A stretch of 58,038 nt of DNA from a virus (lineage: Duplodnaviria; Caudoviricetes): positions 1 through 58,038 of IMG/VR virus record IMGVR_UViG_3300027892_002924. One strand, 5' to 3'. Positions 1-58,038 of this stretch are shown here, one piece after another (the stretch's first letter is position 1; every line of letters begins with the position of its first letter). Below the pieces are notes generated by a model that was not told where the DNA came from, did no database searches, and saw nothing but the letters and a program-made list of their open reading frames with translations. The position numbers were made by a program, and so were the translations under genes.

Positions 1-510
1 AAACTGGCTAAGGCTAAAGTACCCAAAACCCATACGGCGACGAATCCAATTAAATTTATTGTTGAGTGTAAGAATAATGTCATATGCTTTGTCTCCTAAA
101 AATCCCAACCAAGGAGCAAGCCTTGTTATTCCATCAAACAAATCTCCGTGTACCACGAGATAGTGTCGGCCATCGGCACCTATGTGTTCTATCTGATTGT
201 GTATCTCTATCAGGCCAAAACTGAACCCATATGGTATCATTGGTCTTAAAAACTCATCGTGGTTGCCGGCAATGAATATCACTCGGGCGCCACGCTTGGC
301 ATGGCCTAGCACTCTGCGTACCACATTGGTGTGGCTCTGCTTCCAACGCCATTTGTTTTGCTGTATCTTCCAGGCATCTATAATATCGCCCACTAGATAC
401 AGTGTGTCGCATGAGTTGTGTTTTAAGAAGTTGTTGAGAGCCTCTGCCTTGCAATCTCGAGTGCCAAGGTGTACATCAGAAATAAAAATGCTACGATAAG
501 TTTTCTGCAT
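1..510 (-). CDS. LpxH-like metallophosphoesterase (UDP-2,3-diacylglucosamine hydrolase family), truncated at window edge
   Basis: Not in ORF track; manual translation from ATG at 510 gives MQKTYRSIFISDVHLG...LVGDIID...GNHD...VHGD, the calcineurin-like phosphoesterase motifs. Confidence 0.85.
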   Translation of the reverse strand, partial: MQKTYRSIFISDVHLGTRDCKAEALNNFLKHNSCDTLYLVGDIIDAWKIQQNKWRWKQSHTNVVRRVLGHAKRGARVIFIAGNHDEFLRPMIPYGFSFGLIEIHNQIEHIGADGRHYLVVHGDLFDGITRLAPWLGFLGDKAYDIILTLNNKFNWIRRRMGFGYFSLSQF

Positions 511-562
511 TGCAGTATTTATCGTAGCATTGTGTAAAAAAGATTACAGTTCTATTACAAAC

Positions 563-721
563 CTAAATCCTTACCAGTACCCACTTGGCTGTAAATGGTT
601 TACCTTCGGCCTTGTGTTTCGCAATCTTGCGGAATTCCTTCTCTCGAAGTTCCGCAATCTTTTTGGCATCGTGGTCGAAGCTCGCCTTGTACAGTTCCAT
701 TAACAATTTCTTCTGTTTCAT
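563..721 (-). CDS. small basic hypothetical protein (52 aa)
   Basis: Manual translation MKQKKLLMELYKASFDHDAKK...; SD AAGGAGG; TAAATA upstream. Confidence 0.7.
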   Translation of the reverse strand: MKQKKLLMELYKASFDHDAKKIAELREKEFRKIAKHKAEGKPFTAKWVLVRI

Positions 722-778
722 GGTTAGCCCCTCCTTGACAAGTATTTATGCAATTTTGCACACTTGCACAAACAAGTC

Positions 779-810
779 AAAAGAAAGCCCACTGCGTAGA
801 GTGGGCCTTC
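779..810 (-). terminator. Rho-independent terminator
   Basis: Minus strand GCCCACT-loop-AGTGGGC followed by TTTCTTTT after the 830..1165 gene. Confidence 0.75.
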
Positions 811-829
811 AGTGCGACAGCGTGATCGC

Positions 830-1165
830 TTAGGCAGTAGCAGTTGCCTTGGTAGACGCTTTAGTAGCTGGCTTGGCAGAAGCCTTGACAGTAACACCAG
901 CAACCTTGACAGTTGCGGAACCGTTGTACTTCTCGTCAGCGGCGTCAATCGCCTGCTTGAACTCTGCACGATTGTACAGCTCGGAAGTTTTCAAGAACGT
1001 AACCAGCTCAGGCTTGGTCATTGCACGGGGAAGATCCATAAGCTCGATCTCAGTGTGGCCAGTTTTAGCCAGCACCTTGACACGGGTCATGTCGTTCGCA
1101 AAGCGAACTTTGTATGAACCAGCAAGTTTCGAAACACCAGCAATTTTAAAAGATTTATCAGACAT
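830..1165 (-). CDS. hypothetical protein with Ala/Lys/Thr-rich tail
   Basis: ORF with AGGAG SD, own sigma70 promoter and terminator. Confidence 0.75.
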   Translation of the reverse strand: MSDKSFKIAGVSKLAGSYKVRFANDMTRVKVLAKTGHTEIELMDLPRAMTKPELVTFLKTSELYNRAEFKQAIDAADEKYNGSATVKVAGVTVKASAKPATKASTKATATA

Positions 1166-1217
1166 ACTAACTCCTGTTTAGGTTTAAAAAGTACGGTACA
1201 CCTTGTACCATACCATT

Positions 1218-1246
1218 ATTGTACTGCACTTTTGGACTGGAGTCAA
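1218..1246 (-). promoter_or_regulatory. sigma70-type early promoter
   Basis: TTGACT-17-TACAAT. Confidence 0.7.
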
Positions 1247-1275
1247 CCAGTTTTTGGTGGCAGTTTTACCAAATT

Positions 1276-1401
1276 TCATCGATTCATTTGTACCGCTTGG
1301 CGCTTGATGATGGCCACACCCTTGTCCACATAGTTGGCCACACCGTGTGCGCCAATTGTGGCAAGTACCACTCCAAGTACCACGCCAAGTAAAAAGTTCA
1401 T
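1276..1401 (-). CDS. small membrane protein (41 aa)
   Basis: Manual translation MNFLLGVVLGVVLATIGAHGVANYVDKG...; abuts upstream stop. Confidence 0.6.
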   Translation of the reverse strand: MNFLLGVVLGVVLATIGAHGVANYVDKGVAIIKRQAVQMNR

Positions 1402-1875
1402 TTAGGCCTCCACTGCTTCGTTTTCGAGCACTTCGCTCAGGAGCACCAGACGCTTGTAGAACGGGTCACTTTCGTGCATGCTACCGTAGAACCATTGACC
1501 ATTTTCCATGATGTAGTAGTACTCAGCACCGCACATGTTGCACTGTTCCAGGAAAGTTTCAAAGTTCACTGCCACTTTGTGCTCGGTGTGCTTCTCGCCG
1601 CGATCGCGGCCGTAAAAGGTACACATGTCTTCAGTCAAGGTCTTGAACGCTTCCACTTCTTCTTTGGGCACATCAAACTGGCTGAACGCATGCTTCTCGC
1701 CAATGTCACGGCGTAGGCTTGACAAGTCACCAAGTGCTACCAGCTGATTGGCTTGAGAACTGTCATAGTGCTCTTGCAGTATTGCACCATTATGTGCAAG
1801 ATAGCCATCCCAATGGCAGTAGATGCTTTTGCAAACTGTGCCATGCATGACTGCGATACGACTGTTAGTGCTCAT
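1402..1875 (-). CDS. conserved phage hypothetical protein (SIYCHWDGY motif)
   Basis: ORF with SD AAGGAG; motif familiar from phage early proteins. Confidence 0.8.
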   Translation of the reverse strand: MSTNSRIAVMHGTVCKSIYCHWDGYLAHNGAILQEHYDSSQANQLVALGDLSSLRRDIGEKHAFSQFDVPKEEVEAFKTLTEDMCTFYGRDRGEKHTEHKVAVNFETFLEQCNMCGAEYYYIMENGQWFYGSMHESDPFYKRLVLLSEVLENEAVEA

Positions 1876-1904
1876 TTAGAACTCCTTCTAATTACAATAC
1901 AACA

Positions 1905-1933
1905 AGTATAAACGAAATGGGTTTTTTGGTCAA
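1905..1933 (-). promoter_or_regulatory. sigma70-type early promoter
   Basis: TTGACC-17-TATACT. Confidence 0.8.
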
Positions 1934-1939
1934 CCGTTT

Positions 1940-2449
1940 TTAGTTGGTCCAACCGCCGCTCCAACGAACACTACCCTGTTGGTATGCATCACGTTCTGCC
2001 CAGATCTGCGCACGACGACCTTCTTCGTAGGCATTCTGTTCTGCACGAATCTGCGCACGGCGTTGAGCTTCAATTGCACCACGGCAGTATGCACGAGCCG
2101 CGGCAGGATTGTATTCACCTTTGTAGTAACCATCAGTCATACAGTTGTCTTGTATGGGTTGCTGATAGATCACCTGAGGCTGGCCCTGATACACAGGAGC
2201 CTGTTGTGGGTAATACACAGGAGGAGGACCTTGCACCACTGGCTGGGTAGGAGTAGACAATCTACGACCAATCTGGGCACCAATCACTGCACAGCCTGCG
2301 GTAGCAATCACACGACCGTTGCCGCCGCCAATCTGGTTACACAGGACCGCGCCTGTGATACCACCAATTGTTTCAGCAACAAAACTCTGAGCCTGAGCAG
2401 GTACTGCGGCAGAGGCAACAATAGCAAAAGCAATTAACGAGCGTTTCAT
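1940..2449 (-). CDS. secreted glycine-zipper (2TM-like) protein
   Basis: Signal peptide MKRSLIAFAIVASAAVPAQA; IGGITGAVL..IGGGNG..GAQIG glycine zipper; start reset to ATG 2449 with AGGAG SD. Confidence 0.75.
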   Translation of the reverse strand: MKRSLIAFAIVASAAVPAQAQSFVAETIGGITGAVLCNQIGGGNGRVIATAGCAVIGAQIGRRLSTPTQPVVQGPPPVYYPQQAPVYQGQPQVIYQQPIQDNCMTDGYYKGEYNPAAARAYCRGAIEAQRRAQIRAEQNAYEEGRRAQIWAERDAYQQGSVRWSGGWTN

Positions 2450-2479
2450 AAACTTCTCCTTTACTAACAATATGACTAC

Positions 2480-2508
2480 AGTATAGCAAAAAGGCCGTTA
2501 TTGGTCAA
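2480..2508 (-). promoter_or_regulatory. sigma70-type early promoter
   Basis: TTGACC-17-TATACT. Confidence 0.8.
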
Positions 2509-2680
2509 CCGGAGCAAACATCTCCTGGCCCAGTTGCATAAAAACAACAAACGCCTTCATTGTGTTCTCGCCGTACATCATGCGACCGTGCTTTTGGATG
2601 TCTTGCAGTGTTTCCAACAGGCCCATGCCTTGGAAGTCTGCTTCATTTTGTATTTGTTTAATTGCTGTTTCGATCTTCAT
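2498..2680 (-). CDS. hypothetical protein (60 aa)
   Basis: Start MKIETAIK with AAGGAG SD downstream of promoter. Confidence 0.75.
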   Translation of the reverse strand: MKIETAIKQIQNEADFQGMGLLETLQDIQKHGRMMYGENTMKAFVVFMQLGQEMFAPVDQ

Positions 2681-2710
2681 TGCTGGCTCCTTTTTGCTTT
2701 GTATGCCACT

Positions 2711-2739
2711 ATTATAGCAAATGGATCCATTCGGGTCAA
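2711..2739 (-). promoter_or_regulatory. sigma70-type early promoter
   Basis: TTGACC-17-TATAAT. Confidence 0.85.
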
Positions 2740-2753
2740 CCGTTTTCAGGCAC

Positions 2754-2801
2754 AAAAAACCCTTGATTTTACTAGGGTTTTTTGTAGTACTTTTGTTAAC
2801 A
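2754..2801 (-). repeat. repeated stem-loop/upstream element, copy 1
   Basis: TGTTAACAAAAGTACTAC-AAAAAACCCTAGTAAAATCAAGGGTTTTTT; near-identical copies at 5233 and 20599. Confidence 0.9.
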
Positions 2802-3251
2802 TCATTGGAACATGTAGTAAACCAGCCCAACCCACATCAAAACGCCCACGGGCTTGCTAAACGCAATCTGCCAGTCACCCGGGCTAGGCCAGCACTGAGA
2901 AATCACACTTGCCAAAATCCAAGTGATCAGCAGGCTGGACAAGGACCAGTCAAACTGCATGGTTGATGCAAACCCTAGAGCAAGAGGAAAAGCCAACAGC
3001 GGAGCCAGACCAACTGGCAAAGCATTCCACCATCCGACATTGGCAAACTCAACTGAGCCTAGCACCCTACTGCCATCACCCGGAGGAGATGGCATAATAT
3101 TGATGTTAAGAGGCTTGGCAAATGTAACTAGGCCAATCGTCCAGTGCATGAGTTCGTGTATCACAGTTCCGGGCCAGGCCAAGATCCAGAATAGCGGACT
3201 AGAACTGAACCAACCAATCGCACCTGCTAACAGTAGAATAGTGATTACCAT
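2802..3251 (-). CDS. membrane protein with HExxH motif (putative intramembrane metallopeptidase)
   Basis: PGTVIHELMH, several hydrophobic helices, SPGD motif. Confidence 0.65.
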   Translation of the reverse strand: MVITILLLAGAIGWFSSSPLFWILAWPGTVIHELMHWTIGLVTFAKPLNINIMPSPPGDGSRVLGSVEFANVGWWNALPVGLAPLLAFPLALGFASTMQFDWSLSSLLITWILASVISQCWPSPGDWQIAFSKPVGVLMWVGLVYYMFQ

Positions 3252-3285
3252 TTGAAAACCTCTTTAGTCTATTAAAAAGAAAAGC

Positions 3286-3681
3286 CTACCAAGAACTATT
3301 ATAAAACACTTTCATTCCAACAATCAACTCTGCACGAGCATCTTGGATAAATTTCAGGTCATCTGCCTTGTAGTGCTGATCAGCATCATTACCAAAGAAG
3401 AATCCTGAGGTAGACGGCAAGAGGCCTCGTTCCACCACATGCTCTAGCCTGTCTAGATCTTCGGCCGTGAGCTCCAGCTCGTCGCCGTTGAAATCACCTG
3501 AGTGACCACGTTCATTCCAGAGCCGGTGCATCCAGCCATGCAGGTTAGGATGCTTGCGCCAGTAGGCAATTTCACGAGGCTTGGCCACAGGACCTGAGTC
3601 CGTTTCGTAGTCATAACTCTCGTAGTACTCGCGCATTTCGTTTTCTTTCTTGGCCACATAGGCGTACATATCTAGTCCCAT
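3286..3681 (-). CDS. conserved phage hypothetical protein (MGLDMY...YWRK...YNSSW type)
   Basis: Recognisable phage family motifs; AGGAG SD. Confidence 0.8.
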   Translation of the reverse strand: MGLDMYAYVAKKENEMREYYESYDYETDSGPVAKPREIAYWRKHPNLHGWMHRLWNERGHSGDFNGDELELTAEDLDRLEHVVERGLLPSTSGFFFGNDADQHYKADDLKFIQDARAELIVGMKVFYNSSW

Positions 3682-3683
3682 GT

Positions 3684-3968
3684 TCAATCTCCTGAATCAA
3701 TTTGATGACGATCACCACAAAATTTGCAAGTGTACTCTGTAAGACAACGTCCTGCATTCTGACCAGTGTATTCATGCACACAAGGCTGTCCGCCAAAGTC
3801 CACGCTCACCTTGCCGCTGGGTCTACCCCACATATACTGTCCGCCACAGTTCTGGCATGCCAGCGTATCCGATTCTTTGTCATATCCTGCCAGTACATTT
3901 TTGTACTGGCTGTCTCCAGCAGGCACACGCCCACTGCCACTGCACACAGGACAAGTTCCTTTTTCCAT
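3684..3968 (-). CDS. zinc-finger protein
   Basis: CPVCSGSG, CQNCGG, CKFCG. Confidence 0.75.
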   Translation of the reverse strand: MEKGTCPVCSGSGRVPAGDSQYKNVLAGYDKESDTLACQNCGGQYMWGRPSGKVSVDFGGQPCVHEYTGQNAGRCLTEYTCKFCGDRHQIDSGD

Positions 3969-3969
3969 C

Positions 3970-4185
3970 TTAACTCCTTATAACCAATCCAAGTATATAG
4001 ATTGCCAACAAACCAAAATTAATGGTTACCAGGCTCCATTCACGAATGCGCCAACTCCAGATCAAATACAGTACTGCACCGAGATTCAACAACCAGATGT
4101 TGAGCGGATCTATCTGTAGGCTTGTGCATAGTGCGCCTGCCAGCGTTACTGCACAGGCTACCCATTTCAGCACCGTATCAATCAA
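3970..4185 (-). CDS. small membrane protein (3 TM)
   Basis: Hydrophobic ORF; likely TTG start overlapping upstream stop. Confidence 0.6.
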   Translation of the reverse strand: MIDTVLKWVACAVTLAGALCTSLQIDPLNIWLLNLGAVLYLIWSWRIREWSLVTINFGLLAIYILGLVIRS

Positions 4186-4393
4186 ACGCCACACCTTTAT
4201 CTTTCTTCTTACCTGTCCAATGATCCATTGTAACACAGACTCCTTCATGTTTCACACCATACGGTGAGTTCAGTACCGGCAACTGGGCCCGAACTGCTTC
4301 GCAATCCTTGCGGGTTTTGAACTCCACCGTGCGCTTGTCAATGAAGTCCCCCGACGGAGCCGACATTGCAATAACCAAGACCCATGCGTTCAT
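4178..4393 (-). CDS. small secreted hypothetical protein
   Basis: MNAWVLVIAM..F.T...C..C pattern. Confidence 0.65.
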   Translation of the reverse strand: MNAWVLVIAMSAPSGDFIDKRTVEFKTRKDCEAVRAQLPVLNSPYGVKHEGVCVTMDHWTGKKKDKGVAFD

Positions 4394-4394
4394 A

Positions 4395-4538
4395 TTAGAT
4401 TCCAGTATGTAAAGGGTTACGACGGCGCAGATGTGCGTTTGCGGCTTCTCGGCTGTCAAAGCGACCCGAGATTGGTGTCTGATGTGCGCCACGCACAATG
4501 TACCAACCACCTAGTATAGCATTATACACGACTTTCAT
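4395..4538 (-). CDS. hypothetical protein (47 aa)
   Basis: Manual translation MKVVYNAILGGWYIVRGAHQTPISGRFDSREAA...; TAATG coupling. Confidence 0.65.
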   Translation of the reverse strand: MKVVYNAILGGWYIVRGAHQTPISGRFDSREAANAHLRRRNPLHTGI

Positions 4539-4819
4539 TATGCAGACTCCAACATGTTGGCAGGAACTTTCCACAGGCCTTGCTGAGTGGCCACGGTCAC
4601 ATACTTGATAGCAACCTTGCTCACTGTACCAGTCATTGTGACACCACGTTTGACAGAGTGGAACTTGACCATGTCACCTTTGGTGAACTCACGAATCTTG
4701 GTTGCACGAAGCTGGGCACGGGCATACTGTACCGCATCGTTGATGCTGTTCAGCTGTTCGTTTGTAAAGTTACTGAACATGATAGAAGTGTTAACTTCTT
4801 GAATGGTTGCGTATGACAT
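4538..4819 (-). CDS. hypothetical protein, possible SH3/KOW-like C-terminus
   Basis: KGDMVKF...GTVSKV...WKVPANML; SD and promoter. Confidence 0.75.
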   Translation of the reverse strand: MSYATIQEVNTSIMFSNFTNEQLNSINDAVQYARAQLRATKIREFTKGDMVKFHSVKRGVTMTGTVSKVAIKYVTVATQQGLWKVPANMLESA

Positions 4820-4850
4820 CTTCGACTCCTTTTTGTTTAACTTAGCCTAA

Positions 4851-4879
4851 ATTATAGCAAAATGGGAAAAAACGGTCAA
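4851..4879 (-). promoter_or_regulatory. sigma70-type early promoter
   Basis: TTGACC-17-TATAAT. Confidence 0.85.
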
Positions 4880-4885
4880 CCGTTT

Positions 4886-5146
4886 TTATTCAGAAAATTC
4901 GTAAATCTGGACGCTAGGATCCAGGGCCAACAACTGCCCAGCCACTTTGGTGAGCATGCGATATTTGGCTTGCACCTGGCTACGTGGCAGTTCGCCATCA
5001 CAGCTCAAGTTCTCAGGGCTGAGGTCTGAGTCGATTTTTTGTGCAAGAGCTTGACGATCTGCAGAGTTGCTGAGATCATACTGACGAGATTTGAAAATAG
5101 CATTCCAGCTATTTTGCTGTTTGACGTATGCGTTGAGTTCTTTCAT
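4886..5146 (-). CDS. conserved phage hypothetical protein (LSPENLSCDGE motif)
   Basis: ORF with AAGGAG SD. Confidence 0.8.
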   Translation of the reverse strand: MKELNAYVKQQNSWNAIFKSRQYDLSNSADRQALAQKIDSDLSPENLSCDGELPRSQVQAKYRMLTKVAGQLLALDPSVQIYEFSE

Positions 5147-5176
5147 TGCTGGCTCCTTTTGTTTAACTTAGCCTAT

Positions 5177-5205
5177 AGTATAGCAAAATGGGTATTTCTG
5201 GTCAA
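5177..5205 (-). promoter_or_regulatory. sigma70-type early promoter
   Basis: TTGACC-17-TATACT. Confidence 0.85.
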
Positions 5206-5232
5206 CCGTTTTGTTTGTTGCAAAAAAGCCAC

Positions 5233-5279
5233 AAAAAAACCCTTGATTTACAAGGGTTTTTGTAGTACTTTTGTTAACA
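5233..5279 (-). repeat. repeated stem-loop/upstream element, copy 2 (also terminator-like)
   Basis: TGTTAACAAAAGTACTAC-AAAAACCCTTGTAAATCAAGGGTTTTTTT just after stop at 5282. Confidence 0.9.
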
Positions 5280-5281
5280 GT

Positions 5282-6871
5282 TTAGTGGAACATCAAAAAC
5301 TGCTTGGAGACGTCCAGTCTGCTGGCACCCAGATCCCCGTGCCCTGCCGGGAACACAACCACGTTCCACTTGGGCTTTGGACCCTCTGGAATACGATTCA
5401 TCTCATCGTAGGTGACAATGGTGCCCACATCCAGTTTGTAGATGTCTGCCAGCTTTTGTTTGAACTGATTCCAATCTGCTTCGCTCTTGACCTGTGTGCG
5501 GCCTTTTTCGTCCTTGACGTATTTGCCTTTGGCATCTGTCACAAACAGTTCGCGGAACATGTCTTTGGGCAAGGTCACAGCATCCTTCACGTGCCGGCCA
5601 GCATCACGTTGTACCTGTACTGTTTTAACTTCACGGCTCTTGGCGCCAGGACTGAACTGTCCAATGACATCATCTGGTTGGTCAGCTGATGCAATATCGC
5701 CCATCTTGGTGTAGAAATAGAACTTGCAATCTGGGTTCTGTGCCTTGACACCCATTACCAGGTCATAGTATTCTTTGGAGAAGAAGTCGCCGGCATCGTG
5801 TACACGAACCAAGAGTTTGATACCATTCTTGGTGGCCAGTGCTTTGGCCTTTTTAACTTCAGTGTCAAACATCTTCATGTAGTCTTCAGGATGATTGACC
5901 AAGAAGTTCAGTGCCTGTGCCGCACTCATTGAACTTGCAGGAAACATTACATATCCGCCCTTGCGAGCATAACAGTATAGTTGGCATTCGCCTGCACCCG
6001 GGCAGGTGGTAATTTCTACAAATTCGCTGGTCTCTTCATCCACCACTATGCCTGAAAGTGCTGGTAGCGTTAGATCATAGGTAATAGAGCCTTCTATTTT
6101 GCTCTTGGCCATTTTGGCATTTGTACCTAGTATAGCTCTTGGACGAGTGGTGATTTGACGGGCTAGGTCATCTAGGTCCCATTCTTCATTGCCATCGTTT
6201 TTGGTAATTGCTTTAACGTTGCTACCATGAATGATAGGTTTGAATCTGTCTTGTTTGGTTTTTGTACCTGTCTTGATTCTAGTCAAGTAATCCTGCATGT
6301 CTTGTCTGCTCCAGGACTTTTGTGGAGCATCTATTTTGATTGCTTCGTCGACTTCATCCACTGTGCCAAGATAGTGGTGATCATGTACTCGATAACCTTT
6401 ACGCTTGTGATGTGCAATCGCAGAATTGATTGCAGCTTCACGGCTGTCACTGGTAACACGCACTGATTTTTGGTATGTTTCTTTACGCTTTGACACCATT
6501 GGATGGTTAGGGTCAGTTACTGTGAGTCCAATGCGGTGTGTGACTGGTGCACCACCTTCAGCTGTGACCACAGGCTTGCCACTTTTTCCTGTGTTGGCAC
6601 CAAGTCCAGATACTCGGCCTTTGGTGTTGCCACGACCACCGGCTGAACCAATATGTGCCGAACCTTGCCAGCCTTCGCCTTTGCGTGGTTTAGCCGGTTT
6701 GAGTCGTTGTATTTCGCCACCACGTGCTAGGAATGCTGCCACAGCGTCATCGTCTTCCGCCATACCTTGCTCGTCGACTTCTTGCTCTGCACCGCTGGGT
6801 ACACTTGCAATGACCTTGACGTCAAATCCGCCTAGGTTGCGTGTGGTTTCTGTTAGTTCAGTATATCTCAT
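5282..6871 (-). CDS. modular protein with C-terminal GP88-like (radical-SAM-like Cys cluster) domain; putative internal head polyprotein
   Basis: Start MRYTELTE by ATGA overlap; LPA..TCPGAGECQLYCYARKG..RVHDAGDF..FYFYTK. Confidence 0.75.
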   Translation of the reverse strand: MRYTELTETTRNLGGFDVKVIASVPSGAEQEVDEQGMAEDDDAVAAFLARGGEIQRLKPAKPRKGEGWQGSAHIGSAGGRGNTKGRVSGLGANTGKSGKPVVTAEGGAPVTHRIGLTVTDPNHPMVSKRKETYQKSVRVTSDSREAAINSAIAHHKRKGYRVHDHHYLGTVDEVDEAIKIDAPQKSWSRQDMQDYLTRIKTGTKTKQDRFKPIIHGSNVKAITKNDGNEEWDLDDLARQITTRPRAILGTNAKMAKSKIEGSITYDLTLPALSGIVVDEETSEFVEITTCPGAGECQLYCYARKGGYVMFPASSMSAAQALNFLVNHPEDYMKMFDTEVKKAKALATKNGIKLLVRVHDAGDFFSKEYYDLVMGVKAQNPDCKFYFYTKMGDIASADQPDDVIGQFSPGAKSREVKTVQVQRDAGRHVKDAVTLPKDMFRELFVTDAKGKYVKDEKGRTQVKSEADWNQFKQKLADIYKLDVGTIVTYDEMNRIPEGPKPKWNVVVFPAGHGDLGASRLDVSKQFLMFH

Positions 6872-8928
6872 TTTTTTGCCTTTGCTCTGCCTGATTTCAT
6901 GTTGGCCATCCAGTGTGCTAATTGTCCTTTGCGGCCGCCCTGCTTGGCTACTTTTCTTAATGTACTTATGCTGGCCTTGGTTGGTACGCCGTGGCGCTTG
7001 CTGTCGCCTTTGTCCTGTGGGTTTCTGCCGTCGGCAAAGTTTTCCGCCATGCCTTGCTGCCCTAACAAAGATTGCACCCATGGAATGAACGTGTTTATGA
7101 TCCAGTCATTGTGCTGTTTGCTTTTGTCCAGTGTGCTAGAATCTGCCACGCGACCATTTATTGTCACAGGCTTGATACTGTTCACAGCATCCGTGATTTT
7201 CTTTTGCACAGCAGGATCAGCATCTTTGATCACAGTTTGCAAACGACCAGCGGCTTCACTTTGTCTACCCTGCATGGCCAACAATGCCACACGTTGCAAA
7301 TTGGCAAACACAGGATCACCTAGGTTGTTGAACATTTTGTTGATGCCATCGGCTTTGTTTTCCGCTACACCTTGCTTGGGAATCAACAATTCAGGCATGC
7401 GATACTCACTGACGTCCACTGGATACGGCTGTAGCGATGCTTTATATAATTCAGCATATTGTTCTTGTTCTTCAGGTGTCTTTGCTCTGTAAAACTTGTT
7501 GGCAATGGCCATATCGCCTACTAGAGTTCCTGGTGGAATGGAAATCTTTTTTGGCCCATAGTATTTTAATTTGTCAGAATCTTTGTTGGTCAAACTGTAA
7601 AAGGTTGATTCCCACTTATCCGGATGCAAGGCATATTGTGCAGTTGCTCTTTCTGGAACAAACTCTGCAAGTGTATCTGCGCCTGGATGAAATTTACCCA
7701 ACTTGGATAAACTTATAGCAGTATCATTACTTTCGCCTTCCGCCACATCTTGTTTTAATCTACTCAATTCGTAACGGACTATACTGCCAGTGTCGGCACG
7801 CAAGGCTCGATATCCCCAGGCACGTGAATAACGCTGTACCAGTCTATCGTACAACTTGGCACGGCTTTCAGGATTAAATTTCTCCACATTGTCTGCGTCC
7901 ATGTCAACTTCTTTGCTGGCCGAGAAACTTAGTTTCTGCGGTTTGTATTTTTTAATGTATTTTTGTATAGAATCCAGCACTGTGGCAAAGATTCTTTGAG
8001 CATCACCTTCACCCGTGACTTCTTGGCTGTTGTTTCTATAAAACTCAACTTGCACGACTTCTTCACCTTCGTCACCGTACTCCTGATTGAACATGATACT
8101 TAGATTTGACCCATCTGGCAGTTTGGCCAACATATCAATATCGCCATAATCACTTTTTTCTGATTTGGTCTTATAAGGTTGATCAAATGCCTCTTTCATT
8201 ATCCAGGTGTCGGGTATCTGTTTGTACTTGCTTACCCACATGTCGTGCAACTTTTGCCCGCTGATGCTGTGGCTCCTGGCGATGCGTGTCATCATCTTGT
8301 CAATGGTGTTGTAAACTTGATCATCGTCGGCTGACTGTAATTTGGCTTTGTGTGCTACCAATGCCGCACGTAATTCCTCCACAGCACCACCATCTTTGTC
8401 GTGATCCATGTTTTCGGCCAGTGTGGATTGATTGTAGGCTTGTTGTATCAACTTGAGTAACAAGGCGCCTAGCTCACCTTCAATGGTCATAGCACAGGCA
8501 TAAACTTGATCATCGGCGCCGTCGTCGCCTATTACTTCTTCTATGTAGTGCCAGAGTTCACTTTCTGCACGAATATTGGAAACAAGATCAGTAAGCGCAT
8601 CATTAAGTTCGTCTTCATCACTGATCACAGCAGGGTCGAGGCTCATGAGTATGTTACTGACTTGAGACATAACTTCTCGTGCAAGTAGGTGATTGGCCAG
8701 ATCAAAGATTTCTTGACTTCTTCTGAAAACGCTGGCATCAGCTCCTAGGTTGAAAGACAGTGTTTTAGCAAAAGGACCAGTATTGGCATCTAGATTACCC
8801 TGTATCATCTTGACCATGCTGGGTATGCGCTGTTGGAAAGTAACACGGCGTAGGTCTTTGCCCACGCGGTCACTTTGACCAAACATGTCTTCTTCGTCGT
8901 TCTCAACAATTACTTCTCTGATTTTCAT
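6868..8928 (-). CDS. modular putative internal head polyprotein
   Basis: Leader MKIREVIVE; unrelated segments joined by Q(G/D)(V/M)AE, TLAE and IMKE junctions. Confidence 0.75.
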   Translation of the reverse strand: MKIREVIVENDEEDMFGQSDRVGKDLRRVTFQQRIPSMVKMIQGNLDANTGPFAKTLSFNLGADASVFRRSQEIFDLANHLLAREVMSQVSNILMSLDPAVISDEDELNDALTDLVSNIRAESELWHYIEEVIGDDGADDQVYACAMTIEGELGALLLKLIQQAYNQSTLAENMDHDKDGGAVEELRAALVAHKAKLQSADDDQVYNTIDKMMTRIARSHSISGQKLHDMWVSKYKQIPDTWIMKEAFDQPYKTKSEKSDYGDIDMLAKLPDGSNLSIMFNQEYGDEGEEVVQVEFYRNNSQEVTGEGDAQRIFATVLDSIQKYIKKYKPQKLSFSASKEVDMDADNVEKFNPESRAKLYDRLVQRYSRAWGYRALRADTGSIVRYELSRLKQDVAEGESNDTAISLSKLGKFHPGADTLAEFVPERATAQYALHPDKWESTFYSLTNKDSDKLKYYGPKKISIPPGTLVGDMAIANKFYRAKTPEEQEQYAELYKASLQPYPVDVSEYRMPELLIPKQGVAENKADGINKMFNNLGDPVFANLQRVALLAMQGRQSEAAGRLQTVIKDADPAVQKKITDAVNSIKPVTINGRVADSSTLDKSKQHNDWIINTFIPWVQSLLGQQGMAENFADGRNPQDKGDSKRHGVPTKASISTLRKVAKQGGRKGQLAHWMANMKSGRAKAKK

Positions 8929-11054
8929 CGTAGTTGTTTCATTTCTGGTTGATCATGCTCTAGGCCAGGGCTTGCATCGTGACTATCTTCTTCTGGCCAG
9001 CAGTAGATGTATTGTCCTGCAAAGTCTTTTACCAGCATCCAGCGAATACCTGCGGCTGTGTACATGTGTGTTTGTGCCTTGTAGCCTGGCATCACTTGTT
9101 CAAAGTCAATGTCACCAGGACCACGATCATCGCCGTGCTTTTTAAGGAAGCCTGCCACTGCATTGACTTCTTGTGTGCTGTTAGGCCCTTGGCCACCTAG
9201 GTTAGCAACCACATGTATGCGCTTGGTTGGAGTCATGGTCAAGCTACCAAACAGGCTCTTGCCCAGCTGGCGAATCTGATCAGCCATGTTGCCCGGCAGG
9301 TTGGCCACTTGATGGAACTCTGGATTCTGTACGCCTGCGGCCTGCAGTGCTTGTCCTGCTACTGCTGGCAAGTTCTGTGTGTTTACATCCACAGAGGGTA
9401 GATTCTCGGGCGGCTCATCTGGATAGGCTTCTAGGTCTTTATCAAGCTCAATGTTTCTCATGCGGCCCAGCATGTCGCTCATGTCAGGTGTGCTGAGTCC
9501 TGAGGTCTTGCTCAAGGTGTCTTTCTGGCTGGCCTTGCGTAAATTTACTTTGGTATCATCGACGCCAGCTTTCTTTTTAAGATCGTCCAGTGGATCTGTG
9601 TGTGCCAGTGGCTGGTCTTGCGCCTGTTGGAAAGGAATATCAAACTTGAGATCAGGCTTGGTCTTGGTTGTGGTCTTGCGTGGACGCTCTGGTGGCTCTT
9701 CAAGTTCTGCATCAACTTCTTGTAACTTTTCCCATGAGTCATTTGTGCTGGTATCGCCCGATGGATCTGTGTTCCATGCATCACATACTTCTTCATATGC
9801 GCCAAATAGATCACCCATTTCATCATCATCAACACCATATTCGGCTTGCATTCGGTCATCATACTCGTCGAACCTTGAAGTAACTTGCAGTGCCTGTTTC
9901 AAAGTTAGCTTATGGCTCAAAGCAAATCCAGCTATGGCACGAAAATTATATCTGTTAGGATCCATACGGCTCCACTGGTATAGTGCCTGTGCTGTTTTTG
10001 GTGGTGTTTGAGTACCGCCAAACAGCTCATCATCTGACTCATCGTTGTTATCTGACTCGGTCACGTCCTGGTGTTGGTCCAACAGTGCGCTGATGCTGAT
10101 TCCAGTGTCTGCTTCTAGGTTGTCCTCAAAGTTTTCCCACCAGTCTGGCATATATTCATGCCAGGCTCTCAAGCCTGGCACCATGCCTTGTTTTTCAAAA
10201 ACATTGGCCACAAACCTCACGGCCTTGGCCTCTTCACGAATTTCTTCTAGGTCGTTTTCGTATTCTTGCCCATCCTCTGGGCTCAGTCCTGATATCTCTG
10301 CAGGATTATTGCGCATGGTGTTGGCAAAGTTCATGAGCCATTGTGCAATGCGACGATGTGCAGGATTGCCAAATAGTTCGTCATTATCTGACTCGCCTAG
10401 ATCCTCACCGTAAGCAAGTGCATAGAGATCAATGTCAAGTACCTCTTCGATTTGTTCTGCGGCATTTTCTCTAAGCATGGTATCTAGGCCTCTGAATGCA
10501 TCCAGGCCTGCTTCCATTCCTAGCTTAAATGCATTTGAGACTTCCTCAAATGAATTAGCATCGCTTTCTGTGCCGTCAGCGTATTCAGAATCTTGGTCGT
10601 CAGCACGTTGGTCGTCTGCTATGCCATACCATTCTCTAGCCATTTCAGCAAAAAATGTAGCCAGTTGCGTGGATTTGCGATCAGCAAATAGGTCATCGTC
10701 TGAATCATCTTCTTTGAGGCTCAGGAACTTTTTTATGTTCTGCATGCTAAGAGGTAATTTCTCAACACCGTCCTCATCGTAGAATAAGAAATCAAGATCT
10801 TCTTGTGTTGGCTCGTCGTCAAAGTATGTGAAGTCAGGAATAAAAGCAATCTGATTGTTTTTACGATCAACAATGACCAAGCCTTCTGTTCGATGCTCAC
10901 CGCCATAGCTAATGCCGCCGCCACCTATTTTATAACCTAGAGCACCTTCTTCTGGGAATTCAAATTTGTCTGCCAGCGTGGACACCAGATGATTGTCGCC
11001 AAATAAGTCACTGTCGCTCTGGTCATTTTCTCTAATAAATTCTGTACTTTTCAT
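8925..11054 (-). CDS. acidic modular putative internal head polyprotein
   Basis: Leader MKSTEFIRE; four [ILV]xE-acidic-LF(G/A) junctions. Confidence 0.75.
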   Translation of the reverse strand: MKSTEFIRENDQSDSDLFGDNHLVSTLADKFEFPEEGALGYKIGGGGISYGGEHRTEGLVIVDRKNNQIAFIPDFTYFDDEPTQEDLDFLFYDEDGVEKLPLSMQNIKKFLSLKEDDSDDDLFADRKSTQLATFFAEMAREWYGIADDQRADDQDSEYADGTESDANSFEEVSNAFKLGMEAGLDAFRGLDTMLRENAAEQIEEVLDIDLYALAYGEDLGESDNDELFGNPAHRRIAQWLMNFANTMRNNPAEISGLSPEDGQEYENDLEEIREEAKAVRFVANVFEKQGMVPGLRAWHEYMPDWWENFEDNLEADTGISISALLDQHQDVTESDNNDESDDELFGGTQTPPKTAQALYQWSRMDPNRYNFRAIAGFALSHKLTLKQALQVTSRFDEYDDRMQAEYGVDDDEMGDLFGAYEEVCDAWNTDPSGDTSTNDSWEKLQEVDAELEEPPERPRKTTTKTKPDLKFDIPFQQAQDQPLAHTDPLDDLKKKAGVDDTKVNLRKASQKDTLSKTSGLSTPDMSDMLGRMRNIELDKDLEAYPDEPPENLPSVDVNTQNLPAVAGQALQAAGVQNPEFHQVANLPGNMADQIRQLGKSLFGSLTMTPTKRIHVVANLGGQGPNSTQEVNAVAGFLKKHGDDRGPGDIDFEQVMPGYKAQTHMYTAAGIRWMLVKDFAGQYIYCWPEEDSHDASPGLEHDQPEMKQLR

Positions 11055-13165
11055 TATCTGTCACCCATGAATGTTTGTATTTCTTTTTGGAACCAATCTT
11101 GTTGTGCTACGTCTGGATCATTGCCAAACATATCCCACATCTCTACCATGTCCTGATGCCATTCACCGGAGTCAATAAGTGTTCCAAAATCATTTAGTCC
11201 ACTGAATCCTCCTGCATATTCGCGCAGAATAGCATCAACTACTATCGCTTTACCAAATGGTGTGCTGGTTGACCTACACACTAGATCAAATAATCTATTG
11301 GCATCTGGTTCCTCGCCTTGGGTAAGTTTTTCATATTCTGCTTTAATACGAGGATTGTTATAGGCTTGTTCTAGTTTGGCCAACATCTGCTTACCAAATT
11401 TATAGATCATGCGCTGTGCGGCAGAACCACTTACCCCAAACATCTCATCATCAGATTCTTCTTCGCCTAGTCGACTAGATCGATCCAGATGCAATACTAT
11501 GTCATCACCTTGTCCGTCTTCGGCGCCTGTGAGTTTTAGAACTCGCCAGTTAACCGCGCCACCGTCCTCGAGGTAGTGATTTATTATATCAACATCTTGC
11601 TCTGGATGATCACCATAAGAAAATCCAAGTGCCTGCAATTCGTCTTCGTCATACTCGTTGAAGAAATCGCCAAATCGTATGGTAGGTGATGCAAACAAGT
11701 CATCGTCGTCATTGCTTTCGTCGATCGGGTCATCAGTTATTGGAAAATGCGCTACAGGCACTCCACTGTCGTCGTTGTTCCAACGCTGTTTGTACACCGT
11801 GATGAAATCGTCTGTGCCGTACCCAGCTTCCGAGTACCCTGGAATTTGTTCTTTGGCATGTGCTATTGCTTCGCGTATGTCACCAAACATGCCAAGTACT
11901 TCGTTGTCGGGTGCCGAGACTACAAATACCTTTTGTTCACCATCACCAAACAAATCTTCGTCTGACTCTGCGTTTTCGTTAACGGTATCGTCGTGGTCAG
12001 CAACATCCACGCCCATGGCATCTTCGATGTAGTTGCGTAGATCATAGCGTATGTCGGTGTTGCTTAGTTTGTACTTGCTCCATACATGTATGCCGTGCAG
12101 GAAGCTTCGATTGAATCCTGCAATCACTGCCTCTACGAATTCTACTTCAAACTGTGCCAGTGGGCGTCGACTGCCTGTTTGTCTACGGCGCAGCCATAGT
12201 TCAAGATCCTGTGCAATTACTTTAGTGTCTGGTCTGGTGCTGGACCCAAACATGTCGTCATCGCTTTCGTCAATTGGATCATCGGTTATTGGAAACTCAG
12301 CTACAGGCACTCCGCTTTCCTCACCCCGATTGTGTTTATATACACTGATGAAATCGTCATCACCCCAGCCATCTTCTAGGTATGATGGAATTTGTTTTTT
12401 GGCATATGCTATTGCTTGGCGTATGTCACTGAACGTGTTAAGTATTTCGTCGTCGGGTGCCAAGACTACAAATACCTTTTCTCCGCCGGCGCCAAACAGT
12501 TCATCGTCTGACTCATCATTTTCAGTTACTTTATTGGCTATGAGATCATATACAGCATCGTTGATACCATCCAGCATTGCATCTTGCTTGTCTTTGCCTA
12601 TTGACTTCCAGTAATGAAGCAAGGGTTCCCCTCCTGGGGTCTTGCCCAGTGCAAATCCAACCATGAAAGGACTGGTGATCAGTCTTGCAGATTTGTCTGA
12701 ACGAACAATGGCTCTTGCAATAGATTGTGTTAGAGTAGCGGCACTAGGCGCAGAGCCAAACAGTTCATCGTCGTTTTCTTCTCGCAACAGATCAGAATAG
12801 GTAGGAGGCACAAGAACACTAAGCCAACCTGAGCCTGTGAACTTACACTCAAACCCTTGCCTCTCTAGTTCTGCTTTTATTTCCTGTGCCACTGGAAGAG
12901 GTTTTGGTGCACGATCCCCTGGGCCCTTTACATAGTCACCAAACCAGAAAGTTGCTCTGCCACGAGATGCACTTTTAGGTATGCTACTCACACGAGTTTT
13001 TATTCCAAACCCTGTCTTGGCCAACTCACGCACCCGGCTCACTGTGCGTAGATACGGATCTTCTATCTGTTTGATTGCCTGCTTGGCGCCGGTGGCCAGA
13101 TTACCCGGCGCACTAAACATGTCGTCATCGTTTTTAATGGCTTCTATTATCTCACGATAACGCAT
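11054..13165 (-). CDS. acidic modular putative internal head polyprotein with duplicated domain
   Basis: Start reset to MRYREIIE; seven [ILV]xE-acidic-(L/M)F(G/A/S) junctions. Confidence 0.75.
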   Translation of the reverse strand: MRYREIIEAIKNDDDMFSAPGNLATGAKQAIKQIEDPYLRTVSRVRELAKTGFGIKTRVSSIPKSASRGRATFWFGDYVKGPGDRAPKPLPVAQEIKAELERQGFECKFTGSGWLSVLVPPTYSDLLREENDDELFGSAPSAATLTQSIARAIVRSDKSARLITSPFMVGFALGKTPGGEPLLHYWKSIGKDKQDAMLDGINDAVYDLIANKVTENDESDDELFGAGGEKVFVVLAPDDEILNTFSDIRQAIAYAKKQIPSYLEDGWGDDDFISVYKHNRGEESGVPVAEFPITDDPIDESDDDMFGSSTRPDTKVIAQDLELWLRRRQTGSRRPLAQFEVEFVEAVIAGFNRSFLHGIHVWSKYKLSNTDIRYDLRNYIEDAMGVDVADHDDTVNENAESDEDLFGDGEQKVFVVSAPDNEVLGMFGDIREAIAHAKEQIPGYSEAGYGTDDFITVYKQRWNNDDSGVPVAHFPITDDPIDESNDDDDLFASPTIRFGDFFNEYDEDELQALGFSYGDHPEQDVDIINHYLEDGGAVNWRVLKLTGAEDGQGDDIVLHLDRSSRLGEEESDDEMFGVSGSAAQRMIYKFGKQMLAKLEQAYNNPRIKAEYEKLTQGEEPDANRLFDLVCRSTSTPFGKAIVVDAILREYAGGFSGLNDFGTLIDSGEWHQDMVEMWDMFGNDPDVAQQDWFQKEIQTFMGDR

Positions 13166-14450
13166 GACCCTGCTCCTGTAGTTTTGCTGTGTACAGCTTG
13201 GGTATCTGGCGCATGAGGAATCTAAACAGCGGGTCACGCATCACAAGATCCTGTATGTGTGGGATCGCATCTTTATGCATTCTTGATCTTGAATTTGTCA
13301 AGGCCGCTACCAATGCTTGTCCTGACTTGCTGGTTTCAACAGGTATATGCAGTGATTTGTCAGCACTGAGGATAGACTCAATCTTGTCTTCACTGCGTTC
13401 TAGTCCTGGCTCTGCAATTATCTGGCTCCAGATCCCACCTTTTGCATTCATAGCCGTTATACACTGTGCTAGATAATCTCTCATGCCCGCGGCAATTGAT
13501 TCTTGTTCAGACTGTGCTAGATCAATACCATATTCTTTCAAGCTCTTGAAACCAAACCCAATGATACGATCAGCATACTGGTCAACCATTGCTGTTGTTT
13601 GTTTTATAACTGTAGGAGTAAACTCTTTGACAATGCTCTTGTACTCTTCGCCTATTAGTGGCGCTACTGAATATTTCTCTGCAGGTAGTTGTAGGATCTT
13701 GGTCAGCTCAGGAAATCGTTTTACCAATTTGGCAATACCGCCTGCACCAATCTGCTGATCTTGTTCGTCCATGAACTGTTTGGTTTCAAAGTGGAACTGA
13801 TACTTTTCTCCAGGATACGCCTGCTGACGTGGAATAATAACATACAGTGGGCGATTGCCTTTGGTGTAGTAGTTAAACAGGTTGTTGTTCTTGCCTGCGG
13901 TACACCAACGAGTACCTTGCCCATAGTAGCAGGCGGCCTGCTCGTCCTGCGGGATAGTAACAATCAGATTGCTGTCACGATAGAGTTCTTGGGCGTTTTG
14001 TTTGACTTCTGGCTTGGCTTCTTCCTCTTCAGGGTATTCGTCTACCACATCATAAAAAGATTCTAGATCTCGATATCGGTTGAAGTCATTGCGTGGAGGC
14101 TGTATCTTTTTCTTGCGCTTGAGACGATCAAACTTGACCAGATAGTCAGCCAGTGTAGATACCACGTCTTCCATCTTGCTCAGTCCATTGCTATACATCT
14201 TGGCAATGCTCTGGCTGTATTCTTTGTTGGGTGTTGGGTCACCTTTTTCAATATACTGTAGTATCATATCTATCAACTGTTGTGGCTGTGTCTTGGCCAG
14301 TTCTTTAACAGTTGCGCCTTGTGGTAGTTCAGCTTGTATTTGCATGAGCAGCCAACGGTCTTGTCCCATTGCGGCAATCAGCTTGTTACCATAGGCATCT
14401 GCTGTTTTGTTGCGATCGTACTCTAGCAGTACTAATTGGTTGTATCTCAT
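13152..14450 (-). CDS. hypothetical protein with PcfJ-like domain
   Basis: ACYYGQGTRWCTAG..LFNYY..PLYVII..KYQFH; leader MRYNQLVLLE. Confidence 0.65.
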   Translation of the reverse strand: MRYNQLVLLEYDRNKTADAYGNKLIAAMGQDRWLLMQIQAELPQGATVKELAKTQPQQLIDMILQYIEKGDPTPNKEYSQSIAKMYSNGLSKMEDVVSTLADYLVKFDRLKRKKKIQPPRNDFNRYRDLESFYDVVDEYPEEEEAKPEVKQNAQELYRDSNLIVTIPQDEQAACYYGQGTRWCTAGKNNNLFNYYTKGNRPLYVIIPRQQAYPGEKYQFHFETKQFMDEQDQQIGAGGIAKLVKRFPELTKILQLPAEKYSVAPLIGEEYKSIVKEFTPTVIKQTTAMVDQYADRIIGFGFKSLKEYGIDLAQSEQESIAAGMRDYLAQCITAMNAKGGIWSQIIAEPGLERSEDKIESILSADKSLHIPVETSKSGQALVAALTNSRSRMHKDAIPHIQDLVMRDPLFRFLMRQIPKLYTAKLQEQGHALS

Positions 14451-16126
14451 TCAATGATCTCCGGATGTTCTTTGCCGTATAATTTCATCAGATACCCGGC
14501 TTCGGCATCTGCATCACGTTCTAGCGGGCTACCAGGAGGATTGTGTCCTTTGATACGACCTTCACTGCCCTGTTTGCGATGACGCAGTTCGTGTGCTATC
14601 GTGCGCAGTATGTCGATTAGATTGCGATTGCCAGTGTACACCCACATGGTATTGGTGTCTGCATTGTACCATCCGGTATGATGCATGTCTTCACTGTCTT
14701 TTTTGTTGGAAAGTTCTATATTAGGGCGTGGCGCATCAATGCGTTGTTTTTTGTATACCCAGTCGACAAAATGTTCAATGCGTTTCATTTGATCTGATTG
14801 ATCTATGTCTTCAGTGATTTCTTTGTCAGGCTGCACAGCAACAGGCATGCTTCGGTCCTGACTCTTCAACTGCTGTGGTTCATGCTCACGCTCTTTGCGT
14901 ATGATCTCAAAGCCACGCTTGAGTCCTTGTACCACAACATCCAGGCTGTCTTCGTCTGCCTGATACTTGATACCAATACCACCGGCTGCTTCCCACTTGG
15001 AGATGTTGTCGCCGCGGTCATCAATCAAGAAGTTAGGCGTGCCATCTGGTTGTGTGGCATACTTGGGTTTGTTGGGAGTGATAACAATGTCCTTGGGCTG
15101 TGGGCTTAGATGTTCGTTAATCCATACTGTCTTTTGTACTTCGCTGTTTTTAAAATCGCCACGCAGTGGACTAGAGCAGATGTTGTAGTGGCCAAACAGT
15201 TTGACCACCATGCCAACTAACGAGTCTGCTGTGGGAAACTTTGGTAGTCGCGCAAAGAAGTCTGTGCCTATCATCATGTTCAGTGTAGGATCTGTTTTGG
15301 CAGGAGGAATGTCTCTGTAGCTGCCGTTTTCGACTCCTGCCAGCTTGGCATACTCTGTAAAGAAGTCTGCCAGTACCCCATCCATATCTAGATACATCTC
15401 TGGTTTGTATTCTGTACGTGCGGCTTCACGCAGGCCTAGTCCTTGGTCTTCAAGATTGCCCATGTGCTTGCGCAGTTTTTCTAAACTGCCATCTGCACGA
15501 AGTATTTTGAATGCAAGATTCTCAGGGGAGAACTCTCCGCCCGACTCCAGTCCTGTTTTTCTCATGCTCTTGATAGAGGCCCACAACTGAGCCACACTGT
15601 CGTGATTGTCACTGACGATGGCCTGGTTGATACGATGTTTCACACTACGATACTTTTCTTGTACTTCAATGTCATCTACCTGCGCACGTTGGCGCTTGGG
15701 CTGGCTGATCCAGCGATCATGTTGTACGCTGTAGATACCCATGCTGTGGTGTGCATCTTCTGCGTCCTGTACATAGAGTTCGACATCGTACCCGCGGATA
15801 CGGATATTGTGTTGATCGTTGTACTGATACTTCTTGGCTGTGAATAATTCTTTTAGTTCTGCTTCGTGCTCATCTGGAATCATTACCACAAGATGTAGAT
15901 CAATGTCTGAATTGGGTGTGTAGGTATAGGCTGCATTACTGCCCGAAATTGTGATGTCCACAAGATCAAACATGTCAATGCCCAGGAAGTCTTTGAAGTG
16001 ACGAGCAATGCGCAGTAGAGTTTTACGAACTCGCGGCTGTAGCTTGTCCCCTTTCCATAGTGCAGGGTTCAGCTCATCGTGAAAATTCACAGCAAGATTT
16101 AGTTCTTCAAACTCGTTTAGGCGCAT
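14447..16126 (-). CDS. fusion of Pol-beta-type nucleotidyltransferase, HAD 5'(3')-nucleotidase and zincin-like domain
   Basis: GSNA..SDIDLH..DVELY; YLDMDGVLADF..LIDDR; AHELRH..ERDAD. Confidence 0.8.
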   Translation of the reverse strand: MRLNEFEELNLAVNFHDELNPALWKGDKLQPRVRKTLLRIARHFKDFLGIDMFDLVDITISGSNAAYTYTPNSDIDLHLVVMIPDEHEAELKELFTAKKYQYNDQHNIRIRGYDVELYVQDAEDAHHSMGIYSVQHDRWISQPKRQRAQVDDIEVQEKYRSVKHRINQAIVSDNHDSVAQLWASIKSMRKTGLESGGEFSPENLAFKILRADGSLEKLRKHMGNLEDQGLGLREAARTEYKPEMYLDMDGVLADFFTEYAKLAGVENGSYRDIPPAKTDPTLNMMIGTDFFARLPKFPTADSLVGMVVKLFGHYNICSSPLRGDFKNSEVQKTVWINEHLSPQPKDIVITPNKPKYATQPDGTPNFLIDDRGDNISKWEAAGGIGIKYQADEDSLDVVVQGLKRGFEIIRKEREHEPQQLKSQDRSMPVAVQPDKEITEDIDQSDQMKRIEHFVDWVYKKQRIDAPRPNIELSNKKDSEDMHHTGWYNADTNTMWVYTGNRNLIDILRTIAHELRHRKQGSEGRIKGHNPPGSPLERDADAEAGYLMKLYGKEHPEIIE

Positions 16127-16134
16127 AATATCTT

Positions 16135-16164
16135 AAAAAAATAGGAGACTATCAGTCTCCTATT
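16135..16164 (-). terminator. Rho-independent terminator after clpP
   Basis: AATAGGAGAC-TGATA-GTCTCCTATT then T run. Confidence 0.75.
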
Positions 16165-16188
16165 ATTTATTGCAAGCAAAGGTTTGGC

Positions 16189-16779
16189 TTATCTTGCTGA
16201 CAGTACCTGGTCTGCAAGGCCGTATGCAACTGCCTCTTCTGCACTCATGAAGAAATCACGTTCCATGTCGGCTGCTAACTCGGCGTATGTACGACCCGCG
16301 GTGTTGTGTTTTACATAGATATCTGTGAGATACTGCTTCATTTTAAGGATTTCCCGCACCTGGATTTCCATGTCAGTAGCTTGGCCACCAGCGCCACCGC
16401 TGGGTTGATGGATCATGTGTCTTGCGTGTGGTAATATCAGACGTTTACCGGCTGCGCCTGCTTGTGCTAACAAACTGCCCATGGAGCAGGCCTGTCCCAT
16501 TACAATGGTGCTTACGTCAGGTTTGATAAACTGCATGGTGTCGTAGATTGCCATTCCTGCTGTTACACTTCCACCTGGACTGTTGATATAGAACAAAATA
16601 TCGGCTTCTGGATTTTCACTTTCCAAGAACAAAAACTGTGCGACCAACAAGCTGGCACTGTGCTCACTTACTTCGTTATCCAGTAGGATGATACGGTCTT
16701 TGAGCAAACGACTGTAGATGTCATAGGCACGTTCACCATTGGAAGTTTTTTCTAATACGGTAGGTACAAAATTTGGCAT
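16189..16779 (-). CDS. clpP: ATP-dependent Clp protease proteolytic subunit
   Basis: [29 protein letters not shown] (Ser), MIHQP (His), MERD (Asp). Confidence 0.97.
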
Positions 16780-16786
16780 AATTTTT

Positions 16787-17668
16787 TTAGGTTAAGTTAA
16801 CGGATTTAACAAACTGTCTGCTTGCAAGTAATTCTAACACATCGTCGGGAGCATTGTCAAGATCTGCAATGGGTGGCAAGCCCGGTTTAAACAGTGGATG
16901 ATTTTCATCTAGTCCGCGAGCTAAAAAGAACTGTTTGTTTTGAGAATAATACTTTGACACATGTGCTCTTATCAGTGCCAACATGTCTAATTTTGGGTGG
17001 AAGAATCTCACTGTGAAATCTGCACTGTAGTAGGTAAACGGTTTAAATGCTTCGTCACTTATGTATTGGTCGTTGTCCAGTGCTAGGTCTGTTAGAGTTT
17101 TTCCAATTTCTACATAGTTCAAATACATGGTGCCAAACTGTGATACATCTGTAAAATACTCGTAATCACTGTGATCCAAGATTTCTTCTTTGACCAATCC
17201 AAAATAAGTCACCACATGTCTAGGACGACTACCCCGTGAAATAGATTCACAGCGATGAACTGCAATGTTTAATTCGCCCAATGCTTTTTGTACCTGTGGT
17301 GGCGCTGCTATAAAAAATTCAGACGGGTTGTTTAACAAACCGTGGTATACTTCAAAAATATGATGTAGATAGTTTAAGGTGTCTTGGTCAGCCAGATCTG
17401 TTAGTCTACGTTCTACAATGTTTTTATAGGAGTTAATGATGTCTACTTGTTTGTTTATTTCAGACAGGGCATGAGCAATCTGTTGCTCCTTGCTACCAAA
17501 GCCATAGAATCTGGTAGGATCATCTATTGGAATCTGTTGTGCTTGTGTTTGTTGCAGTTTGTTGATCCATTTGGCCACAATAGGATTATCACGTAATCGA
17601 TAGCGAAGAACAATGCTGTCATTTAGATCATTTGGGTTTGCGTATTCAATACTTACATGGCTGTGCAT
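16787..17668 (-). CDS. hypothetical protein
   Basis: 293-aa ORF; LNYLHHIFE and IAVHRCE His motifs. Confidence 0.75.
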
Positions 17669-17689
17669 GCAAATACTTATAGGTATCTG

Positions 17690-18196
17690 TTAGCACTTGT
17701 TAAAATCTTGATGTTTGAACCATCGGCGCATTCCGTGGCTGGTTTTTAAGTCCATTCCATAATAGGCCATGCGTTCGCGCCAGGCAAAGAAGCTAGGTCC
17801 ATGTGCGCCTGAATTTTCAGATACATTAAAACCCGTGTTATCAAATCGTTCTATGTCCCATTGATACTGATGCACCATTTCGTGTGCTAGGGTAGTACAG
17901 AACCACTGTGGGCAGAACCATTTGTCCATCAAGGATATTGAGCACCAGGTTCCTGGTTTGCTGTGACTACCACGTTTTTGCAAGTCACCCATCCACTGGC
18001 AAACACCCCAGGTTTTTCTAAGTGTGCCTAGATGTATGTCAGGCAGGGTCAGCACATTGTGAAATATATGCTTATTAAGACTGTGATAAAGACGGGTAGT
18101 TTCTTCTAGAGACGGGCGATAAGGCAATCGTCTTTGCACCGACACACGCGGCAATGGTGCAGTCATATACTGAGTAATCAAACTAGGTCTAGCCAT
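17690..18196 (-). CDS. SprT-like metalloprotease
   Basis: TLAHEMVHQYQ and GAHGPSF motifs. Confidence 0.8.
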   Translation of the reverse strand: MARPSLITQYMTAPLPRVSVQRRLPYRPSLEETTRLYHSLNKHIFHNVLTLPDIHLGTLRKTWGVCQWMGDLQKRGSHSKPGTWCSISLMDKWFCPQWFCTTLAHEMVHQYQWDIERFDNTGFNVSENSGAHGPSFFAWRERMAYYGMDLKTSHGMRRWFKHQDFNKC

Positions 18197-18250
18197 AGAA
18201 AAGCCCTCACTACGGTATTTACTACCGCAAGAGGACTTTTATCTATAGCG

Positions 18251-19120
18251 TTATTGAACGGTCATGCGTTCAACAAAAGCACCTGGTTTAAGCATGGCCA
18301 AGGCCCTGCGCTGTCGCAGTGCTGGATCATTCACTTCCTGTAACCCATACTGTTTTTCGATTGCCGCTACTTCAGTCATGCTCAGTGTGGTTGGCACAGC
18401 GACCGAGGATGATTGCACAGGTCGAGCTTCGATCACCGGAGCAACCACTGGAGCCAGGCTAACAGGCTCAGTTTCAGCTTTGACCTTGGCAGGTGCAGGC
18501 TGGACCTTGGGCTTGCGCAGATTATCCAGCTCTTTTTCTAGATCTCGCTGTGCGGCATCGTCGGAATCACGTAGCTGATCTTCACGTTGCTGGCGTACCT
18601 TGAGCAAGCGATTGGCATCACCAATTGGGTAGCGCAGGAGCATAAAGGTACGATAACTGCGGTTCTCAGTCTGGATCTTGCTATCTTCAATATGATAGCC
18701 AGTGAGTGCAGTGTCCATGATCACTTTCTTAACAGTGACGCTGGTCTTGTCTACACCAACTGTGCCATCGCTGTCAGTTTTGTGCTGTTTAATCACAGCA
18801 TTCATCATGCCGTTGATCTTGTCAGCCAACTTCAGCTGGGCATCAAGCAGAGCTTTTTCACGGCTCATTGCCAGGTCGTTGCTGTAGCCAGTGCCTGCAA
18901 TATACACATAGTCATCTGTGCTTGCAGGGGCTTTGATATACCATGCGGGTAGATCAATTGTTTGCGGAGCATCAATCTTGCCCTGTGCGGCCACTGTTTG
19001 GTCCTTGGTCACAGCAGGGGTGGGCGATGGGATCGGTTGCGACTCAGCTTGCTTTGTATTCATGCTAGAGCACCCTGCTAGAATTGTAGCAATAGTACCA
19101 GCGATTATCAGACGTTTCAT
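18251..19120 (-). CDS. lipoprotein (LPP20-like)
   Basis: Lipobox LAGC; PAWY..YIAGTG..A.LDA..KLA. Confidence 0.75.
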   Translation of the reverse strand: MKRLIIAGTIATILAGCSSMNTKQAESQPIPSPTPAVTKDQTVAAQGKIDAPQTIDLPAWYIKAPASTDDYVYIAGTGYSNDLAMSREKALLDAQLKLADKINGMMNAVIKQHKTDSDGTVGVDKTSVTVKKVIMDTALTGYHIEDSKIQTENRSYRTFMLLRYPIGDANRLLKVRQQREDQLRDSDDAAQRDLEKELDNLRKPKVQPAPAKVKAETEPVSLAPVVAPVIEARPVQSSSVAVPTTLSMTEVAAIEKQYGLQEVNDPALRQRRALAMLKPGAFVERMTVQ

Positions 19121-19156
19121 TTTGTTCTCCTGTAGAGAGTAGTTAAAGACATTCGT

Positions 19157-19186
19157 ATGTTAGCACAATATTCTACCATTTGTCAA
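19157..19186 (-). promoter_or_regulatory. sigma70-type promoter
   Basis: TTGACA-18-TAACAT. Confidence 0.55.
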
Positions 19187-19736
19187 CCACACGCCAATCC
19201 GTTTGGTCACGTGCCCGACAAATAATACCCTGGTTCATATCCACTTGTTGGGCGCCTGGTCGAGATTCAATGAACCAACGGCACAGACTGCCACGAAATG
19301 GAAACAATGCTCTGTGAATCGGATGCGGTTGCACCTGGCTATCTTTCACCGTGTCACCTATATTAACTATAGGAACGCTGGTTGGGATGGCCTGATCAGT
19401 ACAAATCATTTCCTGATTCATGGTAACACTGGAACCTGCTACACCAACCAAAATACTACTGCGCCCTGTGTTCAGTGCCTGGGCGCAGACTGCATTTGGG
19501 TTAGATCCAGGTGGGCCAACTGACTCACCTTCGGCAGTGTGCCATTGGCTGTCAATCAGTGCCCGGAATGTAACACGACAACGGACCTGCCTGCCTTCAG
19601 CTGGCAATAGGGTTTGCTGTAGATCTGTCATGCGTTCAATACGTGAAGCCGCACGACTGATCGCAGAACTCCTGGTGTAGCACTCAGCATGAGCGATACC
19701 AGCAGTTGCTAACAGAATGATCAGTAACCGGGACAT
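19173..19736 (-). CDS. secreted Cys-containing protein
   Basis: Signal peptide MSRLLIILLATAGIAHA; six Cys. Confidence 0.7.
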   Translation of the reverse strand: MSRLLIILLATAGIAHAECYTRSSAISRAASRIERMTDLQQTLLPAEGRQVRCRVTFRALIDSQWHTAEGESVGPPGSNPNAVCAQALNTGRSSILVGVAGSSVTMNQEMICTDQAIPTSVPIVNIGDTVKDSQVQPHPIHRALFPFRGSLCRWFIESRPGAQQVDMNQGIICRARDQTDWRVVDKW

Positions 19737-19969
19737 TGTGTCCTCACTGTCCACATCAAAGTTCTAGCCCAGCTGACATCTTCTGCCGTGCCGCGGCGTT
19801 CTGCAACCGTTCTTTCCAGGCTGGCTAGATACGCACCCTGTGCCATCTGGCAGTTTACGCCAATCGGTCTAGGAGTATTTGTTGGAGCAATAGGTTGCGG
19901 GGGTGCTTGTGGAGCCTGTGTTGCACACCCACTCAGTACCAGGATCGCGGTTGCGGCAAGAAGTCGCAT
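19721..19969 (-). CDS. small lipoprotein
   Basis: Lipobox LSGC. Confidence 0.7.
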   Translation of the reverse strand: MRLLAATAILVLSGCATQAPQAPPQPIAPTNTPRPIGVNCQMAQGAYLASLERTVAERRGTAEDVSWARTLMWTVRTQCPGY

Positions 19970-19973
19970 GGAC

Positions 19974-20129
19974 TTAACCTTTGTATGCAGTCATAACAGA
20001 TTGAAGGGCCGACCGTGCTTGGTCGGGACTAACACCAGTTTTAATAACCACGTACTTGATGGCACGTTCGGTATTAAGCTGACGATGGAACACAGCCTGG
20101 ATAGCTGTGATTTCAAGATGCTGACTCAT
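19974..20129 (-). CDS. hypothetical protein (51 aa)
   Basis: Manual translation MSQHLEITAIQAVFHRQLN...; AAGGAG SD. Confidence 0.6.
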   Translation of the reverse strand: MSQHLEITAIQAVFHRQLNTERAIKYVVIKTGVSPDQARSALQSVMTAYKG

Positions 20130-20137
20130 ATGACTCC

Positions 20138-20293
20138 TTAAAAGTCTAGTTGAAGAGAACGAGGGTTTTTAGAATGCCGTTGATAACGACGCTTGCTTTC
20201 GACCACTTTGGGGCGAAACGGGGTGTCGCGACCATACAGCTCAACGCAACGGCGCTTGACTCGCGGCACTTTAACTGTAATGGTTTGCTTCAT
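20138..20293 (-). CDS. small basic protein, ArfA-like
   Basis: Manual translation MKQTITVKVPRVKRRCVELYGRDTPFRPKVVESKRRYQRHSKNPRSLQLDF. Confidence 0.6.
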   Translation of the reverse strand: MKQTITVKVPRVKRRCVELYGRDTPFRPKVVESKRRYQRHSKNPRSLQLDF

Positions 20294-20323
20294 ATCTTTC
20301 ACCTAAATTTATAAGTTGTCGCT

Positions 20324-20352
20324 ATTGTTACACAAATAGGTTTTGGTGTCAA
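20324..20352 (-). promoter_or_regulatory. sigma70-type promoter
   Basis: TTGACA-17-AACAAT. Confidence 0.55.
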
Positions 20353-20534
20353 CCTTTTTTTGGTCGTATGCTAAACACACTGAATAGGATTGCACTGGCA
20401 CCCCAGGTCTCCAGAGTGTAGGGAATATTTACCACTGGAAACAGTGTGTTGATACTCCAGATTACCAGCAGAGGGCCAATGGCGATTGCAATCAGCACCA
20501 GTAGGATAACTGCTATAAATTGCTTAGAGGTCAT
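20349..20534 (-). CDS. small membrane protein
   Basis: MTSKQFIAVILLVLIAIAIGPLLVIWSINTLFP; GGAG SD. Confidence 0.7.
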   Translation of the reverse strand: MTSKQFIAVILLVLIAIAIGPLLVIWSINTLFPVVNIPYTLETWGASAILFSVFSIRPKKG

Positions 20535-20565
20535 TCTATCTCCAAATTTATTTAACTTAGCCTCT

Positions 20566-20594
20566 AGTATAGCAAATGGGTTCTTTTGTGTCAA
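20566..20594 (-). promoter_or_regulatory. sigma70-type early promoter
   Basis: TTGACA-17-TATACT. Confidence 0.85.
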
Positions 20595-20598
20595 CCGT

Positions 20599-20646
20599 AA
20601 AAAACCCTTGATTTACAAGGGTTTTTAGGTAGTACTTTTGTTAACA
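20599..20646 (-). repeat. repeated stem-loop/upstream element, copy 3
   Basis: TGTTAACAAAAGTACTAC-CTAAAAACCCTTGTAAATCAAGGGTTTTTT. Confidence 0.9.
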
Positions 20647-20647
20647 A

Positions 20648-20806
20648 TTAGTAAATGTCATGGTACTGCTTGTGATTCCATTGGCGCATCAAGTGGTCCA
20701 GGTCACCAGCACTGGTTGGATGGCGGCTTGCGATCCAACGTTCAAGATCTGATGGTTGGCGGAACATTTCCTGCACCCGTTCCCACATCTCTTTAACCTT
20801 GCTCAT
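20648..20806 (-). CDS. small protein, DUF3563-like
   Basis: Manual translation MSKVKEMWERVQEMFRQPSDLERWIASRHPTSAGDLDHLMRQW... Confidence 0.55.
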   Translation of the reverse strand: MSKVKEMWERVQEMFRQPSDLERWIASRHPTSAGDLDHLMRQWNHKQYHDIY

Positions 20807-20928
20807 TTTGAGTTCTCTACCAGTGCCTGGGCTTCACGATACATTCCCATGCGAGCCATGTGTGCGGCAGCACGAGCAGTCCCGTATGCATCAGCCCAAT
20901 ACCAGAACCTGTTTAAAAATCCACGCAT
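20803..20928 (-). CDS. hypothetical protein (41 aa)
   Basis: MRGFLNRFWYWADAYGTARAAAHMARMG..; ATGA overlap with next gene. Confidence 0.6.
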   Translation of the reverse strand: MRGFLNRFWYWADAYGTARAAAHMARMGMYREAQALVENSK

Positions 20929-20930
20929 GA

Positions 20931-21215
20931 TCACTTAGCCTTTGCAGGGGTGAATGTTTTGGTAAAGGTTTCTGCGAAATCAGTGAAGTGCTTGGTATAA
21001 TCTGCCTTGGCAGCTTCGGTTGCGGTCTTTACCACTTCTTTACCAACTGTGGTGAATGCGTCGGTGCCAACCTTGACTGCGGTTTTTGCAGTTTGCGCTT
21101 GTGCTTCAACGATATCAGTTAGGCTTTTTGCAACTGCTTCATTCTGGATGAATTTGATTGCTTGCTTCTGTGCGGTTGTGAATGTATCAATTAGTGTTTC
21201 TGCTGTGTTGAACAT
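20931..21215 (-). CDS. phasin-like amphipathic helical protein
   Basis: Ala/Thr/Lys-rich helical 94 aa; AAGGAG SD; family assignment is a guess. Confidence 0.5.
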   Translation of the reverse strand: MFNTAETLIDTFTTAQKQAIKFIQNEAVAKSLTDIVEAQAQTAKTAVKVGTDAFTTVGKEVVKTATEAAKADYTKHFTDFAETFTKTFTPAKAK

Positions 21216-21431
21216 GATTTTCTCCTTATATAGACGAATGTTCGATAATGTTTGCATGACCCTACCATAGGCATCATGTTTTACATTATACATTTATTTA
21301 TGCGGCACTGCAACATATCTAATGGTTTCTACTGAGATTCTGGTGAAATTAGTGACCATTTACTAAACCAGAAAAATACCGGCGTGCTACATAAAGGTTA
21401 AATAATTTACTAACCATTCAAGGAGATTCAA

Positions 21432-21704
21432 ATGGAAATTATTATTGCGCTTGTAGTTGTGGGTGTTATCGTTGCATTTTACTTTAATCGCAAAGAGGCA
21501 ACTTCTGTTGATGCAGTTGCACCCGGTGGTGCACCTTACAAGGTGCCAGAACCAGTTGTTGAACTAGAACCAGTTGTTGAACTAGAACCAGTTGTTGAAC
21601 TAGAACCAGTTGTTGAACTAGAACCAGTTGTTGAAGCACCTGCTAAAAAGCCAGCTGCCAAGAAGCCGGCACCGGCTAAAAAAGCCGCACAACCCAAGAA
21701 ATGA
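21432..21704 (+). CDS. membrane-anchored protein with EPVVEL repeats and Lys/Pro/Ala tail
   Basis: N-terminal TM helix, AAGGAG SD, TAAATA upstream. Confidence 0.8.
   Translation: MEIIIALVVVGVIVAFYFNRKEATSVDAVAPGGAPYKVPEPVVELEPVVELEPVVELEPVVELEPVVEAPAKKPAAKKPAPAKKAAQPKK
21549..21635 (+). repeat. perfect 18-bp tandem repeat
   Basis: GAACCAGTTGTTGAACTA x4 plus a 15-bp partial copy. Confidence 0.95.
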
Positions 21705-22408
21705 AAATTAAAGTAGCTAATACTTTTAATTTTCTAATCCCCTACAATGTGCCTATGTTACGATTAGGCAAGGTAGGGGATTGCGGAAATGCCGTTCCTG
21801 CGCAGGCACTTGCCGCCACTAATCTCATCAGCATGGGATTAGGTACTAATTGGTCGTTTGACCAAGACTGGCACACATTTAACCCCACTGGCACAATACA
21901 TGGATATGACGGAACTATTTTTCCGGAAGAGTTTTCTGAAGATTTAAAAGCAGATTACAAATCTTTTTTTCGAGGAAACGTAATTCATTTTAAGGAAAAT
22001 GTCGGAGTTGATAACATAGATCAAATCCTAGGCCGTGTGCAGGGCGATACTTTCCTTAAAATTGACATCGAAGGACATGAGTACACTATTATTCCAGCTG
22101 TAGGGAAAGCTCAGCATGTCATGGGCATGATTATTGAATTCCATGGACTGTCACTGGATTTTGATCCTGATAGATCAAGATTTAAATCAGCAATCAATGC
22201 ATTGGCAAACTATAAAATAGTTCATGTGCATGCCAACAACTTCGGCGGCATAAGCGAAGACTCATTGCCGCACACATTGGAGATTTCATTCCTACGAAAT
22301 GATCTATGTACCACCGAAGAAAAAAGGTATGATGTATATCTCAAAGGCCTAGACACACAAAATTCATTCAGCAATGAAGACTACGAGCTGATTTTTTCCG
22401 AAGATTAG
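21701..22408 (+). CDS. FkbM/Methyltransf_22-like methyltransferase
   Basis: SMGLG..WSFD, FLKIDIEGHE, IEFH, VHVHANN. Confidence 0.7.
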   Translation: MKIKVANTFNFLIPYNVPMLRLGKVGDCGNAVPAQALAATNLISMGLGTNWSFDQDWHTFNPTGTIHGYDGTIFPEEFSEDLKADYKSFFRGNVIHFKENVGVDNIDQILGRVQGDTFLKIDIEGHEYTIIPAVGKAQHVMGMIIEFHGLSLDFDPDRSRFKSAINALANYKIVHVHANNFGGISEDSLPHTLEISFLRNDLCTTEEKRYDVYLKGLDTQNSFSNEDYELIFSED

Positions 22409-23433
22409 ATCAAAGATTTAGCTTGAGCATAAACCTGCTCACTGGCTAAATTTTTGCCCTTGGCTTCACACATGATGTCACCCCAGCTCACATGTTCCAC
22501 TGCCCATTCATTCACAGCTTCGTTCCAATAAAAGTCGCTATGGGCACGTAGTTTTTGTTTCTTGTGGCCTCCTGCAACAAGTCCTGCAAGATCGGGCCTA
22601 GTTCGGGTACAATGATCCACAAGAATATCTTCCCGGCTAACAGAATAGTGCAGAACAGGACGAGTGCCGCGCCAAGAGTCAATAACACTGCGTACCCGAG
22701 GATCTGTAGTCTGGATATACTCGCCACTGTTAATCCAGTGATGATGTAGATCGAGAACAAGAGCCACATGTTTACCGACAGTAAGAGTACAATCCAATCC
22801 ATTGGTCATCTCGTCATTCTCGATGGTAATAAGATTCCTAGCTTCAGGTGTGAGTCTGCCTAGAGTTCTTAGGAACTTGTCTGGCCCACCTTTACCAGAC
22901 AAATGCACGTTGATTTTAAATCCATGGTCATGCCATGTAGCACCGTAGCCCATCCACCGTGCCATATCCGCGTGATATTCAAATTCTTGTATACTGCGCT
23001 CTACAATTTCGTCTGACTCTGAGGCCAGCACACAAAACTGACCAGGATGAAACGATAGTCGCACATCTAGTCTACGAGCAGTTTCACCAATAGGCGCAAA
23101 GATCCGTTCACAGTGCGCCTGTATATCAGGCTGTTGCCACCACGTGATCCAGCTGGCCTCAGTGTAGCCTTGTAGCATTTCACTGCCTAGACGTACCATT
23201 CTGCGTTCTGGCGGCAGTGTACCCACACGTTCAATCATCTTTACAGCGGCCGCCGTATTGTGATTCATGATGTCCCACTGGCGCTGTTCTGCTTCCTCAG
23301 GGTGTTCGCGCAGCCATCGCATGGTAGTTGAGCGCCCGTTCAGTTCACGGTCCACAGCATTGACTTTCATGCCACCGCACTCACTGGGGTCGTTGAGCCA
23401 TTTGCATGCAAATCCAATACGTTTTTGTGTCAT
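22405..23433 (-). CDS. uvsE: UV DNA damage endonuclease
   Basis: RIGFACK, RLSFHPGQF, IENDE, VLDLHHH, RAHSD, MCEAKGK. Confidence 0.92.
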   Translation of the reverse strand: MTQKRIGFACKWLNDPSECGGMKVNAVDRELNGRSTTMRWLREHPEEAEQRQWDIMNHNTAAAVKMIERVGTLPPERRMVRLGSEMLQGYTEASWITWWQQPDIQAHCERIFAPIGETARRLDVRLSFHPGQFCVLASESDEIVERSIQEFEYHADMARWMGYGATWHDHGFKINVHLSGKGGPDKFLRTLGRLTPEARNLITIENDEMTNGLDCTLTVGKHVALVLDLHHHWINSGEYIQTTDPRVRSVIDSWRGTRPVLHYSVSREDILVDHCTRTRPDLAGLVAGGHKKQKLRAHSDFYWNEAVNEWAVEHVSWGDIMCEAKGKNLASEQVYAQAKSLI

Positions 23434-23464
23434 TGTGTGCCTTGAAGAGTTGTGACTGTAGAAC

Positions 23465-23494
23465 AGTGTAACACAAAATAGAATTTGGTGTCAA
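23465..23494 (-). promoter_or_regulatory. sigma70-type promoter for uvsE
   Basis: TTGACA-18-TACACT. Confidence 0.6.
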
Positions 23495-23498
23495 CCAG

Positions 23499-23612
23499 CT
23501 ATTTCCAGGGGTCGTCCGATTCGAGCAGTTCATCTAGTAGTTTGCCTGCTAGATAAACAGCGCCTACAAAAAGAAAAAATACAATAATTCCCAAAACAAT
23601 TTCAACTATCAT
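23499..23612 (-). CDS. small membrane protein (37 aa)
   Basis: MIVEIVLGIIVFFLFVGAVYLAG..; GGAGG SD. Confidence 0.55.
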   Translation of the reverse strand: MIVEIVLGIIVFFLFVGAVYLAGKLLDELLESDDPWK

Positions 23613-23630
23613 AGAAACCCTCCTGTTAAA

Positions 23631-24890
23631 TCAATTGATTATTCCAAATTTGCTCCACGCTCCGCCGCCCAAACTGACCCAACCAACTGGCTGGCCTGGG
23701 CTTGGATTTTCATTGAATGCTACTGTACCACGTGGGTGTTCGATTGCCGGAACACTCGGAGAACTAATAACGGAAACTTTGTTTATTGTTAGTTTATTAA
23801 CACGCACACTGCCATCGGTTGCCAGCGTTAGGTTGTCTTGATTGTTTGCACTCAGTATCAGGTCCTGGTTGCGTGGCGTGCCAATCCAGCCTGTGTCTTT
23901 TAGGCGTTTGCCAAATCCCAGCTCTACTTCTTGATCCCATACAGTTAAGCTATTTGCAGGCTCAATGGTGCCTATGCCCACTTTGTTCTTGCCCACATAC
24001 AGTTGTTCACTGAGATATGTCTCGCCAGTGGTCTGCAGATCTTTGACCTGGCCTAATCGTGTGATGTTGGTGTCATAGATACCATAGTTGAGTTTGTTGC
24101 CAGTGATAATCTCAACTCCATTCAAAGTGATGCGACTGAGATCTAATCCTTCTTCTCGAATCTTGGCAAAGATTACACTACTGTAATCTCCAAAGAAAGC
24201 CGAGTCCATGCTTTCTTTAACACCAGCCACTGCACTGTTAATGATGCTGGTGTAGAACTTTGAGCTAGGGGGTACGTTGCCTTGTATGAGAATATCGCCT
24301 TCGAGCACAGTGGTACCTCGAACTTCAAGGCCCAGGGTGATCATGCGATTCTCAACTATTACGCCTTCGTCTATCAAGGTCATCTGTACCTTGCTACTGC
24401 GATCATCAATACCAGTGCTACCAAAGTTCTGTATGATTCCACCATTGATATTGTCACCAGTTATTTGTAATCCTGTGGTATTAATTGCTCGAGCAGAAAT
24501 ACTTTGTTCTGGAAAATTCTGAGTATCCATGCGTCGACCAATTTCAGCAGTCACTAACTCTCGCATCACATGCGACACATCTATGTTCTGTAAATGGTTG
24601 AGTATTTTATCTTTGCTGAGACGACTACATTCAGTACTGATGTTGTCAACCAATATATCGGTCACTGCATCCAGCCTTTGTTCAACGTTTGTTTTGTTGA
24701 TTTCGAGTCCAGCAATCAAGCCGTCCAGTTTAACACTGGCAAGCCAGTTGAGTTTTTTTTCATAGTCAAAATTAACTAATTTTTGTTCTAAAAAAGAATC
24801 AACTGCACTTTCAACTCGTTTTTCCAAACGAGACTCAATGCCTCTTACTAGATTTTCTACTATGCTGTCTACTTGTTGAGTTACGTCCAT
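23631..24890 (-). CDS. putative virion/tail-associated protein
   Basis: Helical N-half, beta-rich C-half, VGIGT..P and C-terminal N.NP..G..VGW....G.W.KFG typical of fibre ends. Confidence 0.6.
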   Translation of the reverse strand: MDVTQQVDSIVENLVRGIESRLEKRVESAVDSFLEQKLVNFDYEKKLNWLASVKLDGLIAGLEINKTNVEQRLDAVTDILVDNISTECSRLSKDKILNHLQNIDVSHVMRELVTAEIGRRMDTQNFPEQSISARAINTTGLQITGDNINGGIIQNFGSTGIDDRSSKVQMTLIDEGVIVENRMITLGLEVRGTTVLEGDILIQGNVPPSSKFYTSIINSAVAGVKESMDSAFFGDYSSVIFAKIREEGLDLSRITLNGVEIITGNKLNYGIYDTNITRLGQVKDLQTTGETYLSEQLYVGKNKVGIGTIEPANSLTVWDQEVELGFGKRLKDTGWIGTPRNQDLILSANNQDNLTLATDGSVRVNKLTINKVSVISSPSVPAIEHPRGTVAFNENPSPGQPVGWVSLGGGAWSKFGIIN

Positions 24891-24891
24891 T

Positions 24892-25620
24892 TTATCCAAA
24901 TTTGATTGATATTACATGCTCGTAGTTTTTCCTAATCAGGCTTTTGTACAAGAGATTCTTGTGAACTAGAAAATCTCTTGCGCCCGCATCATATCCAAAC
25001 TTGGCACACTGCTTGAAAAACATATGGCGACAACGGAAACATGAACTTACTGCTAGAGATGAGCCGGTGATTTCGTACACAGTCCTGCTCCAGGCATTTC
25101 TATCCACGTCATTATAATCATGGTGCTCTAGGTATATCCTAGTTTCTAGATCATTTTTAATCACTGCTGGCGTACTAAATTCTCTGTCTTTGAATTCTTG
25201 ATTTTTGTAGTCACGTAATGTAGTTATCATGATCCGCTTGGTCACGTTACAAATCATATCAAACTTTGATTTTTGATCTGCTTCACTGCTGACAAAAGTA
25301 AAGTACTCTTCAAGTGCAATCACAGCATCAAATTGTTTGCCGTAATTGAACAGATCTTCAATAGGCACGACTTCAAACTTTATACCATTGGCAAGCAGCC
25401 AGTCACTGGCAGTTGCGCTAATTTCTGCTAGGTATATCCGATCAGCTGGACACTGTAGTATTGCAGGATTAAAGCCAACAAACAGCACGGACTTTGGTAC
25501 CACGCCGTGATGATCGTAAACAGAGCTTAATATACCCTGTTTACGATTTGTTATTTCTTGTTGCTTGTTACTGAATACAAATGCCCCAAATCCAATATCA
25601 GAGTACTCTAAAAACTCCAT
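24892..25620 (-). CDS. hypothetical protein, methyltransferase-like fold
   Basis: SVLFVGF, FDAVIAL; start reset to MEFLEY downstream of TAAATA. Confidence 0.6.
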   Translation of the reverse strand: MEFLEYSDIGFGAFVFSNKQQEITNRKQGILSSVYDHHGVVPKSVLFVGFNPAILQCPADRIYLAEISATASDWLLANGIKFEVVPIEDLFNYGKQFDAVIALEEYFTFVSSEADQKSKFDMICNVTKRIMITTLRDYKNQEFKDREFSTPAVIKNDLETRIYLEHHDYNDVDRNAWSRTVYEITGSSLAVSSCFRCRHMFFKQCAKFGYDAGARDFLVHKNLLYKSLIRKNYEHVISIKFG

Positions 25621-25719
25621 CACGATTTCCTTGTTGCAAGTATTTATTTGGATCCTGTTAAAACACCAGCTACCCATAAATATGTACATAATAAAAGCAA
25701 TATTGAAGGAGCTCGCGAA

Positions 25720-26334
25720 GTGGATCCAATCACCATAGGTCTTGCATTCGCCGCCGCACAATCCGCAGTTGGCCATATAAAGCAAGCCATTGCGCTTGGC
25801 AAAGATATCAACAGCTTGGTAGGCCAGTTTAGCAAATTCTTCGAATCGTCGGATTCCATCCATCGCGAACGGATAAAGTTAAAGGCCAAAGCCAATATAC
25901 TGGGCAAAACAGATGCAGAACTAGGACACGAAGCCTTGCAAATTGCCATGCACAGTGATGCTCTGCGTCAAGCAGAGCGTGATCTCAAAGACATGATTCT
26001 TTGGCAGTTGGGCAAGCCGCAGATCTGGGAACAAATGATTGCTGAGCGTAATAGATTGTTCAAGGCACGTGCAGACGCACAACGTGCAGAAGAAGAACGT
26101 GAATTGGCACACAAGAAAAAAGTGGCCGATCAGTTTATTTTCGGCATGTATTTCCTAGCAGGGTCAGTGATTGTGTTTGCAATTGCCATGGGCGGCATTG
26201 GCATTTACGGCCAGATGGAAGAAAAAAGAATATATGAAGAAAAAGTTGCCAAGAGACTTCTGGTCATTCGCCAGCAACAAAAAGAACGTGAAGCTCGTGA
26301 AAAGAAAGAACGAGAAGATTATGCTAAAAATTAA
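25720..26334 (+). CDS. helical protein with C-proximal TM, paralogue of 26660..27487
   Basis: GTG start (MDPITIGLAFAAAQSAV) with AAGGAG SD. Confidence 0.75.
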   Translation: MDPITIGLAFAAAQSAVGHIKQAIALGKDINSLVGQFSKFFESSDSIHRERIKLKAKANILGKTDAELGHEALQIAMHSDALRQAERDLKDMILWQLGKPQIWEQMIAERNRLFKARADAQRAEEERELAHKKKVADQFIFGMYFLAGSVIVFAIAMGGIGIYGQMEEKRIYEEKVAKRLLVIRQQQKEREAREKKEREDYAKN

Positions 26335-26344
26335 AGGATAAGTC

Positions 26345-26464
26345 ATGTACTTCAACATTGTCATCACAACCAACGATCTAATATTCTTTTTATGCATGAT
26401 ACCGTTCCTAATGGTGTTTGGTGTTATGTTCAAAGACTGGTACAATGATAAAGACAGGTATTGA
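26345..26464 (+). CDS. small membrane protein (39 aa)
   Basis: MYFNIVITTNDLIFFLCMIPFLMVFG..; AAGGA SD. Confidence 0.55.
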   Translation: MYFNIVITTNDLIFFLCMIPFLMVFGVMFKDWYNDKDRY

Positions 26465-26470
26465 CTCACT

Positions 26471-26656
26471 ATGTTTGAATGGATCTTAGTACTCGCTCTT
26501 GCCAAAGAACCAGATGTCAAAAAATGGTCAGAGTGGCAGTGTGTCCGATGGACCTGGACCGGAGATGTATACCATCGTCGAGTGATTTGTGTGGAGTGGG
26601 CTAAGAAAGATTGTTCTAATAGATTGTATCCGGAAATATGTAAAAGGGGTGGGTAG
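26471..26656 (+). CDS. small secreted Cys/Trp-rich protein
   Basis: CVRWTWTGDVYHRRVICVEW. Confidence 0.7.
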   Translation: MFEWILVLALAKEPDVKKWSEWQCVRWTWTGDVYHRRVICVEWAKKDCSNRLYPEICKRGG

Positions 26657-26659
26657 ATA

Positions 26660-27487
26660 ATGGATCCGTTAACACTCTTTGCCTTGGCCAACGGGGCTGT
26701 ATCCGCTGTCAAGGCTGGCTGTAAACTCTACAAAGACATCAAGAGTGCCGCTGGTGATGTAAATGATGTTCTCAAAGACCTTGATAAACAATTCCACAAA
26801 ATATATGACACCAAGCCCGGCGGTGCTCCTTCTGCGGCCGTCAAACAGCTCAACGAAGAAAAAGCACGAGTCAAAGAGCTGAATAAAAAAGCCAATTCAG
26901 ATGAACATACTGGTATCTATCAAGAAATTGGTGAACACCTGGGCGCATATTATGACAATCTCTACAAGTGCCTGGCAGTGTTTGAGAATGAAGAACGACG
27001 TAGCAAGACTGAAATTTACACAGGTGATGCCAGCCTGGGCAAACGTGCGCTACAACGTGTGCTGATGAAAAAGCAACTGGAACAGATGGGCACTGAGTTA
27101 CGTGAGATAATGATCTACCAAAGCCCGCCCGAATTGGGTGCATTGTACACCGAAGTTGAGGAAATGATGAAGAAGCTGGGCGTGGAACAAAAAGCCCTTA
27201 TCAACCGACAGATCAACATTGAGCATGCCGCATCAGTCCGGCGTGCCAGACAAATAGCAATACTTAAAAACAGACTCTACGGCGTTGGCGGCATACTTGT
27301 GGTATTGTTATTTTGGATTTTTTGCATGTGGTGGGTGGCGGAAAAACGCATACAAGACTATCCTGAATATGGCACCGGCTTTTTCCCGCGCCTGGTGTCT
27401 GACCATGATCTTATTGTGGCAGAAAGAAATAAAAAATACTGGGATGCAAAAGCCGCTGAATATCGCAATCGTCAAAATACACGATAA
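26660..27487 (+). CDS. helical protein with C-proximal TM
   Basis: MDPLTLFALANGAVSAVKAG; coiled coil then TM. Confidence 0.8.
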   Translation: MDPLTLFALANGAVSAVKAGCKLYKDIKSAAGDVNDVLKDLDKQFHKIYDTKPGGAPSAAVKQLNEEKARVKELNKKANSDEHTGIYQEIGEHLGAYYDNLYKCLAVFENEERRSKTEIYTGDASLGKRALQRVLMKKQLEQMGTELREIMIYQSPPELGALYTEVEEMMKKLGVEQKALINRQINIEHAASVRRARQIAILKNRLYGVGGILVVLLFWIFCMWWVAEKRIQDYPEYGTGFFPRLVSDHDLIVAERNKKYWDAKAAEYRNRQNTR

Positions 27488-27511
27488 GAACAAACAGTGT
27501 AATAAGAAAAT

Positions 27512-28348
27512 TTAATCTATTATAAGCCAGTACCAGTTGCCCCAACGACGCACTTCCTTGGGTTCATCATCTGGAGTTAAGTCGTCAATCTGGCTTAAAA
27601 ATTCTGCTTCGGGTATACGTGTTTGCGTGTTTTTACTTCCCAGTACCACAACAACTCTACGACCCCGATCAGTGTCCATTAGCATCACAATGCACCCACC
27701 ACTTTTAGTAGTCCATCCTGTTTTACTAACCTGTATCATGTGTTTGTCGCCAATCAGTGGATTGGTGTTACGACCCCGAAACCAATGTTTTTTGATTTTA
27801 ACTTTAACCTGACTCAGCTGGCTGGCAGCAACTATTTCAGGATATTTTATTGATTCTAGTGCCAGTTTTATTAAATCTGTTGCTGTGCTAACATTACGAT
27901 CATCTAGTCCAGTTGGATCAAACATTTTAGTTTGTGACATTCCCAGTGCTGCTACCTTATGATTCATTGCAACAATACATTTACTATAACCGCCGGGAAA
28001 AGTATCACATAATAACTTTGCGGCTCGGTTGTCACTGCGTACTATTGCTAATTCAATCAACTGACGACGAGTACTTTCATCGTAAGGTGTTGAAATTTCT
28101 TTTGTTTTTTTCTTCCGTGTTGTTTTTGTTTTGATAGACAACGGAGTATCCAATGGTGCGCGGCTGTCTAATACTGTTATCACCGTGACCAATTTAGTTA
28201 TGCTGGCCACACTGCGTACTGCGCTGGTATTTTCGCCAGCAATAACTTTGCCTTCACTGTTTGCTACCAGCCAGCTTTTAGCAGTGACTGGTTGTGCATC
28301 AATCAGTGATGAGAAGACTAGGACTAATATACATAGCAATACACGCAT
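27512..28348 (-). CDS. D-Ala-D-Ala carboxy/endopeptidase (peptidase S11, PBP7-like)
   Basis: Signal peptide; SxxK (ASITK), SxN (SDN), KTG. Confidence 0.9.
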   Translation of the reverse strand: MRVLLCILVLVFSSLIDAQPVTAKSWLVANSEGKVIAGENTSAVRSVASITKLVTVITVLDSRAPLDTPLSIKTKTTRKKKTKEISTPYDESTRRQLIELAIVRSDNRAAKLLCDTFPGGYSKCIVAMNHKVAALGMSQTKMFDPTGLDDRNVSTATDLIKLALESIKYPEIVAASQLSQVKVKIKKHWFRGRNTNPLIGDKHMIQVSKTGWTTKSGGCIVMLMDTDRGRRVVVVLGSKNTQTRIPEAEFLSQIDDLTPDDEPKEVRRWGNWYWLIID

Positions 28349-28360
28349 GACGGATCCAAT

Positions 28361-29266
28361 TTAGTTGAAATACTTATGCAATCGTTGTGTGTTTGGTTCT
28401 AGTCCGCGGTCTCTTAATCTGCTGACAACTTTTTCTAATTGTTCAGTTGTAAGGTCATCCCACGCACGATGGTTAATTGACATCCAGGCCAAAAATATAG
28501 TATCATGGTCTAGCATGGATAAAAACTGTGTTACTTCATTAGAAAAGTTAGCTGAGTCGCGCAAATAAGCCACTGCCCAATCCTTGGCCTTATAATGAAA
28601 TTTATCAAACCCACCCTGCTTGTGTACCCAATGATGATACAACATGTATTCACTCTTGCCCGACAGGCTATGGAACCATTTTGAAAAATTACGAAGTCCA
28701 CCATTGTACGCTATCAATTCTTTCACTAGATTGGTATGTAAAAATATTGGTGTACAATGAGACATAGTATCATCAGCTGGGTCTGCTATTTCAACGTCAA
28801 GAGCTTGTTTGTAGGTATTCCAGGTCTGCATGGGCATCACGAACCCACCTGTTCGATATGGTACTTTATTATCTTTTATTGGAAAAACTTTGTATCGCCA
28901 TTTTTTGTATAAAAAATTCTGGGTATCCAGTGACAGGTATGCAGTTGAATTTAGCTTTTCAGCAATGGCTAACTTTAATATCTGTTGGTCGTCCCATCCG
29001 CCCCATTTTCCAGCTTTGTCGGATGCAGTTAAAAAATCAAAATCATCATGATACAGTACTGTTAGATTGTGTCTATCATACAAATGTCTTATCTGCAGAT
29101 TAAATATCTGCGTCCATGACTGCGGATATTTTTCATTGACAATGATATAGATATCTGTGGGATCTGCCAGGTGCTCTCTCATGCTTTGAGCCTGTAGCTC
29201 TAGCATGGGCCAGTGACGAAAGCAGGTTACTACCACCAGTGGAAAATTTTCAAATTGCAAATTCAT
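28361..29266 (-). CDS. glycosyltransferase-like protein (DUF6492-like)
   Basis: GWDDQQILKLA, YLSLDT, TPIFL, SEY.LY. Confidence 0.6.
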   Translation of the reverse strand: MNLQFENFPLVVVTCFRHWPMLELQAQSMREHLADPTDIYIIVNEKYPQSWTQIFNLQIRHLYDRHNLTVLYHDDFDFLTASDKAGKWGGWDDQQILKLAIAEKLNSTAYLSLDTQNFLYKKWRYKVFPIKDNKVPYRTGGFVMPMQTWNTYKQALDVEIADPADDTMSHCTPIFLHTNLVKELIAYNGGLRNFSKWFHSLSGKSEYMLYHHWVHKQGGFDKFHYKAKDWAVAYLRDSANFSNEVTQFLSMLDHDTIFLAWMSINHRAWDDLTTEQLEKVVSRLRDRGLEPNTQRLHKYFN

Positions 29267-29284
29267 GCATGTATTTAATGTTAT

Positions 29285-29425
29285 CTATTTAGAGGATTTA
29301 GGTTTGCTTGAGGTTTGTTTGGCTTCTTCCATTGCACGGTCACTTGCTGGACTGCTACGATATGGTTGAGTATGATGCTTGGGTAAGGGTGGGTGTTTTG
29401 GAGGTTTGTGTTTGAACCAACTCAT
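29285..29425 (-). CDS. small basic hypothetical protein (46 aa)
   Basis: MSWFKHKPPKHPP..; AAGGAG SD. Confidence 0.5.
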   Translation of the reverse strand: MSWFKHKPPKHPPLPKHHTQPYRSSPASDRAMEEAKQTSSKPKSSK

Positions 29426-29445
29426 CTATTGCTCCTTTTGTTAAT

Positions 29446-29793
29446 CTATTTAATTATTATATATCCTATGGACAATCCTATACAAAAACTCACAGTTGAT
29501 GAAAATAAAGTTGTCACAGCAAAGTACAAGTTGTTTTCTACTATGTCAATGAGTTTGAATGGTGGATCCAGTACATGTTCAGCATGAACATGTACTGGTA
29601 TGGGATGAAATATCTCCCAGATTTCTGTATATGATTTATTGCTAGGATCAGTTAGTATTGCTTCACCGCCCTCAATCTTAACCAATGCAAATTCATTGAC
29701 ATTGAATAAAGATTCTTTTATTGGGTAGATTTCTTTACCATCCACTGACAAAAACAATCCTTTTGTGTTCGACTGTATTCGGTGTGTTTTCAT
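29446..29793 (-). CDS. hypothetical protein with C-terminal TM
   Basis: ORF downstream of TAAATA. Confidence 0.6.
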   Translation of the reverse strand: MKTHRIQSNTKGLFLSVDGKEIYPIKESLFNVNEFALVKIEGGEAILTDPSNKSYTEIWEIFHPIPVHVHAEHVLDPPFKLIDIVENNLYFAVTTLFSSTVSFCIGLSIGYIIIK

Positions 29794-29826
29794 GATTTTC
29801 TTCTTCCTCTTCCCAATGTATTTACA

Positions 29827-30579
29827 TCAGTTTTGGGCTCTGCGTTGACCTTTTAATCCAGCATTTTTTAATATGCTAGACAATTCTGTAGATTCATCGA
29901 GATTAATTGGTTTCCCACCAATGGTGACTCGAATTACCCTATCTGCTGCCCGAGCAGGAAGTTCTTTTTTTATATCAGCTATTGCTTGTTCGATCTTGGA
30001 TCGAAGTTGTCCGGCAAGAACTTGTCGTTGATCAAACGATATACTGGATTGTACATCATATGGATTTTTTGGATTCACTGCTGATATAACCACTTCGTTA
30101 GCATCTCTGTCAGCTTTACCTTTTTTCCACTCAGCATCTTTTTCCTGTTGGGCCCGTGCCGCGGCATTGCCTTCTGGAGAATTGTCCCAGCGTTCCATAT
30201 CCTTTTTATATTCAGCATAGATATCGTTAGCAACATTAAATCCTTGATCTTCAAGATATCCAGTTATGTCATCTTGAATAAAGTCATCAATGCTCATGTA
30301 TGCTTCTCTACCGGCTTCCATGCCTTTGCTCAAAAATGCTTTTGCTATTTGATCTATGTCAGCGGCGTCGCTGTCATTTTGTGATGTTGAGTCAGATCTA
30401 ACATCAACACCATCGGCACTGATGTCTGAGTTGCCGTCAGCATATAAATCTGCAAATTTTTGTATTGCTACACCGTAGGCGTATGGGCTGTTGCTGTCAT
30501 CACCGCCCGGGGCAAATTCATTTAAATCCCTTGCAAAATTTTGCTCTGCTTCATTAACGTATTCTTTGAAAGTTTTCAT
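29827..30579 (-). CDS. putative internal head protein
   Basis: Leader MKTFKEYVNE resembles T4 capsid targeting sequence MKTYQEFIAE; shares a domain with the polyproteins. Confidence 0.7.
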   Translation of the reverse strand: MKTFKEYVNEAEQNFARDLNEFAPGGDDSNSPYAYGVAIQKFADLYADGNSDISADGVDVRSDSTSQNDSDAADIDQIAKAFLSKGMEAGREAYMSIDDFIQDDITGYLEDQGFNVANDIYAEYKKDMERWDNSPEGNAAARAQQEKDAEWKKGKADRDANEVVISAVNPKNPYDVQSSISFDQRQVLAGQLRSKIEQAIADIKKELPARAADRVIRVTIGGKPINLDESTELSSILKNAGLKGQRRAQN

Positions 30580-30597
30580 GATATCAAAAACTCTGTA

Positions 30598-30894
30598 CTA
30601 TACTGGAGTACCAAACATGGATTCAGCGTTAGTGCCTACTCCTAGTACACATGCAACCTGTTTGTTGTATTTGATCAAAGTCCAGGTGTTCTGTTTGGTG
30701 TTTTCAAACAACATAAACCTTGAACCGTCTCCAACGTCTTGTCCGGCCCAGACTGGTCTCTCACCGAATTTTTGTGTGATGCTTTCCAGCACCGTTTCAA
30801 GTTTGTCGCACAGTGATGGGTGCTGGTATTGAAATGCCTGGGCGTTGGCTACGCTGTGTAAGCAGAATAGGAACGCCATCATTAGCTTGTGCAT
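30598..30894 (-). CDS. secreted hypothetical protein
   Basis: Signal peptide; C..FGE.P..N..TWTL..C. Confidence 0.75.
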   Translation of the reverse strand: MHKLMMAFLFCLHSVANAQAFQYQHPSLCDKLETVLESITQKFGERPVWAGQDVGDGSRFMLFENTKQNTWTLIKYNKQVACVLGVGTNAESMFGTPV

Positions 30895-30950
30895 AATGGC
30901 TCCTTAAAACAGTATTTATAGAAATTGACCTGTTTTGTAAGCCGCTATCG

Positions 30951-31298
30951 CTATTGTTCAGTCAGGTTCTCAGATATTGAGAATCTTGTACTACCAGTAT
31001 CAGTACAACGAGACATTATGATTTCATAAAAACTATCTAGCTCGCCGCCAAATTTTCCTAAAAGATCCGGAATAATACTCATGCAAGTATCAGTCTGATT
31101 ATCTCTTATTGCAGATACCAGCTGTTCGTGCAAGGATACATTGTATTCTAGTGTGGCCATTTCCATTGCAATATGTTCAACTGGCACTACACAAAATGCC
31201 TCTAAGGTCTGGTCATTTACTGTGATTGCTTCCAGTTCAAGTACTGTGTACTTTTCACGCAGTTGATCTGCGGTAACTCTATTAAACACTATTTGCAT
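30951..31298 (-). CDS. conserved hypothetical protein
   Basis: KYTVLELE..GKFGGELDSFY. Confidence 0.75.
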   Translation of the reverse strand: MQIVFNRVTADQLREKYTVLELEAITVNDQTLEAFCVVPVEHIAMEMATLEYNVSLHEQLVSAIRDNQTDTCMSIIPDLLGKFGGELDSFYEIIMSRCTDTGSTRFSISENLTEQ

Positions 31299-31498
31299 TA
31301 CATTCTCTCCACTTTCCAGTTTTTGGCAGCACTGTCTTGGACTTTTTGAAGTTGTTCTGTTGCCAGTTGTTCAACACAGGCTTTTATGTGTTCTAGTTTG
31401 GTATCTTTGATTTCTTGTATGTCTTCTTCAATGAAACGAACTTTCATTGCCAGAGCACGTAGTTCACTCATTAGTTCTTGGAATTGTTCATCACTCAT
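31298..31498 (-). CDS. coiled-coil hypothetical protein
   Basis: Translationally coupled at both ends. Confidence 0.7.
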   Translation of the reverse strand: MSDEQFQELMSELRALAMKVRFIEEDIQEIKDTKLEHIKACVEQLATEQLQKVQDSAAKNWKVERM

Positions 31499-32049
31499 GC
31501 GTGGGATCTTTCTCGGGGATTGGGTACTCTTGCTTGTTTGTATATATGCTGAACACCAAGTGCTTGATAATAACAGTCCATTAGAGCATTGTGTGCGGCT
31601 TTACGATCTTTTTCTCGTGGATCGCCGTGTGTGCCAAACAGTGTACGGCTGTCACGAATCTGCCAGAACTGCCAGGGTGTGGGCTTGCTCAGCTGGCGAT
31701 ATAAATTTTCAAGTATAACAATGTCAAATGCAGGACCCTGACACCAGATGTTTTCTACCCCAACCAAGAACTTGTTGAGATCACGAGTCATAGTATCAAG
31801 GCTAACACGATTGCTTTCGCCAAGAGCTTCTTCACGCACAGATTCTTCTTGCTTGCCCCACCACTCAATTGTGGATTCTAGTACATGTCGATCCAGCACA
31901 AGTTGTTCGTCAACATTCACACGATGGTACAAACCATTCTCAGTTTCTACATCATTGCCCCATGGATCAAACTTAACAGCACCAATGGTAAGTATCACAC
32001 TCTCAGGGCGTGTGCTCAGAGTTTCTAGGTCCAGCATTACATCAGCCAT
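31495..32049 (-). CDS. DEDDh 3'-5' exonuclease (RNase AS/DexA-like)
   Basis: MLDLETL, FDIVIL, RDSRT, HNALMD. Confidence 0.88.
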   Translation of the reverse strand: MADVMLDLETLSTRPESVILTIGAVKFDPWGNDVETENGLYHRVNVDEQLVLDRHVLESTIEWWGKQEESVREEALGESNRVSLDTMTRDLNKFLVGVENIWCQGPAFDIVILENLYRQLSKPTPWQFWQIRDSRTLFGTHGDPREKDRKAAHNALMDCYYQALGVQHIYKQARVPNPRERSHA

Positions 32050-32050
32050 A

Positions 32051-32368
32051 TTAAGCCTCTGGCTCTAGTTTAACTTGAAGTGGAAATCCGTTGTTACGGG
32101 CCAGCACCGTGACTTCGATGCCTTTTTGTTCTGCTAACTCATATGGAAGAACAGCAACCACGCCAGATCCTTCTTGATGGATCTGCATGGTTAGATTTTG
32201 TGCGCGATCTTCTTCATATTCAAATACATTTTTTAGAACCTCAACAATAAATTCCATGGTGGTAATTTCATCATTGATAAAGAGTACCTTAAACATGCGA
32301 GGTTCATGAATGTTTAGTTTTGGTTCAATTTTAAGATTGTTTTGTGTTTTAGTAAGTGTCTCTGCCAT
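32051..32368 (-). CDS. clpS: ClpS N-degron adaptor
   Basis: FKVLFINDEITTMEFIVEVL..IHQEG..AEQK..FPL. Confidence 0.92.
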   Translation of the reverse strand: MAETLTKTQNNLKIEPKLNIHEPRMFKVLFINDEITTMEFIVEVLKNVFEYEEDRAQNLTMQIHQEGSGVVAVLPYELAEQKGIEVTVLARNNGFPLQVKLEPEA

Positions 32369-32408
32369 TTTATCCTCGCTATAGTAGACTGCTGTTGTAG
32401 CAGTCTAC

Positions 32409-32437
32409 ATTATACTACATTAGAGTTTATTTTGCAA
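32409..32437 (-). promoter_or_regulatory. sigma70-type promoter for clpS, followed by a 10-bp leader hairpin (32384-32408)
   Basis: TTGCAA-17-TATAAT; GTAGACTGCT/AGCAGTCTAC inverted repeat. Confidence 0.55.
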
Positions 32438-32861
32438 ACGTAATGGCAATTTTCTTAGGCTTGTCTTCTTCTGGAACGATGTGTTCCAAAGACACAGTAA
32501 GAATACCATTTTTCACAGTGGCTCCACGAACTTCCATGTTATCGCCCAGTGGCCATGTGCGCTCAAAATTGCGTCCACTGATGCCACGATGTAGATATTC
32601 TTCATCACCATCATCGCGTCTGCGTTCGCCACGCACGGTCAGCATACGACCTTCAAGAGCCACATCCAGTTCTTCTTCTGCAAAGCCGGCCACAGCTACT
32701 TCAATTCGAAATAGGTTATCGCCTGTGCGTATTACATTGTGGGGTGGATAGTTGTCCTGTTTGGCTGCTGTTGTGAAAGTACGATTGAGTTCTTCAAACA
32801 GTTGATCGTAGCCGATAAAGCGACGATGCAGGGCAGGAATGTCTAATAGATAGGTTGTCAT
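32427..32861 (-). CDS. small heat shock protein Hsp20 (IbpA-like)
   Basis: NYPPHN, EVAVAGF, YLHRGIS.R.F, NGIL. Confidence 0.95.
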   Translation of the reverse strand: MTTYLLDIPALHRRFIGYDQLFEELNRTFTTAAKQDNYPPHNVIRTGDNLFRIEVAVAGFAEEELDVALEGRMLTVRGERRRDDGDEEYLHRGISGRNFERTWPLGDNMEVRGATVKNGILTVSLEHIVPEEDKPKKIAITFAK

Positions 32862-32944
32862 TTTATTTCTCCTTTAAGCAAATATGACTGCAAGACCCCG
32901 GAGGCATCTTACAAATATATTTATACGCTCTATTCCAGGAGTTG

Positions 32945-33202
32945 TCAAGATCTGCCATGTCCGTCTGGATAGATAACGGTGTATTGTGTCCAATATTGGT
33001 TATCTGGGTTCCAGCTAAGTTGGAAAAAAGAATAATCTTTTTCAGACTCTAGAGATAGCCTTAGGGTATATTTTACTATTTTTGTCTTGTAACTGATGTT
33101 GTATTTTTTTGCCCACGTTTCGATGTTGTGATGCAAAGATAGAGACGAATAACCTGCGGCCATTCCGCCTGCACCAGATGACAACAGGAATTCAATATAC
33201 AT
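32945..33202 (-). CDS. hypothetical protein
   Basis: TGATG coupling to rpsU. Confidence 0.7.
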   Translation of the reverse strand: MYIEFLLSSGAGGMAAGYSSLSLHHNIETWAKKYNISYKTKIVKYTLRLSLESEKDYSFFQLSWNPDNQYWTQYTVIYPDGHGRS

Positions 33203-33444
33203 CAGTATAGTTTTTTAGGCAATGCTTCTGCTTCGAGTTTTTTCTGCCAACGTCGACGAGCTTGGCTTTTTGCTTTTTTACGAGCAGCAGTGGGTTTTTC
33301 GTAAAACTCTCGTTCACGTAGTTCTTGAAGCAGACCGCTGTCTTGGACTTTCTTTTTAAACTTGCGCAGAGCTTTGTCAACTTGGTCGTTGACTACAAAA
33401 ACTCTGTTGCCAGGCGCTATTGGTCTGTTTTTATCTTTGATCAT
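33202..33444 (-). CDS. rpsU: ribosomal protein bS21
   Basis: VDKALRKFKKKV..G.L.ELREREFYEKPT..RKK. Confidence 0.92.
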   Translation of the reverse strand: MIKDKNRPIAPGNRVFVVNDQVDKALRKFKKKVQDSGLLQELREREFYEKPTAARKKAKSQARRRWQKKLEAEALPKKLY

Positions 33445-34646
33445 TTAATATATTCCGGTTCCTGTTGGTTTGTAATTACTTCGCTATTGATGCGTATTTT
33501 ACTTATACCTTGACGCTTTAGTGTATGTAAAGAATACATGGTTTTCATCAACACTTGGTCAATGATGCTTTTGAGTCCACGAGCGCCAATATCTCGCTCT
33601 ACTGCGGTTTGAGCTATTGCTAATATTGCTGTGTCTTCAAATTCTAATTCTATGTCATCCGTAGAAAAATACCATTTGGTTTGTTCTATTAGATTGTTTT
33701 TGGGTTCTACCAGTATCCGAGCCAGATCTTCTAGCGTCAGAGGATTGATTTTAACTGTGACAGGAAATCTTCCAACAAACTCTGGTATCATTCCAAATTT
33801 TATAAAATCTTCTGGCAAGGTAGTTTTTGTTTTATGGTCAGCTGATCTAGCTTGTGTTGTGAAACCCATACCAGAATAATTTTGTCTTTCGTCGAGAATT
33901 TTTTCCAGCCCTTCAAAACTGCCACCAGCAATGAACAAGATGTTGCTGGTATCAATTTCTACTGTGTCCAGTGCAGGATGCTTCTTGGTAGTGTTTACAC
34001 TAACAGTGCATTTTGTGCCTTCTACTAATTTGAGCAGGGCTTGTTGTACACCTTCGCCGCCAACATCTCGATGCAGGCTTGCGCTCTCGCTCTTGCGACC
34101 AATCTTGTCTATTTCATCAATAAAGATAATTCCTTGTTGGCATTTTTCAACATCATTATCGGCAGCACTTAACAGTCTTGAAATTACACTTTCAACATCA
34201 TCACCGACATAGCCTGCTTGTGTGAGGGTGGTAGCATCTGCAATCACAAATGGCACATTAAGATATCGTGCTACAGTTTTTGCCAGCAGTGTTTTACCAG
34301 ATCCTGTTGTGCCGTGAAATAACAAATTACTTTTTTCTATTTCAATACTGGGTTGAAAGAACACTCGCTTGTAATGATTTACCACTGCAACAGATAGTGC
34401 AGTCTTTGCGTCCTCTTGGCCAATCACATATTCATCAAGGTACTTTTTTATTTTAACAGGGTCAAGAGATTTGGCTATTTTTTTATCTGACTGTAGATTC
34501 TTAATACGTTCTTTGCTTAAGATGTCTCCGCAGAACTCAATGCATTCATTACAGATGCCTGCATCGTTGGCCACAATCAGCTTGTCTACTTCGTTGCGAT
34601 TTTTGCCGCAGAAGTTACACAGCACGTGAGTGATATTGTCTGTCAT
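33441..34646 (-). CDS. clpX: ClpX ATPase
   Basis: C4 zinc domain, Walker A GTTGSGKT, GYVG pore loop, IFIDEIDK, GEGVQQALLK, MGF loop, GARGL. Confidence 0.95.
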   Translation of the reverse strand: MTDNITHVLCNFCGKNRNEVDKLIVANDAGICNECIEFCGDILSKERIKNLQSDKKIAKSLDPVKIKKYLDEYVIGQEDAKTALSVAVVNHYKRVFFQPSIEIEKSNLLFHGTTGSGKTLLAKTVARYLNVPFVIADATTLTQAGYVGDDVESVISRLLSAADNDVEKCQQGIIFIDEIDKIGRKSESASLHRDVGGEGVQQALLKLVEGTKCTVSVNTTKKHPALDTVEIDTSNILFIAGGSFEGLEKILDERQNYSGMGFTTQARSADHKTKTTLPEDFIKFGMIPEFVGRFPVTVKINPLTLEDLARILVEPKNNLIEQTKWYFSTDDIELEFEDTAILAIAQTAVERDIGARGLKSIIDQVLMKTMYSLHTLKRQGISKIRINSEVITNQQEPEYIK

Positions 34647-34990
34647 TGATTTTTAAAGTATTCGATTAGGTCTGCTATTTGTCTGGTGTTGCCTAGATAA
34701 CGATGCGGGCCATAGTACCAGGTTCTTGAATCTTTGATCAGTTTGTTTTTTGTTGGTGTACAAGCACTGTCTTGAGTATTGATAATAATCACATGAGCTA
34801 GACCAATCGCAGACTCTAGCCATTCAGGCTCCATCATGACATCTGTGTACACATAGATGTTATAGGTTTTTGCAGTGTTTTGCAACCATAGAGACAGTGT
34901 ATCAACATCGTTCCAGTCTGGGTCAATAATCAGTATCTGCGTGGTCTCATCGTTGATGAAATCGGGTGGTGTGATTATGTTACTATGCAT
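34643..34990 (-). CDS. conserved hypothetical protein
   Basis: IITPPD motif; coupled ORF. Confidence 0.75.
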   Translation of the reverse strand: MHSNIITPPDFINDETTQILIIDPDWNDVDTLSLWLQNTAKTYNIYVYTDVMMEPEWLESAIGLAHVIIINTQDSACTPTKNKLIKDSRTWYYGPHRYLGNTRQIADLIEYFKNQ

Positions 34991-36941
34991 CTGGCGGGCT
35001 TTTTAGATAATCAGCCACCTGTTGTCTTTCGGTGTCATTGAGATCGTCTGGATCATATTCTCCACGTTGTAGTTTTTCAACTAACAATTTTATATATGCC
35101 TGATCATAGGCATAACGATCGGTTTGTGCTTTGTCAGTTTCGATCCACTTCACACCATTCCATTTGTACAAACGGCTTGGCAGGTAGTCTACTCTCAGAA
35201 ACATATCGCCCTTTTTCTGATTCTTGGGAAACTCAGTACCAAAACTTGCCTGTGTGTCTGGTACTGGATCACTGTCGGGACGAACTGCCATTTCCGGAAA
35301 TAGTGTATTAAAGGCCTGCAGGTTATAGGACTTGTCCTGATATCTAACTGTGTTGTCGCGAGTTATCACTGGAGGCGAAAGCTCTTGTTCGAGAGGGCCA
35401 TCTACTGTGGCTTGAACGGTGTTTAGCGCATTCAGCTCTTGAATTTTATCATGCGCAAGTTGTATTGCTTCACGCAGGTCTTGTTCAAGTTGCGTGATCC
35501 ATTCTTGTTGTTGTGTGGCCTGTGTTTCAAGTTCAGTTACACGGCCACGTAGTATGTCTGTTTCTTCTTCACTTACAGTGAGCATGCTTTCGCTGGCATA
35601 TAGTCCGGTCACGGTCTGCTCTAGTTCTTCAGCAATTGATGCTCTTGCGGCATGAGCTTGATCAAGTTCTCGCTGTACACTGTCACGTTCGGCTGTAATA
35701 CCAATCAATGCCTCTATCAAATCGTCTCGTTCTTTTTCTACTGCTTTGATTTCCTGCGCCTGTGCCGCAATGGTATCAAGGTCAGGATCTTCTGATTCAA
35801 TTTCTGCTAACTTGGCATTTGCCTCTTCTACTGTGCGAGCATCTTGATCTGCATCTAGTCCACGTGCAATCAGCTGGCCACGCATGAAGAATTCTTCAAG
35901 TTCTTTTTGTTCCTGTGCTCTGCGCTGTTCTTCTAGTGCGCCCAGTATGTTGTCAAACACATCACATTCTTTGTTAGGACAGCATGGTCCAACGCCAGGA
36001 GCATCAATGATCTGCGTGTTGCATTTGGGACAGTGTGCAGGTTCTTCCACGACAGGCTCAGTAGGGGTGGCCTCAGCAGTGACTTTCTCAACTGTGGGTT
36101 CAGCGTCCTCTACCGCAGGAGTGACCACTGCTGGCTTTTCTTCTACAGGCCGATCTTCTTCATCATGTATCCAACCGCCTTTGCCTTGACGAGCCCATTC
36201 CAGTTGCTTGTTGGCGGCAAGAATAAGAGTGAGTGCCAGTGGGTCAAACACCACAACAATCAGGATGATCACCCAACGCACAGCGGCTTCCAGCATGTTC
36301 TGGCTGGCCGCATCTCCGTAGATTAGTGCCGCAATGTATTTGATTGGTCCTACTTCAGCTTCAATCTTGCGGAACTCTGCCCGTAGTGGTGCGGCCTCCG
36401 CACTAATGGCAGTGATAGTTTTCTGTTCGGCCTGGATCTCAGACTGAAGTCTGACACGTTCTTTTTGCTGTGAGCGACGGATTTGTACAGCCTTATCCGC
36501 ACCTTTTTCATCCGTGCTTCGACCCATAACCTGGTCCACTGCCTCATCCAGTTGTTTAAGCGCCCGACGGTTCGCATCAATATTGTCCTTGGAGATTTTG
36601 ATTTTTTCGTCGAAGATGGCAACCCGGGCCATGGCGTCACCTGACACTAGACTTTGGTCACCGTGGGCCTTTGCAAGGAAGCCATAGATGCCCATGCTGG
36701 TCAGTAGCATGAGGAATATGATAGCAGGAATGAGATATAGTTTGAATGCAATACCGACCCGACGCCAGTTGTTGTGAAGCCAAACTGTGGCAACAATTTT
36801 ACCAGCTTCCAGCGCACCACCCATGATCATCACAGGCACAACAGCAGCCGCAAAGATAGCAGTGAGACCCACAACTGAGTACCAGGCGGCAATTGCCGAA
36901 ATCATCACAGAGATGAGTAGGATGAAGTAGCCAAATATCAT
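34983..36941 (-). CDS. membrane protein with long coiled coils
   Basis: N-terminal TMs, EVGPIKYIA, VVFDPLA, CPKC..CC..C insert, C-terminal FG..FP..GDMFLRVDYLP. Confidence 0.8.
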   Translation of the reverse strand: MIFGYFILLISVMISAIAAWYSVVGLTAIFAAAVVPVMIMGGALEAGKIVATVWLHNNWRRVGIAFKLYLIPAIIFLMLLTSMGIYGFLAKAHGDQSLVSGDAMARVAIFDEKIKISKDNIDANRRALKQLDEAVDQVMGRSTDEKGADKAVQIRRSQQKERVRLQSEIQAEQKTITAISAEAAPLRAEFRKIEAEVGPIKYIAALIYGDAASQNMLEAAVRWVIILIVVVFDPLALTLILAANKQLEWARQGKGGWIHDEEDRPVEEKPAVVTPAVEDAEPTVEKVTAEATPTEPVVEEPAHCPKCNTQIIDAPGVGPCCPNKECDVFDNILGALEEQRRAQEQKELEEFFMRGQLIARGLDADQDARTVEEANAKLAEIESEDPDLDTIAAQAQEIKAVEKERDDLIEALIGITAERDSVQRELDQAHAARASIAEELEQTVTGLYASESMLTVSEEETDILRGRVTELETQATQQQEWITQLEQDLREAIQLAHDKIQELNALNTVQATVDGPLEQELSPPVITRDNTVRYQDKSYNLQAFNTLFPEMAVRPDSDPVPDTQASFGTEFPKNQKKGDMFLRVDYLPSRLYKWNGVKWIETDKAQTDRYAYDQAYIKLLVEKLQRGEYDPDDLNDTERQQVADYLKSPPDA

Positions 36942-37104
36942 AGTTTGTATTTACCTAGAAGTTTACTGTCTAAGTTTACTAGACTATTTGGAAAAATGCA
37001 AGAAGTTTGGTTGTCTAAGGTGTTGAGTTACGTTTGGCCAAAAACATATGGCTTATTCGCACAGCACTCCAAGTGCTGGTAGCAGTGCTACCAGTATTGG
37101 CATG

Positions 37105-37407
37105 TTAGAATCCTATTCCGCCTAGCTCAGCAATGCTAATATTGCCAGCTGTGCTGACCTGTATGAATGATATCTTGCTACTTGCATTTACCGCAAAAAA
37201 TTCTGTAGCACCTGCTGTCATCAGTGTGGCATTGGCTGTGTATGCAACATTAGCTAATGCTATCCAGGTATCTGCGGTTACCGCTAATCGTGCAATTGAA
37301 GCCGTGGCCGAAAGTGTTACATTTGCACTGTTTCCACTGGTCACGCTGTTGTATGTTTTAGCAGGTACTGTTACATGCGCACCTTTTCTAGTTGTGATTG
37401 TTGACAT
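37105..37407 (-). CDS. small Ala/Thr-rich beta protein, probably virion
   Basis: Composition; TAAATA upstream. Confidence 0.65.
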   Translation of the reverse strand: MSTITTRKGAHVTVPAKTYNSVTSGNSANVTLSATASIARLAVTADTWIALANVAYTANATLMTAGATEFFAVNASSKISFIQVSTAGNISIAELGGIGF

Positions 37408-37443
37408 AATTTGTCCTTTTATACTTATAGGGTATTTACCTGC

Positions 37444-38229
37444 TTAGCCAATAACATGTTGCCTGTTGTTTTGTAGTGTGCTGGTAGGAATCGCTGGCTC
37501 CGCAGGTGGAGGCAGTTCTTCCACCTCTGGTTCCGGAACTACTTCTACCACTGGTTCGGGCTCTGGTTCTGGCACTTTAGGTGCCCATAGATCTGCGGGC
37601 ATTTCGTGTATTGTAGGTGGCACCCAGTTTTCCGGCTTGGTCCAGATCCAGGATCCAGGATCAGTGTGTTTTCCAATACCATCAGTGATTGTGAGCAGTA
37701 CCCAGTCTTGGCCAAATGCTTCTCTGACCGCACGTTCCACGCCAGGATAATGCTTGTCGCAATCGTCGCCGCACAGGAACCCGCCTGGTTTTAGTTTTGG
37801 TGCCCAGGCCATGATGCTGTTGATCACGCTTTCGTACAAGTGATCGTCATCAATAGTTACCATGTCTAGGCTGTTGTCTTCAAACTGTGCGGCAGCATCA
37901 ACACTGTTGGATCTAATGATATTCATGTGCTCTGCTACCGGTGCAAGATTTCGCTTGAAATCATCAAACACTTTATCGTCACGGATTTCTCGTGCCACCT
38001 GACCATTTTGATAATAGCTTTCTAAACAGCCCTTCCAGTGATCCACTGCATGCAGTCGAAAAACTTTACCATGCTGGATCAGGGTAACTGCCAAGAATGC
38101 AGTACTGCGACCTTTCCAGCAGCCTACTTCGACAACCACACAGTGTGATGGTAGTTTTGGTACTAGGTGGGTATAGAGTGGTATTAGATAGTGACTCCAT
38201 CCATCTATGTGACTGTAAAAATGTTCCAT
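37444..38229 (-). CDS. class I SAM methyltransferase (Methyltransf_24-like)
   Basis: VEVGCWKGRS, AVDHW, IDDDH.Y, LKPGG.LCGDD. Confidence 0.85.
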   Translation of the reverse strand: MEHFYSHIDGWSHYLIPLYTHLVPKLPSHCVVVEVGCWKGRSTAFLAVTLIQHGKVFRLHAVDHWKGCLESYYQNGQVAREIRDDKVFDDFKRNLAPVAEHMNIIRSNSVDAAAQFEDNSLDMVTIDDDHLYESVINSIMAWAPKLKPGGFLCGDDCDKHYPGVERAVREAFGQDWVLLTITDGIGKHTDPGSWIWTKPENWVPPTIHEMPADLWAPKVPEPEPEPVVEVVPEPEVEELPPPAEPAIPTSTLQNNRQHVIG

Positions 38230-38233
38230 TGGT

Positions 38234-38551
38234 TTAATCTGTGGTGATTGTTTTCCACACTGTGCCATTGTAGAATTTCAGCGTGTGGCTGGCACTGTCG
38301 TAGTACACGGTGCCTTCGTCTGGGCCACTTGGAGCAGTGCCGGGTATCAGCTTCATGAATGTGCCAATGCTGGTGGATCCAGTCGTAACCAGGTTGCCGC
38401 CAGCATTGACATTTCCACGTATGCCGACACCACCCCATACTTGCACCACGCCGGTAGAAGTTGACGTACTTGCGGTGTTTGCAAACACCCCCAAGAATTC
38501 GTTAACGATCATTCCGCTCGTGTTTGGATAAGCATTTGCATTAATTGTCAT
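38234..38551 (-). CDS. tail-fibre-like small virion protein
   Basis: STSTSTG..GGVGI.G; EGTVYYD..LKFYNGTVW. Confidence 0.65.
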   Translation of the reverse strand: MTINANAYPNTSGMIVNEFLGVFANTASTSTSTGVVQVWGGVGIRGNVNAGGNLVTTGSTSIGTFMKLIPGTAPSGPDEGTVYYDSASHTLKFYNGTVWKTITTD

Positions 38552-38637
38552 ATTTTTCTGTTGTTTATAACGTATTTACCACCTGCATTTTGTGCAAAAA
38601 TGTTGCAAAAAAGCAACATTTTACCAGGTTAAAAAAC

Positions 38638-38682
38638 TGTTGCTAAAGTACTACTTTTTAGCCCTGCAAAATCAACAGGTTA
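38638..38682 (+). repeat. diverged fourth copy of upstream element
   Basis: TGTTGCTAAAGTACTAC-15nt-AATCAACAGGTTA. Confidence 0.65.
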
Positions 38683-38718
38683 GCGGGCACTAACCTAGCA
38701 AAATAGCCCTGAAAACGG

Positions 38719-38747
38719 TTGACCAAAAAGCCCATTTCGGCTATAAT
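38719..38747 (+). promoter_or_regulatory. sigma70-type early promoter
   Basis: AACGG-TTGACC-17-TATAAT; ATG 6 nt downstream. Confidence 0.85.
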
Positions 38748-38753
38748 AATAAC

Positions 38754-39080
38754 ATGAACTTAGAAAAGCCCACCCGCAAAAGACGCCAAGATACTAACCA
38801 TGCTGTGTACTGTATCACCAATACAGTGACAGGTGAGCAGTACATTGGTATTACCGTGTGTGCTGGTAACGTTCGCCGGGCGCTCAAAGTGCGCATCCAA
38901 AAACACGTTCGTCGTGCGGTAACAGAAAACAAAGATTGGAACTTGTGCAAGAGCATTCGTGAACACGGTACACTTGCACACACATACGGTCTTGTTGAAA
39001 TTGTGCGTGGACGCAAGCCTGCTCATGCACGTGAGCGTGAACTGATCCGTACTTACAACCCTGCACTGAACTCACACTAA
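38754..39080 (+). CDS. stand-alone GIY-YIG domain protein
   Basis: AVYCITN..EQYIG..R..H..ERELI..LN. Confidence 0.75.
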   Translation: MNLEKPTRKRRQDTNHAVYCITNTVTGEQYIGITVCAGNVRRALKVRIQKHVRRAVTENKDWNLCKSIREHGTLAHTYGLVEIVRGRKPAHARERELIRTYNPALNSH

Positions 39081-39089
39081 GGAGACATC

Positions 39090-39323
39090 ATGTTTGCAAT
39101 AGACACAAAAAAGATAGCCGAAAAGTTCACACGCCATGGCGGTGCATTTGATCGTGGCAGTGCAGACAGCTACTACCACCGCAGTCCTAGTCCGCATTTC
39201 TTTGCAGGCGACACCTATGCAAACTGGCCAATCGTGGCTGAGCTCGGTACCGCTGAATACGAAGCCTACATGGCAGGCTATGAATACAACGAAGCACACG
39301 GTGACAAAAAGGACTGGGGTTAA
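39090..39323 (+). CDS. conserved phage hypothetical protein
   Basis: RHGGAFDRGSADSYY..Y.AGY..GDKKDW. Confidence 0.8.
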   Translation: MFAIDTKKIAEKFTRHGGAFDRGSADSYYHRSPSPHFFAGDTYANWPIVAELGTAEYEAYMAGYEYNEAHGDKKDWG

Positions 39324-39324
39324 T

Positions 39325-39525
39325 ATGGCTTATACCGTTTTCAAACACAACCAAGAGTATGGCCCTCGCAAAGGGCTAGAAGGTCCGTTCCATTATGCCA
39401 ACGGACGAGTGCTCTACTACGATGCTCGGGCAGGTGAGTACTGGGATCCACGCACCGACTTCTATGTCGAGCGCGAGGAAGTTGACATGCTACATTGCAT
39501 GACCGTTGAACTACTGAAAGCCTAA
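39325..39525 (+). CDS. conserved phage hypothetical protein
   Basis: Start reset to MAYTVF; GLEGPF..G.VLYYD..GEYWD..TDFY. Confidence 0.75.
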   Translation: MAYTVFKHNQEYGPRKGLEGPFHYANGRVLYYDARAGEYWDPRTDFYVEREEVDMLHCMTVELLKA

Positions 39526-39526
39526 C

Positions 39527-39898
39527 ATGAAAGCATTCCTTGAAGTCACCGAGTGGCCGGACAAGTCTGTTGCAAACTGCAATCATGTGTACTGGATGGA
39601 TGACAGCAAAGACAAGATGTTTGCCTATGCAAAGTTTGGCAACCCTGCAGAAACTCAAACATTCAAAAACCCAATTCGCATTGACACCCGTGGTCGCAAG
39701 TTTGAAGAAGTGCGCAATATCTACAAATGGACAGTGTCGGGTGCGGTTATTACTGCAAACCCAACCTGGACTGTTACAGGCACCAAGGGCGATAAGTATA
39801 CAGTAGAGAAGGATGGCTCAGTGTACAACTGCACCTGCTCTGGTTTTAAGTTTCGCGGCGCATGCCGTCACATTGAGGAGATAGAAAATGGACATTGA
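39527..39898 (+). CDS. SWIM zinc-finger protein
   Basis: CTCSGFKFRGACRH. Confidence 0.8.
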   Translation: MKAFLEVTEWPDKSVANCNHVYWMDDSKDKMFAYAKFGNPAETQTFKNPIRIDTRGRKFEEVRNIYKWTVSGAVITANPTWTVTGTKGDKYTVEKDGSVYNCTCSGFKFRGACRHIEEIENGH

Positions 39899-40103
39899 AA
39901 TTCACGGGTTGTCACCTAAACAAATGGCACTGGCAGATATCATGTGGGACCTACAGGAACGTGAAAGTGTAGAGGCATTCATTGCTACCCTGCCGCCTGC
40001 GCAACAACAGGATTGTTGTACTATAATTGAACTCATGCAGTTGGCGTTCGCAGACGAGATCGAAGATACCACAGAAGCAAAAGAATTACTTGCACAGTTC
40101 TAA
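39888..40103 (+). CDS. hypothetical protein
   Basis: GAGGAG SD; last gene of operon. Confidence 0.7.
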   Translation: MDIEIHGLSPKQMALADIMWDLQERESVEAFIATLPPAQQQDCCTIIELMQLAFADEIEDTTEAKELLAQF

Positions 40104-40116
40104 ACTGTAACAAAAC

Positions 40117-40145
40117 AAAAAGCCCACTTTAAGTGGGCTTTTTTA
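40117..40145. terminator. bidirectional Rho-independent terminator
   Basis: AAAAAGCCCACTT-TAAGTGGGCTTTTTT between convergent genes. Confidence 0.9.
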
Positions 40146-40149
40146 TGAC

Positions 40150-40398
40150 CTAGTGTAGTGTGTCACTGCAATCGTCAGTTGCTACGGTATTGATATCCTT
40201 GATCCCTAGCAATTTTAATATCTTCTTGACCAATGGCGGAGGGTCAAGATAAAATTCATCCGGTGTAAACAGGTGTTTTAGTTCGCCGTCTGCACTGATA
40301 ATAAAACCGTAGTCTTGACTATCCAGTTCCATTTCTTCTACTACCAGCTCTTCCTCTTCTAGTTCAACTTCTGTAACAACCTGGGAATTTTTGCTCAT
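40150..40398 (-). CDS. acidic hypothetical protein
   Basis: MSKNSQ with GGAGG SD; DYGFII..DGELK. Confidence 0.7.
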   Translation of the reverse strand: MSKNSQVVTEVELEEEELVVEEMELDSQDYGFIISADGELKHLFTPDEFYLDPPPLVKKILKLLGIKDINTVATDDCSDTLH

Positions 40399-40429
40399 GT
40401 TCAACGGCCTCCAATCACCGTACAAGTAT

Positions 40430-40747
40430 TTATTTGAATAACATGAGTCCCATTAAAGAGCATTGAACAATAAAGCCTATGCCAATGGTTAATGTGTTAA
40501 GACGATCACGGAGCATCACTGCTTTGATGAACAGTAGGCCAAGTGCGCCCCAACAAAACATCACCATGTCTACAGGTGGCATCTTGTCTGTTAGCCCTGC
40601 CATCGCAGCCAACAGTGTTGGAATAATACTAAAGTGGATGAACATTGCAGCCATCCATCCTAGTGTTTCAGCACTGATTGTTACAACATGCTCTTTGATC
40701 CAAACTGTTACATCAGCTCGGACTGTGTCAAGTGTGATTTTTTTCAT
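40430..40747 (-). CDS. membrane protein (3 TM)
   Basis: Hydrophobic; coupled to hydrolase gene. Confidence 0.75.
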   Translation of the reverse strand: MKKITLDTVRADVTVWIKEHVVTISAETLGWMAAMFIHFSIIPTLLAAMAGLTDKMPPVDMVMFCWGALGLLFIKAVMLRDRLNTLTIGIGFIVQCSLMGLMLFK

Positions 40748-41337
40748 GAAGATCCTTTAGCAGAACGGTTGGAATAAAATATGTGACGACCAATCTTGGC
40801 AACTTTTTCTTTGCCCCAGCCTGGATTCACATAGTCAGCGTGATAATACATGGCTGTCTTCAATCCGTCAAGTCTAAAGTTTTCCAGTAGAACTTTTTTA
40901 GCCACGGCCATACTTTCGTTATAGGCAGCAGGATACATTGGCTTTATCTTACCGGGCTGTTCACAGTACCAGCTGAACTGGCAGATCACCCTTGAGTAAA
41001 TAACGCTTTTCTGATAGATCACGCCACAGATGTCGCTAGGAAAGTCACCGCTGTTGGCACGGTTGATTGTTACTTGTGCCACAGCAACTTTTCCTTCGAA
41101 GCTTTCATAACCTGCTTCGTAATAGATATTTTTAGCCAAGCATGCCAGCTGACGCTCGCGAGTGGCGGTTGTTACATAACTAATTTCGGTCATGTTATTT
41201 GCGTTGCGCAGATGTTGCATTTTTGCCTGGGTAACTTTAGTTACCATGATAATGCAAAAAATAAATGCTACGCTTCCGATTATTAATTTCGTTGCAATTG
41301 GAATATACTTTTTCCAAAGTTCATTGGTTAGAGTCAT
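40744..41337 (-). CDS. cell wall hydrolase, SleB/Hydrolase_2 family
   Basis: CLAKNIYYEA..GKVAVAQV..NR..CQFSW..YYHADYV.P.W..IGRHIFY. Confidence 0.92.
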   Translation of the reverse strand: MTLTNELWKKYIPIATKLIIGSVAFIFCIIMVTKVTQAKMQHLRNANNMTEISYVTTATRERQLACLAKNIYYEAGYESFEGKVAVAQVTINRANSGDFPSDICGVIYQKSVIYSRVICQFSWYCEQPGKIKPMYPAAYNESMAVAKKVLLENFRLDGLKTAMYYHADYVNPGWGKEKVAKIGRHIFYSNRSAKGSS

Positions 41338-41393
41338 TTTGTTTCTCCTTAGTTTCAGATGGTAGTGATATTTAAGAACACAGGATCATGTTA

Positions 41394-41422
41394 ATAGTAC
41401 ACTATAAGTCTGGCTGTGTCAA
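41394..41422 (-). promoter_or_regulatory. sigma70-type promoter
   Basis: TTGACA-17-TACTAT. Confidence 0.6.
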
Positions 41423-41500
41423 CTTAAATACGGCTTATGCTCATAATACAAGCCGTTAATGGCAATTATACTGGGTTATAACTGCCAATAAGTGTTATGT

Positions 41501-43399
41501 TTATGCCACGGGATAACCACGGCTCACATAATATTGATTGTTGTATCCATAAAGTTCTGCATTTCGAATCGCATCACTTTCAATTAATTGTTGAGCTCTT
41601 GCATCAGCAATCACATTTTCTCGTTGTTGGATCGTCAACGTTGTTTGCCCAGATTCAAATTGATATTTTTTTGCATTGGAAGCAACATCAGGAATTCCAA
41701 TATTTTTAGTACCAATTGTTTGAAGTATACTGTCATTTTGTCCTTGTATCAAGCAGGCCTTTACTGCTTCGCCATACCTGTCAGCAGTTGTCATGTCAAT
41801 CAACATATTTTTAATTCCAGAATTGTGATAGTCTACTCCAAAATTTGGAAAACTGATAATGGTTGTTATGATACTATTGTTTCCTGGCACAGTTGAGTAT
41901 ATGTCTAGTCCAGTTTTACTACAGTTAACGATTTCCAGTTCAATTTGATCAATACAGTTTGATATTGCAATGTTAGTTGACGCAATGTTTTGTTTATAGT
42001 CTGCAACAGCGGCCAGTGAATCAATTGCGGCTATCAACGCAGATTCTTCTGCTGTGGCACTTAGATCTGCGGCATACTTATCGTACACTGCATCGACAGC
42101 TGATATCAATGCCAATCCTTCAGTGGTTGACGAAAGTTTAGATGCAATCAATGCTATAGTGTCCAGAGAATCTAAATGCACATACCCCGACGGAGTTCCA
42201 ATTAATTCTTGTATTTTACACGAAGAAAAATCTCCCGTACCAGATGGCACCGAGTTTCGAATAACTGCTATATCAGCTGTTGGCACTGGTCTGGTTAGAT
42301 TTGCTAAATTGTCATGTTCAGGAACATTAATTTTTAGCAGGGCGTCGAACAATGCATCCGTTGTTGCATATGATATATTCAATGACAACAATTGTTGACC
42401 AAGTTGATACAATGTTCCGTAAGGAATTGCATCAACTGCATTGGCTGGCATAACTTTATTTGCTTTTAAGAAATCCCCGGCATTGGCAATACCCCTACCC
42501 CCACCCCCTACATTTGCTGCGTCTAATCCAGTAGCGGTAATTACCCTGTTAAGAAATCTTGGGTCTGTGACCTTGGTCAACAGATCAGTCAATACAGTTT
42601 GATTGGCCGTATCAATATTTGTAAGAGTAATTCCTTCGCTGAGTAATGCTTCAATGAAATCTGCATCTTTTGTGCCTTCACGCCCACTATATCTATTTGA
42701 CAGCAGACCTTGTGCATACAAACTTTTTATCAGTCCAGCCGGTGTTCCCAGCGTCGACAAGTCAAATAAATTATACAGTGTGCCAAGACGGCGCATTCCT
42801 TGGCTTAATGCACGAATACTGCGCTCAACATCCTTGGCATCAGTTGTTATGGTTCCGCCTGATCCAACTCCAGCACTATAAAGTCCACTGGCTCGTCTAT
42901 AATTTTCAGAATTTTTAGCCAATGGACCAAATTTGCTTGAAAGTCCACCTGTAGCTAAATCAATATGTTTCGTAACATCAGGGTTCACGCTGGAAAATGA
43001 TGCTCCATCATAAGAGTATACTGCTCCGAGCACATCACGTGACATTCGACAATCGGAATCAGCTCTTGACAAAATGCCAAGGTATCCATTTACGCCTCGT
43101 AGGAAAAACTGATTGGCTCTTGTGCGTATGCTTTCTGTAATGTCAACTGCTGTTATAGAAGCAGACAAACTGGTGTAAGTCACTGGTGCGACCCCGCAAA
43201 TTCCAGGCAATGTGGTTCTCATTGAATCAAGCACCAGCGATGCTACATTTGGATGCACCGCAACTCTTCGGAGTTTACCAGTGATTACTACTGTGTTTTG
43301 CATGTTGTTTAATTGTGCTACCAATCTTGTGCTCACACCTAGTCCGGTGTTTTGCAACAACCCACTGATAGCAATCAATTGAACAGCTGAATAACTCAT
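41501..43399 (-). CDS. putative baseplate/tail structural protein
   Basis: 632-aa ORF directly downstream of PAAR; function inferred from context only. Confidence 0.5.
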   Translation of the reverse strand: MSYSAVQLIAISGLLQNTGLGVSTRLVAQLNNMQNTVVITGKLRRVAVHPNVASLVLDSMRTTLPGICGVAPVTYTSLSASITAVDITESIRTRANQFFLRGVNGYLGILSRADSDCRMSRDVLGAVYSYDGASFSSVNPDVTKHIDLATGGLSSKFGPLAKNSENYRRASGLYSAGVGSGGTITTDAKDVERSIRALSQGMRRLGTLYNLFDLSTLGTPAGLIKSLYAQGLLSNRYSGREGTKDADFIEALLSEGITLTNIDTANQTVLTDLLTKVTDPRFLNRVITATGLDAANVGGGGRGIANAGDFLKANKVMPANAVDAIPYGTLYQLGQQLLSLNISYATTDALFDALLKINVPEHDNLANLTRPVPTADIAVIRNSVPSGTGDFSSCKIQELIGTPSGYVHLDSLDTIALIASKLSSTTEGLALISAVDAVYDKYAADLSATAEESALIAAIDSLAAVADYKQNIASTNIAISNCIDQIELEIVNCSKTGLDIYSTVPGNNSIITTIISFPNFGVDYHNSGIKNMLIDMTTADRYGEAVKACLIQGQNDSILQTIGTKNIGIPDVASNAKKYQFESGQTTLTIQQRENVIADARAQQLIESDAIRNAELYGYNNQYYVSRGYPVA

Positions 43400-43400
43400 G

Positions 43401-43661
43401 TTAGTTTATAATCACATTAGGACTGCCTGTTGCTGGGTGGCCACATGTGGCGTTATCCCCGGCTCGACTGGCAGGTATACCATTTACAATAACGTTGGGA
43501 CTGCCTTCTGCCATCTTTGGTGCGGCATGCGGCGGCAGGTCATGTCCTTGCACCGCATCACCAATTCGTGCTTGAGGAGTACCATTTGTGATCACATTAG
43601 GTGATCCAGCAACAATGGTGCCGCCTGCTGTGTCTTGTCCTTGTCGTGCGGCGCCTGGCAT
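43401..43661 (-). CDS. PAAR spike-tip protein
   Basis: GAARQG, PQARIGD, PASRAGD..CGH, GSPNV repeats. Confidence 0.92.
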   Translation of the reverse strand: MPGAARQGQDTAGGTIVAGSPNVITNGTPQARIGDAVQGHDLPPHAAPKMAEGSPNVIVNGIPASRAGDNATCGHPATGSPNVIIN

Positions 43662-43662
43662 A

Positions 43663-43974
43663 TTAAATCACCAGTCCTGCAGGCGCTGTTGCAATACCTG
43701 TTGTTGTTTGGAGATAGTAGTCTTTTATTTCTTTTACCACCATGGCATGCATCAGCACATGAGTAGCACTGAGATGAACATCTTTGCTCAACTCAGCAGT
43801 GAACAAACTCTGCATCATGCCTATGCCTTTCGGACTAGGAACCACTGTGCAAGGCTTGCTTACTACATATTCCATCGGTGTGACTTCTACAATTTTGGCC
43901 ACACATTCATCACCGTTGACCAATTTGAAGGCAACGATATCACCGGCTGTATAGGCTGTTTTTGAAATTAACAT
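43663..43974 (-). CDS. conserved phage protein (Sm-like)
   Basis: FKLVNGDE.VA..YLQTTTGI. Confidence 0.7.
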   Translation of the reverse strand: MLISKTAYTAGDIVAFKLVNGDECVAKIVEVTPMEYVVSKPCTVVPSPKGIGMMQSLFTAELSKDVHLSATHVLMHAMVVKEIKDYYLQTTTGIATAPAGLVI

Positions 43975-43975
43975 T

Positions 43976-44221
43976 TTATCCTCTTAGGGTTTCAAAAAAT
44001 TCAGCTGGCTGTTTTGCCAAGCCTTGGTAACCACCCTCGACCAGTAGTTTACCGTCTTTGTATAATTGTGGCACTGTACGGTGCCCTTCTGCTAGAACAA
44101 AATCTTTTGCAGATGCATCTTCGTCAATCTTGATTTCAGTGTAGTCAACACCTTTGAGTTTTAGTAGGTTTTTGGCCTGTACGCAGAATGGGCAATTATT
44201 TTTCGAATATACTGTGATCAT
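43976..44221 (-). CDS. glutaredoxin
   Basis: CPFC, RTVPQ, GGY. Confidence 0.95.
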   Translation of the reverse strand: MITVYSKNNCPFCVQAKNLLKLKGVDYTEIKIDEDASAKDFVLAEGHRTVPQLYKDGKLLVEGGYQGLAKQPAEFFETLRG

Positions 44222-45346
44222 TTATAAACTGAATCCTTTGAAAGTGTTAGAGTCAACGTCCTGCTTGGTACCGCCAACCACATAACTACTTATCTCAGTT
44301 TCCTGGGGTGCAACTTGAACTTCAGCACCTGCAATCCATTTAGCGGTCCATGGCAAAGGATTTGATCCTGTCTTGATGCCACACTTCAAACCAACCGCGG
44401 TCATACGCTTGCAAGTCAACCAATCAACATAGTCACACAACAACTGTTCGTTCAGGCCAATCATGCTTCCGTCCTTGAACAGATAGTGTGCCCATGCACG
44501 TTCTTGTGCGGCCGCACGTAGGAACATTTCTTCACATTCAGCTTTGGTTTCTTCCTTGATAGTCACATAGTCAGGATCATCTTGAGGCAAGAGTTTAAGC
44601 AAGGTCTGTGTTGATCCTAGATGTACATTTTCATCACGAGCAATCAATTTAATAATTTTAGCATTGCCTTCCATCTTCTTGAGTTCAGCAAATGCCCAGG
44701 AGCAGGCAAAGCTCACATAGAAGCGAATACCTTCAAGGGCGTTTACGGAGTTAAGACCTAGCCATAATTTCTTTTTAAGTTCGTAGAGGTCAACTGTGAT
44801 TTCTTTTCCGTTCACTGTGTGCTTTCCTACACCTAGCAAATTAAACCATTGCCCGGCTTCTATCAGTCTGTCGTAGTATCCCGAGATATCACCTGCGCAT
44901 TCGACAATTTCAGGGACATCCACGAGCTCATCAAATATTTTACTAGGGTCAGAATATACGTTGCGAATAATATGAGTATAACTACGGCTATGTATTGTTT
45001 CATTGAAGCTCCAAGTTTGAATCCATGTTTCCAGCTCAGGTAATGATACAATAGGAAGAAAAGCCAAATTGGGGCTGCGACCTTGCACAGAGTCCAGCAG
45101 TATCTGTCGCTTAAGGTTCGATGTGAAAATGTGTTGCTCATACGGTGTTAGGTCCTTAAAATCTTTAGCATCTCTCATTACATCAATTTCTTCTGGACGC
45201 CAGAAAAAACCTAGTTGTTTGTCAGTTAGTTTTTCAAATTGACGATACTTTAGTATGTCGAATCTTTGAATAGTTACTCCGCCACTGGAATCAAGAAAAG
45301 CCAGGCTGGCCAGATGATTTTTCTTCTTGGTATTAAAAACGCTCAT
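44222..45346 (-). CDS. nrdB: ribonucleotide reductase class Ia beta subunit
   Basis: FFWRPEE, LLDSVQGR, ETIHSRSY, LEGIRFYVSF, RDENVH, VAPQETE. Confidence 0.97.
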   Translation of the reverse strand: MSVFNTKKKNHLASLAFLDSSGGVTIQRFDILKYRQFEKLTDKQLGFFWRPEEIDVMRDAKDFKDLTPYEQHIFTSNLKRQILLDSVQGRSPNLAFLPIVSLPELETWIQTWSFNETIHSRSYTHIIRNVYSDPSKIFDELVDVPEIVECAGDISGYYDRLIEAGQWFNLLGVGKHTVNGKEITVDLYELKKKLWLGLNSVNALEGIRFYVSFACSWAFAELKKMEGNAKIIKLIARDENVHLGSTQTLLKLLPQDDPDYVTIKEETKAECEEMFLRAAAQERAWAHYLFKDGSMIGLNEQLLCDYVDWLTCKRMTAVGLKCGIKTGSNPLPWTAKWIAGAEVQVAPQETEISSYVVGGTKQDVDSNTFKGFSL

Positions 45347-45360
45347 TATTTTTCCTTGAT

Positions 45361-47664
45361 TTAGATTACACAACTTTCACAGTCAGCTTCGTTGATTGGA
45401 CTCAGCTCTTGTAAAGGTTCTTTTGCATTTAGTTTGTCGATGTCAATTTCACCTTGACCATCATAGGTATTAAAGTAGTAAAGTTGCTTGCCGCCGAACT
45501 TGTAGAATTGTAGTAGATGCTTGAGCATATCACTCATTGGAATTTTTTCATCTTGGTAGTACTGTGGATTGTAGGATGTGTTAACCGATATACCTTGATC
45601 AATATATTTTTGTAATACAGCACAGATATTCATGTAGCCCTCTGGACTACGCTGATGCCATAATAGTTCGTATTTGTTTTTCAACTTACGATACTCAGGC
45701 ACAACCTGTTTTAATTGACCATGCTTTGAACCTTTGATACTTACATAGCTTCGCGGTGGCTCAATACCGTTAGTGGCATTGCTGATCTGTGCTGATGTTT
45801 CTGCAGGCATCAGTGCCATTAGTGTAGCATTACGCTGACCAGTTCGTTGTACTTGTTCACGTAAACTTTGCCATGGCATGCGCTCGATGTGTGGAACTAA
45901 TTCATCTACATCAGTTTTACGTGTGTCAATAGGCAATATACCATCTGCGCTCTTGAGATCTTTCCATCTAGTACACGCACCTTGTTCTTGTGCGAGGTCT
46001 GCAGAAGCCTTGATCAAATAGTAACTCCAGGCTTCTGCATACTCGTCAACCAAGGGCAGGGCACGAGAGTCCGAATAACTTACATCATTCTTGGCCAACC
46101 AGTAGGCGAAGTTGATAATACCAACACCCAGTGGACGGAACTCTTCGGTAGCTAATTCAGCTGCCCGTATTGGATACTTCTGATATGTTAATAATGCATC
46201 TAACCCTCGAACTGCCAGAGTACACATTTTTTCAAAGTCATGTGGGCTTTTTACATTGCCCCAATTGATCGCTGATAAAGTACACAGGGCGATCCTACCA
46301 TCCTCGTCATTGACATCGTTCAACGGTACTGTAGGCAAATCGATCTCTGAGCAAAGATTACTCATACGTATCGGGGCACGATCTACTTTGAATGGACTGT
46401 GCGTGTTAGCATGGTCCACATTCTGCAGATAGATACGTCCGGTATCCTTGCGTTCCTGCATAAAGCGACTGAACAAGTCAGCTGCCTTAATCTTCTTTTT
46501 TCTCAACTTGGTATTACGTTCTGCTGTTTCATACAACTCTTTGAATCGATCTGCATCTGTAAAAAATGCATCGTACATTTCAGGTACATCTTTAGGCGAA
46601 AACAAGGTAATGTCTCCGCCTGTTAGCAATCGCTCATACATCACGCGATTAAACTGAACACCATAGTCCATGTGTCGCACACGGTTGTCTTCTGTGCCTT
46701 TGTTGTTTTTCAACACCAGAAGATCTTCGATTTCTAAATGCCATACTGGATAGTACAGGGTGGCTGCTCCGTTGCGCACACCACCTTGGCTACAACTACG
46801 TGTGGCTGCTTGAAACATTTTGTAGAACGGAACTACGCCTGTGTGATATGCATCGCCATTGCGAATAGGCGATCCTAGGGCACGTATTCTTCCTGCACCA
46901 ATCCCAATTCCTGCTTTCTGACTCACATACTTAACAATAGCACTTGTAGTAGCATTAATGCTATCAAGACTATCATCAGTCTCAATGAGAACGCAACTAG
47001 AGAACTGCTTCTGAGGAGTTCTGACCCCTGCCATAACAGGAGTAGGAAGGCTAATGTCATGAAGGCTAATTGCATCGTAATAGTCTTTTACCCACTGTAG
47101 TCGTGTGCTCGCAGGGTATGTCTGAAACAAGGTGGCTGCAATCAGCATGTATGCTACCTGAGGTGTTTCAAAGATTTCATTGGTAACACGATTCTGTACA
47201 AGATACTTACCCCGCCACTGTTCCATGGCAGCATAGGTGAAGTTTTCATCACGCTCATGATGAATATAACTGTTTAACTTTTCCCATTCATCTGTTGAAT
47301 AAGCGGCGAGAAGACCGTCATCATAAAATCCACTCTGCACATTTTTTTGTACCAGTCTCAGCAGGGGCCATGGTTCATAGTCATTATAGACTTGTTTACG
47401 CAAATGGTAACATATCAGCCTGCCGGCCACGTACTGGTAGTTGGGATTTTCTTCAGATATCAAATCAGCCGCACTTTTGATCAGTGTTTCTTGAATATCT
47501 GTTGTTTTGATTCCGTTGTAGAACTGTAAATGGCTTTTGATTTCAACTTCGCTTGCACTAACGCCTGTTATTCCTTGCGTTGCCCAGAACACTACCTTGT
47601 GTAATTTTTCTAGATCGAGAACTTCTCGATTGCCATCTCTCTTGGTGACTTGTATTTGACTCAT
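45361..47664 (-). CDS. nrdA: ribonucleotide reductase class Ia alpha subunit
   Basis: ATP cone VTKRDG, QFSSC, SNLCSEI, CTLSA, C-terminal CESC. Confidence 0.97.
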   Translation of the reverse strand: MSQIQVTKRDGNREVLDLEKLHKVVFWATQGITGVSASEVEIKSHLQFYNGIKTTDIQETLIKSAADLISEENPNYQYVAGRLICYHLRKQVYNDYEPWPLLRLVQKNVQSGFYDDGLLAAYSTDEWEKLNSYIHHERDENFTYAAMEQWRGKYLVQNRVTNEIFETPQVAYMLIAATLFQTYPASTRLQWVKDYYDAISLHDISLPTPVMAGVRTPQKQFSSCVLIETDDSLDSINATTSAIVKYVSQKAGIGIGAGRIRALGSPIRNGDAYHTGVVPFYKMFQAATRSCSQGGVRNGAATLYYPVWHLEIEDLLVLKNNKGTEDNRVRHMDYGVQFNRVMYERLLTGGDITLFSPKDVPEMYDAFFTDADRFKELYETAERNTKLRKKKIKAADLFSRFMQERKDTGRIYLQNVDHANTHSPFKVDRAPIRMSNLCSEIDLPTVPLNDVNDEDGRIALCTLSAINWGNVKSPHDFEKMCTLAVRGLDALLTYQKYPIRAAELATEEFRPLGVGIINFAYWLAKNDVSYSDSRALPLVDEYAEAWSYYLIKASADLAQEQGACTRWKDLKSADGILPIDTRKTDVDELVPHIERMPWQSLREQVQRTGQRNATLMALMPAETSAQISNATNGIEPPRSYVSIKGSKHGQLKQVVPEYRKLKNKYELLWHQRSPEGYMNICAVLQKYIDQGISVNTSYNPQYYQDEKIPMSDMLKHLLQFYKFGGKQLYYFNTYDGQGEIDIDKLNAKEPLQELSPINEADCESCVI

Positions 47665-47683
47665 TGATTCCCCTGATATTGAT

Positions 47684-48133
47684 TTAATAATTTTGTAGTT
47701 TCAGGTCTTGACTGGATAACTCTGTCAAGAGCTTTAATTCTTTTGGTATTTGTGTTCTATTTACGATCTCGTTGGCAATGAAATTAAGAACATATTTCCC
47801 CTGGTCAATCCAAGCTAAATTGTACTGTCCTTTTGTTATAGGATCTTGATACACCTTGATGGACATGCTTAATTGTTTTCCGTGCTTGCTTAACTGTAGA
47901 GTATACACTATTCCAAGTGCTTTTGCAAGATCACAGTAGTAGTTTTCGTATACCAGTTGCCAGGGATCTGGCCAATTTGTTTGATCACTGTGATCCAGAT
48001 AGTAGGGAGTGAATGGTGCACTCTGCCAGAAACTCACACACTCAGCCAATGCAAGCTCTAGCGGCAAGGTATCTAACCGTTTACGAAATTGTTTCCAACG
48101 ATCAAGCCGATCGTCGGGTTTGAGCTTCCACAT
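47684..48133 (-). CDS. conserved hypothetical protein
   Basis: W..FR..WPDPWQL..YC..ALG..YTL. Confidence 0.75.
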   Translation of the reverse strand: MWKLKPDDRLDRWKQFRKRLDTLPLELALAECVSFWQSAPFTPYYLDHSDQTNWPDPWQLVYENYYCDLAKALGIVYTLQLSKHGKQLSMSIKVYQDPITKGQYNLAWIDQGKYVLNFIANEIVNRTQIPKELKLLTELSSQDLKLQNY

Positions 48134-48150
48134 TTAGATAATTGATATGG

Positions 48151-49770
48151 TTATAGGAAATTTGTAATACTGTAGACTAATGTGCCTGATCCTGATGCAT
48201 CACTTGTATAGTTAACTTTAAATTTACCTGAGGATATATTTGTTACCGAAAATGTTACTCCGGTAGGGCCTGGATAGGTAAAGTTAGTTGCATTCGGAAA
48301 CTCAGTGTATTCATCAACATACTGAACTGTGGTATCGTTGTATATAACTTCAATGCTGCCATGACGATAGGCATACGCCGTGGGTCTTTTTAAGATGTAC
48401 TGAATAGTGGCTGCACCACAGATCCCTGTGTTAGCACTTAGTACAATCCCTGTGTTCGCACCAGTTACTGATCCACTTAGTGTCAATTGACGTCCTATAC
48501 CTCTGACCAACATGCCGGTTGTTAAACCAACATTAGCATCTAGGCTGGAGTTCAAGCTGGTCGAGGCGTGCCATACCCTAGGTCTAACATCTGCGTCGGC
48601 GTCGGTTCTTGCAAATGTGTCACCGATACTGTAATTTCCGCTGCCATTGAATGAAATAACTGGTGCCACTGTGGACCCGGCGGCTCCCCCAACGGTACCA
48701 AAATAATTTCCAATACTAATCACATTCATTTGTGCAGTGGCAGTGGCCGCTACTGCATAGATGGCACTACGAGTAATTCCTTCAAATGTACAACCAGACA
48801 CTTTGATGTTCCTGGTTTCTGCCGCGCTTAGTGTTGCATCAACATATACCGCAATACTCATTGTAGTAAAATCACAACCTAGTATTTTTACATTATTAGC
48901 ATTAAGCACTAGACCTTGAAGTATTCTATAGAATACGCAATCGATAAATTTTAGTCCATTGATATCTTTGGTGGCATCAGTTGGAGTCGCGTACACTGCG
49001 TTCTGTCCATTCACACCTGAACCTGATGGTGATGTAATAGTGCCTTTAAAATACACCCTGTTAAAAAGTATATTATCGCAAGAGTCTAGTGTAACAATGT
49101 TTCTACTAGACGATAAACTCTCAAGAGTAACATCTTGTATAGTAACATTTTTAACAGTGGTAGCACCAAGAGTACCGTAGGCAGCATCAATTTGAGATGA
49201 GCTGTCTTTGAGTTGTACAACTACCGCACCCGAAGAAGTTTGCTGTATAATAGTTCGATCGATGCCTGCTCCTAGTATATTAACATAAGCAGGCAATTTA
49301 ATACTGGCACTAATAAGATATGTTCCAGCTGGAAAATTGATCACGCGGCGAAGTCTAGATTGATTTAACGCAAAACCACCAAACAATATCTGATCAACTG
49401 CACGTTGTATAGCCGCTGTGTCATCTGCAATGCCGTTGCCTATTGCGCCAAAATCTTTGACGTTTACACTATCATCTAGTTTTTGTTGTAGAGTTCGTGT
49501 GGTTGGTGATAATGATGTAGCGCCAGTCTGCGAAGTATAGCCAGACAGTGAACCTTTAAAAATGTACTGGTCACCAATGTTAAGCAAGTCTGAGTATTGC
49601 GTTAAAACTTCTGTAACGCCTTCGGTCGGAGCACCTTCGGTAATTGTGCCATTTCCGATATACAGTTGACGTGTATCTAAACTCCAACCCAGCTCAGCTG
49701 ATGCCAGAGCAGGTAAATCCTGTTGCAGCCCTTTGCGGTGCGTAATTCTTGATATCTGTACAATTGCCAT
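48151..49770 (-). CDS. tail fibre/spike with pectate-lyase-like beta-helix
   Basis: N-terminal LASAELGWSLDTRQLYIGNG; VNVKDFGAIGNGIADDTAAIQRA..FPAGTY. Confidence 0.85.
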   Translation of the reverse strand: MAIVQISRITHRKGLQQDLPALASAELGWSLDTRQLYIGNGTITEGAPTEGVTEVLTQYSDLLNIGDQYIFKGSLSGYTSQTGATSLSPTTRTLQQKLDDSVNVKDFGAIGNGIADDTAAIQRAVDQILFGGFALNQSRLRRVINFPAGTYLISASIKLPAYVNILGAGIDRTIIQQTSSGAVVVQLKDSSSQIDAAYGTLGATTVKNVTIQDVTLESLSSSRNIVTLDSCDNILFNRVYFKGTITSPSGSGVNGQNAVYATPTDATKDINGLKFIDCVFYRILQGLVLNANNVKILGCDFTTMSIAVYVDATLSAAETRNIKVSGCTFEGITRSAIYAVAATATAQMNVISIGNYFGTVGGAAGSTVAPVISFNGSGNYSIGDTFARTDADADVRPRVWHASTSLNSSLDANVGLTTGMLVRGIGRQLTLSGSVTGANTGIVLSANTGICGAATIQYILKRPTAYAYRHGSIEVIYNDTTVQYVDEYTEFPNATNFTYPGPTGVTFSVTNISSGKFKVNYTSDASGSGTLVYSITNFL

Positions 49771-49799
49771 TTTGCTAAAAACCCCGGTATATGGAGTAT

Positions 49800-50510
49800 T
49801 TAGCTCATTAGATAATATAGCTCAACTCGCTTGAACCACTCTTGTCTCCAGTGTTCAAATTCGTCACCTTCGATGGTGAATTCCATGTATTCTGGGGTGC
49901 TATAGGTGCCATCTTCCTGCAATTTAGGCTGCACAGCCATTAGAATTACACCGTCACTTATATTGGTACCATGTGTGTCATTATGTGCTTCTGCATAGGC
50001 AGCAAGCTGGATAAAATAATCTCCAACGTACTCACGCTTTTTGGGCTTGTTGCTCTGCTTGAAATCCAGGATAGCAGGCCGGCCTTTCCACACTCCTACA
50101 CAGTCTGTGGTACCTGCGTATAGCCCACTGTAGTATACTGGTACTTCTGACCCCCAATATTCGTCTACATGGCACAGTCCTTTGAGGATAACTTCTGCGG
50201 CCATGAACCATGAAGGGTGTGCAAAAGGATTAGAAGGCAACGGTTTCAGATCATCACCAAGGATATATGATTCTAGATAGCTGTGCATACGAGTACCGCG
50301 ATTGGCGGCCTCAGTTACGATCTGCTGTGCCTGTTGTTCACCCACACGTTTTTTCCAATTAGCAAGAGCCGCCTTGCTTTCTTCGCTTTTGGTACGATCT
50401 AGGATTGTGGTTACGCTAGGTACTTTATCGCCATTGGGCAATGCATAATGGCGCTTGCCCTCAACTGTGGTCCGACTCAGTGGTTTGTAATCGTATTTTT
50501 GAATTATCAT
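49800..50510 (-). CDS. PD-(D/E)XK exonuclease
   Basis: PSVTTIL, RGTRMH, YAGTTD, ILDFKQS, QLAAY. Confidence 0.88.
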   Translation of the reverse strand: MIIQKYDYKPLSRTTVEGKRHYALPNGDKVPSVTTILDRTKSEESKAALANWKKRVGEQQAQQIVTEAANRGTRMHSYLESYILGDDLKPLPSNPFAHPSWFMAAEVILKGLCHVDEYWGSEVPVYYSGLYAGTTDCVGVWKGRPAILDFKQSNKPKKREYVGDYFIQLAAYAEAHNDTHGTNISDGVILMAVQPKLQEDGTYSTPEYMEFTIEGDEFEHWRQEWFKRVELYYLMS

Positions 50511-50835
50511 TTAGTCGAAAACTTTCTCCACATCCGCAATAATCCTTGGCCTGTGGGTTGTTAAAGTCGAACCCTTCATTGAGTCCTTGTTTTTTATAGT
50601 CTATCTCTAGCCCGTCTAGATATATGCTATCTTTGCCATTGACCCAAACCCTGGCGCCATGGCTTTCATATTTGAACCAATCACGTGTGATTGGTGCAGT
50701 GTCAATGTATTCTAACACATATGCCAGTCCTGAGCAACCTGTTGTTTTGACCCCAACACGAATGCCAATACCGTTCCCACGACGTTCTATATGTTGTAGA
50801 ATCTTACGTGCCGCAAGCTCGGTAAGTGTGATCAT
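50461..50835 (-). CDS. iscA: Fe-S cluster assembly A-type carrier
   Basis: TGCSGLAY, F.F.NP, CGCGESF. Confidence 0.92.
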   Translation of the reverse strand: MITLTELAARKILQHIERRGNGIGIRVGVKTTGCSGLAYVLEYIDTAPITRDWFKYESHGARVWVNGKDSIYLDGLEIDYKKQGLNEGFDFNNPQAKDYCGCGESFRLNDNSKIRLQTTESDHS

Positions 50836-50836
50836 T

Positions 50837-51364
50837 TTACAACCACAACCAAATACCCTGGCTCAGCAGTATCACACCTATTACGGCCACTACTTCGCTG
50901 ATCTTGTACATCTTGTTGTTGACTGCCAGGATGCTTGCACTCAGTAACACAATCGCCAACTGGAATGTCATGCTGGCAAATGTCAGCCACGGAGTATGCC
51001 TGCTTGCATCATCACGTGCGGCTTCGAATGCCTGTGCTTTTGCCAACAGTTCTTTCTTGCCTTCTTGCTTTGCAGGGTCAGACTCGTAACGTGCAATCTT
51101 GGCTTCAAGTTCTGCTCGGCGTCGTGGGTTTTGAGTTTGTTCCAGTTGTCCTTCGGCAATGCTTTGCTTGATACTCTTGCTTTGATAGAAAGCATAGGTG
51201 TCTGTGGCCTTGAGCATGTTCTTTAACACCGCACCTGAATGCATGCTTGAGAAGTATGTAGTAACAGCCAGGAACAGAGCCATGATAACAATTACCAGTC
51301 CTGCTTTGTCTTTGATTGCTGCCTCACGTTCTGAGCGTGATAGGGGTTTAATTTCTGTTGCCAA
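50837..51364 (-). CDS. DUF4337-like membrane protein
   Basis: A.D.YAFYQSKSIKQ; FQLAIVLLSAS. Confidence 0.7.
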   Translation of the reverse strand: MATEIKPLSRSEREAAIKDKAGLVIVIMALFLAVTTYFSSMHSGAVLKNMLKATDTYAFYQSKSIKQSIAEGQLEQTQNPRRRAELEAKIARYESDPAKQEGKKELLAKAQAFEAARDDASRHTPWLTFASMTFQLAIVLLSASILAVNNKMYKISEVVAVIGVILLSQGIWLWL

Positions 51365-51740
51365 TTGATTTCTCCTTATAATCTTTTATTGCTGCCTTGA
51401 TTGCATCTTCAGCGAGTATTGAGCAATGTATCTTTACTGGCGGTAAGGCTAACTCTTCGGCGATGTCGGAGTTTTTGATTGCTCCGGCTTCGTCGAGTGT
51501 TTTTCCTTTGACCCACTCCGTAATGAGGCTCGAACTCGCGATAGCCGATCCGCAGCCATACGTTTTAAATTTTGCATCTGTAATAATACCGGTATCATGG
51601 TCCACCTTTATCTGTAGTTTCATGACATCGCCGCAGGCAGGTGCGCCTACCATGCCGGTGCCAACTGAGTCGTCAATTTCTAGCTTGCCCACATTGCGTG
51701 GGTTTTCATAATGATCAATTACCTTGTCTGAGTATGCCAT
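51348..51740 (-). CDS. iscU: Fe-S cluster scaffold
   Basis: MAYSDKVIDHYENPRNVG, APACGDVM, YGCGSAIAS, LPPVKIHCS. Confidence 0.97.
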   Translation of the reverse strand: MAYSDKVIDHYENPRNVGKLEIDDSVGTGMVGAPACGDVMKLQIKVDHDTGIITDAKFKTYGCGSAIASSSLITEWVKGKTLDEAGAIKNSDIAEELALPPVKIHCSILAEDAIKAAIKDYKEKSIGNRN

Positions 51741-51741
51741 G

Positions 51742-52203
51742 TTATTGTACGTTCGAGGTATCGTAGGTCTTGGCAAAGATATCTGTTTTGACAGCACCGT
51801 AGTCGCCCGAGCCATGCTTGACAATATAGTCATTGCCTGTGGTGTAGTTTAGATCACCCCAGCTGGTATGCAGTACACCATCATGGTCAGCAAGTTTAGC
51901 TACCTTCATGATTTTCTTAGGGGTGCATTCACCATCACCTAGGTCGTCTTTGTATTCACGGAACTTTTCTGGTGTGATAGGATACTGCTCACCTTTGGGG
52001 CCAGTCATGATATAATGACCTGTGTCATACCTGACAGGACCTTCTAGTGTTTCCACAGTGCCAGGTTCTTGTGCTATTTCATATTTTTCAACCGCAGGTT
52101 TTTTGAATGTTGGAAATGAACCTTTTTCGAACCAAGTGTCATTGACCACAGCGTCAGCTTCAGTAATCATATCTGCGTACTTTCTAAAAAATGTTGCGTC
52201 CAT
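51742..52203 (-). CDS. PGDYG-like domain protein
   Basis: Two repeats: TLEG..GHYIMTGPKGEQYP and TSWG..DYIV..GDYGAV..DIFAKTY; leader ends MITE. Confidence 0.7.
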   Translation of the reverse strand: MDATFFRKYADMITEADAVVNDTWFEKGSFPTFKKPAVEKYEIAQEPGTVETLEGPVRYDTGHYIMTGPKGEQYPITPEKFREYKDDLGDGECTPKKIMKVAKLADHDGVLHTSWGDLNYTTGNDYIVKHGSGDYGAVKTDIFAKTYDTSNVQ

Positions 52204-52256
52204 TGAAAAATTATCCTTACACAAGTATAAGGTATTTATCTAAAAATGTCTATGGG

Positions 52257-52637
52257 TTAGGAGCGATTGGCCATGGCTGATTTAGCCATTGCTTTGACCG
52301 TTTTTTCTGGATCTGGAGTCGTTGCTTGATCTTTGCTGGCTTGATCTTGGTCAACAGCACTTGAGTCCGATTCGTCACCAAATCCTTTTAGGGTGACTTT
52401 TTCCCGATCAAGATTCTTGATCAGTTCGCCAATTGCAGGATTGTTTTCTTGTGCAGCCACAAGATTGTCAAATGTGAAATATTCGCTACCACCCTGATTC
52501 TTGACCATGTTGATCAAGCTCTGTGTACCAATGATTGGAGTTAATTTTTTGTTGTGGGCTCGGCTACGAAGAAATTGTAGAATGGTAACCAAATTGGCAT
52601 CACCGGCCGGACTACCACTTACTTCATCAATGCGCAT
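52257..52637 (-). CDS. hypothetical protein, probably head-associated
   Basis: MRIDEV leader. Confidence 0.7.
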   Translation of the reverse strand: MRIDEVSGSPAGDANLVTILQFLRSRAHNKKLTPIIGTQSLINMVKNQGGSEYFTFDNLVAAQENNPAIGELIKNLDREKVTLKGFGDESDSSAVDQDQASKDQATTPDPEKTVKAMAKSAMANRS

Positions 52638-52639
52638 GA

Positions 52640-53332
52640 TTAACGCTTTTCTCTGCCCAGGTCTACTTCGCCGCCTGCGGCAGCATCTGTTGCGGCAAAT
52701 TCGTCGCCCATGTCCATTTCGCTTTCAGGGCCCATACCAGGAGCAGCGCCAGGCATTGGAGCACCCATATCGCCACCGGCATCCATACCACCCATGCCCA
52801 TGTCTGGTGAACCTTCACCAGCTAGATTACGTGCGGCATTGTCTGTTTGTTCACGGGCGCCTGTTAGTTGTTGTAGGATGTTGCTTAGAACACTGCCAAC
52901 TGCACCTTTAAATGCGTCTGCTTGTTCGCTACCAATTTGATCGCGGATAGTATCAATAAGTGCAGGCATCTGTTCGTTCTGCATCTTGCTAACATCTTCA
53001 ATCATGTCCTGAATACTATCTACCATGTCCTTGGCGGCCAGGATAGCTTCTGACTTCCCCATTTCACTTTCGTTCAACTGGCGATTCTCGCTAATCCAAC
53101 GATTCAATCCTTCACGCACCATTAGCAGTTCCATGTACTTTGGATTCTTCTCTGCGGTGTGTACACCATAGTTGCGGCGCAGTTGGTTCAGGTTTTCACC
53201 TAGTGCGCGGCTCAGATGTTGTGCTTTGCCAACAGTGAGTTTGCTATAATCAATACCAAACCCAAAGCGGGTTTCATTTATTCTGTTAATGCGCTTTGCT
53301 GTTGCTCTGCTGCCAATTTCTTGTAGTCTCAT
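52640..53332 (-). CDS. putative prohead core/scaffold-like protein
   Basis: MRLQEI leader, internal LNE site, helical core, Gly/Met/acidic tail. Confidence 0.5.
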   Translation of the reverse strand: MRLQEIGSRATAKRINRINETRFGFGIDYSKLTVGKAQHLSRALGENLNQLRRNYGVHTAEKNPKYMELLMVREGLNRWISENRQLNESEMGKSEAILAAKDMVDSIQDMIEDVSKMQNEQMPALIDTIRDQIGSEQADAFKGAVGSVLSNILQQLTGAREQTDNAARNLAGEGSPDMGMGGMDAGGDMGAPMPGAAPGMGPESEMDMGDEFAATDAAAGGEVDLGREKR

Positions 53333-53877
53333 GGTTGTTTATCCCAAATCTTAATGTATTTAGCCGAATTGATCAATTTATCTAGATATTCCTGAGCTGC
53401 CGTTAGCTTAGGGCCAACATCGCTCAGTCTAGCATCATATAGATCTTGTGCAAACCCATTATGGGAAGCACTGGCACTTTTATACTTATGCCTGTACAGT
53501 TGATAGTCATGATCTAGTTTGCGCACAGCTTGATCCTGCGCACGAAGTTCCATGGACCTGTTGAAGAGCTTTTTATACTCTAGGAGGCAATACATCACTG
53601 CTGATATTTTGCTTGAGAACAGTATTTTTTTGTCGTTGTTGTTGTTATCAACTGCCCAGGCACCGCTGTCGGGATACACGTTATACTGATTGATCCGGTA
53701 TCCATTGCTGCTGGGTAGCGGCAGCATGATTAGTTCGCCGCGGTTTACCAGCGTTTGTATCTGCTGTTTAGACCACCAGCTCAAATAGGTAGCCATAACT
53801 TCTTCGGCTACCTGTTGCTCGGCTAATTTGTAGGCTTTTTGTTTACGCCGTTTTTTTGTGGTATGTGATTCGACCAT
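53329..53877 (-). CDS. hypothetical protein
   Basis: 182-aa coupled ORF. Confidence 0.7.
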   Translation of the reverse strand: MVESHTTKKRRKQKAYKLAEQQVAEEVMATYLSWWSKQQIQTLVNRGELIMLPLPSSNGYRINQYNVYPDSGAWAVDNNNNDKKILFSSKISAVMYCLLEYKKLFNRSMELRAQDQAVRKLDHDYQLYRHKYKSASASHNGFAQDLYDARLSDVGPKLTAAQEYLDKLINSAKYIKIWDKQP

Positions 53878-54052
53878 TTTGATTTTGACGATATAGTACG
53901 TCTTTGTTGACTAGGCTGTTGGCCAATTGGATCTGTCGTTCATTTAGATCCTGCCGATGAACTTCAGCGTTCTCCCGGAATAGTGCTAACACATCCGATT
54001 CCTCGTTTGTGATAGGAATACGTATATTGTTAACTAATTCAATTATTTTCAT
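53843..54052 (-). CDS. hypothetical protein (winged-helix-like)
   Basis: ITNEE..LNERQ..LANSLVNKDVL.R. Confidence 0.7.
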   Translation of the reverse strand: MKIIELVNNIRIPITNEESDVLALFRENAEVHRQDLNERQIQLANSLVNKDVLYRQNQNGRITYHKKTA

Positions 54053-54306
54053 TTATTAATTAGATGCACAGTTAATGTTATCAATCCAGCAATCAGCACA
54101 GATATAATAGCAGTTCCTATTGCTATTATTTGCTTGCTCTGTTTATCGCCAGAGCCAGCCAGAGATTCCCGAATAGCAATAATGTGCTCTTCTAGTTTTT
54201 CTACTTTACGCTCAACTGCGTCAAGTTTGTTATCCAATTTTTCATACCTTTCTGCACACAGTTCGACGTGGGCTTCAAGGCTCTGTTTTTCAATATTCGT
54301 GGACAT
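54049..54306 (-). CDS. coiled-coil protein with C-terminal TM
   Basis: Start MSTNIEK; LEAHVELCAERY; TM tail. Confidence 0.7.
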   Translation of the reverse strand: MSTNIEKQSLEAHVELCAERYEKLDNKLDAVERKVEKLEEHIIAIRESLAGSGDKQSKQIIAIGTAIISVLIAGLITLTVHLINK

Positions 54307-54395
54307 AATGTCGCTTTCTAAATTTGCGAGATGCGGTTTAATATGCCATAAAAGTGAGCCATGATTTGAGCCAATGATTGCCAGAGCATCGTCTA

Positions 54396-54830
54396 TCACT
54401 TATTTAAGTCAAATGAACAAATTTTAAAATATATGTTTTTGATGGCACCACTTGTCCAAAATATCGGAAGCATGAATTTAGCGGTTTCGCTCAGGTATGT
54501 GATCACTGGTACTTTGTCAAAGCTCTCATCAAGATAATACAAAGGATTGTCGAGATGCCGAAACACGCTTTCGTGTTCCACTGTGAATGCAAAACTCCAC
54601 ACACGATGATTGCCAGTATACATCTCGCCAAACTCGTAGTCTTCTAGATTATGGTCTGTGACCTGTTGTATCAGTCCCATTGGTTGGGCACGGAGACTAA
54701 TACACTGTATCACTGTCTCCCAGTTACGCTGTTGATTACGCTCAAGCTCTTGCGTTCCTCGATCTCGAGTCACACCTGTGTCGGTAATATCAACTAGAGT
54801 ATATCCTGCAATGTAATTACGTGAGTCCAT
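54396..54830 (-). CDS. conserved hypothetical protein
   Basis: TLVDIT.TG..RNQQRNWET..Q.ISLRAQP. Confidence 0.75.
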   Translation of the reverse strand: MDSRNYIAGYTLVDITDTGVTRDRGTQELERNQQRNWETVIQCISLRAQPMGLIQQVTDHNLEDYEFGEMYTGNHRVWSFAFTVEHESVFRHLDNPLYYLDESFDKVPVITYLSETAKFMLPIFWTSGAIKNIYFKICSFDLNK

Positions 54831-54849
54831 GCTATTACTTATCGCCAAC

Positions 54850-54875
54850 AAAAAAGGCACTATAAAAGTGCCTTC
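54850..54875 (-). terminator. Rho-independent terminator
   Basis: AAGGCACT-TTTAT-AGTGCCTT-TTTT. Confidence 0.75.
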
Positions 54876-54919
54876 TCTGTTCTACCATTAGGAAAAACCT
54901 AATTGTAAACGACGAACTA

Positions 54920-55336
54920 TTAAGCGCCAGCTGGACTTACAACAAAGCTGGTACCAACTGCAACTGTACATGCAGCACAGTTAAAACTATTAACTGTACC
55001 AACTGCGTCAAGAGCTGCTTCTAGAGCGGCTGCTGGAGGTGCATTTACACCATCACAGATGATGTTGATGATACCTGAGGTTGCATGTGCAAAGAAACAG
55101 ATGATTGATGGAAACACACGAAGAATTGCTTCTAGTGCCTCGCTGTTAGCATCATCTTGTGCTGCCAAACTTGCTTGTGCATTGACGCTGTATAATACAA
55201 CGCTGCCGCCAAATTGACCTTCTGCACCTAGTGACCAAGTACCTGGGGTACCGATGGTGCCGTTATTAATACCGTTGAATGAGCCGGTTGTACCAGCATA
55301 TGTGTAGTTTGCACTACGAGTAACTCCGATTGCCAT
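54920..55336 (-). CDS. putative virion structural protein, paralogue A
   Basis: MAIGVTR; Ala/Gly-rich; TAAATA and AGGAG SD. Confidence 0.7.
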   Translation of the reverse strand: MAIGVTRSANYTYAGTTGSFNGINNGTIGTPGTWSLGAEGQFGGSVVLYSVNAQASLAAQDDANSEALEAILRVFPSIICFFAHATSGIINIICDGVNAPPAAALEAALDAVGTVNSFNCAACTVAVGTSFVVSPAGA

Positions 55337-55393
55337 GTTATTTCTCCTAAGATTATAGCGCAATGCGCTTGTGAATATTTATGATTGATCAGC

Positions 55394-55419
55394 AAAAAAG
55401 GCAGTTGCCTGCCTTTTTT
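55394..55419. terminator. Rho-independent terminator
   Basis: AAAAAAGGCAG-TTGC-CTGCCTTTTTT. Confidence 0.85.
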
Positions 55420-55440
55420 GTTTTGTGCTACAGATGCTTA

Positions 55441-55845
55441 TTAAGCTACAGTGAATGTTGTACCAGCGGTTACCAATGTGCCTGTCAGGTCAATACTGTT
55501 TGTACCAACTGCTGCTCCCAATGCTACGATTGCTGCCTGTACCACAGCAGCTGACGGTGCATTAACACCATCTGTAATAACGTAGATATTGCTGGCTGCT
55601 GTGTTAGCCATGCTGTAGCTAATAACGCCACTAGGCATAGTTTGCAGAATCTTTTCTACTGCTAGGCCCAAACCTCCGTCTGGATTAGCTGCCATTTCAC
55701 CGCGTAGGTCAACTGCTGTTAGACCAGCCACACGTGGTTGAATGTGAAAGAATGCTAGACTGGCGCCTAGTTCTGCACCTGATTCTCCGTTAATTACACC
55801 TTCTAGGCCCACACCACCGTGGACTCTTGTTGCTCCGATTGCCAT
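55441..55845 (-). CDS. putative virion structural protein, paralogue B
   Basis: MAIGATR; shares DGVNAP.AA..AA..A.G motif with paralogue A. Confidence 0.7.
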   Translation of the reverse strand: MAIGATRVHGGVGLEGVINGESGAELGASLAFFHIQPRVAGLTAVDLRGEMAANPDGGLGLAVEKILQTMPSGVISYSMANTAASNIYVITDGVNAPSAAVVQAAIVALGAAVGTNSIDLTGTLVTAGTTFTVA

Positions 55846-55908
55846 GTTATTTCTCCTAAAAATATAGCGCAGTGCGCTTGTAAATATTTATGATTTGGTA
55901 CTATAAAG

Positions 55909-56466
55909 TCAGTGCATGAAGTGATTTTTAGCCAGTACCCAGATATCTAGTTGTGTACCCTGTTGGTTAAAAACCCTGGTTAATGTTGCCCAGGCAAGAC
56001 TTTTTTCGCCCGATGTTGCACCTGCCCAGTCACTGACTGTTCTACGAGCTTGATGTAGATCGCTGCCAGCAATCATTAGGTCTTCGTCTAGCTTGATCAA
56101 AAAGCTACGAATGCTACTGTGTGTGTTTGCAAAGAAAGTGCGCAGGTATGTTTTGATCTGCAGGGCAGGAGCATACAATCCAATCTTGGTTTTTAGCTGA
56201 TCTTCGTAGTCATTTTGGTTGCTTAGTACAGCAATCATGTTGGCTAGATCTGTTGTGCCCGAACGCATGTGATCAAAGTCGTTGAACGCCATGGTGCGAT
56301 TTACATAGGTCCAGGCCTGCGATTCATTTTCCACTCGCAGTATTTCTAGTACCAGGATGCTAGAGAACAGCAACTTTGCCAGGTCAAGAGAGCTACGTCC
56401 TTTGAGGTTGTCTGGATACTTAAACAACCTTGCTTCAACCAACTCATCTTTTATAAAATCAAACAT
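55909..56466 (-). CDS. hypothetical protein, probably head-associated
   Basis: Start MFDFIKDELVEARL. Confidence 0.7.
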   Translation of the reverse strand: MFDFIKDELVEARLFKYPDNLKGRSSLDLAKLLFSSILVLEILRVENESQAWTYVNRTMAFNDFDHMRSGTTDLANMIAVLSNQNDYEDQLKTKIGLYAPALQIKTYLRTFFANTHSSIRSFLIKLDEDLMIAGSDLHQARRTVSDWAGATSGEKSLAWATLTRVFNQQGTQLDIWVLAKNHFMH

Positions 56467-56467
56467 G

Positions 56468-57607
56468 TTATCCGTTCTTGGCAAAGTTTGCCTTGCTGAA
56501 TCCCAGGCGATCAATCAGCTTCATCTTTTCGTCGCCACCACCTACTACATAGCCTTCGTGTCCCGAATCATTGCCGGTGAATGCTTGTATATCGCCTGCA
56601 CCTACCTGTGTGTCAATCTGTTGCTTGATGTTGAGTTTCAAATTGTATATTGCTACCCAGATAGCAAATAATCCTTCTAGTCCCGGTGCACCTTCTTTGT
56701 ACAACCAGCCGTCTTGGTTACTGCCTAGCAATTTACCAGCTGCCGCTGGACTTAGCTTGCTTGGCAAATACTGGTAGAAGCCTGCCAGCATGTTATCAAA
56801 TGATCCACCAGTGATCTTGCTGGTGATATAGGTACTGATAGCCCCGAGCACTCCCTTGGCTTTCATTGCTGTCAGCTGACCAATAAAGTCAGTTACTGCA
56901 CCTTCATATTGTTTAATAGTTGAGTTTGCGGCATTGACTGCGCCTGTATCCATCTTGACCTTGGGTACAGGCATCTCACCTGTTACAAACCATATGGGAC
57001 CATCTGAAGGCAAGCCTCCAAGACCAGTAAGAGGTTGGTCACCTTCGCCAATGCCAGGAATAAATGTGTGTACTGCAATACCAGCCACACTAGAACCAAT
57101 GTGCTTGCCTGCGCCGCTGTTGGCTTTGACCTTGTAGGTCACTGTGTTGGGTTTGAATGTGTAAAATCCGTTGTCTGGTGATAGCTTGCCTGCATACAAC
57201 AGGTCGCCCATGTAAAAACCACGAAAGTTCTTGGGAATAATTTTTTCTAATGCACCCCAGATCACATTAACTTTGCCATATAGGTCAGCACGGTCAGCAC
57301 CACGATTGGCATCATACTGTTGGAACGCTTGTGGGCTGGTCACACGACCTTCGCCTGACTTTTTATCAAACATGTGCTTGTCCACGACCATGAGCTCACC
57401 ATCAACATTACGACCAAACACCAGTGCTGGAAATCCGTCCCACTTGATTGTGGTCAATTCTTTGCCTTTGGCCATTTGGCCTAGTGCTGCCACTGCACGT
57501 TGTGCGCCAGGAATGCCTTCGCCGAACACCAGGTCTTCTGGATGTACAATGTGTGCGCCTTCAACTATGCGTTTGCGACTTTCGGTAATAATATCTCTGA
57601 TCTTCAT
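56468..57607 (-). CDS. DUF6267-like protein with ligase-type KxDG motif
   Basis: HPEDL, TIKWDGFPALVFG, MGDLLY, FKPNTVTY, HEGYV, KLIDRLGFS; leader MKIRDIITE. Confidence 0.7.
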   Translation of the reverse strand: MKIRDIITESRKRIVEGAHIVHPEDLVFGEGIPGAQRAVAALGQMAKGKELTTIKWDGFPALVFGRNVDGELMVVDKHMFDKKSGEGRVTSPQAFQQYDANRGADRADLYGKVNVIWGALEKIIPKNFRGFYMGDLLYAGKLSPDNGFYTFKPNTVTYKVKANSGAGKHIGSSVAGIAVHTFIPGIGEGDQPLTGLGGLPSDGPIWFVTGEMPVPKVKMDTGAVNAANSTIKQYEGAVTDFIGQLTAMKAKGVLGAISTYITSKITGGSFDNMLAGFYQYLPSKLSPAAAGKLLGSNQDGWLYKEGAPGLEGLFAIWVAIYNLKLNIKQQIDTQVGAGDIQAFTGNDSGHEGYVVGGGDEKMKLIDRLGFSKANFAKNG

Positions 57608-58038
57608 GCAAATAACCCTTTAACCATATTTAACCCGGTAAGAATCTTTTCTCTATCATTTTCTGCACGAGCAACAGCATCAGGTGTTTGCGCTTTGTCA
57701 CGCTTTTTGCCTGCAACATCAATCATGGCTTTTTCTTCATAGCGTTGCCAGAATGCTTGTACAAAGTCACTGGCTGACGAATACCTGCTGAGTGCGCCTT
57801 TGCCAAACATATCATTGGCTTCGCAACTTTGTGCAAAGCCTTTCATGCCTGCTACCAGCTTGGCAATCTTGACGTCATTGATATCATTGCCAGAGAACTG
57901 TTTTAGTTCTGGAGAGATCTTGGGCTTGGTAATACCCTGCTGTTTAGCAAGATAAACAAATGTGTCTAGTATAAATGTAGCTGGGCTGGTTGTGACTGTT
58001 ACTACTTCTGTGTCTTTTTGTTTGCTGAACGGCACATG
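57604..58038 (-). CDS. hypothetical protein, 5' end outside window
   Basis: Open frame to window edge; ATGA overlap with next gene. Confidence 0.6.
   Translation of the reverse strand, partial: HVPFSKQKDTEVVTVTTSPATFILDTFVYLAKQQGITKPKISPELKQFSGNDINDVKIAKLVAGMKGFAQSCEANDMFGKGALSRYSSASDFVQAFWQRYEEKAMIDVAGKKRDKAQTPDAVARAENDREKILTGLNMVKGLFA

Follow-up and report, generated by a model that had tools for sequence, protein, structure and literature searches.

The locus raises the question of whether a phage operon can encode chains of small proteins that are carried in the capsid, cut apart there and delivered to the host, as an earlier note had proposed. The window, meaning the whole 58,038-nt stretch of DNA analyzed, is a fragment of a ∼355-kb jumbo phage genome.

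Six overlapping genes with short leaders

The operon comprises six minus-strand ORFs, g1–g6, at 5282–16126 (Table 1). Consecutive genes form an overlapping series, sharing 4, 14, 1, 4 and 4 nt from g1 to g6. The start of g6 is the Met codon at 6871, not that of a longer ORF from 7081, in agreement with the syntenic homologue. ORF coordinates, overlaps and N-termini bear out the earlier claim of six coupled, leader-bearing genes. We searched for T4-type late promoters with the consensus TATAAATA. None was found in front of the operon; the window had 2 matches versus 2.0 expected, neither of them nearby.

Table 1. Genes, junctions and flanking features of the operon, in window coordinates; numbers after motifs are protein residues
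Feature	Coordinates	Strand	Description
g1	14447..16126	−	559 aa; leader MRLNEFEE; three-part fusion by Pfam/PHROG boundaries
g2	13152..14450	−	432 aa; leader MRYNQLVLLE
g3	11054..13165	−	703 aa, pI 4.4; leader MRYREIIE and seven modules of 76–126 aa
g4	8925..11054	−	709 aa, pI 4.3; leader MKSTEFIRE, three small modules, 363-aa tail
g5	6868..8928	−	686 aa; leader MKIREVIVE, one acidic-LFG junction, then (Q)G(V/M)AE-type junctions
g6	5282..6871	−	529 aa, pI 8.8; leader MRYTELTE, junction QGMAE-39
g3 junction 1 (leader)	13112..13150	−	IIE-8, then DDDMFS 13–18
g3 junction 2	12755..12787	−	LRE-129, then DDELFG 132–137
g3 junction 3	12491..12529	−	VTE-215, then DDELFG 220–225
g3 junction 4	12245..12274	−	IDE-300, then DDDMFG 302–307
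g3 junction 5	11945..11983	−	VNE-397, then DEDLFG 402–407
g3 junction 6	11690..11725	−	IDE-483, then DDDLFA 487–492
g3 junction 7	11435..11470	−	LGE-568, then DDEMFG 572–577
g4 junction 1 (leader)	10998..11036	−	IRE-9, then DSDLFG 14–19
g4 junction 2	10683..10718	−	LKE-115, then DDDLFA 119–124
g4 junction 3	10368..10400	−	LGE-221, then NDELFG 224–229
g4 junction 4	10017..10064	−	VTE-333, then DDELFG 341–346
g5 junction 1 (leader)	8878..8910	−	IVE-9, then EEDMFG 12–17
g5 junction LAE-172	8413..8421	−	then NMDHD; in relatives, module directly after leader (MRYKEIIE then NMDHSKDG)
g5 junction MKE-246	8191..8199	−	then AFDQPY; in relatives, module directly after leader (MKIREVIVE then AFDQPYKTK)
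g5 junction VAE-397	7738..7746	−	then GESND; boundary in relatives shifted by a few residues
g5 junction VAE-523	7360..7368	−	then NKADG; putative, from the recurring QGVAE pattern
g5 junction MAE-629	7042..7050	−	then NFADG; in G001 the downstream part is a separate gene with its own leader
ClpP gene	16189..16779	−	PF00574, 3.7e-78, residues 14–194; bona fide, linked to the system by adjacency only
Terminator-like hairpin	16140..16164	−	11 pairs and T-run, between ClpP and g1

Junctions between modules

The junctions are genuine, and their number far exceeds chance expectation. Their earlier description as hydrophobic-x-Glu was right as far as it went; it had omitted an acidic-LFG element and a second junction type. 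Across all six frames, the window has 12 matches to the pattern [DEN][DENSQ][DE][LMIV]F[GSAQ] (g3, 7; g4, 4; g5, 1), none of them outside these three genes. Composition-preserving shuffles, 2000 per protein, gave means of 0.027, 0.031 and 0.007 copies for g3, g4 and g5, with a maximum of 2. All 12 copies have an [LIVMF]-x-E ending 2–8 residues upstream. Each of the seven modules of g3, where one module type is present twice, sits behind such a combination of hydrophobic-x-Glu, acidic run and LFG. The second junction type, found in g5 and g6, is (Q)G(V/M)AE with N, G or D as the next residue. What the two types share is hydrophobic-x-E, the specificity of T4 gp21; a hydrophobic P3 and a Glu P1, strongly favored over Asp, are the processing determinants given for T4 in PMC9026906.

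Among 175 distinct internal LFG junctions, the last hydrophobic residue is followed by x-E in 147, by x-D in 12 and by something else in 16; most of the exceptions, judged by eye, have a hydrophobic-x-E a little farther upstream. Glu is dominant at that one position, two residues past the last hydrophobic, whereas Asp is the prevailing residue three to four positions ahead of the Phe (93% and 82%). Synonymous variation in the codons of the acidic-LFG motif shows that the peptide is what is under selection. Most relatives that retain junctions lack LFG, which is carried by only 5 of 120. In a 355-kb relative (see below), 17 of 18 strict hits lie inside the operon and the head proteins lack the motif; because it is absent from them and from the rest of that genome, acidic-LFG is not a general protease determinant.

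Modules as independent units

In the AlphaFold model of g3 (pTM 0.25), all seven motifs lie wholly within linkers of pLDDT <50, and in that of g4 (pTM 0.42) two of four do so and the other two partly; part of the low confidence there may stem from the use of shuffled relatives in the alignments. The stretches between junctions fold at pLDDT 70–95 in both proteins. Nearly all of the structural matches listed are confined to one module, and the three that cross junctions (ranks 1, 7 and 24) do so at rmsd 29–47 Å. In the g3 model, every junction is thus a low-confidence linker between folded modules.

We pooled 198 proteins, consisting of 195 metagenomic relatives plus g3–g5 of the window and four G001 genes, less one duplicate. 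Module order changes in 77 of these proteins, which yielded 307 modules in 74 families, with a median module length of 102 aa. A family can have up to 11 different right-hand neighbors, and the number of modules per chain lies between one (P0207, 135 aa) and ten (P0029). Internal BLAST endpoints (n = 4705) fall within 10 aa of a motif in 52% of cases, versus 13% of random positions. A leader-swap test, independent of LFG, took 14-mers that follow an N-terminal leader in one protein and found 130 distinct copies of them inside other chains; hydrophobic-x-E immediately precedes 84 of these, versus a background of 1.7%. These results support treating the modules as units that are independent in structure as well as in evolution.

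Leaders and the prohead protease

All six leaders have 8–10 residues in the format M-(K/R)-...-hydrophobic-x-E. The T4 capsid targeting sequence (CTS) is quoted in PMC8442874 as MKTYQEFIAE, which the g4 leader MKSTEFIRE resembles, and in format the proposal of T4-like capsid-targeting leaders is upheld. According to the section on processing in PMC9026906, T4 CTSs have 10–19 residues, of which residues 8 and 10 govern processing, and Asp at residue 10 blocks it. Each of the six leaders has the hydrophobic P3 and Glu P1 of a CTS propeptide, at a length slightly below the T4 range. Full-length g3 relatives nearly all start MRYxE(I/L)(I/L)E, with the acidic-LFG motif at residues 11–16, and 95 of 120 g5 relatives have [LIVM]xE in their first 12 residues. 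Leader-bearing genes make up 13.4% (218/1627) of genes near homologues of the g4 domain, versus 3.6% and 2.9% of all genes in the genomes of two complete relatives.

The suggested search for a gp21-like protease failed within the window, which covers 16% of one genome and has no head genes and no prohead protease, and succeeded in a complete relative with a T4-like head module. This relative is a 354,959-bp record with terminal repeats, syntenic with the window at ∼70% nucleotide identity. Its head module encodes a portal, a gp21-type protease of the Peptidase_S77 family (96 bits) and a major capsid protein that has LAE-42, together with an acidic, core-like protein whose N-terminus is MNKYEKLIE and a coiled-coil protein in which [LIV]xE occurs 26 times. 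Peptidase_S77 was found in nine of 12 related records, including all five that are at least 90% complete. The operon of the syntenic genome lies at about 27–41 kb and the head module at 233–239 kb; head genes were within 10 kb in one of 80 related loci.

Enzyme domains and neighboring proteases

Of the conflict-related kind of domain that characterizes polyvalent proteins (see below), the window itself gave nucleotidyltransferase-like, NT5C, GP88 and DUF6934 matches only. Two of these are in g1, whose first module (about residues 1–232) is nucleotidyltransferase-like (phrog_36119, 7e-50) and whose second (about 240–395) resembles an NT5C deoxyribonucleotidase (6e-5, below the Pfam cut-off). 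The C-terminal module of g1 has an HExxH motif and matches phrog_2643 (5e-17); its match to the putative metallopeptidase DUF6782 is sub-threshold (E 0.0049, 16.6 bits, cut-off 27). Candidate junctions of g1 are LRE-234 and ITE-439. The domains seen in g5 relatives (1201 hits) are of the Pol-beta nucleotidyltransferase, GNAT, Zeta/AAA_33 kinase, ParB, deaminase, NUDIX and NT5C types. The g3 and g4 modules are small, with pI 4.1–5.6 in 10 of 11, and structural matching gave no recognizable enzyme fold for them.

Directly upstream of g1 are SprT-like and ClpP genes, in an order (SprT-ClpP-g1) that recurs in at least four contigs. The adjacency of ClpP is conserved among relatives; of 80 related loci, 17 have a ClpP gene no more than 10 kb away. 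ClpX is also encoded in the window. The transcription unit probably has its upstream limit at the hairpin between ClpP and g1. The earlier note did not mention this hairpin, nor the rival proteases in or next to the operon, namely ClpP, the SprT-like protein and the g1 HExxH module.

Interpretation and alternatives

Our preferred interpretation, to which we give somewhat more belief than doubt, is that g1–g6 are capsid-targeted polyproteins of a T4-superfamily jumbo phage that are cut after Glu in the prohead, with cleavage, packaging and injection all putative. Because the leaders are CTS-like and the junctions are like those of a head protease, the phage may pack and deliver ∼25 small proteins. 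A T4-type CTS of 8–10 residues would bring the whole chain into the prohead scaffolding core. There a gp21-type protease, presumably encoded beyond the 58-kb fragment, would cut after the Glu of exposed hydrophobic-x-Glu junctions, removing the leader and freeing about 20–25 small folded modules; by module count, the earlier figure of about 25 products is a reasonable estimate. Once freed, the modules would stay inside the capsid and pass into the host along with the DNA. They would then probably target host nucleotides, nucleic acids and proteins in takeover or counter-defense, roles that are read from the domain types of relatives.

Each predicted product of g3–g5 would begin with an acidic (S/N)DD(D/E)(L/M)FG tag, to which this model gives no role, and the unexplained motif counts against a packaged-protein reading. 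So do the lack of head genes and of a prohead protease in the window, the lack of a T4-type late promoter in front of the operon, the distance of the operon from the head module, the three other proteases in or next to the operon, and the strong acidity of g3 and g4 (pI 4.3–4.4), since T4 internal proteins are described as highly basic in the part of PMC8442874 concerned with them. A bolder proposal, which we offer as a rather doubtful speculation, would make hydrophobic-x-Glu and the tag a delivery cassette. One leader would carry any flanked domain into the head, and the domain would be freed with the tag as an acidic address label, either a signal for tail threading or ejection or a peptide that docks on a single hub of the host. 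Huge phages could then shuffle dozens of effectors and co-deliver them as one translation product, and ClpP/ClpX might clear unpackaged copies in the cell that makes them.

The same motif could instead point to uncleaved multidomain proteins of the cytoplasm, in which acidic-LFG segments are flexible linkers with repeated binding motifs for one hub, such as a phage or host clamp-, SSB-partner- or ClpP-type pocket, and the leader serves translation, turnover or the like. Peptide-level selection on LFG, its confinement to the operon, its dispensability to head proteins and its place in disordered segments, where binding motifs usually occur, all suit this explanation, as does the distance from the head genes; the motif may also resemble clamp-binding, SSB-tail or ClpX-loop peptides. 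We nevertheless consider it unlikely. It does not account for Glu rather than Asp being fixed two residues past the last hydrophobic, for LFG-free junctions that share only hydrophobic-x-E, or for boundaries that fall exactly after the Glu, behind leaders and within chains alike, and the leaders fit the T4 CTS format.

A cut might also be made outside the head by a different protease (the g1 HExxH module, the SprT-like protein or ClpP/ClpX), with acidic-LFG perhaps as the recognition site. Embedded metallopeptidases have been proposed as processing enzymes in the polyvalent-protein account of PMC5512222, and the g1 module, the recurring upstream gene order, the proximity of ClpP in some related loci and the presence of ClpX in the window are all in keeping with such a cut. 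Yet the metallopeptidase match falls below the cut-off, a terminator-like hairpin lies between ClpP and g1, the hydrophobic-x-E of both junction types is the gp21 specificity, and LFG is missing from most junction-bearing relatives. ClpXP, moreover, degrades processively and does not cut at defined sites. We judge cutting outside the head quite improbable. Less probable again, in our estimate, is packaging and cleavage of products that are mainly structural, as an acidic internal mass or scaffold remnant aiding assembly, DNA packing or ejection. The small acidic modules of g3 and g4, with their lack of a recognizable enzyme fold, would be apt for that, and large internal protein masses are reported for giant phages in the sections on head proteins of PMC5694885 and PMC9026906. 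Fast shuffling and turnover of modules, however, fit conflict-driven cargo better than conserved structural parts, and enzyme domains are numerous in relatives and present in g1.

Relation to known systems

We rate the system as a variant of the T4 internal proteins and of polyvalent proteins, and found no description of such a leader-tagged modular polyprotein system in print. With T4 IPI, IPII, IPIII and Alt it shares a short N-terminal leader ending in hydrophobic-x-Glu, the preference for Glu over Asp at P1 (PMC9026906, processing section), and hypervariable cargo behind a conserved leader (PMC3012670 and PMC9026906, where they treat internal proteins). A gp21-family protease is present in related genomes, and leader-bearing genes occur in islands. 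The likeness is one of leader and junction format: in the account excerpted from PMC8442874, each T4 internal protein is a small basic protein on its own and is cut a single time, whereas here one leader precedes up to ten modules, with repeated internal sites, a conserved acidic-LFG tag after each site and many acidic products.

Polyvalent proteins of phages and conjugative elements (Iyer et al. 2017, PMC5512222), as characterized in the portion of that paper on their architecture, likewise string many unrelated domains in one chain, with delivery alongside DNA and proteolytic release both being proposals, and have a repertoire that overlaps with the domains of g5 relatives (nucleotidyltransferase, GNAT, ParB and kinase or toxin-like). 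They have 2–15 unrelated domains, a range that takes in g3 (seven modules), g4 (four to five) and relatives (up to ten). Their processing is ascribed in the same portion to embedded zincin-like metallopeptidases, unlike the prohead-protease junction grammar and T4-type leader seen here, where modules are also much smaller (median as given above) and separated by a stereotyped linker cassette. The inner-body and ejection proteins of the giant phages phiKZ, 201phi2-1 and SPN3US, which are processed by gp175/gp245, offer another parallel: according to PMC5694885 and PMC9026906, in their passages on head processing, these phages have a diverged protease of the gp21 type that cleaves numerous head proteins after Glu, in some cases at several sites, and they eject much protein. 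Their cleavage motif is (S/A/G)-x-E, and where there are several cuts these serve mostly to take off long propeptides (PMC5694885, same passages); neither shuffled bead-on-a-string cargo nor an acidic-LFG tag is described in those passages of the two papers. Iyer et al. (PMC5512222) drew an analogy with eukaryotic RNA virus polyproteins, where one product is cut at stereotyped linkers, although the proteins, proteases and biology are unrelated and the cutting proposed here is inside a DNA phage prohead.

If our interpretation is right, T4 head-borne protein smuggling is extended by a large group of 260–520-kb phages that are as yet uncultured, one leader and a cleavable stereotyped linker delivering strings of small proteins and enzymes. 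With a simple sequence rule, metagenomes could then be used to predict which proteins huge phages package and inject. The system would also supply a rich catalog of candidate takeover and counter-defense modules, and its leaders and linkers would be natural parts with which to deliver proteins by phage. The acidic-LFG tag, a new and well-defined short motif, lends itself to bench tests.

Other gene products of the operon

The g2 protein matches phrog_28193 and phrog_17056, both PHROGs of unknown function, and is 62% identical to the syntenic G001 gene across its full length; no clear internal junction was found in it. Of 80 loci holding the g4 C-terminal domain, 22 have a g2-like gene no farther than 10 kb away. 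Neither g3 nor that domain matched any GenBank phage record. The domain, the last ∼260 aa of the g4 tail, is widespread (488 representatives of sequence clusters at E ≤ 1e-3) and also occurs as stand-alone proteins of ∼250 aa with their own leader; one viral g4 relative is annotated with a GH19 hydrolase domain. In g6, residues 250–437 form a GP88 domain (PF17338, 7e-24), and residues 41–57 a short SutA-RBD-like peptide that is sub-threshold (4e-5, 23 bits versus a cut-off of 29). The first module of g1 occurs as a stand-alone protein in cyanophages.

Genome and operon layout

CheckV puts the window, the whole 58,038-base IMG/VR record, at 16% completeness, so that the genome should be ∼360 kb. 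It encodes ribonucleotide reductase, UvdE endonuclease, ClpX, ClpP and a tail-fibre-like protein, and is colinear (∼66–81% nucleotide identity, alignments of ∼30 kb) with G001, a syntenic complete relative of 354,959 bp with direct terminal repeats. The six genes g1–g6 occupy 5282–16126 on the minus strand, successive pairs overlapping by 4, 14, 1, 4 and 4 nt. The six T4-like leaders listed in the earlier note (8–10 residues ending in hydrophobic-x-Glu) are confirmed at the N-termini of these genes, and the start chosen there for g6 matches that of the G001 homolog. Between the window and G001, g1, g2 and g6 are colinear at 62–69% identity, and the genes in the middle differ by rearrangement of individual modules.

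The hairpin upstream of g1 indicates that the six genes are probably their own transcription unit; it was the sole exception in sigma-70 and terminator scans that otherwise stayed at background level. The T4-type late promoter consensus TATAAATA matched twice in the window against 2.0 matches expected, neither near the operon.

Coordinates of the operon genes and of other features discussed (window positions unless another source is named)
Feature	Position	Strand	Remark
g1	14447–16126	minus	
g2	13152–14450	minus	
g3	11054–13165	minus	
g4	8925–11054	minus	
g5	6868–8928	minus	
g6	5282–6871	minus	
g6 residues 41–57	6700–6750		SutA domain match
ClpP	16189–16779		directly upstream of g1; PF00574, 3.7e-78
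Hairpin			11 pairs and T-run, in the gap separating ClpP from g1
SprT-like	17690–18196		
ClpX	33441–34646		zinc finger and AAA_2
250-aa ORF	29827–30579	minus	acidic
379-aa ORF	56468–57607	minus	leader MKIRDIITE
G001 365-aa ORF	G001 343763–344860		leader similar to MKIRDIITE
G001 region listed for the KWS module	G001 34476–36722		
S-CRM01 g125	L100 1468–2196		homolog of first g1 module

The junction motif

Twelve copies of a motif consisting of an acidic run and then (L/M)-F-(G/A/S), here called the LFG motif, were found in g3, g4 and g5. Translated in all six frames, the window contains no further match, and shuffled g3–g5 proteins gave at most 0.03 copies on average. Hydrophobic-x-Glu stands 2–8 residues before the motif in 12 of 12 copies. 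The observation in the earlier note is borne out, more strongly than it was described there; the LFG motif, the sharpest feature of the junctions, had been missed. Over 213 distinct internal contexts the consensus is D (93%), D (82%), D/E, L/M (95%), F (100%) and G/A/S (97%). Copies differ from one another by synonymous codons, evidence that the peptide rather than the DNA is under selection; a DNA-level recombination signal was rejected on the same ground.

In 175 distinct internal junctions the last hydrophobic residue was followed by x-Glu 147 times and by x-Asp 12 times, indicating that Glu is fixed at one position within an Asp-dominated stretch; by eye, most of the remaining exceptions show hydrophobic-x-Glu slightly upstream. 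Processing of T4 leaders is described as governed by residues 8 and 10, with Asp at 10 blocking it (PMC9026906), and gp21-type proteases are reported to cut C-terminal to Glu (PMC5694885). In g5 and g6 there are also junctions of a second type, (Q)G(V/M)AE with N, G or D as the next residue. Of the 18 strict LFG motifs in the 355-kb G001, 17 belong to a run of four neighboring genes in the syntenic operon; another 354-kb phage, more distantly related, has no strict copy genome-wide. Just 5 of 120 g5 relatives contain the motif.

Module shuffling and leader equivalence

Relatives were pooled to 198 proteins (195 metagenomic relatives, g3–g5 and four G001 genes, less one duplicate), and the 77 bearing the motif were cut at it. 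The resulting 307 modules (median 102 aa, quartiles 81 and 135) sort into 74 families, and one family can have as many as 11 different neighbors on its right-hand side. Module number ranges from one (P0207, 135 aa) to ten (P0029, 1006 aa). Internal BLAST endpoints, 4705 in all, fell within 10 aa of a motif in 52% of cases, versus 13% for random positions. P0203, a 269-aa g3 relative, has seemingly lost most of one module, its join running from an internal APDDE into the next motif's ...MFG; this suggests that the motif region may be usable by deletions or recombination.

In a leader-swap test, 14-mers directly behind N-terminal leaders, LFG types excluded, were sought inside other proteins. 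Hydrophobic-x-Glu immediately preceded 84 of 130 distinct internal occurrences (background 1.7%), and several of the others were offset by one or two residues. The g5 module starting AFDQPY, for instance, lies behind IMKE within g5 and directly behind MKIREVIVE in a relative. Among the comparative results, this one speaks most strongly for a functional N-terminus at the residue after the junction Glu.

Structure and function searches

AlphaFold models built from alignments of relatives had a mean pLDDT of 65.5 and pTM of 0.25 for g3, and of 72.2 and 0.42 for g4. All seven g3 motifs lie wholly inside segments of pLDDT <50, which make up 20% of that protein, and two g4 motifs lie wholly and two partly inside such segments, a pattern to which the alignments of shuffled relatives may themselves contribute by lowering confidence at junctions. 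Stretches between motifs fold at pLDDT ∼70–95. Nearly all structural matches listed fall within one module, the exceptions being three g4 matches (ranks 1, 7 and 24; rmsd 29–47 Å) that cross junctions. Continuous folds across junctions, which the earlier note had named as evidence against its proposal, do not appear in the g3 and g4 models.

Pfam and PHROGs returned nothing for g3 and g4, Foldseek against PDB nothing for g4 at E ≤0.001, and BFVD nothing for g3 at E ≤0.001; a protein atlas search for module function gave no usable match. The best VIA-align Z scores (7.8 for g4, 6.5 for g3) were to generic helical or small alpha/beta folds, under the tool's own noise guide. For g4, BFVD yielded one homologous uncultured-phage protein only, A0A6J5SZT4 (uncultured Caudovirales phage, 1182 aa; E 6.8e-36, 36% identity), its sole strong viral structural match. 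That protein is annotated with a glycoside hydrolase family 19 catalytic domain, and a cell-wall hydrolase in the chain of a g4 relative would fit delivery at infection. The g6 peptide DDDAVAAFLARGGEIQRL, directly after a QGMAE junction, matched the RNA-polymerase-binding domain of SutA below threshold (E 4e-5, 23 bits versus a cutoff of 29), which hints that one module may target host RNA polymerase.

Head protease and alternative readings

The head module of G001 is T4-like. It includes a portal protein, a 212-aa Peptidase_S77 protease (96 bits), a very acidic 303-aa protein starting MNKYEKLIE and a 366-aa coiled-coil protein with 26 [LIV]xE sites; the major capsid protein has LLE-7, LLE-19, ILE-34 and LAE-42. 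Peptidase_S77 was found in 9 of 12 related large records, including all five that are ≥90% complete; the three records without a match are 39–72% complete. ClpP as the head protease was rejected, since in the syntenic G001 this dedicated S77 protease is part of the head module.

The earlier note had read g1–g6 as capsid-targeted, protease-cleavable polyproteins, an interpretation that the analysis supports in part. Junction grammar, structural models, comparative tests and the protease of related genomes point to such a T4-style system, although we infer each mechanistic step: chains would be targeted and cut in the manner of T4, then injected. We consider it reasonably probable that the polyproteins are packaged and cut by the prohead protease. 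Gene placement counts against this reading: the 58-kb window holds no head genes, ∼200 kb separates the G001 operon from the head module, and just 1 of 80 related loci has head genes within 10 kb. A mainly structural role for the proteins seems to us the most improbable of the readings.

The proteins might instead stay uncleaved, as multidomain chains with repeated binding motifs. The LFG motif may resemble clamp-binding peptides, SSB tails, ribosomal stalk tails and ClpX IGF loops. Since the head proteins do not carry it, it is no general protease signal, which counts against the prohead-protease reading too. With the leader-swap result on the other side, we judge this unlikely, if the foremost of the alternatives. 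Cleavage might also be the work of another protease, to which we give a slightly smaller chance. ClpP, the SprT-like protein and a weakly supported HExxH module in g1 are all close by, which counts against the prohead-protease reading; the gene order SprT-like, ClpP, g1 is shared by at least four contigs, and 17 of 80 loci have ClpP no more than 10 kb from a g4-type domain. ClpP and SprT-like peptidases are mentioned for some jumbo phage groups (PMC7824862).

T4 internal proteins are described as basic (PMC8442874), whereas g3 and g4 are acidic (pI 4.3–4.4), a further point against the prohead-protease reading. The closest published concept is that of polyvalent proteins, for which embedded metallopeptidases are the cutters proposed in PMC5512222. 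We found neither the system nor the motif described in open-access full text, and regard the system as a variant combining T4 internal proteins with polyvalent proteins.

Relatives and leader-bearing genes elsewhere

Megablast with the region and tblastn with g3 and the g4 C-terminal domain gave no match in 50,697 GenBank phage records. The first g1 module alone matched, in 107 records; T4-like cyanophages and other large phages encode it as a stand-alone protein. Its homolog g125 of Synechococcus phage S-CRM01 has a 14-residue N-terminal extension ending LISE just before the conserved domain, so that in T4-like cyanophages, too, this protein may carry a leader and be packaged.

Single-protein IMG/VR scans with g3 and g4 gave no relatives. 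The metagenomic relatives of g3 comprise 50 of similar length and 27 shorter, covering 7–100% of g3; nearly all full-length ones begin MRYxE(I/L)(I/L)E, with the motif at residues 11–16. The C-terminal ∼260 residues of g4 make up a domain for which there are 488 representative relatives, many of them stand-alone proteins of ∼250 aa with their own N-termini, MKxxxxLxEA, in which Glu is ≥90% conserved. Relatives of g5 number 1201 within the length range searched, and their domains (Pol-beta nucleotidyltransferase, GNAT, Zeta/AAA_33 kinase, ParB, deaminase, NUDIX, NT5C and DUF6934) occur in many combinations.

Leader-bearing genes occur in islands: around g4-domain homologs 13.4% of 1627 genes have such leaders, whereas the genome-wide figures for two complete relatives are 3.6% and 2.9%. 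In more distant phages leader genes are mostly separate, each with its own leader, and polyproteins with VAE-type junctions occur there too. Two further window ORFs have leaders of this kind. The 250-aa ORF starts MKTFKEYVNEAE, in the style of other phages' stand-alone g4-domain proteins, to which homology was not detectable. The 379-aa ORF, with a capsid-targeting-like leader, showed no homology to the polyprotein families; it has a KWDG stretch that may resemble the ligase adenylation motif.

A ∼35-aa Cys-containing module, KWSxKYKKSINCxxPKGFSQRAHCAGRKK, is found in the relatives P0049, P0052, P0055–P0057 and P0059 and in G001. It stands directly behind the leader in some proteins (MKSKDFLNE-KWS) and is internal in others (IEINE-KWS).

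Follow-up and report, generated by a model that had tools for sequence, protein, structure and literature searches.

A codon-conserved linker between modules of two phage proteins as a predicted head-maturation protease site and possible seam of module exchange

Two neighbouring phage genes, P0001 and P0002 (Table 1), carry the pentapeptide Q(G/D)(V/M)AE at junctions between modules, and the question they raise is why such a linker should be conserved in its DNA as well as in its residues. In the window, by which we mean the whole stretch of 58,038 bases that was analysed, the pattern CAAGRYRTRGCGGAA has exactly four matches, on the minus strand only, and 100 dinucleotide-preserving shuffles give an expectation of 0 matches. 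Positions and letters of the four copies were confirmed as originally predicted, and so was their common use of CAA, GCG and GAA. GCG had also been judged uncommon for Ala, and codon counts agree: in window ORFs of at least 100 aa it makes up 8.3% of 1390 Ala codons, and its presence in 4/4 copies is therefore unexpected (0.083^4, about 5e-5). In the same ORFs, CAA accounts for 57.8% of Gln and GAA for 75.1% of Glu.

Table 1. Features of the locus, with positions in the window
Feature	Position	Strand	Remarks
Six-gene back-to-back array	5282..16126	-	large multi-module proteins (559, 432, 727, 709, 686, 529 aa)
P0001 gene	6868..8928	-	686-aa multi-module protein, six modules (homology end points, structure model)
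N-terminal leader MKIREVIVE of P0001	8902..8928	-	like T4 capsid-targeting leader
N1	8416-8928	-	P0001 aa 1-171
N2	8191-8415	-	P0001 aa 172-246
N3	7738-8190	-	P0001 aa 247-397; weakly GNAT-like
M2	7360-7737	-	P0001 aa 398-523
M3	7042-7359	-	P0001 aa 524-629
M4	6871..7041	-	P0001 aa 630-686; 57-aa basic C-terminal tail (NFADGRNPQD...AHWMANMK...)
Non-canonical junction QSTLAE/N	8416..8430	-	P0001 aa 167-171; relatives' homology begins at aa 170-181
Non-canonical junction WIMKE/A	8191..8205	-	P0001 aa 242-246; HSP ends at aa 245-248, HSP starts at aa 243-244
Motif copy 4, CAAGATGTGGCGGAA = QDVAE	7738..7752	-	P0001 aa 393-397; N3/M2 junction
Motif copy 3, CAAGGTGTAGCGGAA = QGVAE	7360..7374	-	P0001 aa 519-523; M2/M3 junction
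Motif copy 2, CAAGGCATGGCGGAA = QGMAE	7042..7056	-	aa 625-629 of 686-aa P0001; M3/M4 (C-terminal tail) junction
Motif copy 1, CAAGGTATGGCGGAA = QGMAE	6755..6769	-	aa 35-39 of 529-aa protein P0002
P0002 gene	5282..6871	-	529-aa multi-module protein; start overlaps P0001 stop (ATGA)
Array-closing intergenic cassette	5146..5281	-	terminator hairpin 5233-5261, TTGACC 5200-5205, 17 nt, TATACT 5177-5182, ribosome site

The modules flanking the four copies show no kinship, as had been claimed, and because the flanks are unrelated, recent duplication of the copies, which had been left as a possibility, is ruled out. Other parts of the original description need correction. Modules of 300-360 bp had been given, whereas the motif spacings are 287, 318 and 378 nt; and the interval 6770-7041, treated there as a single module, straddles the ATGA overlap of stop and start (6868-6871) and consists of the 57-aa C-terminal tail of P0001 and the 34-aa N-terminus of P0002. 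The interval 7378-7737, described as AT-rich, is indeed slightly low in GC (41.5%), but the difference is weak against its neighbours (42.2% and 46.2%) and the contig (44.3%). In P0002, motif copy 1 lies between an N-terminal piece of 34 aa and the DDDAVAAFLARGG... module, and a GP88 domain (PF17338) occupies aa 250-437. In the AlphaFold2 model of P0001, pLDDT falls below 50 at residues 168-175, 393-444, 503-537 and 625-635; these stretches are the module junctions and are flanked by confident domains. Ends of tblastn HSPs cluster at P0001 aa 397-402, by motif copy 4. At the two non-canonical junctions, the same modules occur elsewhere immediately after a leader: the module that follows QSTLAE/N does so in locus L001, and the AFDQPY... 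module that follows WIMKE/A does so in L006. No MuF, portal or peptidase domain was found in P0001 or P0002.

Of 8000 scored candidates, 1201 were relatives at E<=0.001; the domains that partner the shared modules in them vary (NTase, GNAT, zeta-like kinase, ParB, deaminase, NUDIX), and the pentapeptide is present in 87/119 among the matches listed. At the DNA level we collected 211 unique copies of the motif, which join about 175 upstream with 173 downstream module types and are spread over more than 100 other loci; exact copies of the 15-mer lie in open frames of at least 184 codons in 96/110 cases. The motif is thus a genuine and widespread module junction, as predicted from the four copies. 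Among recurrent upstream types, 27/28 have at least two downstream partners, and 26/28 recurrent downstream types have at least two upstream partners. Complete genomes hold 0-6 copies in 1-3 loci, and in record G002 module M4 is present with no motif copy.

It had been predicted that module changes would be bounded by the motif, and between relatives they coincide with it far above chance. Of 1742 blastn homology end points, 337 lie within 3 nt of the motif vs 2.4% when positions are drawn at random (200 placements, maximum 3.7%), so that DNA homology between loci ends there at 8 times the chance rate. Contigs from lake metagenomes gave the same picture, with three contigs of run X14 diverging precisely at 7360 and a joint 6768->7360 in run X10. 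However, 1309/1742 end points (about 75%) have no canonical motif within 30 nt, and the STLAE/N and WIMKE/A junctions have no motif; the motif is not required for exchange. Module M4, nearly always the last module among relatives, is the most mobile and most widely spread one, and it is often joined via degenerate sequences without the canonical motif.

Conservation of the linker extends to synonymous sites. In relatives, the motif Ala codon is GCG in 78/108 copies vs a background of 6.8%, Gly is GGT in 78/95 (39-44%), Val is GTG in 49/79 (21-23%) and Gln is CAA in 98/108 (72-75%); codons other than GCG are used for Ala in 22-28% of copies. Directly before the motif stands a G, for K, E and Q codons alike, with GAG 26 vs GAA 10 (background 18%), AAG 25 vs AAA 3 (32%) and CAG 10 vs CAA 5 (25%). 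Over 5433 motif pairs with unrelated flanks, the fraction of identical codons is 0.65 in the motif vs 0.43-0.46 in the flanks, and the conservation of synonymous sites and flanking bases is confined to about 20 nt, RAG-CAA-GGT-GTG-GCG-GAA-G. Module M4, as conserved as the motif, has randomised synonymous sites (diversity 0.4-0.75 at four-fold sites); its opening codons, GAA AAC TTT, hardly vary in DNA. Some ORFs terminate directly after QGVAE and are then followed by one identical next gene; at that junction no peptide is left for release. Comparison of synonymous conservation with codon usage thus came out positive: the motif codons do not vary freely. Synonymous sites of a phage coding region are here strongly constrained, and a mechanism for this is wanted.

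At the protein level, Glu is invariant at the last position of the linker, and V, M, I or L stands two residues earlier. Modules that follow the linker also follow T4-like leaders of 9-10 residues ending in Glu; at 26 ORF N-termini an E-ending leader directly precedes a module that elsewhere is preceded by the motif. The six array genes begin with MRLNEFEEL, MRYNQLVLLE, MRYREIIEA, MKSTEFIRE, MKIREVIVE and MRYTELTE, all of the form M-[KR]-x-x-[EQ]-hydrophobic, and the leader M-x-x-x-[EDQ]-[LIFVM]-[FILVMYT] is found in 52/92 motif-bearing ORFs vs 161/1234 other ORFs. In the T4 record, ipII and ipIII begin with MKTYQEFIAE, and their DNA is identical over the first 30 nt. According to the available text of PMC9026906, the first 10 residues of T4 IPIII are its capsid-targeting sequence, in which residues 8 and 10 are determinants of processing, and after-Glu specificity is reported for the prohead proteases of T4, phiKZ and SPN3US (available parts of PMC5694885 and PMC9026906). 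Because the same modules follow T4-like leaders ending in Glu, we read the linker as a putative prohead-protease site cut after Glu. The cleavage signal proposed in the original prediction fits T4-type prohead-protease logic (hydrophobic P3, Glu P1), and it also fits a linker interchangeable with Glu-ending T4-like leaders. By this analogy, the Q(G/D)(V/M)AE linker probably is a site for the head-maturation protease.

Internal proteins of T4 (IPI, IPII, IPIII and Alt) have a short leader ending hydrophobic-x-Glu, as do MKSTEFIRE and MKIREVIVE in the window, and they are cut by gp21, a protease whose family is also encoded in genomes related to the window. They are diverse, fast-evolving anti-host cargoes that share the leader alone, in the account given by the available parts of PMC3012670 and PMC12373910. 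In T4, however, there is one small gene per cargo with a single N-terminal site, whereas here there are up to six modules per protein with a repeated internal linker. The canonical linker Q-G-V-A-E also differs from the T4 leader, and packaging and cutting are here predicted from sequence.

The source is a giant freshwater phage of about 360 kb, kin of complete records with a T4-type head protease and capsid gene. CheckV rates the window as 16% complete; 39/78 of its ORFs of at least 80 aa match the complete 364-kb record G003, in largely collinear order. Peptidase_S77, the family of T4 gp21, is above cut-off in 4/5 large records that hold relatives and in 3/3 complete ones, and Gp23 is encoded in 4/4 large related records; where their propeptide should end, the capsid proteins read ..YLAE|T or ..YLKE|N. 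No protease or capsid gene lies within the window, itself only that small share of the genome.

We propose that the linker of these two capsid-targeted 'polyvalent' proteins is both a prohead-protease site and a seam for short-homology module exchange, and we give this combined reading an even chance of being correct. Since the leader of each array gene resembles the T4 capsid-targeting sequence, the array proteins would be loaded into the prohead. According to our model, a gp21-family protease would cut after Glu with hydrophobic P3, the predicted sites being ..F-I-x-E in the leader, canonical G-V/M-A-E and degenerate L-A-E and M-K-E, and the freed modules would then act as independent effectors, injected together with the DNA. 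The linker would also be the seam of module recombination among phages; here the comparative pattern is observed, and its cause may be short-homology recombination by the general RecA/UvsX-type system of the phage during co-infection, with no dedicated site-specific recombinase involved. RecA/UvsX-family genes are present in 3/3 complete relatives. Conservation at the DNA level suggests that the linker also marks module-swap points; we would attribute this conservation to short-homology recombination and infer that crossover falls within the 15-mer. Junctions born by linker recombination would inherit the canonical sequence, and drifted junctions would become less mobile. Against a seam it may be said that homology ending at a shared linker would also result from random illegitimate joins with selection for intact linkers, and that 15-20 bases are short for RecA-type recombination; the distant end points, the degenerate joins of M4, the motif-free record G002 and the copies with other Ala codons count against it as well.

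If this model is true, it would account for the way in which giant phages of the T4 type assemble their sets of injected effectors and rapidly reshuffle them. Cut site and exchange seam would coincide in a single short sequence, and new strings of modules would be packaged via the leader and then cut. Candidate injected proteins can be sought in metagenomes by the order 'leader - module - QGVAE - module ... - basic tail', and the motif draws exact domain borders for well over 100 types of module whose function is unknown. The arrangement also suggests itself as a natural format in which T4-like capsids could be filled with several cargo proteins.

The strongest competitor, which we think somewhat unlikely, is that the linker serves solely as a protease signal or a flexible linker. 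Rare illegitimate joins would then occur anywhere, selection would retain intact linkers, and the codons would be kept by mRNA or translation selection, such as a local pause or an RNA-protein contact. The majority of homology end points, which lie away from canonical motifs, agree with this explanation. Codon identity in the motif is similar with or without a shared flank (0.65, 0.68 and 0.74), and thus resembles an equilibrium constraint; synonymous variants agree no better inside one locus than across loci, which gives no hint of local gene conversion, and this absence of within-locus concordance points the same way. However, the preferred codons mix rare (GCG, GTG, GAG/AAG) and common (CAA, GGT, GAA) ones without a rare-codon cluster. 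When the 2048 synonymous versions are ranked by pairing with a generic anti-Shine-Dalgarno tail, the canonical one takes place 1421, and therefore the linker is no Shine-Dalgarno-type pause site. The motif shows no consistent RNA structure, with mean energies of -14.1 vs -13.0 kcal/mol in controls, no hairpin or inverted repeat in the 75-mers and pairing not above that of the flanks. The G before the motif is kept across three amino acids, and the motif persists at ORF ends with nothing after it, which also argue against this explanation. We know of no RNA element of this kind.

Less probable still, and unlikely in our estimate, is a recombination seam and domain linker that is no prohead-protease site, the proteins staying whole or being cut by another enzyme. 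The first array gene (559 aa) has a C-terminal HELRH (HExxH) stretch and a weak match to DUF6782, a putative metallopeptidase, and this HExxH domain could be the processing enzyme instead; the match is under the family cut-off, at 16.6 vs 27 bits. Near the array there is no late promoter of the T4 type, and the 2 matches in the whole window compare with 2.04 expected, which is in favour of this alternative. In the available text of Iyer et al. 2017 (PMC5512222), polyvalent proteins are seen as polyprotein-like and freed by proteolysis, and embedded metallopeptidases are proposed as the releasing enzymes. On the other hand, the invariant Glu and the V/M/I/L of our linker match the specificity reported for T4, phiKZ and SPN3US, and the linker is exchangeable with Glu-ending T4-like leaders.

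Polyvalent proteins likewise carry many unrelated effector domains per polypeptide and are thought to be delivered with DNA, and our relatives share GNAT, Pol-beta NTase, zeta-like kinase, ParB, NUDIX and deaminase domains with their repertoire as given in the accessible part of PMC5512222. Their embedded metallopeptidase or MuF/portal context, described there, is absent from P0001 and P0002. Neither a conserved inter-domain linker nor codon-level conservation, both seen here, is described in that part of PMC5512222.

The original prediction had compared the locus to an integron inside a gene. In a broader form, which we regard as quite improbable, the ~20-nt RAG-CAAGGTGTGGCGGAA-G would be a dedicated, selected recombination signal, a gene-internal counterpart of integrons or shufflons with effector domains as in-frame mobile cassettes among giant freshwater phages. 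It might be serviced by a nuclease or recombinase, or by copy-choice replication, and the encoded peptide would have been co-opted as a maturation-protease site, so that new combinations would automatically be processed. A fully dedicated system, with a recombinase or homing-type nuclease at the ~20-nt site and perhaps circular intermediates, appears very improbable. Strong nucleotide conservation of a discrete ~20-nt site including flanking bases and the pervasive combinatorial order of modules would suit it, as would the mini-circles that T4-type phages form via exchange between repeated regulatory cassettes (PMC2839356, available part). But complete genomes hold only 0-6 motif copies. Tyrosine and serine recombinases (PF00589, PF00239) were not found in the window, nor PF00589 in 5 related large records, with controls positive in 14/14 genomes. 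Mini-circles such as PMC2839356 describes for T4-type phages were not seen here: contigs of 4 runs, which cannot show rare circles, hold no go-back (circle-type) joint between motif copies. With neither integrase nor hairpin, with low copy number and no such joints in contigs, the integron-like mechanism finds no support. Integron arrays (attC x attI, IntI) are likewise ordered interchangeable units with a recurring site; their units, however, are promoterless genes, whereas those here are in-frame protein modules, with no integrase and no folded attC-like site. Chance, a recent duplication within the locus or an error of metagenome assembly at a short repeat, to which just four copies in a metagenome contig might point, has a negligible probability and is refuted by 0 expected matches in shuffles, the unrelated flanks, the presence of the same 3.6-kb stretch (0.83-0.97 of sampled words) in 20 runs with 20 study codes, and the occurrence of 211 unique copies across over 100 further loci.

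For polymorphic toxins, cassettes are swapped at demarcation motifs (VENN in CdiA, and PxxxxDPxGL in Rhs, also an autoproteolysis site), and the border motif is retained in spare cassettes, which permits replacement of modules by recombination. As with our linker, a short conserved peptide stands at the border of variable modules, and the Rhs peptide doubles as a cleavage site. These toxins differ in being bacterial, with one C-terminal module exchanged, autocatalytic cleavage and no multi-module strings. The IP loci of T-even phages are also said, by Repoila et al. 1994, to be shuffled through short repeats.

PeSL promoter/stem-loop cassettes in hyperplastic regions of T4-type phages offer a further parallel. 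In the accessible text of Arbiol et al. 2010 (PMC2839356), short repeats flank accessory units and are proposed crossover points, as we propose here. The phages are of the same lineage type, and PeSL-like cassettes also occur in the window, apart from the motif. PeSL repeats, as described there, are intergenic and regulatory and move whole genes, whereas our motif is in-frame, about 15-20 nt long and peptide-encoding. The hairpin-promoter cassette that closes the array is of a type with at least five occurrences in the window, and the next ATG after it is at 5144-5146. Read depth spikes over this cassette, at 5151-5301, in 4/4 runs.

Scanning the window with CAAGRYRTRGCGGAA, the pattern of the 15-mer that encodes Q(G/D)(V/M)AE, gave exactly four matches, all on the minus strand, with none expected from 100 shuffles, and confirmed the four junctions of the original prediction. 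They are located in two adjacent minus-strand genes, for proteins P0001 and P0002, and the stop codon of the first overlaps the start codon of the second as ATGA. The remark that GCG looked uncommon for Ala was also correct, since GCG makes up 8.3% of Ala codons in window ORFs of at least 100 aa (CAA, 57.8% of Gln; GAA, 75.1% of Glu). The module lengths of about 300-360 bp have to be replaced by spacings of 287, 318 and 378 nt, the first of which spans the gene border, and the supposed AT-richness of 7378-7737 was marginal (41.5% GC against 44.3% for the contig).

Features of the motif-bearing genes and of other repeats in the window (a slash marks a junction in the text)
Feature	Position	Strand	Description
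Intergenic cassette copies	5146-5281; 1905-1940; 2456-2511; 2687-2801; 4827-4886; 20546-20646		
P0002 gene	5282-6871	-	529 aa
QGMAE	6755	-	P0002 residue 35
P0001 gene	6868-8928	-	686 aa
QGMAE	7042	-	P0001 residue 625
QGVAE	7360	-	P0001 residue 519
QDVAE	7738	-	P0001 residue 393
Module N1	aa 1-171 of P0001		tblastn end points
Module N2	aa 172-246 of P0001		tblastn end points
Module N3	aa 247-397 of P0001		tblastn end points
Module M2	aa 398-523 of P0001		tblastn end points
Module M3	aa 524-629 of P0001		tblastn end points
Module M4	6871-7041; aa 630-686 of P0001	-	tblastn end points; 57-aa basic tail, NFADG...AHWMANMK...
Array gene N-termini 1-3	16126 to 5282 order	-	MRLNEFEEL; MRYNQLVLLE; MRYREIIEA (from Met25 of listed frame)
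Array gene N-termini 4-6	16126 to 5282 order	-	MKSTEFIRE; MKIREVIVE; MRYTELTE
E-[SN]-D-D-[DE]-[LM]-F-G motif	8925-13237, also 8880-8928	-	
HELRH (HExxH) stretch	14450-14809	-	C-terminus of 559-aa gene, first of array
18-nt unit	21530-21637		about five head-to-tail repeats
379-aa protein (phrog_455)	56468-57607	-	leader MKIRDIITE

Of the 8000 candidates scored in a protein search with P0001, 1201 reached E<=0.001. Matches in the top 120 typically cover 18-40% of the query at 60-95% identity and have varied other domains, including Pol-beta nucleotidyltransferase, GNAT, zeta-like kinase, ParB, deaminase, NUDIX, NT5C and DUF6934. In tblastn against the fetched loci, homology ends cluster at aa 245-248, 397-402 and 683-686, and starts at aa 170/181, 243/244 and 623-629, hence the division of P0001 into six modules. 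An AlphaFold2 model from an alignment of 46 rows has confident blocks at about 181-245, 250-392, 540-623 and 640-686, and pLDDT below 50 at the junctions (168-175, 393-444, 503-537 and 625-635). Foldseek of this model against the PDB gave nothing at E<=0.001, with weak whole-protein rows mostly to GNAT acetyltransferases; Pfam and PHROGs searches of single modules gave weak or unknown-function matches only, and the ESM Atlas nothing usable for residues 398-629. Contigs of two lake metagenome runs (X2 and X10) skip 228 nt inside N3, a length variant without motif borders.

Among the matches listed, Q[GD][VMIL]AE was present in 87 of 119, with recurrent spacings of 126, 106, 123 and 102 residues. 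The 80 IMG/VR loci found with P0001 and the window contain 60 unique DNA copies, and loci found by the exact 15-mer raised this to 211, with 175 upstream and 173 downstream decamer types. For types seen at least twice, 27 of 28 upstream types had at least two different downstream partners, and 26 of 28 downstream types at least two upstream partners. All-against-all blastn of the loci gave 1742 unique homology end points inside motif-bearing frames, of which 337 fall 3 nt or less from a motif, against 2.4% under random placement (maximum 3.7% in 200 trials). The proposed coincidence of module changes with the motif is far above chance, but 1309 of the 1742 end points are more than 30 nt away. 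Among contigs assembled from four lake runs, one joins 6768 to 7360, motif to motif, and three from a single run align upward of 7360 but break off exactly at that base; further divergence points are 7063, 7031 and 6871-6873, and the skip from 7773 to 8002 is away from any motif. Some junctions, such as STLAE/N and WIMKE/A, do without the motif. Taken together, the motif-linked end points and motif-less junctions indicate that the motif is a major seam between modules but not the sole one, and its role as a preferred module junction is well supported by these sequence comparisons.

Codons were counted in 108 unique copies whose selection did not depend on the exact 15-mer (48 are biased against it), with background usage from 44 and then 119 motif-bearing frames. 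The motif codons are not free, as the predicted synonymous conservation demanded: GCG encodes Ala in 78/108 copies (background 6.8%), GGT Gly in 78/95 (39-44%), GTG Val in 49/79 (21-23%) and CAA Gln in 98/108 (72-75%); GAA for Glu, in 82/108, shows no enrichment (82%). With one copy per flank combination, GCG was still found in 75 of 105. In the unbiased set, 17 of 46 copies of QGVAE are the canonical 15-mer, against an expectation of about 0.4% from the product of the 44-frame codon frequencies. DNA conservation spills one or two bases outward and is absent outside about -3 to +3. The preceding codon is GAG 26 times versus GAA 10, AAG 25 versus AAA 3 and CAG 10 versus CAA 5, so that "AG" is kept while the residue varies among Glu, Lys and Gln; the base after it is G in 87/108 copies, and a following Gly is GGC in 30/45. 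In 5433 copy pairs sharing neither flank, identical residues had the same codon in 65% of cases within the motif versus 43-46% in the flanks, and pairs with one shared flank reached 68-74% in the motif; hence motif codon identity does not follow relatedness.

The tail module M4, almost always the last, provides a control for the motif codons: in 47 aligned copies it is at least 90% conserved as protein, yet randomised at four-fold sites (diversity 0.4-0.75), with few GCG codons. The exception is the opening GAA AAC TTT, whose three codons hardly vary (45/47, 44/47 and 47/47), a further sign of constraint immediately at a junction. M4 is often preceded by degenerate junctions (PVAE, SVAE, GVEE, IMSE and others) in which only Glu is invariant. 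Its partners are numerous and diverse phage enzymes (DUF6321, deaminase, NT5C, pterin-4a dehydratase and GNAT clusters), and it also occurs alone as a 58-aa protein.

Synonymous and flanking-base conservation across unrelated contexts requires a force on nucleic acid. The most economical explanation is that phages recombine generally, at short homologies, during co-infection; each new junction would inherit the shared motif sequence, and diverged junctions would stop moving; we infer that the crossover falls within the motif site. Within-locus concerted evolution was significant for no codon (the observed value was attained in 119 to 1124 of 2000 shuffles), and this fits exchange over a wide pool, not local gene conversion. 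Selection on mRNA is a serious rival that would keep the motif codons. A Shine-Dalgarno-like or anti-Shine-Dalgarno pause was rejected, with the canonical encoding ranking 1421 of 2048 synonymous versions, as were an internal start, with no start codon at a fixed distance downstream, and an RNA or DNA hairpin or attC-like local structure, none being found at the motif. No T4 late promoter was found near the array of six back-to-back genes; the two window matches are at chance level and both elsewhere. In some ORFs the frame closes directly behind QGVAE, and one identical gene comes next although the upstream modules differ. A cut at this junction would release nothing. A site-specific recombination system is unlikely, because neither tyrosine nor serine recombinases were found in the window, five related large records likewise had no tyrosine recombinase, the motif occurs in only 0-6 copies per genome (one strand, 1-3 loci), and contigs from the four lake runs held no go-back joints between motif copies; these points and the missing attC-like hairpin leave the integron analogy unsupported. 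A genome-wide Chi-like word was rejected, since the counts of motif 7-mers in the window are only 2-6 per strand. Recent duplication or chance was rejected on the unrelated flanks of the four copies and the zero expectation from shuffling, and mis-assembly because the 3.6-kb stretch reproducibly recurs in 20 freshwater or lake runs from 20 study codes (0.83-0.97 of sampled words present).

As to the peptide, the T4 prohead protease rule has Leu or Ile at P3. In the T4 record, ipII and ipIII begin with MKTYQEFIAE, a leader ending in I-A-E where the linker here ends in V/M-A-E. Cleavage after Glu is reported for the prohead proteases of T4, phiKZ, 201phi2-1 and SPN3US alike, with motifs S/A-X-E for phiKZ and A-X-E for SPN3US (PMC5694885, PMC9026906). 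The capsid-targeting sequence of T4 IPIII is its first 10 residues, and processing depends on residues 8 and 10, being blocked by Asp at 10 (PMC9026906). Across the loci, 52 of 92 motif-bearing ORFs have the T4-like leader pattern versus 161 of 1234 others (odds ratio 8.7). At 26 distinct ORF N-termini, a leader of 9-10 residues with Glu as the last one directly precedes a module that follows the motif in other places, for example leader/NTADGINKMF (M3) in locus L002, leader/AFDQPYKGK (N3) in L006 and leader/NFADGRNP in L026. Leader and linker are thus, as judged from sequence, interchangeable at the same border, which is always after Glu. Neither protease nor capsid gene was found within the window. 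In large records holding P0001 relatives, a T4 gp21-family prohead protease is above the Pfam cut-off in 4/5 and a gp23-family capsid protein is encoded in 4/4, with ..YLAE/T or ..YLKE/N where the capsid propeptide would end. The linker as a predicted prohead-protease site after Glu has strong circumstantial support; of the original prediction, the cleavage signal was well supported by comparison and the integron part was not. Processing by a different enzyme, with a putative HELRH metallopeptidase-like domain, is kept in play by a weak match of the HELRH stretch, at the end of the first array gene, to the putative metallopeptidase DUF6782 (E 0.005, 16.6 bits, under the cut-off of 27). In the same gene, an N-terminal part resembling an NTase (phrog_36119) is fused to an NT5C deoxyribonucleotidase.

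The window is an entire virus record of 58,038 bases with a CheckV completeness of 16%, hence a genome of roughly 360 kb; besides other phage genes it has ribonucleotide reductase and a tail-spike-like gene. By tblastn, 39 of 78 window ORFs (at least 80 aa) match G003, a related complete 364-kb record, and 30.9-57.6 kb of the window is collinear with 145-174 kb there. A RecA/UvsX-family gene is present in 3/3 complete relatives. The neighbourhood of the array (5282-16126) is unlike that of the G003 motif-bearing loci (about 52-61 kb there), and four of its six genes have no match in G003, as expected of a hyperplastic accessory region. Against named phages, megablast of the P0001 and P0002 genes gave no match and tblastn of P0002 only five partial ones. 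The 379-aa phrog_455 protein has the same leader type, and its KWDG stretch presumably recalls the nucleotidyl-transfer motif of ligases.

Among the nearest precedents, polymorphic toxins swap cassettes at VENN or Rhs motifs, and polymorphism of the IP locus was reportedly described by Repoila et al. in 1994. The leader-bearing internal proteins of T4, the polyvalent proteins described by Iyer et al. and the PeSL-cassette shuffling of T4-type phages also belong here. In the last, shuffling proceeds through repeated PeSL cassettes, with mini-circles (PMC2839356). What appears new is an internal repeated linker stringing many cargo modules into one putative capsid-targeted protein, together with the great breadth of its use in giant freshwater phages and its nucleotide-level conservation. 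The main texts of the open-access literature searched contained no description of such a linker, and QGVAE matched only alpha-synuclein papers among the matches listed.

Other repeats were also observed. The 709-aa and 727-aa genes have a second, acidic junction-like motif at intervals of 100-130 residues, which also stands right behind the P0001 leader as ENDEEDMFG; within 11054-13237, a module with this motif at its borders is present twice (11705-11988 versus 12254-12534, 77-84% identical). A repeated intergenic cassette, comprising a terminator hairpin, a TTGACC-17 nt-TATACT promoter and a ribosome site, resembles the PeSL cassettes. Over 5151-5301, word depth in metagenome contigs rises 10- to 40-fold in all four runs, with a go-back joint from 5192 to 5000. 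Finally, the 18-nt unit AGAACCAGTTGTTGAACT forms a short tandem array of its own.

Follow-up and report, generated by a model that had tools for sequence, protein, structure and literature searches.

Three adjacent genes of an uncultured jumbo phage encode proteins in which the same short acidic tag heads one module after another, and their sequences suggest that these proteins are cargo for the phage head. The DNA analysed (58,038 bases, here called the window) is a 58-kb fragment of a genome of about 355 kb, with a completeness of 16% by CheckV estimate. We consider the chances even that the tagged proteins are head-cargo polyproteins of a T4-like-headed phage, which would be cut at each tag-associated Glu and whose modules would keep the tag as an N-terminal docking element. 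The three genes belong to a six-gene block on the minus strand, in which the start codon of polyprotein B overlaps the stop codon of polyprotein A and the start of protein C overlaps the stop of polyprotein B:

16140..16164, minus strand: terminator-like hairpin (11-pair stem, then a run of T) that separates the ClpP gene from the first cargo gene
14447..16126, minus strand: first gene of the cargo block, 559 aa, starting MRLNEFEE, without tag
13152..14450, minus strand: second gene of the cargo block, 432 aa, starting MRYNQLVLLE, without tag
11054..13165, minus strand: polyprotein A, 703 aa, seven tags and seven modules of about 75-135 aa
13142-13165, minus strand: targeting-like N-terminus of polyprotein A, MRYREIIE
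8925..11054, minus strand: polyprotein B, 709 aa, four tags, three small acidic modules and an end piece
11028-11054, minus strand: N-terminus of polyprotein B, MKSTEFIRE
6868..8928, minus strand: protein C, 686 aa, a single tag directly behind the N-terminus
8902-8928, minus strand: N-terminus of protein C, MKIREVIVE
5282..6871, minus strand: last gene of the block, 529 aa, with a GP88 domain, MRYTELTE from the chosen Met, without tag

No Pfam family was matched by polyprotein A or B, and a tblastn search of both against 50,697 phage records returned no match; the end piece of polyprotein B (its final ~265 aa, 8925-9722) is a widespread conserved domain of unknown function. The 559-aa protein contains nucleotidyltransferase and 5'-nucleotidase-like regions and, as read from the translation, an HExxH stretch close to its C-terminus.

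An earlier note on this DNA had described twelve tags in the three adjacent proteins, and all of them were recovered on the minus strand, in sequence and in place as it reported (each coordinate pair covers a tag from the hydrophobic residue that opens its x-Glu triplet through the closing Gly, Ala or Ser):

13112..13150, minus strand: tag A1, IIE-AIKNDDDMFS, polyprotein A
12755..12787, minus strand: tag A2, LRE-ENDDELFG, low-confidence model stretch 123-140 of polyprotein A
12491..12529, minus strand: tag A3, VTE-NDESDDELFG, low-confidence model stretch 212-229 of polyprotein A
12245..12274, minus strand: tag A4, IDE-SDDDMFG, low-confidence model stretch 297-311 of polyprotein A
11945..11983, minus strand: tag A5, VNE-NAESDEDLFG, low-confidence model stretch 396-410 of polyprotein A
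11690..11725, minus strand: tag A6, IDE-SNDDDDLFA, low-confidence model stretch 480-492 of polyprotein A
11435..11470, minus strand: tag A7, LGE-EESDDEMFG, low-confidence model stretch 563-580 of polyprotein A
10998..11036, minus strand: tag B1, IRE-NDQSDSDLFG, polyprotein B
10683..10718, minus strand: tag B2, LKE-DDSDDDLFA, polyprotein B
10368..10400, minus strand: tag B3, LGE-SDNDELFG, polyprotein B
10017..10064, minus strand: tag B4, VTE-SDNNDESDDELFG, polyprotein B
8878..8910, minus strand: tag C1, IVE-NDEEDMFG, protein C

Searching all six frames of the window with the expression [DENSQ]{3,}[LM]F[GAS] gave exactly these twelve matches, whereas 5000 composition-preserving shuffles of the three proteins gave a mean of 0.086 and a maximum of 3. 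Synonymous codons differ among the tags (Ser as TCA, AGC, TCT or AGT; Leu as CTG, TTG, TTA or CTA; Asp as GAT or GAC), so the motif exists at the level of the peptide, where the note had placed the selection, and not as a DNA repeat; the Phe codon is TTT in all twelve tags, in genes that together use 60 TTT and 31 TTC. The motif is also carried by 70 metagenomic homologues, with 2-9 copies each and 369 in total, in which it consists of [LIV]-x-Glu and, 6-11 residues on, an element that hardly varies, Asp-Asp-[Asp/Glu]-[Leu/Met]-Phe-[Gly/Ser/Ala]. Over the 256 distinct tags of these homologues, numbered relative to the Phe, Asp occupies position -4 in 230 (Gln in 3) and position -3 in 216, -2 is Asp in 143 or Glu in 110, and -1 is Leu in 177 or Met in 68; the Phe is present in 256 of 256, and the restriction of +1 to Gly (158), Ser (53) or Ala (45) is due partly to the construction of the expression. 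A triplet [ILVMFY]-x-Glu lies 6-11 residues ahead of the Phe in 246 of the 256 tags, as against 4523 of 32806 other positions in the same proteins (13.8%), and its hydrophobic residue is Leu, Ile or Val in 213 of 243 tags. The residue following the predicted cut after this Glu (243 tags) is Ser in 90, Asn in 61, Asp in 31, Ala in 24, Glu in 21, Thr in 11 and another in 5. A literature search with four of the tag hexamers matched no paper.

The tags head modules and never trail them, and they sit at the domain boundaries where the note had expected them. Nine stretches of the polyprotein A model have a pLDDT below 50, seven of which hold the seven tags, and each of the seven predicted disordered linkers between folded modules contains one. 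Local alignments among the homologues tend to begin and stop at tags, which account for 61% of the 3122 internal starts and 58% of the 3446 internal ends, compared with 16-18% for random positions. A targeting-like start is followed by a tag within 30 residues in 60 of 62 homologues, the remaining two carrying a variant missed by the expression, but a match within the last 30 residues occurs in just one of the 70 and is non-acidic; none of the three window proteins ends in a tag. The 466 modules fall into 93 families that occur in many different orders, and the mutual information between tag variant and module is modestly higher downstream (1.50 bits) than upstream (1.33 bits). Because every unit would comprise a tag, a module and an x-Glu, the junctions would allow units to be exchanged, multiplied or dropped, which would explain the combinatorial shuffling among relatives. 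Not every junction needs a tag, since the translation of protein C contains further junction-like sites, [L/V/M]-Ala-Glu-Asn/Gly, that lack the acidic element. Pfam assigned no family to 58 of 62 tag-bearing proteins; the domains found behind tags in relatives include GH19 (P0073) and a zeta-toxin kinase and GNAT (P0048), virion-type or conflict-type domains that we count as support for the cargo reading.

The beginnings of the proteins point to the capsid. All six proteins of the block start with 8-9 residues resembling the T4 capsid targeting sequence, printed as MKTYQEFIAE (PMC8442874), and MKSTEFIRE, MKIREVIVE and MRYREIIE match its pattern of hydrophobic residues and a closing Ile/Leu-x-Glu. 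The window has 7 such N-termini where 0.36 are expected; for the complete relative G001 the figures are 11 observed and 1.14 expected. Peptidase_S77 scores over the Pfam cut-off in all five complete relatives (G001, G004, G005, G034 and G043), and no match was found in the 58-kb window, which represents 16% of the genome, or in three fragmentary relatives. In G001 the S77 gene adjoins those for the portal, the scaffold-like protein and the major head protein; among 249 ORFs, [LIV]-x-Glu is densest in the scaffold-like protein (7.10 per 100 aa, where the mean is 1.19), and the head protein has four such sites within residues 1-42. Passages of two papers state that T4-type head proteases cut C-terminal to Glu and that Asp in its place blocks processing of the T4 targeting peptide (PMC9026906; PMC5694885), which fits the strict Glu ahead of an Asp-rich run. 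With the triplet ahead of 246 of 256 tags and the protease in every complete relative, cutting after the Glu, as the note had supposed, is plausible.

From these features we infer a route in four steps. The first 8-9 residues would carry the whole chain into the core of the assembling head, where an S77 protease, presumably encoded beyond the 58-kb fragment, would cut after the Glu of each [Leu/Ile/Val]-x-Glu, removing the targeting peptide and freeing about a dozen small, mostly acidic domains of roughly 85-135 aa along with larger end pieces. Each freed piece would then have a flexible tail that starts with Ser, Asn or Asp and contains the acidic run followed by Asp-Asp-[Asp/Glu]-[Leu/Met]-Phe-[Gly/Ser/Ala]. 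In the last and least supported step, the retained tag may serve as a short docking motif for one common putative partner, a shared handle either for holding and positioning the pieces in the head and for their exit through the tail, or for one hub in the infected cell. The same tag follows directly on the likely head-protease site of every piece and so looks like a shared label; an address label for one partner, as suggested in the note, is the best reading of the tag that the sequences offer.

As far as sequence allows a classification, the tagged polyproteins appear to be a variant of T4-type capsid-targeted cargo. Like the T4 internal proteins (IPI, IPII, IPIII and Alt), they start with a short peptide of the same pattern ending in Ile-x-Glu; like T4, with its S77 peptidase gp21, the complete relatives encode an S77-type head protease, and a cut is predicted after Glu. 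Passages of PMC3012670 describe the T4 internal proteins as diverse injected counter-defence proteins that have only the targeting peptide in common, and the conserved signal with a diverse, fast-changing payload behind it is shared with the proteins described here; according to the same passages, ejection of the 76-residue IPI* is believed to proceed without unfolding, which the small size of the modules fits. However, the T4 proteins are single, basic and cut once, whereas here many acidic modules are fused per chain, with 1-7 internal sites (up to 9 in relatives), each followed by a near-invariant acidic Leu/Met-Phe element not reported for the T4 proteins. The acidity of the modules speaks against the cargo reading: Nine of the eleven tagged pieces have a predicted pI of about 4-5 (4.05-5.0), the exceptions being a single piece with 9.5 and the 677-aa piece of protein C, with 5.7, and the pieces thus lack the small basic, DNA-associated character of the T4 internal proteins.

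Two other groups of phage proteins show partial likenesses. In the giant phages phiKZ, 201phi2-1 and SPN3US, according to passages of PMC9026906 and PMC5694885, a gp21-like protease cuts many head proteins, including those of the inner-body and ejection type, behind the Glu of a three-residue motif and at several sites per protein, as is predicted here; their motifs, unlike those of the window, are Ser/Ala/Gly-x-Glu or Ala-x-Glu and serve to remove long propeptides, and the passages mention no conserved element that follows the cut. The tblastn search with polyproteins A and B revealed no sequence similarity to these proteins. Polyvalent proteins (Iyer et al. 2017, PMC5512222) are multi-domain, mosaic proteins of the injected-effector type, and several unrelated domains per polypeptide likewise occur here, with nucleotidyltransferase, HExxH, zeta-toxin kinase, GNAT and lysozyme-type domains in neighbours or relatives. 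Polyproteins A and B, however, do not contain in their own chains the conflict domains that characterise polyvalent proteins, such as zincin peptidase, ArdC-N, nucleases or NTases, and, unlike in polyvalent proteins, most modules match no Pfam family and the junctions share one repeated linker motif; the word 'linker' is absent from the main text of PMC5512222.

The spacing of 6-11 residues between tag and x-Glu is tight enough that the protease could read both, in which case the tag would be a signal for cutting and not a label. In its strict form, which we think unlikely, the composite motif would be a processing site only, with an acidic run that keeps the junction disordered and off the DNA and a Leu/Met-Phe that anchors a protease exosite, and with no further job once cut. 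Besides the constrained spacing, this would account for the location of all polyprotein A tags in predicted disordered linkers and for the confinement of tags to the fused-module clade, tagless relatives encoding separate small proteins with targeting-like starts. But the first module is tagged too, right behind a targeting peptide, a place where untagged proteins of the block have the x-Glu alone, and the head protein, scaffold-like protein and protease are rich in [LIV]-x-Glu yet carry no tag. T4-type proteases, in the part of PMC9026906 that treats them, have very few determinants besides the short motif, and near-invariant Asp-Asp and Phe over 93 module families exceed the needs of a spacer. 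Nor do cutting and packaging in general require the tag: In the same block, three proteins have targeting-like starts but no tag, and in G001 17 of 21 strict matches lie in four adjacent genes and none in head genes.

Less probable still are chains that stay uncut and act multivalently, their 2-9 acidic-aromatic 'stickers' binding many copies of one basic partner or driving a condensate; an inner-body-like mass within the head would be one example, an assembly inside the infected cell another. Up to nine copies per chain and the acidic-plus-aromatic character of a motif in disordered linkers would suit this arrangement, which gives no role to the strict Glu, with Leu, Ile or Val two before it, ahead of 96% of tags; copy number moreover ranges from 1 to 9, and single-tag proteins exist.

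The remaining alternatives we regard as very improbable. ClpS partners with ClpA and binds an N-degron consisting of a free N-terminal Leu, Phe, Tyr or Trp, and the note had proposed that trimming after the Glu cut exposes a Leu-Phe degron through which Clp proteases would clear the injected modules in a timed manner. The phage does encode ClpS, as claimed (32072-32305, 92 bits), together with ClpX and a full-length ClpP (262 bits), and the 559-aa protein, with its C-terminal HExxH region, is a nearby candidate for trimming, as is a SprT-like peptidase (17690-18196). Yet Leu, Phe, Tyr or Trp follows the predicted cut in 0 of 243 tags, so that a second cut would be needed; Met, which is not known as a classical ClpS ligand, replaces Leu in 68 of 256. 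ClpS is present in G005 and absent from G004, both of which are tagless, and so does not track the tag; no ClpA was seen within the window, and the terminator-like hairpin parts ClpP from the cargo block. The likeness to clamp-binding or SSB-tail motifs that the note had raised failed as well. The beta-clamp pentapeptide opens with Gln, at -4 from its final Phe, followed by a hydrophobic residue, and at both of these positions the tags have mostly Asp; an SSB-type tail closes the protein at its C-terminus with an acidic stretch whose last residue is aromatic, whereas the tags are internal or N-terminal. The interpretation given in the note is thus partly supported.

It is similarly doubtful that another protease (a zincin-like HExxH protein, a SprT-like peptidase or ClpP) cuts between Leu/Met-Phe and Gly/Ser/Ala, releasing the intervening acidic peptide or leaving it as a C-terminal acidic-aromatic tail. 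The residue after Phe is small in every tag, partly by construction of the expression, and polyvalent phage proteins often carry zincin peptidases with a proposed role in self-processing, as the relevant passages of PMC5512222 have it. However, a tag is present right after the 8-9 residue N-terminal peptide and absent from the end of the last module, so a tail-making cut would label the wrong pieces, and tagless relatives also have SprT-like genes. Finally, a recombination joint, meaning an in-frame linker conserved for module exchange and otherwise neutral as a peptide, would fit the breakpoints at tags and the many orders of 93 families, but hardly deserves belief given that synonymous variation leaves the tags with partial DNA identity and a near-invariant peptide, which indicates selection on the peptide, and that selection on viable products alone also predicts shuffling at linkers.

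Extending the head-cargo reading, we think it possible, though on balance not probable, that injected effectors share the tag as a portable signal for delivery or addressing: once the head protease has freed the modules, one reader would recognise it on more than 90 unrelated module families. This reader could belong to the ejection path, or be a hub of phage or host origin whose pocket accepts an acidic Leu-Phe peptide. If so, the tag would work like a secretion signal for capsid-borne effectors, and this phage lineage could add a new counter-defence module just by setting it downstream of a tag.

The twelve tags listed in the earlier note, each an [ILV]-x-Glu followed by an acidic run and [Leu/Met]-Phe-[Gly/Ala/Ser], are all present as written there, and scanning the 58,038 bases in six frames with the pattern [DENSQ]{3,}[LM]F[GAS] returned exactly these 12 and no other match; shuffles of the three proteins (n=5000) gave a mean of 0.086 matches and a maximum of 3. 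The tags are carried by genes A (seven), B (four) and C (one), which belong to a cargo block of six minus-strand genes running from 16126 down to 5282:

14447-16126, minus strand: first cargo-block gene, with nucleotidyltransferase-like and 5'-nucleotidase-like regions, a C-terminal HExxH stretch and a targeting-like start (an N-terminus resembling the T4 capsid targeting sequence)
11054-13165, minus strand: gene A, 703 aa, product starting MRYREIIE
8925-11054, minus strand: gene B, 709 aa, product starting MKSTEFIRE
6868-8928, minus strand: gene C, 686 aa, product starting MKIREVIVE
5282-6871, minus strand: last gene, encoding a GP88-domain protein (529-aa reading) and closing the block

A, B and C are translationally coupled, the start codons of B and C overlapping the stop codon of the gene before. 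In block order, the N-termini read MRLNEFEE, MRYNQLVLLE, those of A, B and C, and MRYTELTE, and three other block members, which also have targeting-like starts, lack the tag. The HExxH part of the first protein is a separate gene in the complete relative G004 (311338-311646), and residues 41-57 of the GP88-domain protein, in its N-terminal part, give a sub-threshold match to the SutA RNA-polymerase-binding domain (E 2e-4, 21 bits against a cut-off of 29.3). The window is the entire record for this genome, a virus contig that CheckV estimates to be 16% complete; megablast against 50,697 phage records found no near match to 8800-13300, tblastn against 50,697 deposited phage genomes found no protein-level match to polyproteins A and B, and neither protein matched Pfam or PHROGs.

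As the earlier note proposed, selection appears to act on the peptide: Ser, Leu and Asp codons differ between tag copies, and the repeat is therefore maintained at the peptide level, for which reason a DNA repeat was dropped as an explanation. The tag Phe is TTT in 12/12 copies, against a TTT:TTC ratio of 60:31 across the three genes. A degenerate thirteenth tag (Asp-Asp-Asp-Glu-Met-Gly-Asp-Leu-Phe-Gly; B residues 409-418, 9801-9830, minus strand) lies inside the fourth piece of B.

Scanning IMG/VR with polyprotein A alone recovered no relatives; a word-based search yielded 70 metagenomic relatives at E <= 0.001 among 8000 candidates scored, with 2-9 tags each and 369 in total. The 256 distinct tag contexts in these homologues define a core of [Ser/Asp/Asn]-Asp-Asp-[Asp/Glu]-[Leu/Met]-Phe-[Gly/Ser/Ala].

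Residues of the tag core, by position relative to Phe (256 contexts)
-4: Asp 230
-3: Asp 216
-2: Asp 143, Glu 110
-1: Leu 177, Met 68 (27%)
+1: Gly 158, Ser 53, Ala 45

Upstream of the core, 246 of the 256 tags have a hydrophobic-x-Glu whose Glu lies 6-11 residues ahead of the Phe, compared with 13.8% of other positions in the same proteins. Its hydrophobic residue is Leu in 113 cases, Ile in 65 and Val in 35, and the residue after the Glu is Ser (90), Asn (61), Asp (31), Ala (24), Glu (21) or Thr (11); together with the Asp-rich core, these counts thus describe a strict Glu followed by a run that is mostly Asp.

The tags fall at domain boundaries, as had been predicted. When protein A was modelled with AlphaFold2 from a 33-row alignment (mean pLDDT 64.7), pLDDT dropped below 50 at residues 1-34, 123-140, 212-229, 297-311, 396-410, 480-492 and 563-580, and all seven tag Phe residues (17, 136, 224, 306, 406, 491 and 576) lie inside these low-confidence linkers, separated by modules at about 70-85. 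An unbiased BLAST comparison of 81 proteins with one another yielded 4558 local alignments, whose breakpoints likewise cluster at tags: a tag coincided with 61% of their 3122 internal starts and with 58% of their 3446 internal ends, compared with 16-18% for random positions. When 105 tag-bearing proteins are divided at their tags, 466 modules of at least 30 aa result, typically 70-135 aa long, and group into 93 families whose order varies widely from protein to protein; that of A's first module, for instance, recurs in 44 proteins beside varied neighbours. A targeting-like start is present in 62 of the 70 homologues; in 60 of these 62 a tag falls within residues 1-30, and the remaining two have a variant missed by the regular expression; the single match within the last 30 residues of any of the 70 is non-acidic. 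The tag so precedes each module and follows none at the chain end. Tag variants share 1.50 bits of mutual information with the downstream module and 1.33 bits with the upstream one, both far above shuffles and both inflated by relatedness.

No Pfam family was assigned to 58 of the 62 tag-bearing relatives scanned, the exceptions including a GH19 lysozyme-type domain (P0073) and a GNAT domain (P0065); another relative, P0048, bears zeta-toxin kinase and GNAT domains behind two tags. Foldseek returned no PDB match at E <= 0.001 for the 703-aa model, a seven-domain query that is little informative, and protein C has no PDB sequence relatives at E up to 1. The pieces predicted for A and B have acidic pI values (4.05-5.0), with the exception of A's first piece (9.5).

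A Glu-specific cut at the tags is likely. Passages in PMC5694885 and PMC9026906 describe the head proteases of T4, phiKZ and SPN3US as cleaving C-terminal to Glu within a three-residue motif. Peptidase_S77, the T4 gp21-type family, scores above the Pfam cut-off in 5/5 complete relatives (G001, G004, G005, G034 and G043) and was not found in three fragmentary records. In G001, a complete genome of 354,959 bp with terminal repeats, the S77 gene (236195-236833) is flanked by the portal gene on one side and by the scaffold-like and major head genes on the other; the scaffold-like protein has the highest [LIV]-x-Glu density (7.10 per 100 residues, the mean over 249 ORFs >=150 aa being 1.19), the protease comes third on this measure, and four sites fall within the first 42 residues of the head protein. 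Targeting-like N-termini are 5-20x more frequent than expected from internal positions, with observed and expected counts of 7 and 0.36 in the window, 11 and 1.14 in G001, 7 and 0.89 in G004, and 7 and 1.35 in G005. The T4 signal comprises IPIII residues 1-10, of which 4 and 7 serve targeting and 8 and 10 processing, with Asp at position 10 blocking processing (in the passages of PMC9026906 that treat it); its sequence is given in a passage of PMC8442874 as MKTYQEFIAE, and the cargo-block N-termini follow the same pattern but are 1 or 2 residues shorter.

We propose that A, B and C are head-cargo polyproteins targeted by their N-terminal peptide, that the S77 protease would cut after each [LIV]-x-Glu, and that every released module would retain an acidic Leu/Met-Phe tail. 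Against this reading, the S77 gene lies outside the window, and the cargo modules are acidic, unlike the internal cargo of T4. The strongest rival holds that the tag is part of an extended protease site, which the tight Glu-to-Phe spacing would also suit. We consider it more likely that the tag labels the mature modules than that it only forms part of the cutting site, because every module, the first included, has a tag, because no chain has one at its end, and because other predicted protease substrates of the phage are without it; docking of this label to one partner, among the suggestions of the earlier note, is our preferred reading. Protein C has several [L/V/M]-Ala-Glu-Asn/Gly junction-like sites without an acidic tag, so junctions can exist without one; one of these sites is followed by a decayed tag that keeps Met-Phe.

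The earlier note also envisaged a ClpS-type N-degron and was correct that the phage encodes ClpS, which belongs to a proteostasis set of the phage's own:

16189-16779, minus strand: ClpP, full-length (PF00574, 262 bits), upstream of the cargo block, with catalytic Ser, His and Asp readable in the sequence
16140-16164: terminator-like 11-pair hairpin between ClpP and the cargo block
32072-32305, minus strand: ClpS
32427-32861, minus strand: Hsp20
33441-34646, minus strand: ClpX, with Met-Gly-Phe as its ClpP-docking loop

The degron itself finds no support: none of the 243 residues that follow a predicted cut is a ClpS ligand, so that this route requires a second cut beyond the predicted Glu cut, 27% of tags have Met in place of Leu, and ClpS is present in tagless G005 and missing from tagless G004. 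Showing no co-occurrence with the tags, ClpS was dropped as their reader. ClpP, found in 5/5 relatives searched (ClpS is patchy), was dropped as a functional neighbour of the block, being present in tagged and tagless relatives alike and separated from it by the hairpin. A SprT-like peptidase was dropped as a clade-specific partner, since Pfam profiles matched SprT-like genes in tagless G043 and, with weak scores, in G034 and G004 (tblastn detected none in G004 and G005). The suggested likenesses to clamp motifs and SSB tails fail, the former at the motif's defining positions, judged against its consensus, and the latter because tags are never C-terminal. The tag may also resemble the acidic hydrophobic C-terminal tail of archaeal/eukaryotic ribosomal stalk proteins and the ClpP-docking loops of Clp ATPases; we claim neither likeness.

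In G001, four adjacent genes at 30.2-39.0 kb, corresponding to the A-B-C locus, account for 17 of 21 strict regular-expression matches; three of the other four are non-acidic, and the head genes are without any match. The last ~265 residues of B (8925-9722, minus strand) form a widespread conserved domain with 16 invariant residues, often standing alone as a protein of ~250 aa that contains a Lys/Thr-rich stretch and has a targeting-like N-terminus. Exhaustive HMMER searching with B as query retrieved 488 cluster representatives, most of which match these residues only, and 122 of the new relatives among the matches listed (n=144) are without a tag. Pfam, PHROG and PDB (domain profile, E up to 1) hold no relatives of the domain, and its stand-alone relatives matched nothing in Pfam/PHROGs save one unknown PHROG and, below threshold, PcfJ. 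Aligning the domain recovered 97 IMG/VR stretches, many on contigs of 350-520 kb, from which 80 loci were retained. A degenerate DNA pattern for the tag core, run on 50 of these 80 records, was positive in four (16, 10, 10 and 4 matches), always on one strand and in one cluster, compared with 0-1 matches per record for a reversed control pattern. The complete genomes G004 and G005 have no acidic tag anywhere; they possess homologues of B's conserved domain and of two neighbours, and separate small proteins with targeting-like starts. With the tag confined to few records and tagless complete relatives keeping separate small proteins, the tag is thus, on the sequences compared, an innovation of the lineage whose cargo is fused into polyproteins; it is not a general requirement of the protease or of packaging.

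Two further features may extend the cargo repertoire:

6871-7056, minus strand: basic last ~58 residues of C (counterparts at G001:39623-39805, G004:312373-312537 and G005:174824-174997)
56468-57607, minus strand: DUF6267 protein, far from the block, with a targeting-like start (MKIRDIITE)

The basic end of C is 85% identical in otherwise distant G004 and 55% in G005, where it terminates a different cargo protein; because Met-Ala-Glu precedes it, it may be released as a basic peptide in its own right and move from one cargo protein to another. The relative of the DUF6267 protein in G005 (312576-313694) also has a targeting-like start, and further capsid-targeted cargo may therefore be scattered through these genomes.

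The mix of module and neighbour domains is in keeping with 'polyvalent proteins', the injected conflict proteins set out in passages of PMC5512222, and the cargo fits the T4 internal proteins, described in part of PMC3012670 as diverse counter-defence cargo with the targeting peptide alone in common. Four representative tag hexamers were found in no paper, and the passages on head proteases and injected proteins contain no description of a repeated element downstream of T4-type cleavage sites. T4-type capsid targeting and Glu-specific processing are known; what appears to be new is their proposed use on shuffled polyproteins with an added conserved tag.

Against host defences, a phage first relies on capsid-borne proteins that enter the cell alongside its DNA, and little is known of their choice, packing and release beyond T4, P1 and the phiKZ group. 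Our comparisons suggest that one jumbo-phage lineage has made the T4 scheme of targeting peptide and Glu cut into a cassette system of freely recombining units, all built to one format (tag, small module, cut site). Should the tag be no more than a cutting signal, a T4-type protease would still read residues far downstream of its cut. If, as we prefer, it is a docking label, it would serve directly as bait for the partner, might be put to use in packing foreign proteins into phage heads for delivery and, because the pattern is highly specific (0-1 control matches per record), would provide a handle with which to search metagenomes for hundreds of uncharacterised injected effectors.
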